A DNA stretch of 53,243 nt, filler included, from Sluysia triapertura (taxonomy: Eukaryota), in NCBI GenBank assembly GCA_046118255.1. It is 4 parts of 4 records of this genome, joined end to end, with 100 filler letters (N's around TTAATTAATTAA, not from the genome) between each part and the next. Parts side by side here need not be neighbours in the genome. Positions count along the whole stretch, not along the records: positions 25,243 to 40,653 come from JBJNIA010229012.1; positions 40,754 to 53,243 come from JBJNIA010104098.1; 2 more parts are not named here. One strand, 5' to 3'. The notes beneath the pieces were generated by a model, which saw only the letters and a list, made by a program, of their open reading frames with translations, was not told where the DNA came from and searched no databases. The position numbers and the translations under genes are program-made. Positions 1 through 53,243 of this stretch are shown here, piece by piece (the stretch's first letter is position 1; each line of letters starts with the position of its first letter).

Positions 1-183
1 CTAATCGGACTTAAATTAACTATGGATTACCCACCTGAATCCATTTATAAATTAATTGTTATTTTAGTTAAGAACAACCTAGTAAAACTTATTAATACTT
101 ATGAGTGTTTACTGCCAAGTGATGAAGAAGTTAAGAAAAATCATAACAATATTTTAATTCATTTAAAAGCCCTCACTACATAG
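1..183 (+). CDS. possible 3' end of a coding exon running in from the window edge
   Basis: Frame 1 is open from base 1 to TAG at 181-183 (LIGLKLTMDYPPESIYKL...HLKALTT*); no homology recognised. Confidence 0.25.
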   Translation, partial: LIGLKLTMDYPPESIYKLIVILVKNNLVKLINTYECLLPSDEEVKKNHNNILIHLKALTT

Positions 184-451
184 TTTTTATTATTTAAACA
201 TATTTATCAATGTAATTTGATGTTTTGATCATATATGAATGAAATTTTCAACTAAACAAATATAATCTTACTATTTTTAGTTTTTAAATCAAAAGTTTCA
301 CTATACTACTAATAAATTTTTAACTAATTCTCATCTTTACTTAATTTTTTAATTGGACTTCACAATTTTTTTGATCGATAAATTTTTAATTTTTTAATTT
401 TTTAATTCATCAATTTTTTGCACCCATTTGCCTATAATTTAGTAAATTAAA

Positions 452-504
<53 letters not shown>
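452..504. repeat. (ATT)n microsatellite
   Basis: About 17 perfect ATT units. Confidence 0.95.
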
Positions 505-507
<3 letters not shown>

Positions 508-3074
508 TCAGAAAGGCATTATATAATTATTAGGTACTTTCCTGCATAATCTTCTAGAAAAAGATGTAAATACTTTAAAAATTACAGTTTCATAAAATAA
601 TAAAAGTATAACAAAACATAAATCAAGCAGAATATAAAGCTATATACATAAAGTTGCAATTTTTTCTTCTCTGGGTTTTATTTGTTGAATAACTGAATAA
701 TAATTACCATTGACAATTTTGACGCATTTCATCCATCGCGTAATGAATCAATAATTTTTCGTTTTTTGATAAATCATCACTACTTTCTTCAGTAGTTTCT
801 GAATCATATTCACACATCTGAAACACGAATCAACCTTCGTTTTTGATTATTTTGAAATATCAAAAGTCGGCTTTTTTTGAATACATTTCTCTGGACACAA
901 TCGATCGTAAAGTGACTGTGTTAGAAAAGAATTTTCTATAACTTCAATTTAATTTCTGAAAGACAAAATAAGGAAATGTGCGTAGACCATGTTGTTGCCT
1001 TAAACACTCTTCACAGAAAGTAGAATGCATTTTTTACGGGTTTTATTAGGTAGCTTTTTAGTATTTTAATTGGAAGTACAGTAAACTTATGAGTAAAAGA
1101 GAACAGTCATTTAAGAGACTAGAAATTTCATTATTATAATATTTTATTGTTTTTTAAAGTTATTTTGGAGTTTTGTAATTTGTATTATTTGTATGTTATA
1201 TATTTGGTTTGAAGTTTGAATTGTATTAAAGTGTGATGTTTTGTTAGTGAAAAGTTTAAGTAAATATCGTTCTTTATTATTATTATTATTATGCAAAAAT
1301 AATAACATTAATTTCTATAAATATAAAAATATTTTCTTATAAATTTAGTACTCGAAGAAAACATTAGGCAAGAAATTGCAAAAAAATAAATATCAATTTA
1401 ACAATTAGAACGAGAAAATACTATTTGGATCAATAATTAGTATTGTTAAAATATTAATAATTAAAATACTAATTTTTTGATAAAATTAAATCAATTTATA
1501 TTATAGAATTTTAAATTTATTATTTTAGAAAATATAAATGTATGTTAAAACATGTTTTTGTCTACTTTTTCTTGTCGCATTATTAACAAAGTAGATTTCA
1601 CAAAATTTTCACTCCTTATACCATTCTATTTTTAATGTAGGCATTGTGAAAAGTTAAAATTTATTGAATAATTATTTACTAAATATTATTTATTAAATCA
1701 GTTTTTAAAAAAAATGATAATTAAAAAAATTTGCTTGAACATTATTTATTTTGCTTTAGATCGTGCATTATATACCGAACACAAATAAACTTTATAATCA
1801 GCGCAAAAATATTAAATCTAATTTTCAATATTTAATATTATAAAAATATTTTTAAAATTTAAACAAAACAATAAATATATAATTTTGTGAATTAAAAAAA
1901 ATGAAAATCAATTGCATAATTAATTTTATGTACAATTTTCTATTTAATATTTTAAAATAAATTTTAATAACAGAAGTTGTTTTCATAATTTTGAATCATT
2001 ATTTCTCAGAAAATATTTTATTGAATAATCATAATTATAATAATAATAATAATAATAATAGTAATTAATATGGAGTGAATTTTATTTAGTAGTAAAACAA
2101 TTTTCATTAATTTATTTAGACCAGGCTTGACCAGTCCGAATTGTTGAACGAAAACTCGTAAACTTTCAAATTTTATGAAATTGCCACTGAAAATACTTTT
2201 AAAAACTTCAAATAATATTCTTACATCTACAAACTGACATTCAACGTAAGTAGAAAATATCTCTCGCTCATTTATATCATTACTATTTGGAAACATCTAA
2301 TCTCAATAATTAGGTACTTGAAGAGTAAACTTCACATTAAGATTTTCCATTTTATAGTTACGGACACGCCCTCAAAATTATTCGCTGTCGGTTAAGAATA
2401 GCAATTTAATAATTGTATATCGGATTATATGTTTATAATGATTATATCAGAAAACAATTAGAGAAAATGAAAATATCGAAAACAAAACGTGGTGTGCAGA
2501 TGATGAAGATTACACTGGGAACTTAATGGAATGTAATCAGTATTTTTAAATTATGAGCTTCTGCAATTGTTCAGCATAAAAAAACAATTAATTAAAATTT
2601 GATAGAAAATATACACTAGGTATGTCGTAGTGATTTTTCCACTTGAAAACTTCAAATTGTATGGTTTAGTTTTGTCATAAATATTCTAATTATTTTAAAG
2701 TCATTTTATGATATATAATACAATTATTAAAATTAATTAGCATAATAAATAATTTTTTTAATTTAAAACTCAAATATTATTTAGTTAAAAAGTTAGAGCA
2801 AAAAGTCAACATTAATTAAAGTGAATAAAATTTAATAAATATATCACAAAATTAATAGAAGAGGATGATTAAAAAAGAACTTCTGATTCGTAAACAACTA
2901 TCTTATAAAAATAAGGGCATAAAATTTAAGAATTAAATGGGAATGATCTATTTATGTGGACAAAAAAAATAAAAAGTGAGACAAATTTAAGTAAGAAATA
3001 TAATTTTACGAACATGTCAACGATATAACAATTTTCAAAATAAACATTCAAGATACAATTTAATATTTTTGGTT

Positions 3075-3308
3075 TCATTCTTGCTGAATACTTTGTCCTA
3101 GGTTTTTTTATCATAAACTGCATTCTTTAGAACTCCCCACAGAAACAAATCAGACAGTGGCCGATCCGGGGATCTGGCAAACCATTCGATTGGTCTTCGG
3201 CGTCAAATCCAACGTCCAGGAAATGTTTCATCAAGCCATTTGTTGAACAGCTTTGGTGTAGTGTGCAGATCTCCATCTTGTTGAAAATGAAGATCACCGA
3301 AATGGAGG
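3075..3308 (-). mobile_element. decayed Tc1/mariner-superfamily transposase fragment (C-terminal catalytic region)
   Basis: Minus strand reads, across frameshifts and a stop, LHFQQDG..AHYTKAV..WLDETFPGRWI*RR..EWFARSPDRPLSDLFLWGVLKNAVYDKKPRT; this matches the FQQDGAxxH / FPxRWIGR / WPxRSPDLxPxDFFLWGxLK motif series. Confidence 0.85.
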
Positions 3309-6300
3309 AACATATAAATAAATATAAGTATATTAACCATATGATAAAGCTTTTTAAGTGATATTATTTAATAAGTTAAGATATGTATGTTTTAAGTTGT
3401 ACGAATTTCATTTTACTTTAGAAGATTATAGAAGATTATAGAAAATTTTGACTGTTACCTGATTAAATCATATAGGAGAGCGCACTCCCACCAATTACAG
3501 TAATTTGCTAAATAGTTTAAGAAATTTCATATATGTAAGGGTTCGTAAGAATTAGGGCGCATAAAATATTTCGTTCAAAATTATTAAAGTTATGTTATTA
3601 ACCGAAGGAACTTATAGGTGAATTAAATGTCACGTCGAAGTAGAAAATTAAATTAATAATACAAATTATTTATAACAATCAGTTTATAAAATAAATTAAT
3701 AATTCATGGAAATTATGAAATTAATAATTGAAAAATAAAAATTACTAATGATAATAACAAATAAAGACAAAAACTAATTATCATATTAATATTAATGATA
3801 TATATAAAAGTCAAATAAATATTGATAATAATAATAACAGTAACAATAATGATAAGAATTGTAATAGACGTTAAACAAATAAATCACGTACAACAAGAAA
3901 TATGGTAATGGGACAGTGTCATTGATTTCTGATATTTTTTAATAGCATAATAAATTCTGGAAATATATTTTATGGTATAAAAATAATAAAGTACATTTGA
4001 TAATTAAATTAATTAAAATACGTTTTGATGTGATACTTTTAGAAAAACTGTTCATTGAAATAAAGGTGTTGCAGTATATCATTAATAGAAAAACGGAAGT
4101 TTTGTGATTTAAATTAACGGAAATGAATAAATGAATAAACTAGATACACATAAAACGAATCCTGATATTTATTGAATCTAAAAGTACGATGCATTGAAAA
4201 TGATTTTTATTAAGTTATTAAAATGAGAGAAAATCATATAAAGATTAAGTTGATAGCTTTATGAAGAATTAAAAGAAACCTATTTAGTTAAATTAATCGT
4301 TTTTAGAAGATTGGGAATTTGGCAAGGCTTATCAGATCCAATCTAATTTGGTTTGATTAATGAGTGTCAGTTTCGTGCCACAAAGGAATTGGGATTGTCT
4401 TTTATTTTTGATTATGGATAGAATTACACGAAATTATTGGAATCATGAACCAAGAATTATATTTCGTCTAAAGACATTGAACAGAAAGCCTTGAGTTGAA
4501 TTCGAGTTACGTTATTGGAAGATAAAAGTTTGTTATTACTTCGTTTTACATTTTTTTGTTTGTTATAGTTGCACTGGTAAACTACTCATATTTTAAACTA
4601 AATCTAGCCGAGTAATTTATAATTTATTTTGATAAATTTATTTTGCTTCATATGAACTCTACACCTCCACATCATTGAATATCAGTTATATTTTAGTAAC
4701 ATAATTACAAAATTTGTACATTTAAATTTAAATCAAGAAAATTAAATCGTTTTATGATAAAAATAAAGAAAAAAACACTGACAAATTTTATTACTAATTG
4801 AAAAAGAAAAACATGTTAAAAAGGTTTTAGTACCAATAAAAATAAATAATTTAAACTACCAATTATAATTTAACAATTTGAATCTAAATTAGCATTATTT
4901 TGTTCGAGATTTTAAAAATTAGAATTAGCAATATGAAAATATTTTTAGTTATAATATTTTGTCTTTGTATTTTTGAACATTATGATATGGTTAGTGTTGG
5001 ATTATTGTTGAAAGTTTTAATTTTTGTTTATTTTGTTTAGTATGTAACTAAGTATATATAAATTATGGTTTTTAAAATAATGTACTGATTTTGTGTTAAA
5101 AAATAATTTAATACGAGCTTAAACATGTATAGAATGAAGAATTATTTCAGGATTTTATTATAATGCGATATGTTGAAATTATATTGTTCATATTACAATA
5201 CAATTAATAATAATAAATAATTAATATACGATATAATAAATAATTATTTTATTAAATACAAGATGATTATAGAATAATTTTGTTTAATCATTTGAGTACT
5301 ACGAAGACATCTATATATTCAGAGATGTAAGCTCATTGTGACTTATCGACATTTGGTGGTGTAAGAGAGTGTATTATGATTTATCATTTATGCCTTAAGT
5401 AAAATACTTTGGTTATACAATGAGCTTTTTCGTATCGAAAGAATTAAAGTTAGATTTAAATTCCTTTTCGATTTTTTTAAAATTATATTTCCGAATTTAT
5501 TTTACTTTTTTAATAAATGAATAATAATTTAAATTAATTATTAAATTGATAATAATGTGTAAAGAAGATATATTGATTAAATTAATTAAATTAAATTAAA
5601 TTAATTTTATTTTACTTTAAAGAAGAAAATCTCAAAAAATTATCAATTTCGTCAAAAAGATTTTAAAAGATTTCAATAGAATTTATAGTAAAATTATTTC
5701 GAGTTTATTGAATGAAAAGTTTAGATTTGCATTGTTTTAGTTATGACCGATATAATTAAACAAAAAAGAGAATTTTACGTTTCTATTACCAAAACTAATT
5801 CGACTTTTCTTTATAAAAAATAATGTTTAATTTTTAATATTAATACAAATGACAGAAAATTGAATTTTAATTTAAACATTTGTATAAATAATTTGTAAAA
5901 TTAAATTTAATGTTTTAATAAATTATTAATTTATTTGTAGAGTTAAATCATTGAGAATGGATAATATTCTTGTTGATTTAATATATCAATCACAGTTATA
6001 AAAGGAATCAATATTATGCGTAATAATATTTTTCGTGAAGCAAGATTTAATGTTAAAAAATAGGAAAATGTGCACAAATTTAGATATAAAAAAGAGTTAA
6101 TTGAAACAATCAAATATTTTTAAACAAATATTATGCAAACAATTTCAAAATGGATCGACGGTTTATTATAATACAGATTGTGATGGGTTTGCAGGTGTCA
6201 GCGGTGATTCAGAGTGACATGTTGAACACCGTTCACGATAAGTTAAAGTATGTTGCGTTCTACAGTAACATGCTAAAGAGAAATAAAGAGTTGATTATGA

Positions 6301-6719
6301 TGTGGTAAAAACAATTTAGAGACAAGAAATAAAATGAAATAGTTAAGAAACACTTTGCTTCTTATAAGAAAGTGTTTTATAAGTAAAGAAAGCTGCTTCA
6401 ACATTTTGTAATAAACATTGTAATTGAATTTTGATCTTCGACAACTGATTGTGATATTTTTATCTCTATTGTTGTGAATAGTTAGGCCACGTTTTTGTTA
6501 GATTTATTTATCTAAAAACGGAAATTAACATTTTGAATGTTGTATCAATCCTGGATTGTGAATATTGTATTTTTGTTGATTGATAATTTTTATTTATTCT
6601 GTGATTATTAAAAATATATCGATATTTCAGACTAATTTAATTTTGTTATTGAGTTATGGTTAATATGGTATTAATAATTCAAATTAACTAAAATATAATA
6701 CAATAATTTTTATAACAAC

Positions 6720-6767
<48 letters not shown>
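6720..6767. repeat. (AAT)n microsatellite
   Basis: About 16 perfect units. Confidence 0.95.
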
Positions 6768-6768
<1 letters not shown>

Positions 6769-7186
6769 TCAAATTATAATGAAGGAATAAAAATAGATTA
6801 TTTTATATTTAATTTAACAAAGGTTTTAAGAATTTATAATCAAAGATTTACGTTATTTTTGATTATTAATTCATTTAATGCTTAAATTTATTTATAAAAA
6901 CATTACGAAAACAAATGAAATTGATTTTAAAAGGTTTTCAGTCATCAAATTTTATAAAAAGAAATCATATACATTGTTTTTCTAAAAATAATAGTAAAAT
7001 ACTCGATGGCTTTATTTTCAAAATTGGAGAACTTTAATCATAAAAACTTTTATAAACGGTAAAGTCTGTTATAAACGAAAAAATATTGTTAATAATATAT
7101 CAATGTTCCTTTTAATTATTATTTCTTTGTAAGTTAGATTATTAATGAATATAGAACGTGTATTTATAAAATATATATTATTCTAG

Positions 7187-7309
7187 ACAGCAGTATCATT
7201 AAGAGACTATTCCAGAAATGATATACCATCATTAAATCGATTTATACGCAGAATTCGTCGTCAAAAGGAGCGCGATCCATGTTTCTGGACTCCTATTAGT
7301 TGTATCTAA
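7187..7309 (+). CDS. AstC: terminal exon of an allatostatin-C / somatostatin-type neuropeptide precursor; predicted mature peptide QKERDPCFWTPISCI
   Basis: After ttctag it reads TAVSLRDYSRNDIPSLNRFIRRIRR-QKERDPCFWTPISCI-TAA: RxRR convertase site, N-terminal Gln, Cys7/Cys14 ring and PISC-hydrophobe-stop, the same 15-residue register as insect AstC pEVRFRQCYFNPISCF. The signal-peptide exon and exact acceptor were not established. Confidence 0.8.
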   Translation, partial: TAVSLRDYSRNDIPSLNRFIRRIRRQKERDPCFWTPISCI

Positions 7310-7382
7310 GCAACAGTGATGTAAAACATCAATTTTCAATTTAAAAAATAAATTTTAAATCAATTTCAATTTGTTATTATTA

Positions 7383-7386
<4 letters not shown>

Positions 7387-7429
<43 letters not shown>
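7387..7429. repeat. (ATT)n microsatellite
   Basis: About 14 units. Confidence 0.95.
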
Positions 7430-8526
7430 TTCATTGTTAAATTAAGTTATAACTTTGATTTAATAATATGTTCAAAATTATTCAAAAATCGAAATAGTAT
7501 GTTATTTTTAATTTTAATTTCCACTAATGATATTCATTGATGATATTTAAAAACGAAACACTAAACTAATAGTGTCTGTCTCGTTTACGACATAACGACT
7601 AACTTAAATTTTAATGTTCTTTGTTCGGGTTATCAGGAAATGAAGTGATTATGAGGGTATCGCAACTTGAAGGTAAAGAAATCAATATTTTATAAAGGTT
7701 AACAAAAAATTTATTACTTAATTTAATTAAAATTGTTTGAAAATAACTTTTGAATTATGAGCGAATATCACATATAACATAATATAATTATGAAATTTAT
7801 CAGTGTTATGAACACCGAGATAGTGTGAAATACGTCAAATATGTAAAATACGTGGATAACGTAAAGATTATCTAAAAGTTAAATTTATATGTATTATAAT
7901 GAACATACTTAGTAAAAGTGTACATCAAATTAATGCTTATTAAAAGATGATTCTCTACAGGCTATTGAAATTGACATGTTACATATTGTATCAAAAGTTA
8001 TTATTTGTTTCAAATAAGTTTTATATTTGATTAGAATTATGTTAATTTATTATTTTATCGTAAATTGATGTTTTGACTTGTGTGATTCAACGGAATCTAA
8101 TATTTATACTAGTCAGTGACCAAATACTCTCATTTAGAATCTTCGATCTTTCTAAAATATTCCAGAAAATTCCTTTTTAGGAATTACTATTTTCTTTTTC
8201 GAAAATTTTATGATTTAAAATGGCTGTAATGGCACCTAAGAAAAATTAATTTATAATTATGTATTTGGAAATTAAAAATAACAAATTTAGTAAAGACTTA
8301 TTACAGGTTTATAAAATTTCAAATTAAAAAAGTGTAAAAGTGTTTAGATAACAGCATAACTTTGAAAATAAGAAAATTAAGTTGATAACTGAAAAATATA
8401 TGCTAATAAATTTATTTTTTATTTATAAATTTTTATAAATTTAATTACTTTTGAAAATTATTTAATTTTAAACAATAAAAAATTCATTATGTGATAAAAA
8501 GATAATTAATTTAAATTGTTTCACAT

Positions 8527-8703
8527 TTATTGATCTAAAAATTCTTTAATCATATCTTCATAATTTACAAATCCAAAACCATTTTCATCTACATCTTCTG
8601 CAAATTCCATTGCTTCTTCACTATCTAAAATTTCTCCTTTAACTTGAACCAATCTTAGTAAGTCTTGGGTTGGAATTTTACCAGTTTTAGCTTTATCTAA
8701 AGT
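8527..8703 (-). CDS. terminal exon of a calmodulin / myosin-light-chain-like EF-hand protein
   Basis: tttaag acceptor then TLDKAKTGKIPTQDLLRLVQVKGEILDSEEAMEFAEDVDENGFGFVNYEDMIKEFLDQ*; two EF-hand-like loops (DKAKTGKI, DENGFGFVNYEDM) and a GE-L linker as in the calmodulin C-lobe; upstream exons not found. Confidence 0.8.
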   Translation of the reverse strand, partial: TLDKAKTGKIPTQDLLRLVQVKGEILDSEEAMEFAEDVDENGFGFVNYEDMIKEFLDQ

Positions 8704-8969
8704 CTTAAATAAATATAAATAAATAAATTAAATAAACATAAATAAATTACATAAATTACGTAAGCATAAATAAATTAAATCTATATTAAATATAAATTAA
8801 ATAAATATTTTGTCCATGAATAAGCAATATAACGATATTTTTTAACAGTATGACGACATACTGGCTAAATTAAAAAGAAAGTATAATAATATAATAAGTA
8901 TAATTTAGGTGTTAAAATATTATAAAATTGTTAAACCATTTATAAAACCATTTGTAAAACTTTTTAAGC

Positions 8970-10260
8970 TTAAACTACGAAAGGAAAAACGAACTTTAAT
9001 ATCATTACTATATGACCCAGAGTAGATGGTCGTTTACAGTCAAATATTCGAATATTTTTCATAAAAATGCGCTTGGTGTCTAAAAAATAAACATAACTTA
9101 TGGACTTTGACAACAAGATTGGCGCGAAAATGATTAACATCAAGATATAATTTCGGAGAATAATATTATTTAATTTTAAAATAGGTTTGTATACAAATAT
9201 TCGTGGAATATTGGAATTGTGCGTAAAATTCATTTGAACAAACATCATTTTGTTGTTGGGTAAGTGAAATGATAGAATATTCGAGCCTGGAGCTACCGAC
9301 CTATAGTGAAGGTCATCGTATAAATCATAAGCGATAATTATAGTATTGTTATTTAAATAATTTTGTATTTGCACTATTTCGTCTATGTGGATAAATTATA
9401 ACCGGAAATGCGATAACTGTAGAGAATTCATGGAAGACAAAAGGCTTGGTCCTAATCTTATGATTTTGTACCAATAATACTTTCGAATTGTATTTTGGTT
9501 CATACTCGAATATCATGGTTAAATTAATGATAAATATTTGATATTCGAAAAGATCATTACAGAATAATCCATGGATAAACTTGTTTCATAACTAAAGATT
9601 CAATTCGGTACCAATTTACCATACGACACTGCATGGTAAGAATAATTAGATTGGCTTCGTTTATACGTATTATTGCAAGTATTTCTCTTTGGTTGTCATT
9701 CATGGTTATAAAACTCTTCATTTTTAAGTACGCTGACGATATGTATGCATCAGAGATGCATTACAAACAAAAATATTCTAACATCATCTAAAGGATGAAT
9801 AATTTTCTGCAGCATATCTGTAAGTTGGAGGTAGTGTGGGTAGTATTCGCTGTGGTGATGCATAATACAAAAGATGTGAGATTGAATTGTGGTCATTGTC
9901 GTCATTATCAGAATGAAAACATGGATAATTACATTTATTCCAAACAATAACTATAGCAAGTTCAATGACGATTAATATTAATGTTTAAATTAATGTTAAA
10001 TCATTTCTCGTGTCTTTTAGTGAGAAATGTGGATGTAAATCATGAGATGTAAATCCGTGCAGTAACTTGTCGTTCACCACTGGTTAAAAAATCAGAACAG
10101 GTAGCGAGTGGATTTTCCAAATTATTGATATAATGTTCATGTACTACTTTAGGCAAATAAATCGGTCTTGCATATTTTTATCCAACATTTTCTCTTTTAT
10201 TTCTGTATCCAAATTAGAAAGTTCAAAATATTCAGATCTATAAACTTATTTATCACAATT
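8970..10260 (-). pseudogene. degraded coding-like region of unknown origin
   Basis: Higher GC than flanks with broken minus-strand ORFs (8970-9374, 9750-9947); no family recognised. Confidence 0.25.
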
Positions 10261-10852
10261 TTGAGAGATGCTGTAATAATGGAACATTATTTTGTTTATT
10301 ATTATTTCTAAATCTGAGTTTTATTTTAAGTTTTCTTTTTATGTTTATACTCACATGTTTTCTTTTAATTTTGTCTATTAGGAATATTAATTTTACATAA
10401 TTTGGTACCGGTTTACGGTCTTGTGAAACTAATTTTGCAGATTTTAAAAGTGCAATTAACCAAAAAACAAAAAAACCAATCTAATGAGATTATGGAATAA
10501 CTAACATTGTATTTTCAAGAGAAACATAGTCGTGTTTACATTGAAAATATTAGAAATTTCATGCCAATTTATATGTAAAATAGTCATAGTTCCTGTATAA
10601 CATTTTTTCGTGCAATTTCTTAATCCACAGTTTAAATAAGTGTTATGATTAACTAATTCTTCTTGTTAAAAATGAAAGTCTTTTTAAAGTTTACAATAAA
10701 ATACTTATTACTAAGTGAGTTCACATACGATCCTAGTCTTATGTGTTACGACTAGTCCATAGGGTTTTTTGAAAAGACAATTTGAAGTTAATGGATGTCT
10801 ATATTATTTTAACTCTTAAATCAGTACTTAAATCAGCTTACGTTAAACTGAG

Positions 10853-11131
10853 TTTAGTCTGATTCCTTATTAAATAGAACCAAAAATTCTAAATCAAATG
10901 AACTTAGAAAAGAGAACTTATTTATATTTAATATTTTAATTTGGTTCTTTAATTAAATAGAACCAGAATCTTTAGAATTTTAATTATTTTTAATTACAAT
11001 TTTTTGCATTTATTTTAATTAGGTTCTGTACTAAATACAGCCGATATCTTATTAAAATTTTAGTCTGATTCCTTATTAAATGGAATCAATAAAATGAATA
11101 ATTTACTATGGTTCTTTAATTAAATAGAACC
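10853..11131. repeat. array of five ~21-22 bp palindromic motifs G(G/A)TTC(T/C)-N9/10-(A/G)GAA(C/T)C
   Basis: Copies at 10861, 10943, 11022 (degenerate), 11067 and 11110, separated by dissimilar spacers. Confidence 0.8.
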
Positions 11132-13350
11132 GTGAAACCTTTTCCTAATATTCTGTTATAAAGTTTAGATTCTCAACAAAAAAATTATAACACAATTAAT
11201 TAAATGAAGCTTTATTAAGAAATTATAAATAGATTATTAGAAATAAAATGAATTATAAATGTACAATATGAAATTTTATTAGATTTACTTTTGAACTAGA
11301 AAATCTTTAGTAGTCTAAAGTTGAAAATATAATTTTATTTTTGCTATCAATTTAAACGATAGCCAATCTATTATAAAAGGATTTTAAGTCGATTTTACTC
11401 CGCAAACCTTTTAAATGTTTGCTTAAAAACTTATAAAAAAGAAACTAACGATACGATGATGTGAATATTTTTGCTAGACAAGAAGATCCAAATAATAAAC
11501 AGTTTGTCTAGAATTGATACTGAATTTTGTTTTTTGTATTTAAAGCAAAACAACGAAATATTGACAAATCAGAATTTACTATTGTACGTGTAGTAATGAA
11601 ATTAGTAATGAAGTTAGTTTTATGTGACCTTGAGATATTTTTAAACAAAATTATTTTTTAAAATTATTTACAATATAATTGATTTTTTGTAATTATAGTT
11701 CGTATTCACATACACATTTTTATAATTTACAGATATTTATTTATAGATAATAATTCACCGACATTTATAGATATTTGATATTTAACATTCTTTTAGATAT
11801 TTTAATTGTACTTATGTCTGATTTTTTTAAATGTTGACATCTTGACATTTTTACTACATACTGTAAATATTGAATTATTATAAACAACTTTAATAAAATT
11901 AATCATCTGCACTTCTTTGTATATTATATACAAAATTCGCTGAGTATCTTCTAAAGATATTTTGGTTTTATTAATATGACATGAAACATCACAATTATAT
12001 ATGTCCATATTACATTGACAGATCTTTTCATATCATAAAAGTTTTATATAAATTATGGTTCGATGTTTTCACTAAACAAAACAGATCCACATAACTTCCA
12101 TTTTTGACGTAATTCAATCATTAAAATTAGTTAAAATAAATTGAATGTGATGCGATAAAAAATTAATTTCCAAATTATCAAAGTATGGCAAAACATTTTA
12201 TTTATTGGTATTTTATTGATTTTTTATCATGACGTAAAATATAATTTTAATATAATTAAAACTAATAATAATATTGCAATAAAATAATAATAATATAAAA
12301 ATAAAATAAAAACATCAAATTGAAAAATAAACAAAGTAATATTCATAATATCTTCAATTATAATTAAAAGAAGTGATATTATTATGATGTCATTTTGATT
12401 TTAGAAATCGAATAATACTTAAACATGTATAAACATGTTTTATAGATAATTTCGTAATAATCCTAGGTAAATTAAATTAAAATAATTGTTAAAAACGTCA
12501 ATCGACCAATCTTACATTCATTATTTAAATATTAAAAAAGGCCTATGTACCGCAAACACTGATTTACTCTAAGCATGACAATAATAATAATTCGAAATGT
12601 GTACTTCATGCAGTATCTTAATGACGAGCCTTGCTTATTGAAATACGATATAATGTATTAAAATAATATAAGAGATAAGAAAAGAATAGCAACAATACTA
12701 TAACAACAGTACAATATTAATATGAACATCTATGACAAAACAATAGTAATTTTAATATTAAATTTATGTTTATGGATGTGCGGAATTGTTTAGATATGTA
12801 TTGTCAAGGTATGTTGAATTTTCGTTGTTATGTCCTATGAGGATTATTTCTGTTTTAAATATGTTATTTGTTGATTTGATATTTTGTGTTAGATCGTGTT
12901 TAAGTTTATTTAAGATTTTTGTGGTGGCTCAGCCTACACCTGCCTGTGTATCACATTAACCATAACATTCATCTACACAAACCTCATGGCAAAAAATTAC
13001 ATTATAATAAGTCTCATCTATATCATTTACAACATTACAACACTCATCCTTATAAAATCTCAGATGCCTAATAAAATCCTTTCACTAACATTTTAGACCA
13101 AAATAAAACGCAACGCATTGTCATCTCGCCATCATTACGATATAATACCTTTTTGTCTGTATTAAATATGGGTTTAGTCTTCTTTGAAAGAAGCAGTAGA
13201 AATTCGAGTACTGTATATGTATTATAAAACTTGAAATGATTTATTTTTGTGCTTACGCATATTACTTTTCCTGTCAGAAGTGAGGTTTTGATTTATTCAA
13301 TTAAAACTACCGAGGAGGGAATAATTCAGTGCAATTTACCTTTTCAATAG

Positions 13351-13551
13351 CTTAATTATGTTGAAAATGGTGAAGCTGAAATGATTCGATTAAATAGTCA
13401 AGTAGTTCGATTAACACAAGAAAATAAGTGGCGACGAGATGAATTAACTGGAATTCAAAATAGATTAGAATGCAGTGAAAATAACAAAATCCAATTGGAA
13501 GAAGAAAATAAACATTTGGAGTTTATTCAAGAAATGCGTCAATGCTATTGA
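13351..13551 (+). pseudogene. KLC: kinesin light chain N-terminal heptad-repeat fragment (isolated exon or pseudogene)
   Basis: LNYVENGEAEMIRLNSQVVRLTQENKWRRDELTGIQNRLECSENNKIQLEEENKHLEFIQEMRQ matches the KLC pattern LRAQVRRLxQENxWLRDELAxTQQKLQxSEQxVAQLEEEKKHLEFM; ends in TGA with no consensus donor. Confidence 0.7.
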
Positions 13552-13701
13552 AGAGCTGTGGGGGATTGCTTTGAATCCTTTGTAAATCTTAAGTTTTTAG
13601 GATTACTGTATTTTTTATCTTTTAAAATTTTAAAATTGATTAAATAGAAATAATTATTCGATTTAACTTTTAACCAATAGGGCTTAATGCCCGAATTAAC
13701 T

Positions 13702-13801
13702 NNNNNNNNNNNNNNNNNNNNNNNNNNNNNNNNNNNNNNNNNNNNTTAATTAATTAANNNNNNNNNNNNNNNNNNNNNNNNNNNNNNNNNNNNNNNNNNN
13801 N
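13702..13801. other. artificial contig spacer (N44-TTAATTAATTAA-N44)
   Basis: Identical 100-bp construct occurs three times; the 12-mer gives stops in all six frames. Confidence 0.97.
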
Positions 13802-26527: not shown

Positions 26528-27650
26528 ATGCCTAAAACAGTATTTTTATTTACATGATTGATGTTTTAACTATTTTATGTAATAGATAAATGTTAGCATA
26601 ACGACAATGGAGTCAGAATTACAGTTTTGTCTTCAGAATAAAACTGTTGCCAGACAATTATTTGAACAGGTTATCAAAACCATTGGTTTACGTGAAAGTT
26701 GGTTTTTTGGTTTATTATATAAAGACAATAATGAAAATTATTGTTGGTTAGATTTAAATAAAAAAGTGAGTAATTTTTTTGGCAATTTTGGAAATGAGGG
26801 ATTTGTAGAACTATAGGTTTATATTCAGTTTATAAATTAAAGTAATAACCATAAATATATGGTGGTTTTTAAATTTAATTGATTATTCATACGTAATTGT
26901 AAAGTTTTCATATTAAATGCATAAAGTTAATGCATGATTATTAAGTGCGTTATTTTTGTGAACACAAAGTTAAAGTTCTTTTATTTGTTACGAGGAAGAA
27001 GAAAATAACTAGAAATTAACTCAAAATCAATTAAAATTACATCTATTAAATTTATACGTTCAGAGTAATGTTAATTATTATTAATTATGCATTATTTAGA
27101 TTGTAAATATAAATGTGGACTTAAAGAAAATAATTCAATTTCAATTTCTGGTGAAATATTATCCAGAAGATGTAACTTCAGAAATAATTCAAGATATTAC
27201 TTTGAAATTTTTTTATTTACAAGTTCGAGAATCGATATTAAGTAGTGAAATATTCTGCCCCGCAGAAACAGCTTTATTACTTGCTTCTTATGCTTGTCAA
27301 GTAAAGTTTGGTGATTATAATCCAGAAATACATAAAGCTGGCTTTCTAAATCAAGAAAGGTTATTACCAACTAGGTTAATTTTGATAATAATTATTCACT
27401 AAACATAAATGATTGATAGAATCAAGAATCAATATAATTGGTCTGCTAATCAGTGGGAAGAAAAAGTCGTAAAGTGGTATTTGGAACACATGGGAATGTT
27501 ACGTGAAGAAGCTATGCTTGAATATTTGAAATTGGCGCAAGACCTAGAAATGTATGGAGTCAGTTATTTTGAAATTTTCAACAAAAAGAAATCAAAGCTT
27601 TTTCTTGGTGTAGATGCATTAGGATTAAGCGTGTATAAATATTCAGATAA
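26528..27650 (+). CDS. Moe: ERM family protein (moesin/ezrin/radixin), exons 1-4 covering FERM N and M lobes (26528-26539, 26586-26765, 27100-27374, 27420-27650); 3' part not found
   Basis: MPKT|[14 protein letters not shown]...[27 protein letters not shown]|..[45 protein letters not shown]..|..[34 protein letters not shown]; GT-AG introns of 46, 334 and 45 nt in frame; MPK start fits ERM rather than merlin. Confidence 0.96.
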
Positions 27651-28779
27651 GTAAGTTATTGATTGTTTTTATTTTTAATCATTTGAATTATCTAAAAATA
27701 TTGAGTTATTTATGTTAATAATAGTAAAGTTGGATCATAACATGCCATTTGTAACTGTATTTGTTGGATTTAATAAATTCTTAAACTTTAATTAATTTTA
27801 GTTTAAAAAAGTAATGAAATTCTAACAAAAGTCTAATCTTTATTTATAATTAACGTTTAAAACTTATTCAAAGATTTAAATTAAACAGTATTTGTCTTTA
27901 TTCACTATGCACGATGCATGATTTTATTAAACATTATTGTCGACTCTGATCGTGAAACTTTGAAATGCTTCACTACATGGTTGATCTTTTGCACTAAAAT
28001 GTTTAGTTATAACTTCTAACGAAATTAGTAAGAAAATCCTTGATTTTAATCTGTAAAATGTCTTTTTGTAATTTTGAAAAACATACTATTCGAAAGAGTT
28101 TATTAATCTGTCAGTGTTTCGGATGATAGAAATAAAGTTGGTTCATGATGAACTAAGTTAACATTAATTTGACCAATGGTTTGAGGCTCATGATATATTC
28201 TTGATGTATTTTCAAAATGATTCAGAGAAATCACGATTTATCAATTATTCGTTAATTTATAATTATAATTATAATTGGGTTATAATTCGTGAAGTTATAG
28301 TTATAATTAAGGTTCATTTTGATAAAGTTTTTGCGTTATTTATATATTTGATATTTTCTTAAAAGTTTTTGAATTTTATAAGTGTCCACTAGAAGTGGTC
28401 TTATATATAATAACGAATCAGATAAAGAAAACAAGGATCCAATGGAAGAAAACACGATAACTCGTAAGCAAACGTCAGAACTCATATCAGAGATGAATCG
28501 TCCAATTCTTAACCAAAACTTAAAAATAGAGAAGTTCGCAGGGGATGGAAAGATACTTTTAGATTTTATAAGTGAATACAACGAAGAAGCAGAGAGAAAA
28601 ATGTATAAAGTTCCCTTCAAACTTAACAGGACATGCGTCCAATGTTAATATTATTATTAATAGACAATACTAATGACACGTTACCATTGGGAAATATTGA
28701 AAATTCAGAAATTCAGAACCCAAATGACAGAGAGGTATTAACTATACCATATGATATTGACGAATTACAAGATGAAGTG

Positions 28780-29095
28780 ATGTTAAGAGAACAGAGAAAT
28801 GATAAAAATATTAAACTCATTATTAACGCTATACAAAGTGCTAACGCGACAGAACGTATTTTCCAAGGCCATGAATTACAAAATAATTTATTAAAATACA
28901 AAGTAAACAATAAGTTGTTAATCGTTACATCCAGCTCGAGGAAAACCGTTATACTAATTCATTACCATCGTGGAGAGTTTGGGGATCATCTTACAGTAGA
29001 TAAAACTTTAAACAGAATTAAGAAAAAATATTATTGTGACAGAATGGATCAAGAAATAAGCAAATGGTACCAAGAATGTAAAATGTGCAATTTTT
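28780..29095 (+). pseudogene. extra integrase-type HHCC zinc-binding domain without catalytic core (element A)
   Basis: EQRNDKNIKLII...LLKYK...ILIHYHRGEFGDHLTVDKTLNRIKKKYY...KWYQECKMC parallels the true IN N-domain at 31910-32215. Confidence 0.8.
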
Positions 29096-29207
29096 GGAAT
29101 ACACCGACAGAATACACAATAGCTAATCAATATAACAACAGTTTTATCAAACAGAATTTCGTCTGGCAGGAAACACATCAATACCCATATGCAGACTGTA
29201 CCAAAAA

Positions 29208-29490
29208 GTAACCATTAACGGAAAAATAATACAAGGATTAATCGATACAGGATCGGATGTAACCATCAGAAGATATAATAGTATACTTGAACATGAAAGA
29301 GTAAATCTAATAGAGGTATTTGACACATTTGAAGGAATAGATAGATCAACTACTATATTTAATCGGTAAGAAATAGAAGTAGATTTACAACAAAAAATAT
29401 TTCGTGTAAAATTAGCAGGAGTACATGACTGCCCCGAAGAATTAATAATAGGTATGGACATTTTAGACAAAATCCCGATGTACTGATAAA
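29208..29490 (+). pseudogene. retropepsin-like aspartic protease 1 (element A)
   Basis: VTINGKIIQGLIDTGSDVT ... VHDCPEELIIGMDILDKI. Confidence 0.88.
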
Positions 29491-30255
29491 TAAAGGTATC
29501 GAGTTAAAAAGCGGATTATACATGCAAAGCGCGAGACTACAAGAAAGTCTATGTATGCTACAACTTAAAGAAAAAAATAGGCACATGTTCCAAGGGAGAG
29601 ATGGATATGTTAAACTAGGAGATCTATCCAAAGAATTGGAGAAAGCCTTAAAAAATCCTAATGATATGGATAAATTAGAAACTATTATAAACACTATTAT
29701 GAATTCTCACGATCCATTACATGAATATCCGCAACTGAAACAAACTAAACAGATCAATGCAAACATGGCCATTAAAACATAAAAAGAAAATTTTTGAACT
29801 ATTTAACAAAATCGGAGATATAGAAAGAGACTACTATCGAGAGAAAACTGAGAGTTAAAATAAGAATAGAAGAAACGAATCAAGTAATAGACAATATACT
29901 AATTTCAAAATTAGTATAACAATATACTCATTACAAAACTATGTGAAATATTATTTAAATACTACTCAACCAGTAGAAATGTATTATAGAGACAGAGTAC
30001 GGATTATATTTAATAGATTATGGATTTCCAATAAATTATTTAAATGAAGAAGATGAAATCTGTGCTGTAATAAGGAAAGATGAAAATAGTAATTCAGATC
30101 CTAACAACACTCAGTGTAATAATGAGATAAACCAAAGATATTTCAACTAGGTGTACAGAGAAATGGAAATAGCGAGTCAAAGACGAGGACTACTATTAAG
30201 GGGAGTAGGAGAATTCTATTACATGATGCAGCAAGAAGATAACTGTACAAATGCA

Positions 30256-30545
30256 TTCCATACAACAGTAGAATTCAATAAGGAAAAATACGAAGCTTTA
30301 TTAGATACTGGTGCAACGCACTCTCTTCAATAGTCGAATCCTGAACAACGATACGATCAATAAAATAGTGCCTCATAATAAAACAGTAACAACTATAGGA
30401 CAAAATCATTTTAGGGAAACTAAAATGTGACATTTCAATCGCAGGTCATATGATACAGTGTACGTCTAGGGTTATAAAACATTGTCCCTACAACATAATA
30501 ATCGGAATGGACATATTGATACAAATTCCAGAAATACTAATAGAA
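30256..30545 (+). pseudogene. retropepsin-like aspartic protease 2 (element A)
   Basis: VEFNKEKYEALLDTGATHS ... VIKHCPYNIIIGMDILIQI. Confidence 0.9.
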
Positions 30546-31199
30546 AAACGAATAGAATTAAGAAATGTGGGAAAAAGAACATTGTTTCATAAAAGAGACA
30601 AATATAGATATTATGAAGCATGTGATCTACGAGAGAGACTAGCAGAAGCTCTCAAAGCTCCAGTGGATGCAAAGGAGTTAGAAACCACAATTAATACCAT
30701 CTTAAACTCAAACGAACCATTGCATGAATATACGCCTCTAAAACACCGACTACTTGATGTAGTTCAATCATGGATGCCTAGTCGAAGAAAAAAGATATAT
30801 CAATTATTACGAGAGATAGGAGACAGAAAGATTTGTATATAAATACAAGCGAATTCGAATAAGAATGAACATAGTGGAAATAGGAATGATATCGAGAATT
30901 TGATATAGGTATGGATATAAGTTTATTGAAAAATGTAGAAGTTAAAGCAAATATACATACAAGTGTAGACGTATTACAGAGATAGATATTTAATAGATCC
31001 TGCATACGTATTAGATTATGGTTACCCAATAGACTACTTAACTGCAGAAGACAAAATAACTGTAGTAATTCCACATGACGAGAATGGAGGACGACATAGA
31101 ACGAATCTATTCGACAATTACATCGAAATATGGAGAGAGGACGAAATACGAAACCAAAGAGGGAATAAATTCCTACAAACAAGAACAAACGGTCATATG

Positions 31200-33110
31200 T
31201 ACCTCTCCAGACCCAAAGAAAATAGAGAAAGTTAAATTATTTCCAACCCCTACTAAACAAGTAGAAGCAAAAGCTTCCCTCGGTTTGGCCAATTACTATA
31301 GAAAATTTATAAAGAACTTCGCAACGATTGCCAGACCATTAACTGAATTAACTATAAAGGACTATAAAGACGTGAGGGAGAAGGGCAAATTAATCAAAAA
31401 TTTTATTTGGAACGATAACCACGAAAAGGCATTTTAATCTCTAAAAACTGCACTTACAACAGCTTCGATTTTACGATTTCCCGATATGGAAAAACCATTC
31501 ATACTCATGACAGATGCGAGTGATTTTGCCATTGGGGAAGTCCTCGGACAAAAAGATAAAAAAGAAAGCGTCATCGCGTACCGAAGTCGTAGATTGAACT
31601 CATGTGAGAATAGAAAAAGAATGTTTGGTAATTATCTACGCACTGAAACAATTTAGGCAATATCTATTGGGTCATAAAATATATTTATACACGGATCATA
31701 AACCCCTAATGTATTTACGGGATATTCGAAACGTAACCGGCAGATTAGCCAGATGGAGTTTAGCATTAGCGGAATATGACATAGAGACAACTTACAGGAA
31801 AGATGCATACAATAAAAATGCTGAATTCATGTCAAGACTCGAAAACGTCAACAAAAAAGGAGATACATGCACAATGGTAGTGAACCTAAGCAATAACGAA
31901 AAATCCATGGCACAAGCGCAAAGAGAGGATCCAGAATTGAAACTTATAATAGATCTTATCATTGATAACGAGATAACCGATGAATTAGCTGCCAAATGGA
32001 ATCTAGAAAATAGTCTACTGAAATACGTAACCAGGGAAGGACTACGAACTGTAGTACCAGAAACACGAAAAGTTGCTTTACTGATTCAATACCACGACGG
32101 TCAATTAAGTGGACATCTATCAGCCGGAAAAACATTAAAAGAGATCGAACAAAAATATTATTGGAAAAGAGAAGACGTTAAAGAATGGTGTAACACTTGT
32201 CATATATGCACATCAAGAAAAAATACAGGGACGAAAACGAAAACACCTTTGCAACCAATGCCAGTACCAACGAGCCCGATGAAGATAACAACAATGGACA
32301 TTCTAGGACCATTACCAACTACATCGAGGGGAAATAAGTATTTTCAGACTATCAAACAAGATGGCCTGAAGCCTTTCCTATGTAGGATCAAAAGGCGGAA
32401 ACAGTAGCACAACTATTTGTTGAAGAAATAGTATATCGTTACGGAGCACCAAAAAAATTACTTACCGATAGAGGAAAGAATTTCGTAAGTGAAACTTTGA
32501 CCGCCGTCACAAAATTCTTTGGAATGATCAGAATATACACTTCGCCGTACCATCCACAAACCGATGGACTAGTAAAACGGTTTAATAAGACATTAGCAAA
32601 CATGTTACAATCTTATGTGAACTCCAAGCAAACAGACTGGGATCTGTGTATAAAACCGTGCTTATTTTCAAACAGAAATGCAGTGTACTCAACCACAAAA
32701 GAAACACACAAACATGCCGATCGATCTGGATTGGTCAGGTTCTCAATCACAATATATGGAAGCCCCAGATTATTTGGCGATACTAAAATCTCGTCTGAAT
32801 GAAGCATGGACAAAAGCTGGTCTAAATATAAAACATAATCAAGAAAAAATGAAAGAATATCACGATAAAAAGGCTAAGCCTCATAATTTCAGAATAGGAG
32901 ACAAGGTCTTAATTTACGATTCTGTAATATCAAAAGGACAGTCACCCAAATTGAATAGACCATTCAAAGGTCCATGCGAGGTCGTAAATACCACTCCTAC
33001 TAACCTAGAAGTAATATCAAATAAAAATTCTAAGAAAACCAAGATTGTACACTCTAAAAGGTGCAAAATATCAGTAAAGGAATCTCTCTATAACCTTCGA
33101 TCTAAAGAAA
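31200..33110 (+). pseudogene. pol: pol remnant: RT thumb/connection, RNase H, integrase with GPF/Y module
   Basis: ORFs 31075-31437, 31604-32407, 32497-32802 and the 5' part of 32678-33733 carry canonical Ty3/gypsy motifs. Confidence 0.95.
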
Positions 33111-34963
33111 AAGGTACAATATGTATGATACAAACTGACAGTGCCAGGCGGAACGCTTATTCTAACAAAAGACAAATCTTCCAAATGTTATTATTACTTC
33201 TCATTCTGAACGCCTTAATTACTGGTACCAATTCATGCAAAACAAGAATAGACGAGAGCCCCGTGAAATTTGAGAGATTCAATAACCAACTTTTAGCTTA
33301 TCTTAAAAATAACGCCTCAAGCGCTTTACTTCACTGTAAACCCTCATGCTATCGTCATTCATGCAAAATTGTTACAACCATAGTATACCTTAACAAGAGG
33401 GACCCATTATTTTCAATTTTATGCGACGGTAAGGACACATGCACATGTTACTGCACAGTAGTAAGGGAATCTTATATATGGATGCTACATTACCCCAACT
33501 ACGAAACAAATACTACTAATAATCTAGCGGTACTAATAATCATTATTCAGTTTAACAATGATAATCCCGCTTCTTTTCCTTTTGTTTCTATTATTAACCC
33601 CTTTTTATTAACACAATTTTTTAAAAAAAACCGACCAAAAAAATCAATTTTTTTATTTAAGAAAATACATATTTTGACCTTAATTTCAATAAATATTAAG
33701 TTATTTTTAATGCCCGGATATATTCGAATCTGAACATTTTAGCGACATAAGTTGCGATGCCGACCGTATATATAAGGGTCTGCATATTTTGTCCGGTTTT
33801 GCATGCCCATGTTAATACGTTAAGGGGTTAATCCTTTTGCTATTCATCCGAAAAGGATGGAAAACCTAGACTTTACAAAAAATCAAAACCCCGTCTTAAA
33901 ATGAAGCAACGACCAATACTTCAATGCCCCCATCATACTCATTTAATCTACCACTTATGAACACCAATTTTATTTTTACTTAGAATCATCGCATGTACTT
34001 ATTCTTAAAATTGGACATCGCATTTAATATATTCCCTTAAATTACACGAAATTTCCATTTATGCCAACCATTATAGTAACCTATCTTTGCGAATCACAAT
34101 TTCCAGAGAGTATTTCAATTTTACGATCGAAAATACACCTAATTCGGAACTGTTAGCCAATTTTAAACAATTACGACCTAATCGGATATATAATGTATCT
34201 ATTACTAACCTTAATCCTGTTTATAGAATGAATCAACCAATAATTCATTACATTAAGTTCTTTCTTAAAACGAACGACTTTCCGCAGGCAGACGAAACGA
34301 TTAAGAGAGTAACCAACTATCTATAGATCAAAACTACATCGGACTCCATAAAGTCATCTTTGTTTATTATACCATTCATTGTCCTCATTAAGTGCCCTAA
34401 TTTGAAGATAAAAGTCGTAGGCGAAAATCATCCTGCCGTATGTAAACAGTTACTGCCCGAAACATACCACAAAATACCTATTTGGATACCAATTTTCATG
34501 GAACAACGATCTAGAAAATTCGAAAATTTTAATCTCCCTACGAAACAGGAGATTATGACATACTGTACTATATGATAACGGACCCCGATGATAATTATCT
34601 ATATTTTGACGGTGCCAAAAATAATTCCGAAACTATAAAACTTTTCACTTACAACTCCTCTCTTAACAATTAACGAATCACAAAATTTAACTAGCTTCCA
34701 AAGCCCGTCAATGAATCTTACAGCAAAGGTAGCCTATCTAAAAGAGGACAATGCATGCACCTATCCGACTAATTTAATGAAGATATTACTGATAGCCGTA
34801 GGCGTGCAACTTTTATGAATTACGATTTCTATGATATTATCTATTTGGCAATGGTCAAAACCTATGACAACTCATAAAAAGCACAATGACAACCCGGCTA
34901 TTAGCAGTCCAATACGCTTAATGACATTAGGAAATCCTAATCTTGATAAATTCTATGTTTATC

Positions 34964-35240
34964 AATTCATGCGCTTACAGACACCGCCGCACCCTATACT
35001 ATGAGACGTTTTGAGTCATTACAAGTACAGGAATTACCCTTTCTCAGGTCAACTGCTGGTCGGTTGATCGATGCTATGGGTCGCGAACTGCCCATAATAG
35101 GCATAATTTCCAATTAGGTCGAAATTCTCGATAGGAAAATAATAACCACTTTTGTAGTCATACGATGATGTCCCACCTCTTGTATTATAGGTCTAGACAC
35201 AATTCGCGCACTAAATAACCTAGTAGTTCATCCTATTACC
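34964..35240 (+). pseudogene. retropepsin-like aspartic protease 3, downstream of integrase (element A)
   Basis: IHALTDTAAPYT...RLIDAMGRELPIIGII..VEILDRKIITTFVVIR*CPTSCIIGLDTIRAL: ALxDT(G>A)A site, flap region and IIGLD motif; not in the supplied ORF track. Confidence 0.75.
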
Positions 35241-35308
35241 GTACTTACTCTTATGTACCCTTTAACCTGTTACCATAACTTATGCCTACAAATACGTTAA
35301 TTCCATCT

Positions 35309-35450
35309 AAGGAAGGCGCATCTGATACACATTTTCTTTTATAATTATAAACGCATGTTATAGTTAGGAATTGTAAACATATGAATATACATTTTTCTTA
35401 ATCACTTACTATAGTTAGGGAATTGTACATATATTGTTGTTTTAACACTC
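35309..35450 (+). promoter_or_regulatory. putative polypurine tract and start of 3' LTR of element A
   Basis: AAGGAAGGCGCA-tc-TGATAC (TG at 35323) soon after the last coding remnant; duplicated TATAGTTAGG(G)AATTGTA motif follows. Confidence 0.45.
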
Positions 35451-35754
35451 GGGTAATAATATTGAATGCAATAATATTGAGGTATGTGTGGTGATACAGC
35501 CTCATAAAGTAAACACTACCCTTACTTTAATCAAAAATCACACAAACTTCATTACAAAAGTCACACTAAAATATTGTAAATTTGTAATCTTTACAATATT
35601 ACACCCTTTCCTAATTAACAAAACATAGACGCATAATAAACTCTAACATTTTTTTAATTGCTGTTTATTGATATAGAAGTAACAATTGTCGCTACGTCAT
35701 CACCACGTCAACATCACTCCTTTACTGTATCCTTTTTATACAGAATTACTGTAA

Positions 35755-36273
35755 ATGCTTCATACATTGTGTAATATTTTATATTCAAGATTTATACAGT
35801 ACTTTCGTAAAGACATTCCAAGCAATTATGTAAACAATTCGGTAACTTCCTATCACACACTAACAGATTACACAGATCTATGCGATGATTTGATCGGTGT
35901 TTACAAAAACAAAGTGTTTGGTAAACTTACAGTATCAGAAATGGTTCATTTTAATGCCAGTAAATTAGTATATTTAAAATATGGTACATTATTTAATGGG
36001 ATATTGTTGAAATCTGTTGAAAATTGTACTATAAATGAATTTTATACAATACCAAATAATACGCCTTCTCAATTTTATTCATATAAGTTCTTTATGCATA
36101 CTCTACCGCCATATCGGTTCAGTAGTCCAACAACCATCTTCAATGATAATCGTCACATATTAACCAGTAACAAACACTGTCATATTGTTTTTCGAAAAGT
36201 TATTTCATCTATGAAACGTAACAATGTATTGCCTATAGATTCAAACTTAAGTTTAGTCCTGATGATATTATAA
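35755..36273 (+). CDS. hypothetical protein (172 aa ORF)
   Basis: Long ORF for this AT content; no family recognised. Confidence 0.3.
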   Translation: MLHTLCNILYSRFIQYFRKDIPSNYVNNSVTSYHTLTDYTDLCDDLIGVYKNKVFGKLTVSEMVHFNASKLVYLKYGTLFNGILLKSVENCTINEFYTIPNNTPSQFYSYKFFMHTLPPYRFSSPTTIFNDNRHILTSNKHCHIVFRKVISSMKRNNVLPIDSNLSLVLMIL

Positions 36274-36449
36274 GTTTTGCTAATATTATCATTTAAAATG
36301 TTCTCGTTTGTGTTTAATTTTTATTATAAATATCTTTAAATATTTTTGGTAACACTTAATTACATTTTAATATGAATACTAGTTTGTTTGAATATTGACA
36401 CACAAAAATTATTAATCCTGTTTCTTTTTATTTTAAATATTTTAAAGAC

Positions 36450-37235
36450 ATGATTGAGCAAAAATTTGAAATTAACATAATCGGTGAGTTTGTGAAATCA
36501 ATGGAATATCAAGTCGAAAATGAAATTAACGATTTTAAAGTACCTGAACATTATAAATTTGGTATCTATTACGGCGAAGGATACGATTACGTGCAACAAT
36601 TAGTCAGTATGAAAGATTTCAAAAATCTAAACCTTGAGTTACCACAACAAATGAACAGTGCCAGTTTTGAAGAATTATGTTGCAATTCGACTCGTTCATT
36701 TCAAATAGAATCATATGTGAGTCAATCTTCACTAGTTTCTGAGAAATCGGTTATTAAAAGTTGTAGATCGAAACAAGATTTGAAGTATCAGCATTGTTGT
36801 TCAAGTTGCGTATGGAGTTTGTGCTTAGTTGGGTACTTGACCGAATATTTAAATTTAAATTTACAGGCGAGGAATCGTAATGACGAATGTCCTGTTAGAC
36901 AGAGACAGGGTTTTAGAAACCAACAAAGTTTAAAAATGGATGATAGAAGTAATTACTGCTCGTTCACTAGTGGACAACAGCTAGAAATTATAAGAGATTC
37001 TAAAATTTCGATTGATGAACTCCCAGTAGAAGTTTACTTACATTTGTTAGACTTATCTACAATTTTATTTAGTGTATTAGTTAGTTATTGTGTATCATCA
37101 ATAACCATGGTTTGTAATAATATAATCAATTCATGTTACTTTTATTATGTTCGCCCACTAAGACAAATATTATGTACCTTTATGTGCCTTAAGCACAAAA
37201 TTATTGATAAAGATTGTACACAACCAAAATTTTAA
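36450..37235 (+). CDS. hypothetical intronless protein (261 aa) with Cys-rich patches and a C-terminal hydrophobic segment
   Basis: ATG-initiated 786-bp ORF flanked by AT-rich DNA, AATAAA downstream near 37273. Confidence 0.55.
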   Translation: MIEQKFEINIIGEFVKSMEYQVENEINDFKVPEHYKFGIYYGEGYDYVQQLVSMKDFKNLNLELPQQMNSASFEELCCNSTRSFQIESYVSQSSLVSEKSVIKSCRSKQDLKYQHCCSSCVWSLCLVGYLTEYLNLNLQARNRNDECPVRQRQGFRNQQSLKMDDRSNYCSFTSGQQLEIIRDSKISIDELPVEVYLHLLDLSTILFSVLVSYCVSSITMVCNNIINSCYFYYVRPLRQILCTFMCLKHKIIDKDCTQPKF

Positions 37236-37832
37236 ATTATTTAAACTTTTTAAGACCTTTCCGATTTTTAATAATAAAAATAGTAAACTGTTAACTACAA
37301 AAATCTTTGTCAATAACGTCACAATTGACAAGTTTGTAACATCAAAACAATTTCAAACCTGACTTACAATTTTAAATTTTAATAAATTGACCTTCATTCA
37401 CCAAATTAAAAAATTTGATGCGTCACAAAACTTTCGCATTGTGATTTTAAATTGCTTTAAAAATGTTGGCAACTACCTCAAATGAATTTTATTCTGGTTT
37501 TAAGTAACTCCTACTTGTACAATTAGATTATATTTATGCTTAGGAATATATACATTTAAATAAATGACATTTACATAAACGTTTAAAAAGTTTGGAGTAT
37601 TATATAAACAAAATTTAGAAATCCTAGTAAGCATTTTGGTTTTAGCAGAAATAAAAAATTAAATTATTAGATTTTAGAAAGTTAAAGTAAAATTATTTAA
37701 ATTTAAGAATTTAATATTTAACCGAAACACTGTTATTTTAATATTCCAGAACAAAATAGTTATTTATGAACCTCGTTTGTATATAAAAACCAAATTTTCT
37801 ATTTATAATTTATAATAAAATTAATACTAAAA

Positions 37833-38375
37833 TTAGAAAAAGTTTCCATCAAAGTTGTTTTGAATTTTAGTATCAACACTATCTTGTAAAGCAAAGTCGG
37901 AAGAATAAAACTGTTGGCAAGATTGATTAGAGTTATTAGATGTAAAATTTTTATTATTTATTCGAGGAAAAGTAAATCTATGACAACATGTCATTACTGC
38001 TCCTTTAGCATGTCTTTTTGAACAAATCCAGTTATCGGATGAAATATTGTTTGAAATATCTTTAGCATCATCTGGATCATATAAATCTGGAAACTCTACA
38101 CAAGGGGGCATCTTTTTTCCATAGCAACAACACGGATGTCTACCACGCCACTTGCAATCGTATTCAATTAATTCATCAATTGTTTTATACCAAAGTTCGT
38201 CATACATTTCAAAATTATTTTCTATTTTTTCTGTAGACAATTTATTCTTTTCTACATGTACATAATTATTTTCTTTCACCGGAGGTACATTAAAGCGTAC
38301 TTGTAAAAATGCCGGCCATGGAATGAAATTCTGAATTGTCAAAAAATAAATGTAAAAATATCTTATCAAAATCAA
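37833..38375 (-). CDS. hypothetical Cys-rich protein, probable terminal exon
   Basis: 180-codon ORF with WRGRHPCCCYGKKMPPC and WICSKRH..MTCCHRF; possible acceptor (attcag) near 38331. Confidence 0.5.
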   Translation of the reverse strand: MILIRYFYIYFLTIQNFIPWPAFLQVRFNVPPVKENNYVHVEKNKLSTEKIENNFEMYDELWYKTIDELIEYDCKWRGRHPCCCYGKKMPPCVEFPDLYDPDDAKDISNNISSDNWICSKRHAKGAVMTCCHRFTFPRINNKNFTSNNSNQSCQQFYSSDFALQDSVDTKIQNNFDGNFF

Positions 38376-38830
38376 TAAGCATAAAAAGTGGATCTAAGAA
38401 GTTCTCATGAAAAGGATTATTTTGTAAGTGAGAAAACTTTTAAATAATACAAGATTGTAAAAAAACTAATTATTTATCTATAAACATCAAATAAAAATAT
38501 TAGTTAAGTGGACAAGAGATAACATGACCAAAAGGCAACTAAGCACACAAATTTATAACGTATTCTCCATTCTATTACAAATTTTCTTTACAAAACATTT
38601 GTTTTTTGTCAACCATATTTTGATAATTATTACTTCATTATAAAATTTTGGTTTTAGTTTTATTTCTTTTCTTTGTATTCTTTGAATTTCTTTTAACGAT
38701 TTTGCTTCTGTTTTTTCATCTCTACCCAAATCTTTCCTTCAACGCATCGTGTGGTCGATTTCTCTTTAATAACCATGTAATCTCTTCTATAAATAAATTT
38801 GTAAACTAATTTTTTGAATTTTACATCAAA

Positions 38831-40376
38831 TGTCAACCCTATCTCAATTAAGAACACTAGCGTACAAATTTTTTCAAATGTTCATGTTAAAAAATAATAT
38901 GAACATCCATTAAGGTAACATTAATAAAGATTTCCAGAAAAATTGTATTTATTACAATTTTTATTTCTTTGACACCTAATAAAGTCTTAATTTAAATTAC
39001 CTAGATGCTTTTTCTCCTTGTATTTCATCAATAAGATCCCATATTTTGTTCATCTTATCAGGAATATTAGCTTGAAAATATTTTTCAAGTTTCTTTGCAT
39101 ACTCATAGGCACCGTATCCTGTCATTACCGCACATTCTACCTCTTCAACAGAATTATCATTTGTTTCTCCTACTAGATCAAATAAGAGATGTTCAAACTC
39201 AAAACATAGAAAATCATCCCATTTAGCATTCACCTCTTTAACATACGCATTTTTCAAAGATTTGGTAAAACAATTAGAGATAGTCGCTTTCGAAATCCAA
39301 ACGAACCTTTTAGCACCATATCTCTTATGTAACATTATTATCTAAATTAAAATTCATTAAAACTTTTTATAATACCTTAGTCAAGAAGTTGAATAAGAGA
39401 TAACGTGTTTCGTAGGAAAAAGAATAATTCGATAATAATAAAATTTTCCGCTCCTCTGCTTTCATTTCGAATCTTTTAACCAATCTTGAAAATTCCAAGA
39501 CTTTGTATTCCAATGGTAATAAACTGGTAGTTTTTCTATATAGAAATCTTTAAAACAACGATGTTTCTCCGATCGACCTGTCACTAAAGGCTTTAACTTT
39601 TCTCCTAACATATTTACTCCCAAGAGTATAGTAAATCGATACTATAGTAAATAGTATAATTTGCCTTATCCTCTTTAGAAATTGCATATGTTCTGTTTAA
39701 TGAACATTTCCAGAATGGTCCGGTTTCGTCACAATTATAAACATTTTTATTTTCATATTCTTTTAACTTTTACATATACAATTCCTTAAAATTAAGAATA
39801 AACCTTTCATCCAGGGTTTTGATTCACCAATAATATCATACGCCTGGAACGAAAATGATTAAACCAACCGTTTGACGCTTTAAAATCATGATTTCATAAG
39901 TGCTGTGCTAATTCTAATGCCTTCTCTTGCAATATATCACTACTGATACTGATATTTTTTGTTCTCTGAATCTGGAACCATTCATACAGGATGGCATCAA
40001 TTTGTGTTTTTCTTTACTGTTTGGTATTCAAGTTTGACTTCAAAATGGAGTTTCTAGATTTCATAAGATTATTTATATTGTATTTTGATGAAAGGAAGCA
40101 TTGAGAACAACCTTTATCTTCAGAAAATAATTTTAACAATTCTGCTTCTCTTCGATGCTTAAATCCTTTCTCTTTCGTTTTGGATTTGTATTTTTCATGT
40201 TCATAAAAGGCAGTTAAAATGAATATTTAAACAAAAAATTGGAGAAATTATTAATTTATTTTGCACTAATTATTATTCATTGTTCAAAATAAACAGTGTT
40301 TACATTATTAAACTCAATTTTCCATGAAAACCAAATGTTCATATTAAACTTTGTTCATATTGAAAAGGGTTGACTG
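38831..40376 (-). mobile_element. decayed pogo/Tigger DNA transposon with both terminal inverted repeats
   Basis: TA-CAGTCAACCCTTTTCAATATGAACA at the 40376 end and degenerate GTCAACCCTATCTCAATTAAGAACA at 38832; minus strand encodes CENP-B HTH (LYEWFQIQR..ILQEKALELA..FKASNGWF) and DDE_1 motifs (RFTILLGVNMLGEKLKPLVTGRS..RCFK..LPVYY; NTLSLIQLLD*GIIK; WISKATISNCF). Confidence 0.9.
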
Positions 40377-40653
40377 TATTTCATTTACCTTTGCTCAGTG
40401 TTGACTGATTCTTCCAATATCATTGAATACAATTCTGTTGTTAAACTTTCACTTTTGGACTTGTACCTTTCATAAATAAACAATAGAGGAAGAAGACAGA
40501 CAAATTACTAATTAATAACTCCAATTTAATTCATTATATATTCCGATGCCGTTATTATTATATTGATTTTAATACCTCATATATAGAGATTTGTCAATTA
40601 TCTTATTTATCAAATTTATAATTAAATACCTTTCTCATAAATTCTTTTCAATT

Positions 40654-40753
40654 NNNNNNNNNNNNNNNNNNNNNNNNNNNNNNNNNNNNNNNNNNNNTTA
40701 ATTAATTAANNNNNNNNNNNNNNNNNNNNNNNNNNNNNNNNNNNNNNNNNNNN
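40654..40753. other. artificial contig spacer
   Basis: N44-TTAATTAATTAA-N44. Confidence 0.97.
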
Positions 40754-41204
40754 TAGGATCATTATAAATGTTTTCTTTATCATGATTCTTATTTCAACAA
40801 TGTTTATAATGTTTAATCCATCACTTGTACTAGTTTTTCCCTCATTTTATGATTTTACATATGTTCATTCATCTCCAGATCCTCAGTTGGGCAATCCCAA
40901 CACTATCAATTTTCTATGGCACTTTAGGTCTGTACCCCAACATATGTCACCAAATTCAATTATGTTTGACCTCAAACATCTTATATCATTTACTTCAACA
41001 TCAGAAGGGTATTCGATATGTGGGCTCACCCGGAACCTCTAGCTACCAGCAGGTAATGAATGAATAATTTGGCATAAATTATGAAATGAAAGTATAAAAC
41101 TTGAAGACAGAAGAATTTTTTAAGCGAGATTTAGTATTTAGAAGAATAAAAAGAAGATTTTATTTAAAAAAGAATTCCCGACAAAAATTTGAATTTAAAT
41201 TCCA

Positions 41205-41772
41205 TGTCAAAGTAATTAATTTTTTGATAAGTTTTAATCGTTTAACTCTATAAGGAAACGTAAAATCGACTCCAAATCATTTTTATTTTTATGCAACACC
41301 TTAATATGGGTTGTGAAACATATTCCTATAATCTTGTGAAACGGCCAACGGAGGTTGAGGTCGTTGCTTAAATTATTATTCATATTATAACTTTCTTTTT
41401 AATAATTTTTGTAAGAATTAATTTTTGTCGTTAATATACTTTAGGAATATTAGAGTCTTTTAATTTAATAAACTTATAAAATTCGTTTTGTTAATCAACA
41501 CCTTAATACGGATTGTGTAATTATAAAATCTGTAATTTTAATTAAACAACACCTCGTAAAGGGTTGTATTATAAATTAATTAAAAAAGAGTCACAAGAGA
41601 TTAATCATTTTTATATAAGTCATAAGTAAAGAAGTTTTTCTAAAGTTAATTAAGTTAAGTTATAAAAAATCCTAATAGTACGTCTAATAGAGTTATAAAT
41701 CGTATATATTAGGCGAACCGACTCTTTAGATATTTTGTAAGTAAGATTAAGTTTTTAATGGAAACACTTTCA
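41205..41772 (+). repeat. putative 5' LTR of element B (5' boundary uncertain)
   Basis: Ends in CA at 41771-41772, five bases before the PBS; shares sequence blocks with 25250-25300 and the reverse complement of ~11375-11425; TG at 41205 is only a candidate start. Confidence 0.5.
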
Positions 41773-41777
41773 AAATT

Positions 41778-41795
41778 TGGCACCCGAATTGGAAC
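41778..41795 (+). promoter_or_regulatory. primer-binding site, tRNA-Lys-like
   Basis: TGGCACCCGAATTGGAAC matches the tRNA-Lys(UUU) PBS TGGCGCCCGAACAGGGAC at 14/18 positions and precedes a T-rich leader and gag. Confidence 0.75.
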
Positions 41796-42104
41796 CACTT
41801 GAAGTATATTAAAGTTTATATATTAAGTTTTGATTTCATATTGAAGTTAAGTTATTGATTAAAGTTAAATTTAAGCTTTTGATTTAAGTTACTGTTGAAT
41901 TTAATTAAAGTTTAAAGTTTATTGATTTTGTTTTCGATAAGTTATATTTGTTTAATTGATTAAGTTTTTACGTTTATTGATATTGTTAAGTTGTTGATAA
42001 TTTGAACACATTAAGTTTATTAAGCATTAAGTTTTTGATAAATTACGATTAAGTTAAATAAGTTTCGATTATCTGATTTGATTTTTTACGTTTACATTTG
42101 ATTT

Positions 42105-43510
42105 TTGAATCTTACGTTAAGAATAGATAAAAATAATAACCCTATGAAGAAATATAAGAGAACTTTAAGAAGCAACTCACTTGAGAGATTTACAATGACA
42201 GTACCATTTGAAGAATTTAAAGATTGTATGACTCAACTGACCCAGAATGTTAAGCCAATAGTAATACTTCCAGAAATGCGCGAGTTTAGTGGCGCCGAGG
42301 AAGATCTTTGTGATTTTTTATTTGAATTCGATAGCCTAGCTGAAGCTAATGGCTGGTCACCGATAGATAAGGTTAAGAGAATACAACATTATTTAACTGG
42401 TGTTCGATACAAACATATAAGGAGATAAAAGATGAACATAAGGAAGATTGGAATACAATAGAAGACCTAAGAAAATACTACGCGAGAATGCTTAATATAA
42501 GGGTACCGAAACCGCACGAAACAGTTTGTGAATTTGCCTACGCTTTTAGAAGTTTAGCATCCAGAGCCAGGATTGCAGATAACCGAAAAGAAATAGTATT
42601 AATAGATAAGTTTATATAGATTTAATTGAGGAAATCCCATTCAAAGACACAGCTAAGAAATGAAGAAGTATTGAACGTACTAAAAATGAAACCAGAAAAA
42701 AATATAAGTTACACAGATGATAGCAAGAATACAAGAAATAATTATAAACATAAATATGAGAATTCCTTTGACGATAATAATTATAATGAACCCCCTAAGT
42801 ATGAGAATTCCTTTGAAGACAGTAACTTTAATAGTAATAACAGTAGTGTTAATGGGAATAGAGATAACAGTATCAATAACTTTCGAGGTAACAAAAGAAG
42901 AAATTCAAATAATTTTAGAAATAATCCGGTAACAAATTACACTAATGTTGGTAGAAGTAATAGAGGATTTGAGAAGAGACAAATAAATGATATGGGTTCA
43001 AGAGAGTATGAACAACGTCCACTGCCAAGATGGCCCAGTAAACAAGCGAATAATACTAATAATAATTCAGTAAGAGACAAAAGTCCTGCACAATCAAACT
43101 ATAATAACAATTATGAAACTAGAACAAATATAGAAGGTGATATAGTATGTCACAGTTGTGGTAGACATGGGCACTATGCTCGAAATTGTAATAAGTTAAG
43201 GTCAAATACTTTTAAGCAATTTTTAAATAAAATGTCGAACTCTAGACAGGCCTCACCAAGGAGAGTAAAATTCGACATGAGTAGGAATGACGGACAAATA
43301 AATTGCAATTATAATGAGGAGTATGAAGATTACAGATATGAAAGACATCCAAGAACACTGACAAATGAAGAGGAAGAGATGTTAAGAGAATTTTGTATAG
43401 AAAAAATGGACAATAATGAAATTGAGGAAGAAAAGAACAACCCAGGAGTAGGCATGATGAAGAAGAGGATATGTTTATTAATTATTTACATAATTACTTT
43501 ATGGAGTTAG
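42105..43510 (+). pseudogene. gag: gag of element B
   Basis: Capsid-like REFSGAEEDLCDFLFEFDSLAEANGWS..YLTG; KPHETVCEFAYAFRSLA; Asn-rich linker; zinc knuckle CHSCGRHGHYARNC. Confidence 0.92.
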
Positions 43511-45036
43511 TAAAAGAAAAGAAAAAGGAATATAAGAAGAGTAAAGAGATGGAAGAGCAGCAAAAATCAAAAATAATTAAAAGTGCTCAGCAAATTGAAG
43601 AAGAAAAAAAATATGCCGAAGTAATTTTAAGTAGATGGATGAAGCATAGCGGTATAACAGAAGAGGACGAAGACAGATATCGATAGTGTATTAAACATAG
43701 AAGAAGAAATAATTAGCTTATACGATCAAGAAGAAGAACTGGATGACATACTCTCAGATACTGAGCCAATGATTATTTTAGGTAATGAAGAAGATATACC
43801 AACCGAGGAAAATAGCACACAGAAAACAACATTTAGTGGTTTATCTAAAGAGGTAGAAATATTTCTTTCAGATTTATCAGAAGCTAAAAATATGGATACA
43901 AATTTAAATATACTTTTAAAAATAAATTTAGATATGTTTAATAGACAAAATATTAGGTCATGTTTACTTTACTTAAGTCAGGCAGATAGCACACATAGCT
44001 TTAAGGCAAGGATTGGTATGTTTATTTATGGAATTACCTGTTACTATAGTAGTAAAAGATGCATTTGACATGCTTAAACTATTTCTTTAAATTATATTTC
44101 TTTAATAGATATTTAGAACCCAGAGAATATTTAATAAATTACGGTTACCCGTTGGGTGATCATGACGAAATGATAAAGGCAGAAATAGTACAAGAAAATT
44201 CAAATAATGTTGAAAACGAAACAAATAAAAATGATAATGAATCCCCACATACGTTACCAAGACAATTAATGGAGGATGATGATAAACATGTAGTTGACAT
44301 TGATGCTGAAGCAGAAAATAATGAGTTAGTTGATATCGATGCCGAAGAAGGAAAAGATGAGCCCCCCGATTATATAGTAAACCTTAATAAAAACACATAT
44401 ATAAACCGTCGACAAGGAAACAAATACAATAAAAAGAAGACCTGGGCGTCCACGAAGAGACGAAAATGATATAATAACTGCACCTGTTGTTAAGAATACT
44501 ATTAATTTATCAAAAATAAACTGTGAAAATGATGATGAAATTGAATTAGATAGTAAAGGAATAATTTTTGCATTTTTGTCCGAAAAGTTTACTAATTTTA
44601 CTAAATATAAGAAGTTATTGGCGGAAATCAACAAAGAGTATAAAGTTTCTATAAATAAATTAATAAGAAAGTTTGAAGAAAGATATAAGGATAAAGACAT
44701 TAGTGATTTTATAGAAAACGAGCAATAAAAGGTGGCAATAATTAAGTTAATTAATAAAGGATTGGATGAGGAAAAGTTGAAAATAATCTTAACGTACGTT
44801 AGATACCAATGCAACCAAGAAAGAATGGTTACAAAAATAAAATAGATAAGGTTATAGATTTTGTAATTAAGAAAACTAAATTATGGATTGAAAATCAAGT
44901 AGGTTGGCGCAATATAATAAAAGGGAAAAAGAATCAAAAAACGGAAGAGCCGACAAATATAATGGCACAATTATTCGACAATAACGGTAACATATTAAAT
45001 AGGACAATACCAAGGATAGGTAATTTGACAAATAAT

Positions 45037-46851
45037 ATGCTGTTTATCGTAATACCATTAACAATGTTCGGCATAAATAGAACTAATGCAATAAAGACAT
45101 TTGACTGTAGCCGGATACAAATGGGCAGAAAATTTTCATTATTCGACACAGAAGATTGTCCTGAATCAAGGCCAAATAGAATACGGTAAAAGATATTAAA
45201 ATAATGAGTGTTTACTAAGAAGGTAATCTAATAACGACTCTAATATGTAAAACGATCAGTGGCAGTCTGGTATTGCGGTCACCATATCCATTCATTAATA
45301 ATAGAATTATCTAATGTACTTAAACATAAACAATGTAGAGATGCATTTGAGACCGGCTATATAAGTCTAACAAAGGGAGACACATTGAAAATGGGAAATA
45401 ATGAAAAGATAATTTATAATATAAGAACTGCCGGAAATGTACTAATAGATGTGACATGTGAACAAGGAACAATATAATATGAAGGAAAAAAGAAACATAC
45501 GTAGTTAGTTTGAAATCTTTTAACGAGAGTTTTGATATGGAAAAAGGTACAGTGATCAAACCAGTTGCGACACTGGAGAATCAATACTAATTTAAGAATT
45601 GGACAAAATTCAATGTCCACTAATATTCCTTAAACAAATAAAATTTAATGTAATATCAGGATTCATGTATCAAGATAAAGACAAATACCCATTAGAAGAA
45701 ATAAATAAAAATACGGACCACATACAAAGAAAAAGACTAGATGAGGTCGAAACACCGACAATACTAATGACCAGTAGAGAAGAAGATGGTTTAATTTTTA
45801 TTTCAAAAAGGAACAATAATCTGCTGTGGAAAAGAAATAACAGAAACTAACTACTAAGGAATTTATCTCTCAGAGAAAATAATTCAAATAGCTAAGAAAG
45901 GCGTTGATACAAAAAAAACATAAAAGTAAATGCCTATATTAACAATAAAATCGATTTCTATTGCCATTTAGGATTGATTTCAAATTATGGTTATTCGGGA
46001 GTGTCAATTAAACAAAGAAATTTTGCACACAAAATTGTCACTAGCTATTACAAATACAGATTTTAGTCGCACTATTACTTCCATTAAAAGAAGGAATTTT
46101 CGGTCGACTAATGGGAAAGGTATTGTACACGTACAAATGTAAAAAGGTAGAAGTGCAATTAAAGTCAACTACCGAATGCACAATTGAATTACCTATATTA
46201 TACGGTAAAACAGAAGCATACCTTGACCAGTAACCAGAGTAATATTTCCAAATAATAAAGTCAAACCAAAATCAAATGTCATGGCACTGGAATATAGAAT
46301 TGATGATAATTTATGGATATCCTTACCACATAGAAGCCAGGTAAAAACTCCAGAAATAATAAGACTAACCGAATTAAAAGAAAAACTGAAATTTTTGGCT
46401 AGAAAAAATATACAAAATTCTGGCATTTATACGAATGACGATATTCAAGCAGCCTGGCGGGTGATACTATTCCCAATAAAGAGGTCAAAAGTTTTTGTAG
46501 ATAAAGCAACAATTAAAAAGAATGAACAAATAAATTTCGAATTACTATTGGAACCCGATCACTTTAAAAGAGCTGCACAAGATACACTGAAACAGATCTG
46601 TGGAATTAATATTAGGACAAGCATTTTCTGGATTAATAGGAATATATATATATATGTATATGATTAAGGTAATAGCGTTGATAATTTCTCAAGCCTTTTC
46701 AGTAGTCGGAATTTATAAAATCTCAGGATTTTTGTGGAAATTGATAATTGGATGTTTTCCATTCCTGGCAAAATACCTCTTGCACCACCATGCAAATGCT
46801 CAAATAAATGGATTAAGAAAAGAAAGACAATACACAGAAGATAACAATTAA
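45037..46851 (+). pseudogene. env: chuvirus/Jingchuvirales-like (class III-type) envelope glycoprotein of element B
   Basis: Signal peptide MLFIVIPLTMFGINRTNA then IKTFDCS..FSLFDTEDCP, WYCGHH, CRDAFETG, TCEQG, GIFGRLMGKVLYTYKCKKVEVQL...ECTIELPILYG, PVTRVI, SGIYT..D..VILFP and a C-terminal TM region; this motif order is what I recognise from chuvirus-type G proteins. Confidence 0.85.
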
Positions 46852-46994
46852 AAATATTACAATAGAGTAAAAATGAAGAAATAATAGAAAATCAAAAATG
46901 CATTGAAATTCAGAAAAACATAGAAACAACTAACGAAAATAAGAAAAGAGGACTATATCCTATTACTCCAACATCACCACCCCACGTAATCTAT

Positions 46995-47310
46995 ATGATA
47001 TGCGCTAATAACAATTATAATGGTTCAAAGAGACCAATAGTAAATGCTAGAATAGTAAACGGTAGAGTAGTAACAGCACTAATTGATATAGGAGCACTAG
47101 CCTCCTTAATCAACGAAAATTTCTTACATAAAGATGAATTAAAAAATTTAGCTAATCATACCTCTCATCTATCAGGGGTTACAGGCGATGCAATTAATAT
47201 AACTGGAGTAATGAAAGCTATATGCGAATTAGGACAAAATAGATTAGAAATTAAATTAAGAGTTATGAAAAATGTCCAGAAGAAATGATAATGGGAATGG
47301 CATATTGTCT
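46995..47310 (+). pseudogene. aspartic protease of element B
   Basis: RPIVNARIVNGRVVTALIDIGALASLINE...LSGVTGDAINITG...(frameshift) MIMGM. Confidence 0.88.
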
Positions 47311-47729
47311 CAATTAAAAGGAGTAAAATTAATGGATAGTCAATCAAAAAGAACTATTGATGATGATGACGTATAGGTATATGAACAAATCTGGTTAGTA
47401 AAAAGAAGTGAATATATAATGCCGGTCAAGACAAACAGTTTATTAACCGGAAATATCATGTTTATTGCACCAGATGTTAGATATAGGAATAGCTAGTGTA
47501 GTGTGGGAAAATACGTTAGGATTATAAACTACAGAGACAAAATTAGAAAAAAAGTTAAATATACAATACCATTTCGGAAAATAAAAGTAAAAATAAGATA
47601 AAAAGTAACATGAAATTACAACATGAGATACAAGACGAAAATTACGGTGAAATAGAAATTAATAATAACAGATATATTAATTATAAAGTGTCATTTACCG
47701 ATATCCAGGAGCAATAGCGAGAAATTGTA

Positions 47730-48260
47730 ATAATAAAACACGAGATACCGCTAATATTAGATAAAGTAATCCGAAAAAAGCCATACAGAATACCAATACG
47801 TATTCAAGAGCAAATAGATACCATGAAAAAAGCCGGAGTGATAAGACCAAGCTTCTCACCTTTCATCTTCAGTTTTATTAGTTAAGAAAAAAGATGGTAC
47901 AATGAGATTTTGTATAGATTTTAGAGAATTAAACAAGATAAGAAAAGACGTATTTCCTTTACCACGAATAGATGAAATGTTGGACAAATTAGGAAACGCC
48001 ACATATTTTACAACCATTGATCTACAAAGCGGTTATTGGCAAATCGAAATCGCTGAGAAAAATAAACATAAAACCGCATTCACTTGTGGCGATGAACTAT
48101 ATGAATGTGAAAAAATGCCATTCGGATTAACCTGCAACTTTCCAAAGGTGCATGAATTTCGTATACATAATAATATTTTCTAAAGATTTCGAATCACATT
48201 TAAAAGAATTAATTACAATATCTTGATATAATCATTTAAAGTTTAAACCAGAAAATTGGT
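47730..48260 (+). pseudogene. pol: reverse transcriptase (N-terminal half) of element B
   Basis: [76 protein letters not shown]; YxDD region damaged. Confidence 0.95.
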
Positions 48261-50304
48261 CCATTCTTATCACTTGCTGCATTGAGAAGTCTTTGAAAAT
48301 CCTATAGGTACATCTTTCTTCGGATTATAAAATGTATACTACAGGCGAACCCAGAGTTGCTAAAAACTAATTTTGCAAAAAAGAGATTTAGTAATCGAGC
48401 ATCATGATGTAATATCAGGAGAAAATACAAATATTAACAAAAGTATACAAATATTTTAGGTAATTAATGAAATTACGGAGGACTGTTGGTTAAATTTCAC
48501 CAAATCAGAAATGTAATTATAAGATATGAAACTAAAAGCATGAGAAAGTGTCAAGTTAGCACATAGATAAAAGTAGCTTAGAAGAGTGGAAATATGCTCC
48601 TAACACGATTCGCGTAAAGTTTATATTAGGCTGATAATTATTCAAGCCTTAAACCAACTAACCAACAATCAATTATCAATAAAAATACCATACAATAAAT
48701 ATCAATTTTTGAAATAGTCTGAAAATTTTTAAAAACTAATTATCTTAAAAATATTTCTTATAGAACAATAAAACACTAAGAATTCGCTAAACCTCTTAAA
48801 AGAATATTAATAAATACTTGCTAATATTAAATTTCAGTCCAATAATTATAATATATGTCGCTAAAATCTAGTATCGGACAACTGGATTTTTTGTAATTTG
48901 AATATTCATAAATGTGATGCGTTATTAATATATTACAATAAGTTTTTTTAGTAAAGTGTTAAATATTAAAAAATTATATTTCAAAGATCTGTTGAATTGT
49001 GTTTTCTATACAATTGTTAGTAATTATATTTATTATTTGTGTGTGTATACTATTCTTGATTAATTTATGATTTTAAATTTAGTATTATTTATTAATGTAT
49101 TAGAAATACTTTGAAATTTGATATGATTGTTTTATTTAAGTTTTTACTGAAATTGTTAATAGCTTTAGAGTTAAAATTTAAAACGGTATCAAAAATAATA
49201 GTATTATTTTCAATAGCGCTTTTCACGATTTTTATATGAAGAGGTGCTATTAAAAATGTTATCACTCAGTAAAGATTCCATTTTTCAAAGCTTATGTCAT
49301 GGAATTTAGTCACTGAAAAAATGTAGTTTATTTCTGATGAATATTTTATACATAAAACTTATTGTTTCTATTAAGAGACCATATAAAAATAAATTTAAAA
49401 AGTATACTATAAAAACAAATGCTTAGTTATAGTTTTCAGTAATGGTAGAAAAAAATTAGAAATTTGTCCTCATAGAGTAAATTCGATTGAATGTCAGACT
49501 TTTAAATTATAATTTTATTAATGAAACTGGATATAATAAAATTATGCAACATAGATAGATAACAAGTTACACAACGTACCTTATATAGATAATTCTACAA
49601 CACATGTGACCTTTGATCAATTGAAATCTGAACTATATTAATATTAAAGATGGTTTATTTAACAAATTTAAAATTTAGTGGCTAAACATTTTCAATACTA
49701 CAACTTTAAATCTATTCCATCTCAATTACAAGCTATCTATAAATGTGCTGTGGTTTTCTTAACTACGGCAAATAAAACTGAACAGGGCCCAGTTACAGTA
49801 AACGACTTATGACAAATCTTAACGAAGTGAGAATATGTAAAGATTGCTTTAATAATTGTACTTATAGTTTTTCTTTAGAGGGTCTTATAATTAATGATAT
49901 TAATCAAAGTTTCTTTTTATTTTTAAATTTCCAAAAAATACTTCCAAATTATATCAAAAAAACAGTTTTCTATTATCACAATCGATTAATTAATTTCTTG
50001 TATAATTTAACTTCGATTAAACTGAAAATTAAAAACAAAGAAAGAACTGAAAATTTTATTAACAACTACAATACAAAGAAAAAATGTAGTCAAATAGAAA
50101 TAATAAAAATTGATATTTTAAAATTAAAATCCCAAACGATCTTTAATTTATACTTTTTAATAATATAATTTGAATATAAAAATTTCACCTTAGTAGATCG
50201 GGATAAACAAATTTAAATAAATGATTTTCGTAAGATTTATAGAAACAGAACTTACAGAAATATAACTTACTGAATGTTTGCTAGAATGATAAATCTGCGC
50301 TTAA

Positions 50305-51165
50305 TTATCTGAGATAGCCGATTAAAATTGATTGCGCAGTTGCTCCAAGCGATATAAAATTTTTGATTCTATCTTCTAAATAGTTTTCTCTCCCATTAAA
50401 CGAAAATTTATTAACAAAATGGTGGTTAAATCCAAAATGACGATTATCACTAAACTGATGCAAATTTATATATTCTTCACCAGCCAATAAGAATCGATGA
50501 AATATTCTAGAATGTTCTGGAAACTTTTTTTCTAATTTTAGTATTAAGTTTTCTTTTTTAGAAAATAAGTTTCTTTCTTGGAAATTGACGATTTAAAAAG
50601 GTTTATTTTAATAGATTTAATAATTTGAAAGGGTTGTGATAATAAATGAAATGTGGAGAACAAAAAATTAACGACAATTATATTATTTATTATACTTACG
50701 TTTGTTTTTGTTAAATTGTGCAATTTTTTCTGTTACGTTAAATACTTTTGAAATCTGATTATTTAATATTAAACATAAATTTTAATAATTATATATTATA
50801 AGAATGATTGTTTTTTCACTAAGAATTCAAAAATTGATTTTATTTTTAAAATTTATGTAGTTGTTTGGTATAAGTGTATTGAAATGACATTTAATGTAAA
50901 GATATCGAAATTTAATATGAAACTTTTTGATATGTTTGTTAAATTCAAGTTTTAATTTATTTAACGAAAAAATATACAAATTAAATTTATTGAGTATCCT
51001 GATTTATTCTCCATATGTTGATTCCGCAAAAGTAAATGTCTCTGTTTATTAAATTTATTAATCTCTATTAATTGCATTTGCAAAATCCGCAAATCTTCAA
51101 ATATTGCTTCTAGAAAACTTTCATTTTTGCGAAAAGAATTTTTGGTGAAGTTTTTCAACTGAACC
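50305..51165 (-). CDS. possible exons or remnants of an unidentified gene
   Basis: Two minus-strand ORFs (50305-50487, 50961-51158), the latter preceded by a tttag acceptor-like site; no family recognised. Confidence 0.25.
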
Positions 51166-51593
51166 TAAATTTAAAAGGTAGTCAATTTTATTTTTTGATA
51201 AAAACGGAGTGCTACCGTTATTGCAAACAAAACATTTTAATTTATATCTTTTGCTTCCTGATTCCACATTCTTCTTCAATAAATTGTTTTAATTGGTCCG
51301 CATTCTAATTTTTCCTTATATAGATCTCATCTTTGGTATTGTTCGCGAACTTATGCAAGTTTCTCTTCGAAAAATTTCTTATTTCTTCAACCTTGTCTTA
51401 AAAGGCGCCTAAACGTTTTTTTTGCCGAATAAAATCAATATTTAAATTTAAATTGGTTTTTGTAATAGTGTGTTTTAATGAAAATTATTTAATTTTTGAT
51501 TTTTGGTTTATAAAAAACTTTATAACAAACTTGTTATCCACACGGTTCATTATTTAATATTGAATATTTAATTTGAATATACTTATTCTTTTA

Positions 51594-52094
51594 TTAATTT
51601 ATTACACATATACTCGACATGTAATTATTTTTATAATTATAAACTAACTCCATGTGTTTATTTTGCGAAAAAGAAATAAAATACATTTCTGGGTTTTTCA
51701 TTTGTTTTTGTAAAATCCATCGAACAACTTTATACAGTATGTACAAAAAAATAAGACATGATACCCAAATAAATCGAATATTTTTTTCATCTTCTAACAT
51801 GATTCCATGTTTGGTTTTACAAATTATAAAATATATAAACAATGCTAAATAACCTAATGCTAGTATAACGTATAATCCAAGTTTTATTAGAAAGGCATTA
51901 TTATTATGAATATCATTAATTGTTTTAACAGCATTATAAATATGCTTTGAAAAATTGCCTTTTTGTTCTGGCAATGGTTCAAAATCTTCTTCTAGATATA
52001 TTCTCAAAACTTCTTCTTCTGGATAACTAGTATATTTAATTAAATTATCTAATGCTCTTGGAGATGGACTTTTTCTGGTGGGGAGTTTCGGCGC
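51594..52094 (-). CDS. exon resembling the N-terminal TM region of a concentrative nucleoside transporter (SLC28 family)
   Basis: tttag acceptor at 52095-52096, open frame APKLPTRK...FLIKLGLYVILALGYLALFIYF...DEKNIRFIWVSCLIFLYILY, resembling CNT TM1-TM2; further SLC28 exons not found. Confidence 0.55.
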   Translation of the reverse strand, partial: APKLPTRKSPSPRALDNLIKYTSYPEEEVLRIYLEEDFEPLPEQKGNFSKHIYNAVKTINDIHNNNAFLIKLGLYVILALGYLALFIYFIICKTKHGIMLEDEKNIRFIWVSCLIFLYILYKVVRWILQKQMKNPEMYFISFSQNKHMELVYNYKNNYMSSICVIN

Positions 52095-52479
52095 CTAAAT
52101 TTAATATTTAAAATAAATCAGCATTATTTTCCAGTTAATTTGGTTGTAGATATTATACGAAGAGAATTTTATATGCATCCTTCAATTTAACATTTTAATA
52201 AAATGCAAATTTATTTTGCTATCAATTTGAAAATAGAAAATAAATTAAAAGTATTTATGATTTAAAATGCATTTCTATTCTGCAGATAAACGATAAATAA
52301 GATTTTTCACAATGAATAATCCAGATTTCCAATGTCATTTTTGAAATATCTATGTATCACTCTATGTTTATTGGCCTATCGAAGTTGAGTCCATCAGGTT
52401 ACGATGTACGGAAGATACTCAAACATGCAATATTTAGAAACTCCAGAATATGTAACGATAATGAGGGAAAATTTACAGG

Positions 52480-52740
52480 ATGCACGGATTGCAGGCTTAA
52501 AAATGAAATATTCTCAAAAGATGCTCATGATAAAAAGACGAAAGAACACAAATTTCAAGTTGACGATAACGTATTGGTAGATTATCCACTATCAAAACCA
52601 GGTCCATGAGAAGTCAAAATCCTACCAATCTATTTATAATGGATCCTAACAAAATCGATGCTGAAACATTTGTGGTACATGTTAATAAATATAAAACGGC
52701 ACCTAAATAGGAATATAACTTATGAAATATAAAAGTTGAG
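52480..52740 (+). mobile_element. isolated Ty3/gypsy integrase C-terminal fragment
   Basis: KDAHDKKTKEHKFQVDDNVLV..PGP*EV...TFVVHVNKYK...EYNL parallels KEYHDKKAKPHNFRIGDKVLI..GPCEV..IVHSKRCK..YNLR in element A. Confidence 0.7.
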
Positions 52741-53243
52741 AGAACAGTCTTAAAAGTTAAACCCAAAACTAAGGGCCGTAATAAACCTCCTTTCGTTCAT
52801 TCGTTAGTTAATAAACAAGTAGTAATAATAATAAATACATCACTGGCTATACAGAATAATGTATTTCAAAATGGCAGATGTAAAGAGCCGTATCAACCGT
52901 AGTTGCTCAATTTGTAACATTTACAACAATTACTCAAAAATTACATAAACATCGCAGAATTCACAAAGTACATATCAAATCTTAACAATTGTAAATCACG
53001 TTACAATTCACAAAACACTTAATTTTAATCACATAATCTAATTGATAAATTCATTTCATATTGTTAGGTTGTCATCACAACCCTCTAAAATAATTTTAAA
53101 ATGATAAAATGAATTAAAATTAATTAATTTAAAATATTTAAAACTATCAAAAATTAATTAAAAACATAAAATATCTTAAAATCAATTATTAATTTGTAAA
53201 ATTACTTAAAAACAATTATTTTCCAAAAAAGAAAATAAAATTT

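What the first reader, a model, noticed from the sequence alone, without database searches (positions are those of the whole stretch)
7187..7309. Hidden allatostatin-C-type neuropeptide with a somatostatin-like FW in the ring
Seen: RIRR-QKERDPCFWTPISCI-stop, below the ORF-track cutoff. Established: insect AstC is pEVRFRQCYFNPISCF, and AstC and somatostatin systems are orthologous; somatostatin/urotensin II rings contain FWK. This peptide keeps the AstC ring size and PISC but has FW-T where insects have YF-N. Inference: a likely unannotated neuropeptide informative for AstC/somatostatin evolution in a compact-genome animal.
Basis: partly seen in the sequence, partly recalled or inferred. Interest (0 to 1): 0.7.

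Follow-up and report, generated by a model that had tools for sequence, protein, structure and literature searches.

The report
Flatworm allatostatin-C-like neuropeptide gene
A small, single-copy, apparently two-exon gene in a very AT-rich flatworm genome (sequenced together with fish DNA) probably encodes a secreted, disulphide-looped peptide of the allatostatin-C type, which I did not find reported from flatworms in the papers I could search; there is no RNA or cross-species evidence yet.

Summary
Window 7187-7309 (+) reads TAVSLRDYSRNDIPSLNRFIRRIRR-QKERDPCFWTPISCI-stop. The predicted 15-residue peptide has the length and cysteine positions I recall for insect AstC (from memory).

Evidence that it is a gene:
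- The core pattern occurs once in the 619-Mb assembly and never in the reversed-pattern control.
- It lies in one of the window's few GC islands and is single copy.
- About 1 kb upstream on the same strand, in a second GC island, starts the window's only non-trivial signal-peptide-like ORF (ATG 6150).
- Several donor/acceptor pairs join the two pieces in frame. All give the same signal peptide and the same mature peptide.

The organism is a flatworm, not an arthropod and not compact:
- Its mitochondrial code reads AAA as Asn.
- Its somatostatin-receptor-like GPCR is closest to Schmidtea GCR320.
- Fish DNA contaminates the assembly.
- The genome holds two somatostatin/opioid-type receptors.

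The "somatostatin-like FW" reading is weak. There is no WK motif, and the loop has six residues, which is AstC-type. AstC and somatostatin are now argued to be paralogous or distinct families.

Still missing are RNA evidence, conservation in relatives, and the loop Asn that most AstC peptides carry. Verdict: a probable new member of a known family, confidence about 0.55.

The parts
6150..6264 (+). Candidate exon 1. The ATG at 6150 has A at -3 and G at +4 and is the first in-frame ATG after the TGA at 6102-6104. It encodes the signal-peptide-like MDRRFIIIQIVMGLQVSA followed by the start of the propeptide. The 3' end is uncertain: possible donors follow 6194, 6203, 6247 or 6264.
   Evidence: ORF list and sequence. 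It is the only non-trivial signal-peptide-like ORF start in all six frames of the window. GC island, 38-43% GC. Single copy at about 13x. In-frame joins to exon 2 were enumerated.
6265..7186 (+). Intron, boundaries uncertain by up to about 70 nt at the 5' end and 30 nt at the 3' end. It holds a high-copy repeat at about 6548-6709 and an (ATA)n microsatellite at 6712-6767.
   Evidence: 19% GC. Contig depth rises to about 10,260 at 6602-6655 against a baseline of 13. Tandem repeat.
7187..7309 (+). Terminal coding exon (propeptide, cleavage sites, peptide, stop). The 5' end is one of 7187, 7191, 7194, 7204, 7206 or 7216, depending on the acceptor used.
   Evidence: Translation. Acceptor candidates. 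GC island. Only one copy in the genome.
7247..7261 (+). RRIRR: two dibasic (RR) prohormone-convertase-type cleavage sites directly before the peptide.
   Evidence: Translation. That cleavage happens here is inferred from general knowledge of prohormone processing.
7262..7306 (+). Predicted mature peptide QKERDPCFWTPISCI, 15 residues. Cys7-Cys14 would form the disulphide around a six-residue loop FWTPIS. The N-terminal Gln could cyclise to pyroGlu. A shorter form, DPCFWTPISCI, would arise if the precursor is also cut after KER.
   Evidence: Translation. The core pattern is unique in the genome. Processing is inferred.
7347..7352 (+). AATAAA, 38 nt after the stop codon: a possible polyadenylation signal. 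This is weak evidence because the hexamer is common in DNA this AT-rich.
   Evidence: Sequence.

Best explanation
This is a real, single-copy, small gene of an AT-rich flatworm, apparently with two coding exons. It encodes a short prepropeptide of about 55-77 residues.

Inferred steps:
1. Exon 1 supplies a cleavable signal peptide (MDRRFIIIQIVMGLQVSA) and the start of a propeptide.
2. The terminal exon supplies the rest of the propeptide, the dibasic sites RR-I-RR, and a C-terminal 15-residue peptide, QKERDPCFWTPISCI.
3. After convertase cleavage the peptide would form a Cys7-Cys14 disulphide around a six-residue loop. Its N-terminal Gln would probably cyclise.
4. It would act as an allatostatin-C-type neuropeptide or hormone on a somatostatin-receptor-type GPCR. 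Candidates in the same genome are G000:C181239 (L040) and its paralogue G000:C201380 (L052).

What is shown: the sequence, its uniqueness, the compositional islands, the single-copy state, the upstream signal-peptide-like ORF, the in-frame splice options, and the presence of the receptors. What is inferred: transcription, the exact splice, processing, the disulphide, and the receptor pairing.
For: 1. The peptide follows the AstC plan described in PMC9048919, PMC8851493 and PMC8514136. It sits at the C-terminal end of the precursor. One peptide is made per precursor. It has two Cys with exactly six residues between them, and the first loop residue is aromatic. It has an aromatic-X-Pro motif followed by Ile. 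PISC is part of the insect PISCF motif. Its 15 residues fall in the 13-15-residue range reported for molluscs.
2. The core pattern occurs once in 619 Mb, with 0 control hits.
3. Both exons coincide with GC islands, which make up 2.3% of the window.
4. The only non-trivial signal-peptide-like ORF start in the six frames of the window lies 1 kb upstream on the same strand.
5. Thirty donor/acceptor pairs join the two pieces in frame. They include the canonical-looking pair AAA|GTATGT ... CTATTCCAG|A. All that retain most of the signal peptide give the same mature peptide.
6. Both exons are single copy and error-free in 13x contigs, so this is not a transposon.
7. No RNA family or tRNA explains the GC islands.
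8. The same AT-rich genome encodes an intronless GPCR whose best solved relatives are SSTR2/1/5/4/3 (198-160 bits, against 156 for opioid receptors). Its closest named relative is planarian GCR320. A paralogue is of nociceptin/SSTR type.
9. Short precursors are normal for flatworm prohormones; Smed-npy-8, for example, has 76 residues.
Against: - No RNA run holds the locus, so transcription and splicing are unproven.
- No homologue was found. The word search was limited to proteins of 22-70 aa. The exhaustive phmmer search gave only two spurious repetitive hits. The ESM Atlas gave nothing and Pfam gave nothing. A 40-residue query has little power here.
- Most AstC peptides have Asn in the loop; this one has Thr.
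- In the lophotrochozoan AstC peptides described so far, the loop Pro is replaced by V/L/I and the first loop residue is aliphatic. An arthropod-like loop in a flatworm is therefore unexpected.
- AstC-type peptides were not mentioned for flatworms in any paper I could search, and motif searches of the planarian prohormone catalogue found nothing similar.
- The finding was picked by eye from a very large scan, so some selection effect applies.
- My signal-peptide criterion was written after I had seen the candidate.
Confidence: 0.55

Rival explanations
1. Chance. A short open frame in AT-rich non-coding DNA happens to spell an AstC-like motif, and the upstream ORF is unrelated.
For: The loose loop pattern is common in this genome: 292 hits against 217 for the control. 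My rough estimate for the fuller pattern is about 0.4 chance hits per genome, so one hit is not significant on its own. No RNA evidence or homologue exists.
Against: Several independent features coincide: the dibasic sites, the Gln start, the register and length that I recall for insect AstC, a 40-codon open frame in 23%-GC DNA, two GC islands, the only signal-peptide-like ORF of the window on the same strand within 1 kb, in-frame canonical splice sites, and a matching receptor type in the genome.
Confidence: 0.22
2. A real secreted-peptide gene that is not homologous to AstC: a lineage-specific flatworm prohormone, or another small disulphide-looped secreted peptide, that converged on a C-x6-C C-terminus.
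For: By my recollection of Koziol et al. 2016 (not held here), most flatworm neuropeptide families show little similarity to those of other bilaterians. AstC peptides have 'no strictly conserved motif', so assignment from 15 residues alone is weak. The common loop Asn is missing, and the loop differs from other spiralian AstCs.
Against: Six of the 15 positions are identical to insect AstC (sequence recalled from memory), including Pro-Ile-Ser-Cys. Length, register and terminal position also match. Somatostatin-receptor-type GPCRs without a known ligand exist in the same genome.
Confidence: 0.15
3. A member of the somatostatin/urotensin-II-related (SSRP-like) family rather than of AstC. This is the strong form of the reader's 'somatostatin-like FW' idea.
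For: C-F-W opens the loop, as I recall it does in urotensin II and somatostatin (from memory). SSRP-like peptides occur in several spiralian phyla, and their receptors are also SSTR-like. The genome has two SSTR/opioid-type receptors.
Against: The defining WK motif is absent (W is followed by T). The loop has six residues, not the four of protostome SSRP-like peptides. There is no C-terminal extension. The preferred residue before W in protostomes is aliphatic.
Confidence: 0.04
4. Contaminating DNA from an arthropod (for example a parasitic crustacean) that carries an ordinary AstC gene.
For: The loop with Pro-Ile-Ser-Cys and an aromatic first residue is arthropod-like. The assembly demonstrably contains foreign DNA from fish and bacteria.
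Against: The only animal COX1 types found are fish and one AT-rich lineage using the flatworm code, plus its nuclear copies. The arthropod cuticle domain PF00379 gave no hit, though that search had no positive control. The contig's 23% GC matches the contigs that carry flatworm GPCRs at 22-29%.
Confidence: 0.03

Closest known systems
Arthropod allatostatin-C (PISCF-type; Manduca and Drosophila AstC)
   Same: A single peptide at the C-terminal end of a small precursor, behind a dibasic site. By my recollection of the insect sequence, it also shares 15 residues, an N-terminal Gln and Cys at positions 7 and 14. The loop has six residues and opens with an aromatic pair. It has the aromatic-X-Pro-Ile-Ser-Cys motif and one hydrophobic residue after the second Cys.
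   Different: FW-T replaces YF-N, so the common loop Asn is missing. The C-terminus is Ile, not Phe. The N-terminal half (KERDP) is unrelated. The host is a flatworm. Ecdysozoan genes have an extra phase-2 intron, whereas the intron phase here is unknown.
Lophotrochozoan AstC-like peptides (molluscs, annelids, nemerteans, brachiopods)
   Same: They come from the same superphylum. Each precursor yields a single peptide of 13-15 residues with two Cys around a six-residue loop. The genes are often missed by gene predictors.
   Different: In those peptides the first loop residue is aliphatic and the Pro is replaced by V/L/I. The flatworm peptide keeps an aromatic residue and Pro-Ile.
Protostome SSRP-like peptides, urotensin II and somatostatin
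   Same: A disulphide-looped peptide near the C-terminus of its precursor, with Trp in the loop and receptors of the SSTR-like group.
   Different: There is no WK motif. The loop has six residues, not four (protostome SSRP-like, UII) or 10-15 (SS). There are no N- or C-terminal extensions.
Echinoderm SS1 (ASTC-type) peptides
   Same: They share the Phe-X-Pro motif, sometimes followed by Ile.
   Different: Their loop has 10 residues, and they come from deuterostomes.
Flatworm prohormones (planarian npp/spp/npy genes)
   Same: Very short precursors with a signal peptide and dibasic sites, for example the 76-residue Smed-npy-8.
   Different: Motif searches of the planarian catalogue supplement found no peptide with a comparable C-terminal Cys loop. 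These were motif searches only, not a full read of the file.

Membership tests
Allatostatin-C-type neuropeptide precursors | A single bioactive peptide at the C-terminal end of the precursor, preceded by a basic cleavage site | tested here: met
   RRIRR lies directly before a 15-residue peptide that ends at the stop codon. Criterion taken.
Allatostatin-C-type neuropeptide precursors | Two Cys enclosing a loop of exactly six residues (invariant in protostomes) | tested here: met
   C-FWTPIS-C. Criterion from PMC9048919.
Allatostatin-C-type neuropeptide precursors | Aromatic/Phe-X-Pro motif in the loop, often followed by Ile; first loop residue aromatic (ecdysozoans) or aliphatic (molluscs, annelids) | tested here: met
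   The loop has W-T-P-I and its first residue is F. This is the ecdysozoan/echinoderm form, not the form described for other spiralians.
Allatostatin-C-type neuropeptide precursors | Asn within the loop (present in most, not all, members) | tested here: not met
   Thr stands where Asn is usual (criterion). The source describes this as common, not strictly conserved.
Allatostatin-C-type neuropeptide precursors | N-terminal signal peptide on the same transcript | tested here: inconclusive
   A signal-peptide-like ORF lies 1 kb upstream on the same strand and can be spliced in frame. No transcript is available and no dedicated signal-peptide predictor was on hand.
Allatostatin-C-type neuropeptide precursors | [quoted passage not shown] | tested here: inconclusive
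   Phase-0 joins exist (6194 or 6203 to 7187). Phase-1 (6264 to 7191) and phase-2 (6247 to 7216) joins look as good or better. RNA is needed to decide.
Allatostatin-C-type neuropeptide precursors | Detectable sequence relationship of the precursor to known members (clustering or BLAST) | tested here: not met
   No true homologue was found at E<=0.001 among 1.84 billion representatives. The word search was blank. The query is only 40 residues, so power is low.
Allatostatin-C-type neuropeptide precursors | Cognate AstC/somatostatin-type GPCR in the same genome | tested here: met
   For L040 (G000:C181239) the best solved relatives are SSTR1-5, with a 40-bit margin over opioid receptors. Its paralogue is L052. 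This rests on best hits only, with no phylogeny, and the pairing is untested.
Allatostatin-C-type neuropeptide precursors | Expression in neurons or endocrine cells, and the mature cyclised peptide detected | not testable with these tools
   No RNA run of this organism is available.
SSRP-like / urotensin-II / somatostatin family | Trp-Lys (WK) motif inside the Cys loop | tested here: not met
   The loop is FWTPIS, with no Lys. Criterion.
SSRP-like / urotensin-II / somatostatin family | Four-residue loop with N- and C-terminal extensions (protostome members) | tested here: not met
   The loop has six residues and the peptide ends one residue after the second Cys (criterion).

The most novel reading that the evidence does not exclude
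Flatworms, thought to have lost many bilaterian neuropeptide families, retain an allatostatin-C-type ligand. Its loop keeps the aromatic-X-Pro-Ile form shared by ecdysozoan AstC and echinoderm SS1 rather than the derived form of molluscs and annelids. That would imply the Pro-containing loop is ancestral for the family. It would also give the first candidate ligand for the orphan flatworm somatostatin-receptor-like GPCRs (the planarian GCR320 group), here in a probable fish parasite.
Probability: 0.45. Interest if true: 0.6.

Novelty: new member of a known kind. Interest (0 to 1): 0.5.

Why it matters
If real, the gene would add flatworms to the taxa that carry AstC. It would also add a spiralian data point with an arthropod/echinoderm-like loop to the current debate on how the AstC and somatostatin-related families are related (PMC8851493, PMC9048919).

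It offers a testable ligand for orphan somatostatin-receptor-like GPCRs of flatworms. These receptors are of practical interest because peptide GPCRs are discussed as anthelmintic targets (PMC6114109).

It is also an example of a short neuropeptide gene that ordinary gene prediction misses, as was reported for mussel AstC genes.

It does not bear on a 'compact genome', and it does not show any special link to somatostatin.

Tried and rejected
Laying that run confirmed only the DNA sequence and copy number.
- Homologue searches on the 40-residue exon: the word search was blank; Pfam was blank; the ESM Atlas was blank. The exhaustive phmmer search gave two hits, both long repetitive proteins matched by repeated short motifs. 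I rejected them as chance.
- Paralogues: a protein search of the worm's own genome found only the locus itself. A pattern for CxFNxx[ST]CF was swamped by a repeat family and AT-rich noise.
- Arthropod hypothesis: the cuticle domain PF00379 gave no hit but had no positive control. The hypothesis was rejected on the mitochondrial code and the planarian affinity of the receptor.
- The strong donor GTG|GTAAAA after 6304 was rejected, because every phase-2 acceptor gives TGA. No bridging internal exon was found.
- The GC islands are not RNA genes.
- L044 and L037 were examined as receptor candidates and rejected as galanin/AstA-type. L032 is PrRP/NPY-type.
- Splice-site calibration from a multi-exon worm gene failed: L062 turned out to be a frameshifted, intronless copy.
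- Literature: two key flatworm neuropeptide papers (Koziol 2016, McVeigh 2009) are not held. What I say of them is from memory.
Joined frames were only printed in a script to check reading frames.

Full report
**1. The observation**

Window 7187-7309 on the + strand translates to TAVSLRDYSRNDIPSLNRFIRRIRRQKERDPCFWTPISCI followed by TAA. The frame opens immediately after TAG at 7184-7186, which is both an in-frame stop and a possible AG acceptor.

The predicted product behind the RR-I-RR sites is QKERDPCFWTPISCI. Set beside them, the peptide has the same length (15). It has the same N-terminal Gln, Cys at positions 7 and 14, the Pro-Ile-Ser-Cys block, and one hydrophobic residue before the stop. 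The PISCF motif and the single-peptide precursor are confirmed by PMC8514136.

**2. Is it more than chance?**

- The window is extremely AT-rich, 22.9% GC.
- The bare loop pattern is common in the 619-Mb assembly: 292 hits against 217 for the reversed control.
- The fuller pattern requires C, F/Y, a T-D-B codon, x, P, I, a WSN codon, C, a codon with T in second place, then TRR. It occurs once, at this site, and never in the controls.
- From base composition I estimate about 0.4 chance hits per genome for that pattern alone. Uniqueness by itself is therefore not proof.
- Weight comes from coincident, largely independent features.
  - The exon is a GC and CpG island: 37% GC against 19% in the intron, and only 2.3% of 115-nt windows reach 37%.
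  - The 40-codon open frame is itself unlikely in such DNA.
  - Two dibasic sites precede the peptide.
  - The locus is single copy: a genome protein search finds only itself, and contig depth is about 13x with zero differences.
- No Rfam family or tRNA explains the islands.

**3. The rest of the gene**

- About 1 kb upstream on the same strand, a second GC island (6122-6309) contains an ORF that starts at ATG 6150.
- That ATG has A at -3 and G at +4, and it is the first in-frame ATG after the TGA at 6102-6104.
- The ORF begins MDRRFIIIQIVMGLQVSA|VIQ. It has a basic n-region, a 10-residue hydrophobic core, and V-S-A at positions -3 to -1.
- A generic signal-peptide filter run on all six frames of the window returned only this ORF and a microsatellite artefact. 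I wrote that filter after seeing the candidate.
- Enumerating GT donors in the ORF and AG acceptors at the terminal exon gives 30 in-frame joins. The most plausible are:
  - AAA|GTATGT (exon 1 ends at 6247) with CTATTCCAG|A (exon 2 starts at 7216): phase 2, 63 aa.
  - CAG|GTGTCA or GCG|GTGATT with TTCTAG|A (7187): phase 0, 55 or 58 aa.
  - ACA|GTAACA with ACAG|C (7191): phase 1, 77 aa.
- The strongest-looking donor, GTG|GTAAAA after 6304, yields TGA with every compatible acceptor, and no bridging exon exists.
- These models keep the same signal peptide and the same mature peptide, so the functional reading does not depend on which is right. The intron phase does depend on it.
- The intron carries a very high-copy repeat, with depth up to about 10,260 at 6602-6655, and an (ATA)n microsatellite.
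- An AATAAA lies 38 nt after the stop. This is weak evidence in DNA of this composition.

**4. Whose genome?**

- G000 has 619 Mb in 263,945 contigs, and this contig is only 13.7 kb.
- A COX1 search found three fish-type copies at 46% GC and about 97% amino-acid identity to one another. It also found one divergent copy at 23% GC, two nuclear-looking copies of that one, and bacterial fragments.
- In the AT-rich COX1, AAA codons sit where Asn is conserved (6 of 14 aligned, including the GGFGNW and PRMNN motifs). ATA aligns with Ile and TGA with Trp. This is the flatworm/echinoderm mitochondrial code.
- Thirty rhodopsin-type GPCR loci are mostly 22-29% GC, like the window.
- The closest named relative of one of these GPCRs is Schmidtea mediterranea GCR320, at 49% identity over 94% of the query.
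- The arthropod cuticle domain gave no hit (no positive control).
- I conclude that the window belongs to a rhabditophoran flatworm sequenced together with fish DNA, most simply a fish parasite. That last step is inference.

**5. Receptor**

- The worm contig G000:C181239 carries an intronless 381-427-codon ORF (L040). Its CDS is 41% GC, with flanks of 19% and 29%.
- Its best solved relatives are somatostatin receptors 2, 1, 5, 4 and 3, at 198-160 bits. The next family is the opioid receptors at 156 bits.
- A paralogue at 37% identity (G000:C201380, L052) is of nociceptin/somatostatin-receptor type.
- Two other receptors (L037, L044) are galanin/AstA-type, and L032 is PrRP/NPY-type.
- A receptor of the right superfamily therefore exists. 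Best hits cannot say whether it belongs to the AstC-receptor clade or to the SSRP-like-receptor clade, and the pairing is untested.

**6. Comparison with what is known**

- PMC9048919 states several features of protostome AstC.
  - The loop always has six residues.
  - Most members carry Asn in the loop, and many carry F-x-P.
  - The first loop residue is aromatic in arthropods and nematodes and aliphatic in molluscs and annelids.
- The same paper says SSRP-like peptides are defined by WK in a four-residue loop with extended ends.
- PMC8851493 adds two points. F-x-P, often followed by Ile, is shared by arthropod and C. elegans AstC and echinoderm SS1. In lophotrochozoan AstC the Pro is replaced by V/L/I.
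- The worm peptide meets the loop size, position, aromatic-X-Pro-Ile and single-peptide criteria. It fails the common-Asn feature and shows no detectable precursor-level similarity.
- It fails both defining features of the SSRP-like family. The 'somatostatin-like FW' is therefore best read as a conservative variant of the aromatic pair.
- The premise that AstC and somatostatin are orthologues is outdated (PMC8851493, PMC9048919).
- I found no report of an AstC-type peptide in flatworms in the papers I could search.
- Motif searches of the planarian prohormone catalogue supplement were blank.
- The abstract of Koziol et al. 2016, as I recall it from memory, lists no AstC among conserved flatworm families. 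That paper is not held.

**7. What is missing**

- No RNA run holds the locus.
- Homologue searches with the 40-residue exon were blank or spurious, and they have little power for such a short query. The word search also saw only proteins of 22-70 residues.
- No relatives' genomes are on hand.

**8. Verdict**

- My estimates are:
  - a real AstC-type gene: 0.55
  - a chance motif: 0.22
  - a real but non-homologous looped secreted peptide: 0.15
  - an SSRP-like peptide: 0.04
  - arthropod contamination: 0.03
- Novelty: a new member of a known kind. The family is not reported from this phylum in the papers I could search, and the loop form is unexpected for a spiralian.
- Interest: 0.5. It is worth a cheap RT-PCR and a search of other flatworm genomes, but it remains a single-species in-silico prediction.

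Noticed in passing
G000 contigs C219470, C200653, C192378, C197277 (L015-L017, L021); C243991 (L018); C37458 and C90747 (L019, L023); C77565, C10703, C159863, C72926 (L020, L022, L024, L025): The assembly is mixed. It holds several fish-type COX1 sequences (46-48% GC, about 97% amino-acid identity to one another). It holds one AT-rich flatworm-code COX1 and two degraded nuclear-looking copies of that gene with stops. It also holds bacterial COX1 fragments.
   Followed up: partly
window 13351-13548 (+): A kinesin-light-chain-like coiled-coil exon (recognised from memory; Pfam gave no hit) starts after a TAG acceptor and ends in TGA with no nearby GT donor. The genome holds about 10 dispersed copies at 44-89% identity, several with internal stops, so this looks like a duplicated fragment or pseudogene family. 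C204485 has the longest open copy.
   Followed up: partly
window about 6548-6709: A short, very high-copy repeat lies inside the putative intron. Contig depth reaches about 10,260 against a baseline of 13, with many contigs ending there. (ATA)n at 6712-6767 lies beside the repeat; (TTA)n at 7374-7429 lies downstream of the stop codon, so the two microsatellites lie on either side of the terminal exon.
   Followed up: no
window 3060-3340 (-): A GC island carries two overlapping reverse-strand ORFs with motifs that I read as a decayed Tc1/mariner-type transposase (FQQDG..., ...FPGRWI...). Pfam gave no hit, so this rests on my reading alone.
   Followed up: partly
window 9200-10124 (both strands): A further cluster of GC islands carries several 50-134-codon ORFs on both strands. 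There is no significant Pfam match, only weak sub-threshold zinc-ribbon-like hits for 9795-9947 (+). Its nature is unknown.
   Followed up: partly
G000:C181239 (L040), C201380 (L052), C256099 (L037), C202627 (L044), C83355 (L032): The worm has many intronless rhodopsin-type GPCR genes. Five were typed by best solved relative: two somatostatin/opioid-type, two galanin/AstA-type (44% identical to each other), and one PrRP/NPY-type. C240771 (L062) looks like a frameshifted copy of the galanin/AstA-type pair.
   Followed up: partly
P0001, P0002: The only 'significant' hits of the exhaustive protein search are long repetitive proteins. One carries repeated ...RRGRCHDPCFTTPTHENC... units and the other repeated ...FWTPISSC... 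units. Repeats inflate their scores, which is a caution for short-peptide queries.
   Followed up: yes

What the first reader, a model, noticed from the sequence alone, without database searches (positions are those of the whole stretch)
28780..35240. Retroelement polyprotein with three aspartic proteases and a duplicated HHCC zinc finger
Seen: order is gag-N, HHCC (28780), PR1 (LIDTGS, 29208), X, PR2 (LLDTGA, 30256), X, RT-thumb, RH, IN, secreted/TM cargo, PR3 (ALTDTAA...IIGLD, 34964), PPT. The first HHCC domain runs almost directly into PR1 with no DDE core. All three proteases share a CPxxxIIG(M/L)D ending but are strongly diverged, which argues for old internal duplication rather than assembly stutter. 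Established: LTR retroelements normally have one protease upstream of RT. Inference: a large modular element whose extra proteases may process separate polyprotein segments, including the post-integrase cargo.
Basis: partly seen in the sequence, partly recalled or inferred. Interest (0 to 1): 0.8.

Follow-up and report, generated by a model that had tools for sequence, protein, structure and literature searches.

The report
Retrotransposon remnant with three proteases
This dead jumping-gene copy in an animal genome carries remnants of three protein-cutting enzymes where such elements normally have one: two come from an old doubling of a protease plus an unknown domain that other copies likely share, while the third sits in a block of membrane-protein genes that was likely acquired from a related element.

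Summary
Observation confirmed. A decayed Ty3/Gypsy-derived copy holds three retropepsin remnants and two bridge+HHCC domains; the RT fingers and palm are missing. PR1 and PR2 are part of a ~1-kb tandem unit, protease plus orphan domain X: 69% nucleotide identity, synonymous sites saturated, pN/pS 0.39-0.61. A contig from another locus (about 87% alike) bridges X1 to PR2, so this doubling is neither assembly stutter nor private to this locus. HHCC1 groups with the element's own HHCC2 (SH-aLRT 99), but no listed contig bridges HHCC1 to PR1. PR3 follows a signal-peptide/TM cargo that is in frame with the integrase, yet base composition changes at ~33150 and its link to pol in other copies is weak. 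The only nested insert found is a 230-bp piggyBac-like MITE. The shared CPxxxIIGMD ending is lineage-wide, so it does not show internal duplication. Best reading (0.5): a modular Gypsy family with duplicated PR-X and HHCC plus a recombined cargo-PR3 cassette. Main rival (0.3): a two-protease element joined locally to another element's tail. No intact copy was available. My searches found no such layout in print, and the scan had not noted it on other DNA.

The parts
28442..28740 (+). Gag N-terminal remnant; the capsid C-terminal part and CCHC knuckle are not seen before HHCC1
   Evidence: Translation; z 5.0 against the gag of the neighbouring element; no Pfam hit; laid by many contigs, bin depth 860-1390 over 28380-28659 and 485 at 28660-28699
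28780..29100 (+). Bridge ('mini') domain + HHCC zinc finger, copy 1, with no DDE core after it
   Evidence: Pfam Integrase_H2C2 E 1.4e-10; 37% aa to copy 2, z 27; groups with copy 2 and P0001 at SH-aLRT 99 among 55 rows
29166..30227 (+). Tandem unit 1: protease PR1 (29208-29471, DTG motif) + orphan domain X1
   Evidence: Pfam RVP E 7.6e-7; 547 of 793 aligned nt identical to unit 2, z 19
30228..31190 (+). Tandem unit 2: protease PR2 (30265-30521, DTG motif, frameshifted) + orphan domain X2
   Evidence: Profile hits on both halves; X blocks 54% and 50% aa to X1, z 23 and 16; X1-to-PR2 join bridged by a contig of another locus (record 2)
31190..31207 (+). Junction where the RT fingers and palm are missing
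   Evidence: No RVT_1 hit; P0001 carries the palm and aligns only from 31207; 5 contigs have loose ends before 31207
31207..31780 (+). RT thumb/connection and RNase H
   Evidence: Pfam RT_RNaseH_2 E 4.5e-21 and RT_RNaseH E 1.4e-16; 56-61% aa to P0001
31901..32224 (+). Bridge domain + HHCC zinc finger, copy 2 (canonical, in front of the integrase core)
   Evidence: Pfam Integrase_H2C2 E 2.6e-14; profile
32290..33110 (+). Integrase core and C-terminal domain, frameshifted
   Evidence: Pfam rve E 2.4e-7, MLVIN_C E 0.05
33173..33597 (+). Cargo 1: predicted signal peptide, Cys-rich ectodomain and a predicted TM helix in another frame; in frame with the integrase C-terminus
   Evidence: 0 stops in 314 codons 32654-33597, shuffled mean 21.7; hydrophobic runs at 33173 and 33537; no Pfam or NCBIfam hit and no Atlas score above 0.77
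33598..33827 (.). 230-bp piggyBac-like MITE nested in the cargo, TTAA on both sides
   Evidence: Inverted ends; flanks printed; two contigs of single-locus depth skip it (joints 33576->33852 and 33577->33849)
33832..34940 (+). Cargo 2: decayed ORF with a probable second signal peptide (read by eye), ectodomain, predicted TM at ~34774 and a linker
   Evidence: 7 stops in 352 codons, shuffled mean 23.7, minimum 10 of 300 shuffles; hydrophobicity
34962..35210 (+). Protease PR3 remnant (DTA at the DTG position in this copy, internal stops)
   Evidence: Profile iE 7.6e-8; tblastn E 8.6e-4 with P0007; 24% aa to PR1, z 8.4
35309..36040 (+). Weak polypurine tract followed by repeated, mostly non-coding DNA: candidate 3' LTR, no partner found
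   Evidence: Bin depth 1285 and 1079; no matching 5' copy; PPT scan

Best explanation
This is a dead, internally deleted Ty3/Gypsy-type retrotransposon copy with three protease remnants and two HHCC domains, and it likely reflects a high-copy modular family that gained them by old domain duplications plus one cassette swap. Shown: the remnants and their order; PR1-X1 and PR2-X2 are one ~1-kb unit doubled long ago with both copies under amino-acid constraint; HHCC1 is from the same lineage as HHCC2; the cargo-PR3 block differs in base composition but starts in frame with the integrase; the RT core is missing here. Inferred: template switching between co-packaged RNAs during reverse transcription (established for LTR elements; my own knowledge) doubled PR-X and copied the bridge+HHCC domain behind gag, and later joined a membrane-protein + protease cassette from a sister family behind the integrase. 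In a working element PR1 and PR2 would process Gag-Pol and release X. Retropepsins work as dimers (my own knowledge), so two proteases on one chain could pair with each other and need less crowding to activate. PR3 would sit on the cytosolic side of the last TM helix and cut itself and the cargo where PR1/PR2 are absent, as on an env-like separate message. The extra HHCC would serve as a zinc-binding or multimerising appendage of Gag. All of these functions are untested.
For: Unit alignment z 19, 69% nt. pS 0.76, pN 0.37 over 151 codons, pN/pS bootstrap 0.39-0.61; X alone 0.29-0.62. A 345-nt contig with 43 other letters and 12 gap letters spans 30021-30367, the X1-to-PR2 join, from another locus. 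Contigs of high word depth lie on gag, HHCC1, both PR-X units, RH, IN, cargo 2, PR3 and the 3' repeat, against 5-12 on the host flank. Another locus has the same sequence upstream of HHCC1 (328-nt contig plus loose end), and another runs on from HHCC1 to ~29169 with the same non-DDE linker. HHCC1+HHCC2+P0001 at SH-aLRT 99. PR1-3 group at UFBoot 94 / SH-aLRT 95, 82 once PR4 is completed. The IN-to-signal-peptide frame is open for 314 codons. gag to IN share one A-rich composition. Flatworm Gypsy elements are known to pile up extra domains (Burro; PMC6431247, passages).
Against: No intact copy was seen. No listed contig bridges 29169-29189 (HHCC1 to PR1), and depth there falls to 23, from one contig; a similar dip (56) also occurs inside X1, so a dip alone is not diagnostic. 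The X2-to-thumb join is not bridged in the listed pieces. One contig of depth 1491 runs from PR1-like straight into X2-like sequence (joint 29510->30583), as expected if an abundant form has a single PR-X unit. The IN-to-cargo link outside this locus rests on one joint with only 24 letters on one side, another contig leaves the alignment at 33063, and depth in 33106-33472 is 348 between bins of 6257 and 1537. The composition break at ~33150 falls exactly at that join. The protease tree has long branches that may attract. The pN/pS values come from protein-guided local alignments, which favour conserved codons. All copy evidence comes from one run, which may be the assembly's source; contig depth is no copy number, and only the best-supported rows were shown.
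Confidence: 0.5

Rival explanations
1. A two-protease Gypsy family (gag-HHCC-PR-X-PR-X-RT-RH-IN) is real, but at this locus it is joined at ~33150 to the 3' part of a different element (membrane cargo-PR-LTR, like the env-TM-PR stretch of a GAG-ENV-POL element), so no mobile unit carries three proteases.
For: Composition change point at ~33150 and PR3 unlike PR1/PR2 (p 0.0014), whereas the neighbour's PR4 is like them (p 0.69). No nucleotide similarity of PR3 to PR1/PR2. The neighbouring element has glycoprotein-TM-linker-PR, the same layout as cargo-TM-linker-PR3. Low depth in the joining bin. No LTR pair.
Against: The join is in frame with no stop and lands just before a signal peptide. No LTR or gag lies between IN and cargo. 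One other-locus contig holds both sides, weakly. PR3 groups with PR1/PR2 rather than with PR4 (weak).
Confidence: 0.3
2. The family is an ordinary one-protease, one-HHCC Gypsy element; the extra domains here are leftovers of several related copies nested or recombined into one another and then trimmed by deletions.
For: This copy clearly has large deletions (RT core, most of gag). The HHCC1-to-PR1 and X2-to-thumb joins are unbridged. A high-depth contig reads PR1-like into X2-like. Among the 68 related polyproteins examined, 0 of 67 with an HHCC hit and 0 of 44 with a protease hit have a second copy.
Against: X1-to-PR2 is bridged at another locus about 87% alike. The gag-side flank and the non-DDE tail of HHCC1 recur at other loci. 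The junctions are coding-to-coding without LTR remnants. The two PR-X units abut in exact register.
Confidence: 0.15
3. Assembly artefact: stutter or a mis-join of repeat copies.
For: The region is highly repetitive, and the run's contigs hold only 0.52 of the sampled words.
Against: The units are only 69% identical with saturated synonymous sites. A 3210-nt contig matches 28380-28537 with 0 differences and extends far upstream. A 390-nt contig matches 33745-34134 with 2 differences. No N-run lies within the element.
Confidence: 0.05

Closest known systems
Ty3/Gypsy (Metaviridae) LTR retrotransposons; nearest sequence P0001 (60% aa, unnamed ENA contig), then 24-46% for the other 67 hits, some labelled by their source as 412-like Pol of ticks
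   Same: PR, RT thumb, RNase H, bridge+HHCC and DDE integrase in Gypsy order.
   Different: Two PR-X units, a second HHCC behind gag and a third protease after the cargo. 0 of 67 and 0 of 44 of the 68 relatives examined have a doubled HHCC or PR. The RT core is deleted in this copy.
Planarian Burro/GYPSM1 giant Gypsy elements (PMC6431247, passages read)
   Same: Modular polyprotein with accessory domains, including a domain between PR and RT; a TM-bearing protein directly in front of a protease.
   Different: The passages describe one PR, BIR/BCL2/MATH/ankyrin/dUTPase extras and env between gag and PR in elements over 30 kb. This copy spans ~7.6 kb, has none of those Pfam domains, has orphan X between PR and RT, and has its cargo after IN.
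GAG-ENV-POL errantiviruses with HSV/gB-type env in Nematoda, Bryozoa and Platyhelminthes (PMC13524379, passages read)
   Same: TM glycoprotein followed by a protease; the 'mini' bridge domain before IN.
   Different: Fits the neighbouring element at 42.1-48.2 kb, not this one: no fusion-glycoprotein hit in this cargo, and the cargo lies after IN. The passages seen mention no duplicated protease.
Bdelloid rotifer Gypsy elements with diverse ORF3 cargo, including TM proteins (PMC5408684, passages read)
   Same: Non-env TM cargo downstream of pol.
   Different: A canonical single PR-RT-RH-IN is described; no protease after the cargo in the passages seen.
ASPRV1/SASPase, a domesticated retropepsin with an N-terminal hydrophobic segment (PMC11402058, passages read)
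   Same: Retropepsin behind a hydrophobic segment that is released by self-cleavage; an analogy for PR3.
   Different: A host gene, not a mobile element; the paper notes that its TM status is unproven. No homology test was made.

Membership tests
Ty3/Gypsy (Metaviridae) | RNase H, HHCC and DDE integrase homologous to Gypsy pol, with IN after RT-RH | tested here: met
   Pfam; 68 Gypsy-type polyproteins at E <= 1e-10
Ty3/Gypsy (Metaviridae) | Complete RT catalytic core (needed for an autonomous member) | tested here: not met
   No RVT_1 in 28400-35600; homology to P0001 starts at the thumb. The copy is therefore filed as a deletion derivative, not as an autonomous member
Ty3/Gypsy (Metaviridae) | One retropepsin upstream of RT | tested here: not met
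   Two upstream and one downstream of IN; this departure is the finding
Ty3/Gypsy (Metaviridae) | Paired LTRs, PBS, PPT and a target-site duplication | tested here: inconclusive
   Only a 3' candidate; no 5' partner (z 2.5); weak PPT; PBS not tested
Ty3/Gypsy (Metaviridae) | Placement by RT phylogeny | not testable with these tools
   The RT core is absent from this copy and no intact copy could be fetched
Burro giant Gypsy elements | env in frame between gag and PR | tested here: not met
   About 450 bp, mostly HHCC1, separate the gag remnant from PR1; a deletion in this copy cannot be excluded
Burro giant Gypsy elements | BIR, BCL2, MATH, ankyrin or dUTPase accessory domains; length over 25 kb | tested here: not met
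   No such Pfam hit in the three + frames of 28400-35600; span ~7.6 kb
GAG-ENV-POL errantiviruses (HSV/gB type) | Class III fusion glycoprotein between gag and pol | tested here: not met
   PF24664 hits only the neighbouring element, not this element's + frames
piggyBac-type MITE (the 230-bp insert) | TTAA duplication, CCC...GGG inverted ends, empty sites elsewhere | tested here: met
   and the joints; the family hallmarks are recalled, not from a call

The most novel reading that the evidence does not exclude
An animal (probably flatworm) Gypsy family transposes as one unit with three working proteases and two HHCC domains: a tandem PR-X-PR that may act as a self-pairing single-chain protease, and a membrane-tethered third protease dedicated to a tandem membrane-protein cargo. 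That would be a division of proteolytic labour that my searches did not find described for any LTR retroelement.
Probability: 0.35. Interest if true: 0.75.

Novelty: new variant of a known kind. Interest (0 to 1): 0.5.

Why it matters
LTR retrotransposons and retroviruses carry one protease whose dose and dimerisation time particle maturation (established knowledge). A family that kept two or three diverged proteases under selection would show that this rule can be broken. It would also give a natural test of tethered protease pairs and of a protease reserved for envelope-like cargo. Domain X has no detected relative among 1.84 billion representative proteins, yet it is conserved between the two units and recurs in a second element of this window, so it is a new retroelement accessory domain. 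If the layout is only a local chimera, the value falls to a note on decay and recombination among Gypsy copies.

Tried and rejected
Whole genome: not held. The tool for contig context of proteins was closed, so the contig of P0001 was not seen. Related loci: none confirmed in JGI metagenome contigs (192 and 594 pattern matches) or IMG/VR (84 matches). Domain X: 0 hits in 1.84 billion representatives; 0 of 804 candidates among longer proteins; no Pfam or NCBIfam hit; Atlas best 0.89 with low recognition, a lead only. The AlphaFold model of X's first half from a 2-row alignment gave four helices at pLDDT 61, with no BFVD match at E <= 0.001 and only generic helical matches at Z <= 8.7; uninformative. 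HHCC1 as query: 0 of 129 candidates scored; weak evidence. Cargo: no family and no Atlas lead; no similarity to the other membrane ORFs tested in the window (z < 1). PR3 has no PDB sequence hit. No RNA holder was listed, which says nothing on expression. No tRNA gene in the window. LTR pairing tests were negative. The shared C-terminal motif was rejected as evidence of internal duplication. Literature: ten full-text searches were answered, of which some aimed at doubled proteases or an upstream zinc finger; no listing described such an element. Four papers were read as passages only, none in full. The Burro genome paper could not be opened, and Repbase-type catalogues and most subscription papers are not searchable, so a prior description may exist. 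No complex prediction was run, because the proteases are broken and a pass would reflect likeness to solved dimers.


Full report
Setting. The window is AT-rich eukaryote DNA with short introns. FERM_N and FERM_M exons of an ERM/merlin-like gene lie at 26607-27650, just upstream of the element, which points to an animal. Earlier notes of this scan call the genome a flatworm; I did not test that. No whole genome is held. One public run, X1, holds 0.52 of the sampled words of 27001-37000 and may be the source of the assembly.

Observation. Pfam finds Integrase_H2C2 twice (E 1.4e-10, 2.6e-14), RVP once, RNase H and rve, and no RVT_1. PR2 is split over two frames and PR3 has stops, so Pfam is weak or silent on them. 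A profile from 31 proteases cut from the 68 polyproteins scores PR3 at iE 7.6e-8, PR1 at 5.1e-6 and the PR2 halves at 1e-3 and 5e-3 over 534 six-frame chunks; the best reversed control is 0.87. All three are real retropepsin remnants. The PPT is weak, and no LTR partner was found.

PR1 and PR2. They are parts of a tandem unit of about 1.0-1.06 kb that also holds domain X. The units align at 547 of 793 nucleotides (z 19); the X blocks are 54% and 50% identical in protein, the protease blocks 29%. Over 151 aligned codons pS is 0.76 and pN 0.37, with a bootstrap ratio of 0.39-0.61; the alignments are protein-guided, which biases the ratio down. The window copy differs from high-depth contigs by roughly 12-16% in the pieces listed (18 of 147; 54 of 328), so the doubling is much older than this insertion. 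A 345-nt contig with 43 other letters spans the X1-to-PR2 join and comes from another locus. Against this, one contig of depth 1491 passes from PR1-like into X2-like sequence; it may be a single-unit form or a third variant of the unit. X has no detected relative outside this window, but its YYRDRY...DYGYP block recurs in the neighbouring element at 44095-44238 (z 8.7).

The second HHCC. The duplicate includes the bridge helix and strands before the finger, and is 37% identical to the canonical copy (z 27). In a 55-row tree it groups with HHCC2 and the closest outside relative P0001 at SH-aLRT 99, on a longer branch. Laying contigs on 28380-29579 (183 laid; only the best-supported rows shown) gave high depth on gag and HHCC1. 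A contig from another locus carries the same sequence upstream of HHCC1, and another continues from HHCC1 to about 29169 with the same non-DDE linker. Nothing listed bridges 29169-29189, where depth falls to 23. A similar dip lies inside X1, so the dip may mark a variable linker or a deletion in this copy. The gag-HHCC1 adjacency is therefore repeated in the genome; the HHCC1-PR1 adjacency is shown only at this locus.

RT. P0001 (60% identical over RNase H to HHCC2) carries the RT palm and aligns to the window only from the thumb at 31207. Five contigs have loose ends before 31207. This copy lacks the RT fingers and palm and cannot be autonomous. Whether X2 is followed by RT in intact copies is inferred from the usual PR-RT order, not shown.

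Cargo and PR3. The frame stays open from the integrase C-terminus into a predicted signal peptide (0 stops in 314 codons). A 230-bp insert with TTAA on both sides and CCC...GGG inverted ends interrupts a hydrophobic stretch, and two single-locus contigs skip it: a piggyBac-like MITE, the only nesting found. A second decayed ORF (7 stops in 352 codons, shuffled mean 23.7) ends in a predicted TM helix and a linker before PR3. The whole block differs in composition: the best change point is ~33150, PR3 differs from PR1+PR2 (p 0.0014), and the neighbour's PR4 does not (p 0.69). PR3 shows no nucleotide similarity to PR1/PR2. In trees PR1-3 group together (94/95; 82 with PR4 as sister; 29 outside rows, 2 of the 31 dropped as too short), but the branches are long. 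The C-terminal motif is also in PR4 and in 4 of 13 outside proteases where it could be read, so it marks the lineage, not an internal duplication. Evidence that other copies join this integrase to this cargo is one joint with a 24-letter side; another contig leaves at 33063, and depth in the joining bin is low.

Mechanism. I commit (0.5) to a modular Gypsy family built by template-switch duplication of PR-X and of bridge+HHCC, plus capture of a membrane cargo-protease cassette from a sister family. PR1 and PR2 would process Gag-Pol and free X, possibly pairing on one chain; PR3 would be membrane-tethered and cut the cargo. These functions are inferred and untested. Rivals: a two-protease family joined locally to another element's tail (0.3); an ordinary family with local nesting and deletions (0.15); an assembly artefact (0.05).

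Comparison. Among the 68 related polyproteins of 432-2000 aa, 0 of 67 with an HHCC hit and 0 of 44 with a protease hit have a second copy. Burro elements of planarians accumulate domains and place env before PR (PMC6431247, passages). GAG-ENV-POL errantiviruses occur in flatworms, nematodes and bryozoans (PMC13524379, passages). Rotifer elements carry TM cargo after pol (PMC5408684, passages). None of the passages seen shows more than one protease; supplements were not opened and may bear on this. Searches aimed at doubled proteases or an upstream zinc finger listed no such element, and the scan's own index had none. The element works like a Ty3/Gypsy retrotransposon and is filed as a deletion derivative of one; it is not Burro and not a GAG-ENV-POL element by the features tested.

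Verdict. The feature is real. The PR-X doubling is the firmest novelty, and the three-protease unit is plausible but unproven. New variant of a known kind; interest 0.5. The novel case has probability 0.35 and interest 0.75 if true.

Noticed in passing
window 42130-48180 (+): A second decayed Gypsy element with gag (CCHC), an X-like block, a Monjiviricetes-type fusion glycoprotein (PF24664, E 2.2e-16 and 1.8e-12), TM, protease and RT N-terminus: the GAG-ENV-POL layout described for Burro and flatworm errantiviruses.
   Followed up: partly
window 44095-44238 (+): The C-terminal block of orphan domain X recurs here, upstream of env, so X moves between positions and families (z 8.7).
   Followed up: partly
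window 33598-33827: 230-bp piggyBac-like MITE with TTAA duplication; empty sites seen in two other contigs.
   Followed up: yes
window 26607-27650 (+): ERM/merlin-like FERM exons with short introns; a motif search found no following exon in the window, so the gene may be cut by the element or continue beyond recognition.
   Followed up: partly
window 23891-25045 (-): Long ORF with one internal stop and several hydrophobic or signal-like segments; no convincing Pfam hit and no similarity to this element's cargo.
   Followed up: partly
window 35755-36273 and 36399-37235 (+): Two orphan ORFs (172 and 278 aa) behind the candidate LTR, on DNA that is itself repeated (bin depth 188-490); no convincing Pfam hit.
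   Followed up: partly
window 52419-52600 (+): Fragment of another integrase C-terminus, 35-45% aa to this element's.
   Followed up: no
window 25251-25301 and 41694-41743; 16402-16611 and 22369-22600; 14241-14339 and 21305-21405: Further dispersed repeat pairs, 73-82% identical; the first matches the DNA just upstream of the second element's leader.
   Followed up: no
window 13702-13801, 25143-25242, 40654-40753: Three 100-base scaffold gaps made of 44 N, TTAATTAATTAA and 44 N; none lies in the element.
   Followed up: no

Follow-up and report, generated by a model that had tools for sequence, protein, structure and literature searches.

A helical and alpha/beta accessory domain shared by two decayed retroelements and apparently restricted to their lineage

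Two decayed retroelement relics, A and B, in an animal genome (Sluysia triapertura, GCA_046118255.1) both carry an accessory domain, here called X. It is a real coding domain, helical in its first half and alpha/beta in its second, and a lineage-specific accessory module; its three copies, X1 and X2 in element A and X3 in element B, are all dead relics. We give an evenly balanced chance to the reading that X combines a four-helix bundle with a short tail and, between the two, a beta-grasp domain of ubiquitin/SUMO-like type that has strongly diverged, as an accessory module of a Burro-like Ty3/gypsy lineage. In the window, by which we mean the whole stretch of DNA analysed (53,243 nt), the relevant features are:

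28771..29088, + strand: extra integrase zinc-binding (H2C2) domain (PF17921, E 1.7e-11), preceding PR1, without an integrase core
29178..29486, + strand: PR1, retroviral-type aspartic protease (DTG; Pfam RVP, E 0.0022), directly before X1
29561..30240, + strand: X1, with a four-helix N part (~29600-29830), an alpha/beta C part (~29836-30072) and a tail towards PR2; N-block 29615-29728, MYYRDR at 29979 and, in another frame, IDYGFPINYL at 30013-30042
30259..30530, + strand: PR2 (DTG; gag-asp_proteas, E 0.011), between X1 and X2
30555..31233, + strand: X2, laid out as X1 and terminating at the junction with the RT thumb; N-block core 30624-30665, C-block 30972-31040
31210..32960, + strand: pol remnant of A, with RT thumb only, RNase H and integrase (RT_RNaseH E 3e-17, H2C2 E 5e-15, rve E 1.6e-5)
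33116..36340, + strand: broken 3' accessory region of A, with a signal-peptide-like start, a Cys-rich stretch and a hydrophobic end (by eye)
~34950-35220, + strand: PR4, further aspartic protease (DTA; 60/57 against PR1/PR2, 0/2000)
42102..43507, + strand: gag of B with a CCHC knuckle (zf-CCHC E 6.5e-4; Retrotrans_gag E 0.21)
43841..44190, + strand: X3, shorter and more distant than the other two; N-block at 43841-43927 (core 43841-43876) marginal, C motif (C-block) at 44092-44154 significant
44291..44361, + strand: two 36-nt repeats with acidic VVDID/LVDID words, just after X3
44528..44930, + strand: helical region with the BH2-like word WIENQVGW at 44884, a possible BCL2-like domain by eye only
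45034..46848, + strand: env of B, class III (Monjiviricetes-type) fusion glycoprotein, broken
47031..48180, + strand: protease (PR3) and partial RT of B (RVP E 4e-4, RVT_1 E 4e-13)
52410..52590, + strand: integrase C-terminal fragment, perhaps of B (score 104 against the integrase tail of A)

Those blocks quoted in the initial annotation that were looked up were all located in the sequence, on the + strand, and the context given there holds: in A a copy of X comes after each of PR1 and PR2, and in B the copy is placed between gag (zf-CCHC) and env. X1 is interrupted by stops and by frameshifts near 29750, 29830, 29890 and 30000; X2 is broken near 30822, 30890 and 30971, and X3 near 44025 and 44080. 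When read through, with the letter X at the breaks, X1 and X2 align over ~220 residues with a score of 297 (z 46, 0/3000 shuffles), and the N and C pieces score 128 and 109 (each 0/2000 shuffles). Their homology continues to ~30240 and ~31230 (tail score 35, 1/2000 shuffles), so the extent first given to the domain was too short. Identity at the three codon positions is 0.61/0.75/0.44 over 122 codons, and 35 of the 61 identical residues use different codons. X1 and X2 diverged under protein-level selection after an old duplication.

X3 is homologous to X1 and X2, but weakly so. Its C motif scores 67 against both (0/2000 shuffles) and 14.8 bits with the X1+X2 profile, the best unrelated window among 1063 sequences reaching 6.6 bits; at this motif the copy in B aligns significantly with those in A. 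As first proposed, the domain is common to both elements. This 27-residue motif stands above every decoy: its score was reached in none of 120 Markov 53-kb decoys, and the frameshift-aware score of 64.5 compares with a maximum of 51.5 in 167 53-kb decoys. The N-block is marginal, with a score of 37-39 (3 to 15/2000 shuffles); among 6405 non-self windows it takes first rank by the small margin of 76 versus 69, and within the 400 nt before the motif its score is equalled by 2/1000 Markov decoys and 2/87 real element windows. Helices 3-4 were undetectable in X3 (161/1000 as good). The initial observation of three diverged copies is confirmed in part.

It could be argued that X3 is non-homologous, or shares only a short convergent motif, X being a single-lineage insert of element A. 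The middle of X3 is at chance (466/1000), its N-block yields 1.6 bits by HMM, its N-to-C distance is 257 nt versus 357 and 345 in the other copies (30 codons shorter), and the proteases give no grouping of A with B: against PR3, PR1 and PR2 score 66/60, no higher than the best outside matches (96/64/91). We nevertheless regard this as very improbable in view of the decoys (0/120 and 0/167), the hhalign E of 5.6e-6 for X3 homology, and the location of the highest-scoring N-block match in the window, just upstream of the motif and in order. The further proposal that A and B form one clade has only partial support: the motif and the marginal block speak in favour, the proteases do not. The RT core is missing from A, and RNase H and the integrase core from B.

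In element A, PR1 and PR2 are related (score 80, 0/2000 shuffles), and protease plus X form a repeated unit of ~1 kb, both halves of which diverged under selection; A holds three related proteases. The two H2C2 domains, at 28771 and 31898, are identical in 38/104 positions. The 3' accessory region gave no Pfam or PDB match, and no class III env was seen in A. One reading of the repeated unit is that protease, helical bundle and ubiquitin-like domain work together as a reordered retroelement analogue of Ddi1, in which the accessory aspartic protease would be brought to ubiquitinated or proteasome-bound host proteins; Ddi1 unites the same three kinds of domain in the part of PMC5028754 covered. 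We think this improbable. The order differs, UBL-helical-protease in Ddi1 (PMC5028754, same part) versus PR-helical-C part here; X3 has no adjacent protease, and nothing X-like follows PR3 or PR4. PF09668 stayed below its cut-off, PR1 (E 0.0048) being no better than the pol protease of B (E 0.0024); no Ddi1 helical domain was among the fold matches listed, and A might combine parts of two different elements. The same low probability attaches to the idea that a Ddi1-like tool arose and was duplicated within the lineage, directed against host ubiquitin/proteasome substrates and not against the element's own polyprotein, and that its X part travelled as a cassette, the gag-env region being one of several places where it came to lie.

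To judge from its sequence, element B is a Ty3/gypsy Gag-Env-Pol errantivirus with a Schmidtea-type env, in the order gag-X3-(BH2-like word)-env-PR-RT. PF24664 matches env as five separate but colinear segments, the best with E 1.6e-10; among proteins of 989-3149 residues, 0/136 were homologous to it. The best outside score for the integrase fragment at 52410..52590 was 60 among 38 polyproteins. The gag-env spacer is only ~1.5 kb, and Pfam found no MATH, BIR or ankyrin domain on the ORFs scanned. WIENQVGW is the only BH2-like word in six frames, and its region, 44528..44930, did not match Bcl-2 in Pfam or PDB. The SIM-like VVDID/LVDID words represent one duplication, and the pattern was picked after the words had been seen. 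No tRNA gene was found in the 53-kb window.

Burro elements (GYPSM1) are giant planarian Ty3/gypsy elements in which a Ubi2/SUMO-like domain precedes BCL-2, env comes next, ahead of PR, and a dUTPase-like domain lies after PR (covered part of PMC6431247); the domain order of B follows this arrangement. In the env table of PMC13524379, as far as covered, four of five words from the env of B were present only in Schmidtea rows (5/5 occurrences), in a comparison by motifs rather than alignment score with words selected after the likeness had been noticed. We take these Schmidtea elements, Smed_errantivirus_1-6, to be Burro because of their length. Element B probably belongs to the Burro family, and the Ubi/SUMO-like domain of Burro and X may be the same. 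Calling X unnamed, as was done initially, agrees with the lack of library matches but may then be wrong, since its position in B fits that domain (PMC6431247, same part).

Is X, then, ubiquitin-like? The chances that it is a strongly diverged ubiquitin-like domain are about even. Structure prediction gave four helices in the N half and an alpha/beta C half with strands; the earlier description as likely helical therefore suits the N half, but not the C half, the part that links B to A. The motif shared by all three copies keeps the spacing of the strand 3-strand 4-LxDY stretch of ubiquitin, hhalign picked the same gapless 21-column register unprompted, and a single-sequence model of the X1 C part has strands where that register puts them, with one strand missing. 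The N-block of X3 might instead correspond to the first ubiquitin strand; the N-block-to-N-block register of the initial annotation scored marginally. PB1 domains have the beta-grasp fold. With the X1 C-part model, 5/21 Foldseek rows were beta-grasp (PB1 domains in four, a variant of ubiquitin in the fifth), at E 5-10, Z 2.6-3.6 and rmsd 2.7-4.0 over 61-67 aligned residues, ranking 12-16 of 16; the best 50 of the wide fold search with this model contained no beta-grasp protein. No fold match had E <0.001 in PDB (either model) or the viral library (second model). All that the wide searches gave were helical matches of a generic kind, with Z reaching 7.6 and 6.7, and absence from them excludes nothing. 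Against a best generic row of 7.6, the helical part matched the TFIIS N-terminal (LW) domain with Z 6.7 (rmsd 4.9 over 84) and the Rev1 C-terminal domain with Z 6.2 (rmsd 1.8-1.9 over 56-62).

A ubiquitin HMM was outdone or equalled by 631-1763/3000 shuffles; this profile is narrow, built from 116 of 132 motif-bearing units, with the exclusion of duplicates, of two units that did not match and of any that were short or 'X-containing'. Pairwise comparison with ubiquitin gave z <1, the hhalign score was equalled by 21/60 shuffles, and a frameshift-aware profile by 808, 102 and 191/1000 decoys. Pfam ubiquitin (PF00240) and Rad60-SLD (PF11976) matched no piece of X, the queries being broken. A GG pair after the last predicted strand, as in a conjugatable ubiquitin-like modifier, is present in one of the three copies, X2 (31086-31091).

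These negative ubiquitin tests are what would be expected if X had its own fold, an adaptor of obscure origin confined to the lineage, with the ubiquitin-like spacing coincidental. The searches for relatives point the same way: phmmer found no homologue at E 0.001 among 1.84 billion protein representatives, a word search of 399-2000-residue proteins left 0/1832 candidates related to X, the X profile was absent from all 38 related gypsy polyproteins (best E 0.65), and Pfam, PHROGs, NCBIfam and PDB sequences contained nothing meaningful. X is thus apparently lineage-restricted; no known Gag/Pol domain was recognized at the outset, and the HMM indeed mapped to no named or annotated family in the libraries searched. 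Matches to antibody CDR3 were chance, and Peptidase_U32 for the X3 N half (Atlas; best 0.80, low recognition) was dropped. Among the papers listed by literature searches none dealt with X, which Burro domain maps or supplements may already describe. We nevertheless consider an own fold possible but doubtful, even with a helical part yielding only generic matches (best Z 7.6): the word-search and phmmer query contained ~50 out-of-frame residues, a search of that size would have missed any relative at the distance of X3 (15 bits), Burro polyproteins of 4,900 residues fell outside the length limits of the word, polyprotein and env searches, the ubiquitin profile was narrow, and the position of X3 in B agrees with the described domain.

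The word LIDYGF/VLDYGY resembles dUTPase motif III, and X could be a decayed dUTPase-like domain, a frequent component of gypsy elements in the interval from protease to RT. X does follow PR in A, as does the dUTPase-like domain of Burro (PMC6431247, covered part), but half of X is helical where dUTPase is a beta fold, the motif spacing is unfit (by eye), Pfam gave no dUTPase match, and X3 precedes env rather than following PR. This origin is scarcely credible.

Under the ubiquitin/SUMO-like reading, X would have been translated as part of the element polyprotein and may have acted as a non-catalytic protein-interaction unit, decoy or adaptor, in host ubiquitin/SUMO traffic, in B perhaps beside its BCL2-like neighbour, as proposed for Burro accessory domains. 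We infer Burro membership, the beta-grasp fold and the function of X. Against this explanation, X follows proteases in A, where no class III env was seen. Host-directed domains for apoptosis and ubiquitination occur in Burro-type elements; one of them, the Burro1 IAP region, is reported, second-hand, to protect planarian stem cells (PMC13465017, covered part). If the reading is true, X would enlarge the Burro toolkit by a module of helical and ubiquitin-like parts that was duplicated together with a protease, and would offer a lineage marker. Should X be no more than the known Ubi/SUMO-like domain of Burro, only an annotation is gained; with a new fold, or a functional pairing with the protease, it would become a testable example of host proteostasis being steered by a transposon. 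Because the copies are dead, direct use is limited.

Among known systems, ubiquitin and Rad60-SUMO-like domains resemble X in the strand-strand-helix-strand-strand-strand pattern (by eye), the LxDY-type spacing and the GG of X2; X differs in having no significant sequence similarity, no GG in X1 or X3, and a fused four-helix part and tail. The Ddi1 family (covered part of PMC5028754) combines a UBL, a helical domain and a retroviral-type protease, and A has the same building blocks adjacent, but in another order, without detected homology and, for X, inside a retroelement. CERV of the C. elegans element Cer1 (PMC10309623) is, like X, a lineage-specific accessory protein of a gypsy element without outside homologues, but its Cys-rich M domain and G-protein-like domain have no counterpart pattern in X (by eye). 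Smed_errantivirus_1-6, Platyhelminthes C1a Gag-Env-Pol elements (PMC13524379), share the ORF order of B and the env words CGHH, EEDG, ETNY and GIYLS; they are intact, multi-copy and 14.5-18 kb long, whereas B is a broken relic, and the passages covered carry no accessory-domain annotation. Compared with Burro, as described in the covered text of PMC6431247, B is much smaller, with ~6 kb from gag to RT versus a 14.6 kb ORF of about 4,900 residues, and has one knuckle and no detected MATH, BIR or ankyrin, domains and size that may have been lost since the copy is decayed; that text mentions neither the helical N part of X nor the protease-X tandem of A. B likewise has a CCHC Gag, an accessory region and a mononegavirus-like env between gag and pol, and X3 with the BH2-like word occupies the slot of Ubi2/SUMO-like plus BCL-2.

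The initial annotation had proposed a domain X shared by two decayed retroelement relics, element A (copies X1, 29561-30240, and X2, 30555-31233) and the gypsy relic element B (copy X3, 43841-44190; all + strand). For X1 and X2 the domain is real, as their single-frame pieces score 128 and 109, which none of 2000 shuffles equalled, and with the breaks read through as 'X' the two are colinear over ∼220 residues (score 297, z 46). Across 122 codons, identity runs 0.61/0.75/0.44 at the three positions, and 35 of the 61 residues that X1 and X2 have in common are encoded by different codons. This pattern, also present in the adjoining proteases and in A's two integrase zinc fingers, indicates that X1 and X2 diverged while both were under protein selection, and therefore did not arise by duplication after insertion.

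By sequence comparison, X3 is homologous to X1 and X2 on a narrow base. Its motif scored 14.8 bits against 6.6 for the best unrelated window, decoy windows of 53 kb never reached the X3 scores (0/120 and 0/167), and hhalign on the motif gave E 5.6e-6 over 27 columns. The original observation was mostly right. In the rest of X3, the N-block assigned to it was the top match among 6405 windows by a small margin and was equalled in local controls by 2/1000 and 2/87, while similarity to X1/X2 between N-block and motif was at chance level.

In element A, a weak gag fragment and a lone H2C2 are followed by the aspartic protease PR1, X1, a second protease PR2, X2, RT thumb, RNase H, integrase and, 3′ of this, a broken 3-kb accessory region. 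Because the RT core is missing, A must be rearranged. Two of its segments are:

28771-29088, + strand: coreless integrase zinc finger, 37% identical to the copy at 31898 and diverged under selection
33116-36340, + strand: broken accessory region, in frame with the integrase at its start

A may preserve an old PR–X tandem within one element, or may be a mosaic of two related elements; alternatively, X may have lain in the gag-side region before a large deletion took env, PR and the RT core, which would give X the position in A that it has in B. The coreless zinc finger points to a mosaic origin of A or to a domain duplication within it. The accessory region, which had no match in Pfam or PDB, contains a signal-peptide-like stretch, a Cys-rich segment, a further aspartic protease (34950-35220) and a hydrophobic end.

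The window is AT-rich eukaryotic DNA (18-38% GC) in four pieces joined by N-linkers; A and B lie on different pieces, so their closeness is meaningless. Exons of an ezrin/radixin/moesin gene (26586-27651; FERM_M E 4e-14; ezrin E 2e-33) identify the host as an animal. A starts ∼0.8 kb past a splice donor and probably sits in an intron of this gene; no downstream exons of the gene were located. A further host exon is present:

17562-17882, + strand: TMEM220-like exon (E 4e-5)

The window also holds Cys-rich open frames without Pfam match (36399-37232, +, 278 codons; 37833-38393, −, 186 codons), a decayed pogo/Tigger-type transposase (about 38900-40200, −; HTH_Tnp_Tc5 E 1e-16) and two inverted dispersed-repeat pairs, 16402-16611/22369-22600 (73%) and 14241-14339/21305-21405 (81%), the latter tRNA-derived in look by eye, with no tRNA gene called there.

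That A and B form one clade, as first suggested, is favoured by their common X, by the integrase tail at 52.4 kb (score 104 with that of A, at most 60 with 38 outside proteins) and by the correlated similarity ranks of B's RT and A's integrase over those 38 proteins (rho 0.51). Against it, an outside protein reaches 116 with A's integrase tail, the corresponding rank correlation for A's RNase H is 0.07, and protease similarity does not place A with B. Accessory domains can move between lineages.

X had no name in the Pfam, PHROGs, NCBIfam and PDB sequence libraries searched, and no relatives in protein database searches; these negatives are weakened by broken queries and by length ranges that leave out proteins the size of Burro, the giant planarian Ty3/gypsy elements. 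Its predicted helical nature was half right. In the X2 model, built in one frame, residues 14-89 form four helices (pLDDT about 60-75 there; mean 50.6) with only generic fold matches (best Z 7.6; TFIIS LW 6.7; Rev1 CTD 6.2, rmsd 1.8), whereas in the C half strands alternate with one helix. By eye this half is laid out like ubiquitin, whose last strands are spaced as in the shared motif. X was negative against an HMM of 116 ubiquitin units from public genomes (three confirmed as PF00240), a profile that is narrow, and blind to remote ubiquitin-like domains, because the units were chosen by the motif itself. Pairwise and frameshift-aware profile comparisons were also negative, as was profile–profile alignment, which found the right register at a score that 21/60 shuffles matched. 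A single-sequence model of the X1 C-part, one strand missing, has strands at the expected places (best pLDDT 62.9; the other four models 39-45). Beta-grasp proteins made up 5/21 weak Foldseek rows (E 5-10), realigned at Z 2.6-3.6 only, and were absent from the best 50 of a wide fold search. We conclude that X is a real, apparently lineage-restricted accessory domain of decayed retroelements; that it is ubiquitin-like, on context and pattern and not statistics, we hold to be evenly balanced, and 'unnamed' may equally well prove wrong or right.

Among public genome contigs (loci L001-L121), many bacterial/archaeal records across phyla have a signal-peptide-like ending, then directly a near-canonical ubiquitin domain, then an unrelated extension; the short contigs that encode polyubiquitin in tandem appear to be eukaryotic contamination.

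Most likely, we infer, X would be an accessory, non-catalytic polyprotein unit that binds host ubiquitin/SUMO machinery, in accord with the apoptosis/ubiquitination theme of Burro accessory domains (PMC6431247); PMC13465017 cites, second-hand, an IAP role for Burro1. A conjugated modifier seems unlikely, as GG occurs in X2 only. More boldly, the X-bearing unit could be a reordered analogue of Ddi1 (PMC5028754), which would suit the PR–X units of A but not X3.

Element B reads gag, acidic linker, X3, acidic repeat, helical region, env, PR, RT, with SIM-like acidic words flanking X3 (a weak, post hoc pattern). A 51-nt pair, 82% identical (25251-25301 and 41694-41743), is probably LTR sequence, since the second copy precedes a PBS-like word, TGGCACCCGAA, which is found near 41780 on the 5′ side of B's gag. 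Two stretches of B had no Pfam match, the first also gaining no support from PDB:

44528-44930, + strand: may be a BCL2-like domain; lies after X3 and before env, with a BH2-like word at 44884
47290-47760, + strand: decayed stretch from protease to RT, in the slot of Burro's dUTPase-like domain

PMC13524379 reports Gag-Env-Pol order with B's env type from Nematoda, Bryozoa and Platyhelminthes. Four of five B env words, chosen after the likeness was noticed by eye, are present in its env table in Schmidtea rows only (5/5 occurrences). The Schmidtea errantiviruses with such words span 14.5-18 kb, the size of the Burro ORF (4,873 residues; PMC6431247). B is much shorter than Burro. In the Burro layout, as given in that paper, a Ubi2/SUMO-like domain precedes BCL-2 and env lies between BCL2 and PR. 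In B, the BH2-like word, the only one in the window, comes after X3, and env comes next.

Follow-up and report, generated by a model that had tools for sequence, protein, structure and literature searches.

Can a Ty3/gypsy LTR retroelement carry its envelope gene between gag and pol, and was such an element once read as a single polyprotein? The question is raised by a locus in a stretch of Sluysia triapertura DNA (GCA_046118255.1) of 53,243 nucleotides, referred to here as the window, which consists of four pieces joined by N spacers with the element in the last of them. A sequence-only reading of the window had described, on one strand, a primer binding site (PBS), gag, a glycoprotein gene, protease and reverse transcriptase (RT), and had read them as a Ty3/gypsy lineage that is enveloped, has the order gag-env-pol and encodes a chuvirus-like Env of class III (gB type). 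The gene order gag-env-pol is real: Pfam matches, tblastn to relatives and a sequence match to the PDB place all parts on that strand, in that order and at the positions first given, and the lineage assignment is supported by a Ty3-like RT, by PF24664 and by the predicted fold of a relative. With a probability of about 85%, the element is a copy, decayed and truncated at its 3' end, of an abundant LTR retroelement of the Ty3/gypsy type with a fusion glycoprotein between gag and protease/RT, which was likely once one Gag-X-Env-PR-RT-RH-IN polyprotein like its intact relatives (X being an accessory region).

The + strand of the element carries, in order, a PBS, gag with a CCHC knuckle, the accessory region, a PF24664 fusion glycoprotein, a protease and a Ty3-like RT, with these features:

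41410..41772, +, 3' part of a probable 5' LTR, upstream of the PBS and ending in CA; left end not fixed
41778..41795, +, PBS-like 18-mer, beginning 5 nt after the CA end
42144..43400, +, gag, broken, with capsid-like region, Asn-rich linker and one CCHC knuckle (zf-CCHC, Retrotrans_gag, tblastn to P0006 and P0005)
43400..45036, +, accessory region X, broken, about 1.6 kb, acidic in places, with a motif resembling an AT-hook and a weakly supported helical domain resembling Bcl-2
45037..45090, +, internal Env signal peptide sharing the frame of upstream X (inside ORF 44803-45189), signal-peptidase site predicted
45091..46605, +, Env ectodomain, Monjiviricetes/chuvirus-like, class III fusogen of the herpes gB type, interrupted by stops and frame switches (PF24664, tblastn, fold of a relative)
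46606..46851, +, Env membrane anchor, second amphipathic segment and cytosolic tail, topology predicted (alignment and crude insertion-energy scan, 19 rows)
46866..47290, +, linker, then a protease of retropepsin type whose catalytic motif is non-canonical here (RVP E 0.0067; P0062 by tblastn, E 2e-6)
47293..47484, +, linker domain between protease and RT, conserved (matched in tblastn by residues 1170-1237 of P0001 and 1506-1574 of P0062)
47676..48230, +, RT, N-terminal two thirds, broken (RVT_1 E 1.1e-11)

The minus strand of the same piece gave no Pfam match. At the 5' end, the probable LTR lies in a bin (41410-41734) of high summed contig depth; a 51-nt look-alike of it occurs at 25251-25301 (E 2e-7), and no partner (3') LTR was found anywhere in the window. 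The first 12 nt of the PBS agree at 9 of 12 positions with the Lys_UUU 12-mer in supplement 1 of PMC13524379, and the site is probably of tRNA-Lys(UUU) type, the comparison being with a published 12-mer that may not be the host's tRNA; ARAGORN reported no tRNA gene. The CCHC knuckle claimed for gag corresponds to a zf-CCHC match at 43145-43192 that does not reach the Pfam cut-off (E 0.0027), accompanied by Retrotrans_gag at E 0.11 and by a tblastn match of 42285-42616 to the Gag of relative P0006.

Depth and composition were also compared along the element. Depth was taken from one public run (X1), of unstated kind and possibly the source of the window, in which summed contig depth is not a copy number but amounts to 25,904-210,779 in each of the 19 bins that cover gag to RT, falling to 38-80 in the next four. 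As depth is high from gag to RT and then drops, gag, X, env and pol must all be repeated DNA, with the copy ending inside RT. The AT skew of env (0.22) is close to that of gag, X and pol (0.25-0.26), with the 3' flank at -0.02. The listed runs that contain the stretch include no RNA run, which says nothing on expression.

The glycoprotein of about 600 residues at 45037-46851 was recovered with PF24664 in two frames (E 7.8e-20 and 2.7e-12), and its pieces are collinear by tblastn with 14 of 16 relatives queried, the remaining two matching in part. Its signal peptide does lie within a longer ORF as proposed, and a relative, L001, spans the junction from the Bcl-2-like domain to Env as one HSP (44809-45459). 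In 13 of the 16 relatives of polyprotein type, the same hydrophobic stretch stands before the first Env motif, the other three starting within Env. The element's Env is of the HSV/gB (class III) type, judged by PF24664 and by the modelled fold of the relative P0007 in place of the element's own broken Env: the AlphaFold model of the P0007 Env (mean pLDDT 77.5) has herpesvirus gB as all of its listed top Foldseek matches, the best at E 5.6e-14 with a low TM-score of about 0.3. P0007 is 38-57% identical to several of the aligned polyproteins, and the Env sequence profile itself reaches gB at E 0.11 only. The similarity to class III fusogens, on which the sequence-only reading had staked its claim, thus survives in the model of a relative. 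A viral-contig search with the Env piece gave 30 pattern matches, none of which was confirmed.

After the ectodomain, all 19 rows of the alignment, two stand-alone viral-type G proteins included, have one clearly favourable hydrophobic segment followed by a marginal one bearing Lys/Arg and Cys. On the crude insertion-energy scale used, the second segment scores +0.9 in the element and +0.7 to +7.1 overall. As this segment is marginal, the chain may cross the membrane twice after the ectodomain.

From 46866, 15 nt past the env stop, the protease frame is open, and the spacing from anchor to protease, about 158 codons, compares with 124-222 codons in 11 of the 14 relatives whose motif could be detected. 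Between env and protease there is no second LTR copy, in agreement with the lack of an internal LTR noted from sequence; three A-rich purine runs of 13-15 nt occur within 44.7-47.1 kb, all inside coding sequence. The RT has Ty3 RT as its best solved structure (E 4.4e-27; two weaker PDB matches, 1.4e-11 and 6.5e-6), and no BEL/Pao-specific Pfam family was found in any frame. The RT active-site motif is absent in a three-frame reading. Homology to relatives stops at about 48,220-48,230 and depth falls after 48234. Protease and RT are present in the copy, RNase H and the integrase core are lost, and there is no 3' LTR in the window; the full series from protease to integrase is found in its closest relatives.

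Relatives were first collected by a search of an X-read-through of one env frame against 1.84 billion representative proteins, which gave 58 matches, 19 of which were scanned. PF24664 is present in all 19. Env runs into an aspartic protease within one protein in 12, five of which also have RT and RNase H and four of these integrase. A Pfam Gag mark stands ahead of Env in three of the 19. A CCHC pattern adds P0001 and P0006 as Gag-bearing, and with this pattern added to the Pfam marks, P0001 and P0018 extend from the Gag knuckle to integrase in one frame. Two further cluster members read Env-PR-RT-RH-IN, which makes seven proteins with both Env and RT, and Env precedes RT in all seven. The seven scanned proteins without a protease behind Env are early ends, fragments or stand-alone viral-type proteins. 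Behind integrase, relatives may carry a second type-I surface protein (FN3); leave-one-out tests of the post-integrase repeat were weak, recovering the expected unit in two of four cases. As a separate observation, a host FERM exon had generic FERM clusters as its matches and pointed to no phylum.

Because the first relatives had been picked by Env, a search was also run with RT alone. It gave 80 loci, 28 of them with at least 3.5 kb upstream of the match and one of these 28 with Env. The best of the 80, L001 (67% identity), is a 3,426-codon frame in which Env occupies 470-1109, before protease, RT, RNase H and integrase; the other close locus begins inside the protease, and the remaining 78 are at most 57% identical. 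An RT tree (80 rows, 81 columns, bootstrap unsettled; 9 of the 80 loci dropped for fewer than 80 aligned columns) places the window in a set of 13 rows (98/88) that also holds all nine G-labelled rows; one of the nine, P0060, has pol only and belongs to a G-bearing cluster, and in three further rows of the set no G was seen. This hints at a grouping of the window with Env-bearing rows. In relatives, Env is kept between gag and pol, where an absence of G from this position, or its placement after integrase, had been named as the finding that would count against the architecture.

The single polyprotein is a different matter. Env stops at 46849-46851, the protease frame opens in another register and further stops lie between them; therefore one polyprotein is unprovable from this copy alone. 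None of the eight listed contig pieces bridges the junction. One polyprotein is accordingly shown for relatives, in which Env and protease share single ORFs, and is likely for the copy and its family. Residues 375-1522 of P0001 are collinear with the part of the element that runs from the signal peptide into RT, the env-protease gap measuring 79 residues in P0001 and 63 codons in the element, and by comparison with such relatives the element probably encoded one polyprotein from Gag to Pol.

An unlikely alternative is that the same gene order was expressed in separate frames: Gag-X-Env would terminate at the env stop, and a frameshift, read-through or a message that is spliced or starts internally would supply Pol. 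The env stop and the differing protease frame put the two genes more than one lesion apart, and PMC13524379 names GAG, ENV and POL ORFs and, in its search, let ENV and POL lie up to 2 kb apart. However, breaks are dense all over the copy (at least seven frame switches in the 1.8 kb of env and two in RT, counted against relative P0062, in addition to stops), the 12 relatives that pass from Env to protease without a stop include the closest by RT, and the anchor-to-protease spacing fits that of relatives. Far less probable still is a glycoprotein nested in an ordinary gypsy copy, as an endogenised chuvirus gene or a BEL/Pao piece inserted there, or an order produced by misassembly: separate pieces were joined to make the window, and the matches include viral-type G proteins that stand alone (P0011, P0022), but the closest matches are retroelement polyproteins with Env before Pol, RT alone leads to the same layout in L001, the strand-biased composition and the depth stay uniform between gag and RT, an internal LTR was looked for and not found, and among the joints listed (15 of 288) none skips env as a whole.

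In the accessory region X ahead of Env, there was no confident Pfam match and no direct Pfam match to Bcl-2; matches to PSP1, TSNAXIP1_N and BEN were under the cut-off and were dismissed as helical noise. The motif at 44435-44458 is one that we take to be AT-hook-like, and a similar GRP motif stands ahead of env in P0002, P0004, P0005 and P0059. A BH2-like motif at 44884-44907 forms the end of the weak Bcl-2-like helical domain. Such a domain precedes the Env signal in three relatives, P0007 (Pfam E 0.00096), P0003 (E 0.2) and P0015 (by similarity), and a profile of the three scores 11.8 bits against the X-read-through, a value reached by none of 500 shuffles, compared with 8.7 for an unrelated stretch of the window.

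The element is close to the planarian Burro/GYPSM1 elements, gypsy-like elements described in 2019 with env in frame between gag and pol (Arkhipova and Yushenova, PMC6431247). In the part of that paper used here, the env of Burro resembles mononegavirus fusion glycoproteins, a BCL2-like domain stands directly before env and a dUTPase-like domain lies between protease and RT. Shared with Burro are an Env between gag and protease (in a single polyprotein in Burro and in the element's relatives), a mononegavirus-like env, an extra domain between protease and RT and, tentatively, a BCL2-like domain before env, for which the support in the element is weak but positionally consistent with a Burro-like junction. 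By contrast, the element is far more compact, the starts of gag and RT lying about 5.5 kb apart, and has one CCHC knuckle where Burro, as described there, has two to three. No MATH, BIR, ankyrin or ubiquitin-like domain, the cargo of Burro, was detected in the element with Pfam. It is Burro-like but too compact to count as Burro.

The NERV elements of nematodes reportedly have a continuous gag-env-pro-pol ORF. Their flipped order of env and pol, which the element shares, is cited in PMC13524379 from Sacco et al. 2022, who are credited there with the nematode GAG-ENV-POL case. The same paper (Chary and Hayashi, eLife 2026), in the passages searched, reports GAG-ENV-POL errantiviruses of the HSV/gB type in Platyhelminthes, Nematoda and Bryozoa, which are not monophyletic, and its supplement lists nine flatworm families, one with 215 intact copies. 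The element shares with these a Ty3/gypsy Pol, a gB-type Env, the gag-env-pol order on one strand and a multi-copy state, but it is decayed and truncated and would fail the intact-ORF filter of that study. The mosquito BEL/Pao elements with a chuvirus glycoprotein (Dezordi et al. 2020, as cited in PMC13524379) have the same class of glycoprotein but belong to another superfamily, as the element's RT is closest to Ty3 and its env stands before pol. The element behaves like, and most likely belongs to, the GAG-ENV-POL gB-type Ty3/gypsy elements. The novelty that the sequence-only reading had implied does not stand: going by the parts of the two papers drawn on here, the layout is already known in flatworm and roundworm elements, having been published in 2019 (PMC6431247) and for three phyla (PMC13524379).

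How would such a polyprotein be sorted, with a luminal Env in its middle? In the route proposed here, Gag and X would be made in the cytosol until the internal signal peptide inserts into the ER membrane, where it would be cut by signal peptidase on the luminal side. The cut would free the N-terminus of Env and leave Gag-X tethered to the membrane via the signal peptide. The ectodomain would enter the lumen and one anchor helix would bring the chain back to the cytosol, so that protease, RT, RNase H and integrase would hang from the Env tail until the protease of the element set them free. At the membrane, and not as a Gag-Pol fusion, Gag and Pol would then come together. The polyproteins of flaviviruses and alphaviruses offer an analogy for processing at internal signals. 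The foamy-virus Env leader, which is long, N-terminal and membrane-anchored, stays in the membrane and couples the capsid to budding according to the part of PMC7828637 used here, is a functional analogy only: Gag and Env are separate there and the leader is cut by furin, whereas the element's Gag would be joined covalently to the signal peptide. The passages searched in PMC13524379 do not treat polyprotein processing, and the literature search found nothing on the processing route or on the post-integrase FN3 or second surface protein. The copy studied here is dead and incapable of such Env-tethered expression.

Tentatively, and with a little less than even confidence, the compact family may be seen as a flatworm lineage of enveloped retroelements in which Gag and Pol are never fused and each is held at the ER membrane by Env, Gag through the signal peptide and Pol through the tail, at a fixed ratio of 1:1:1. 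The second type-I surface protein behind integrase in relatives would be a possible attachment partner of the gB-type fusogen, and the route would be one not worked out for any LTR element. With the architecture published and the copy dead, the value as a discovery is small; what the element contributes is a further compact family, abundant and with one protease ahead of RT. It bears on the question of how Pol is packaged by a retroelement whose luminal Env separates Gag from Pol, which is better approached through young copies that are still intact in other genomes than through the present one.

Several further features lie along the same window:

23891-25045, minus strand: ORF with hydrophobic stretches
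27100-27402, plus strand: host ERM-family FERM exon (PF00373, E 3.9e-14)
28400-34500, plus strand: second decayed element, with a Pol close to that of L001, one of the two loci nearest to the main element by RT
36399-37235, plus strand: ORF with hydrophobic stretches
about 39400-40000, minus strand: decayed Tc5/pogo-type transposase (HTH_Tnp_Tc5, E 1.6e-15; DDE_1, E 1.2e-5)
51594-52094, minus strand: ORF with hydrophobic stretches
52356-52704, plus strand: fragment resembling the integrase C-terminus of the relatives (E about 3e-6)

A Pfam search of the three ORFs with hydrophobic stretches returned zero matches. The integrase-like fragment lies 4 kb past the RT break of the main element and may be a remnant of that copy or of another one.

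The main element has a single protease, placed before RT, whereas several of the related polyproteins (P0002, P0003, P0004, P0005, P0014, P0059 and L001) carry two to six aspartic-protease domains each, some of them 3' of integrase. The second element, which matches L001 at 48% in RNase H and 67% in the integrase core, contains more than one protease-like stretch. Past its integrase lie a signal-peptide-like stretch (about 33190-33245, plus strand) and, near 34410-34480 on the same strand, a repeat with weak similarity to FN3 (E 0.009 with a 4-sequence profile).

The source record of one relative, P0001, describes it as a hypothetical protein from a Flavobacteriaceae MAG. Its sequence is clearly that of an animal-type retroelement polyprotein, and the MAG origin is probably contamination.

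In L001, a separate plus-strand ORF after the polyprotein (L001:10617-12104) matches the RNase_T (DEDD) exonuclease family (E 1.4e-5). Further hydrophobic segments follow integrase in all seven long relatives examined (P0001, P0004, P0012, P0059, P0062, L001 and L002, the other RT-nearest locus). In P0001, P0004, P0062, L001 and L002 these segments read as a signal peptide, an ectodomain, a membrane helix and a tail, an arrangement from which it is possible that the post-integrase module of these five encodes a second surface protein.
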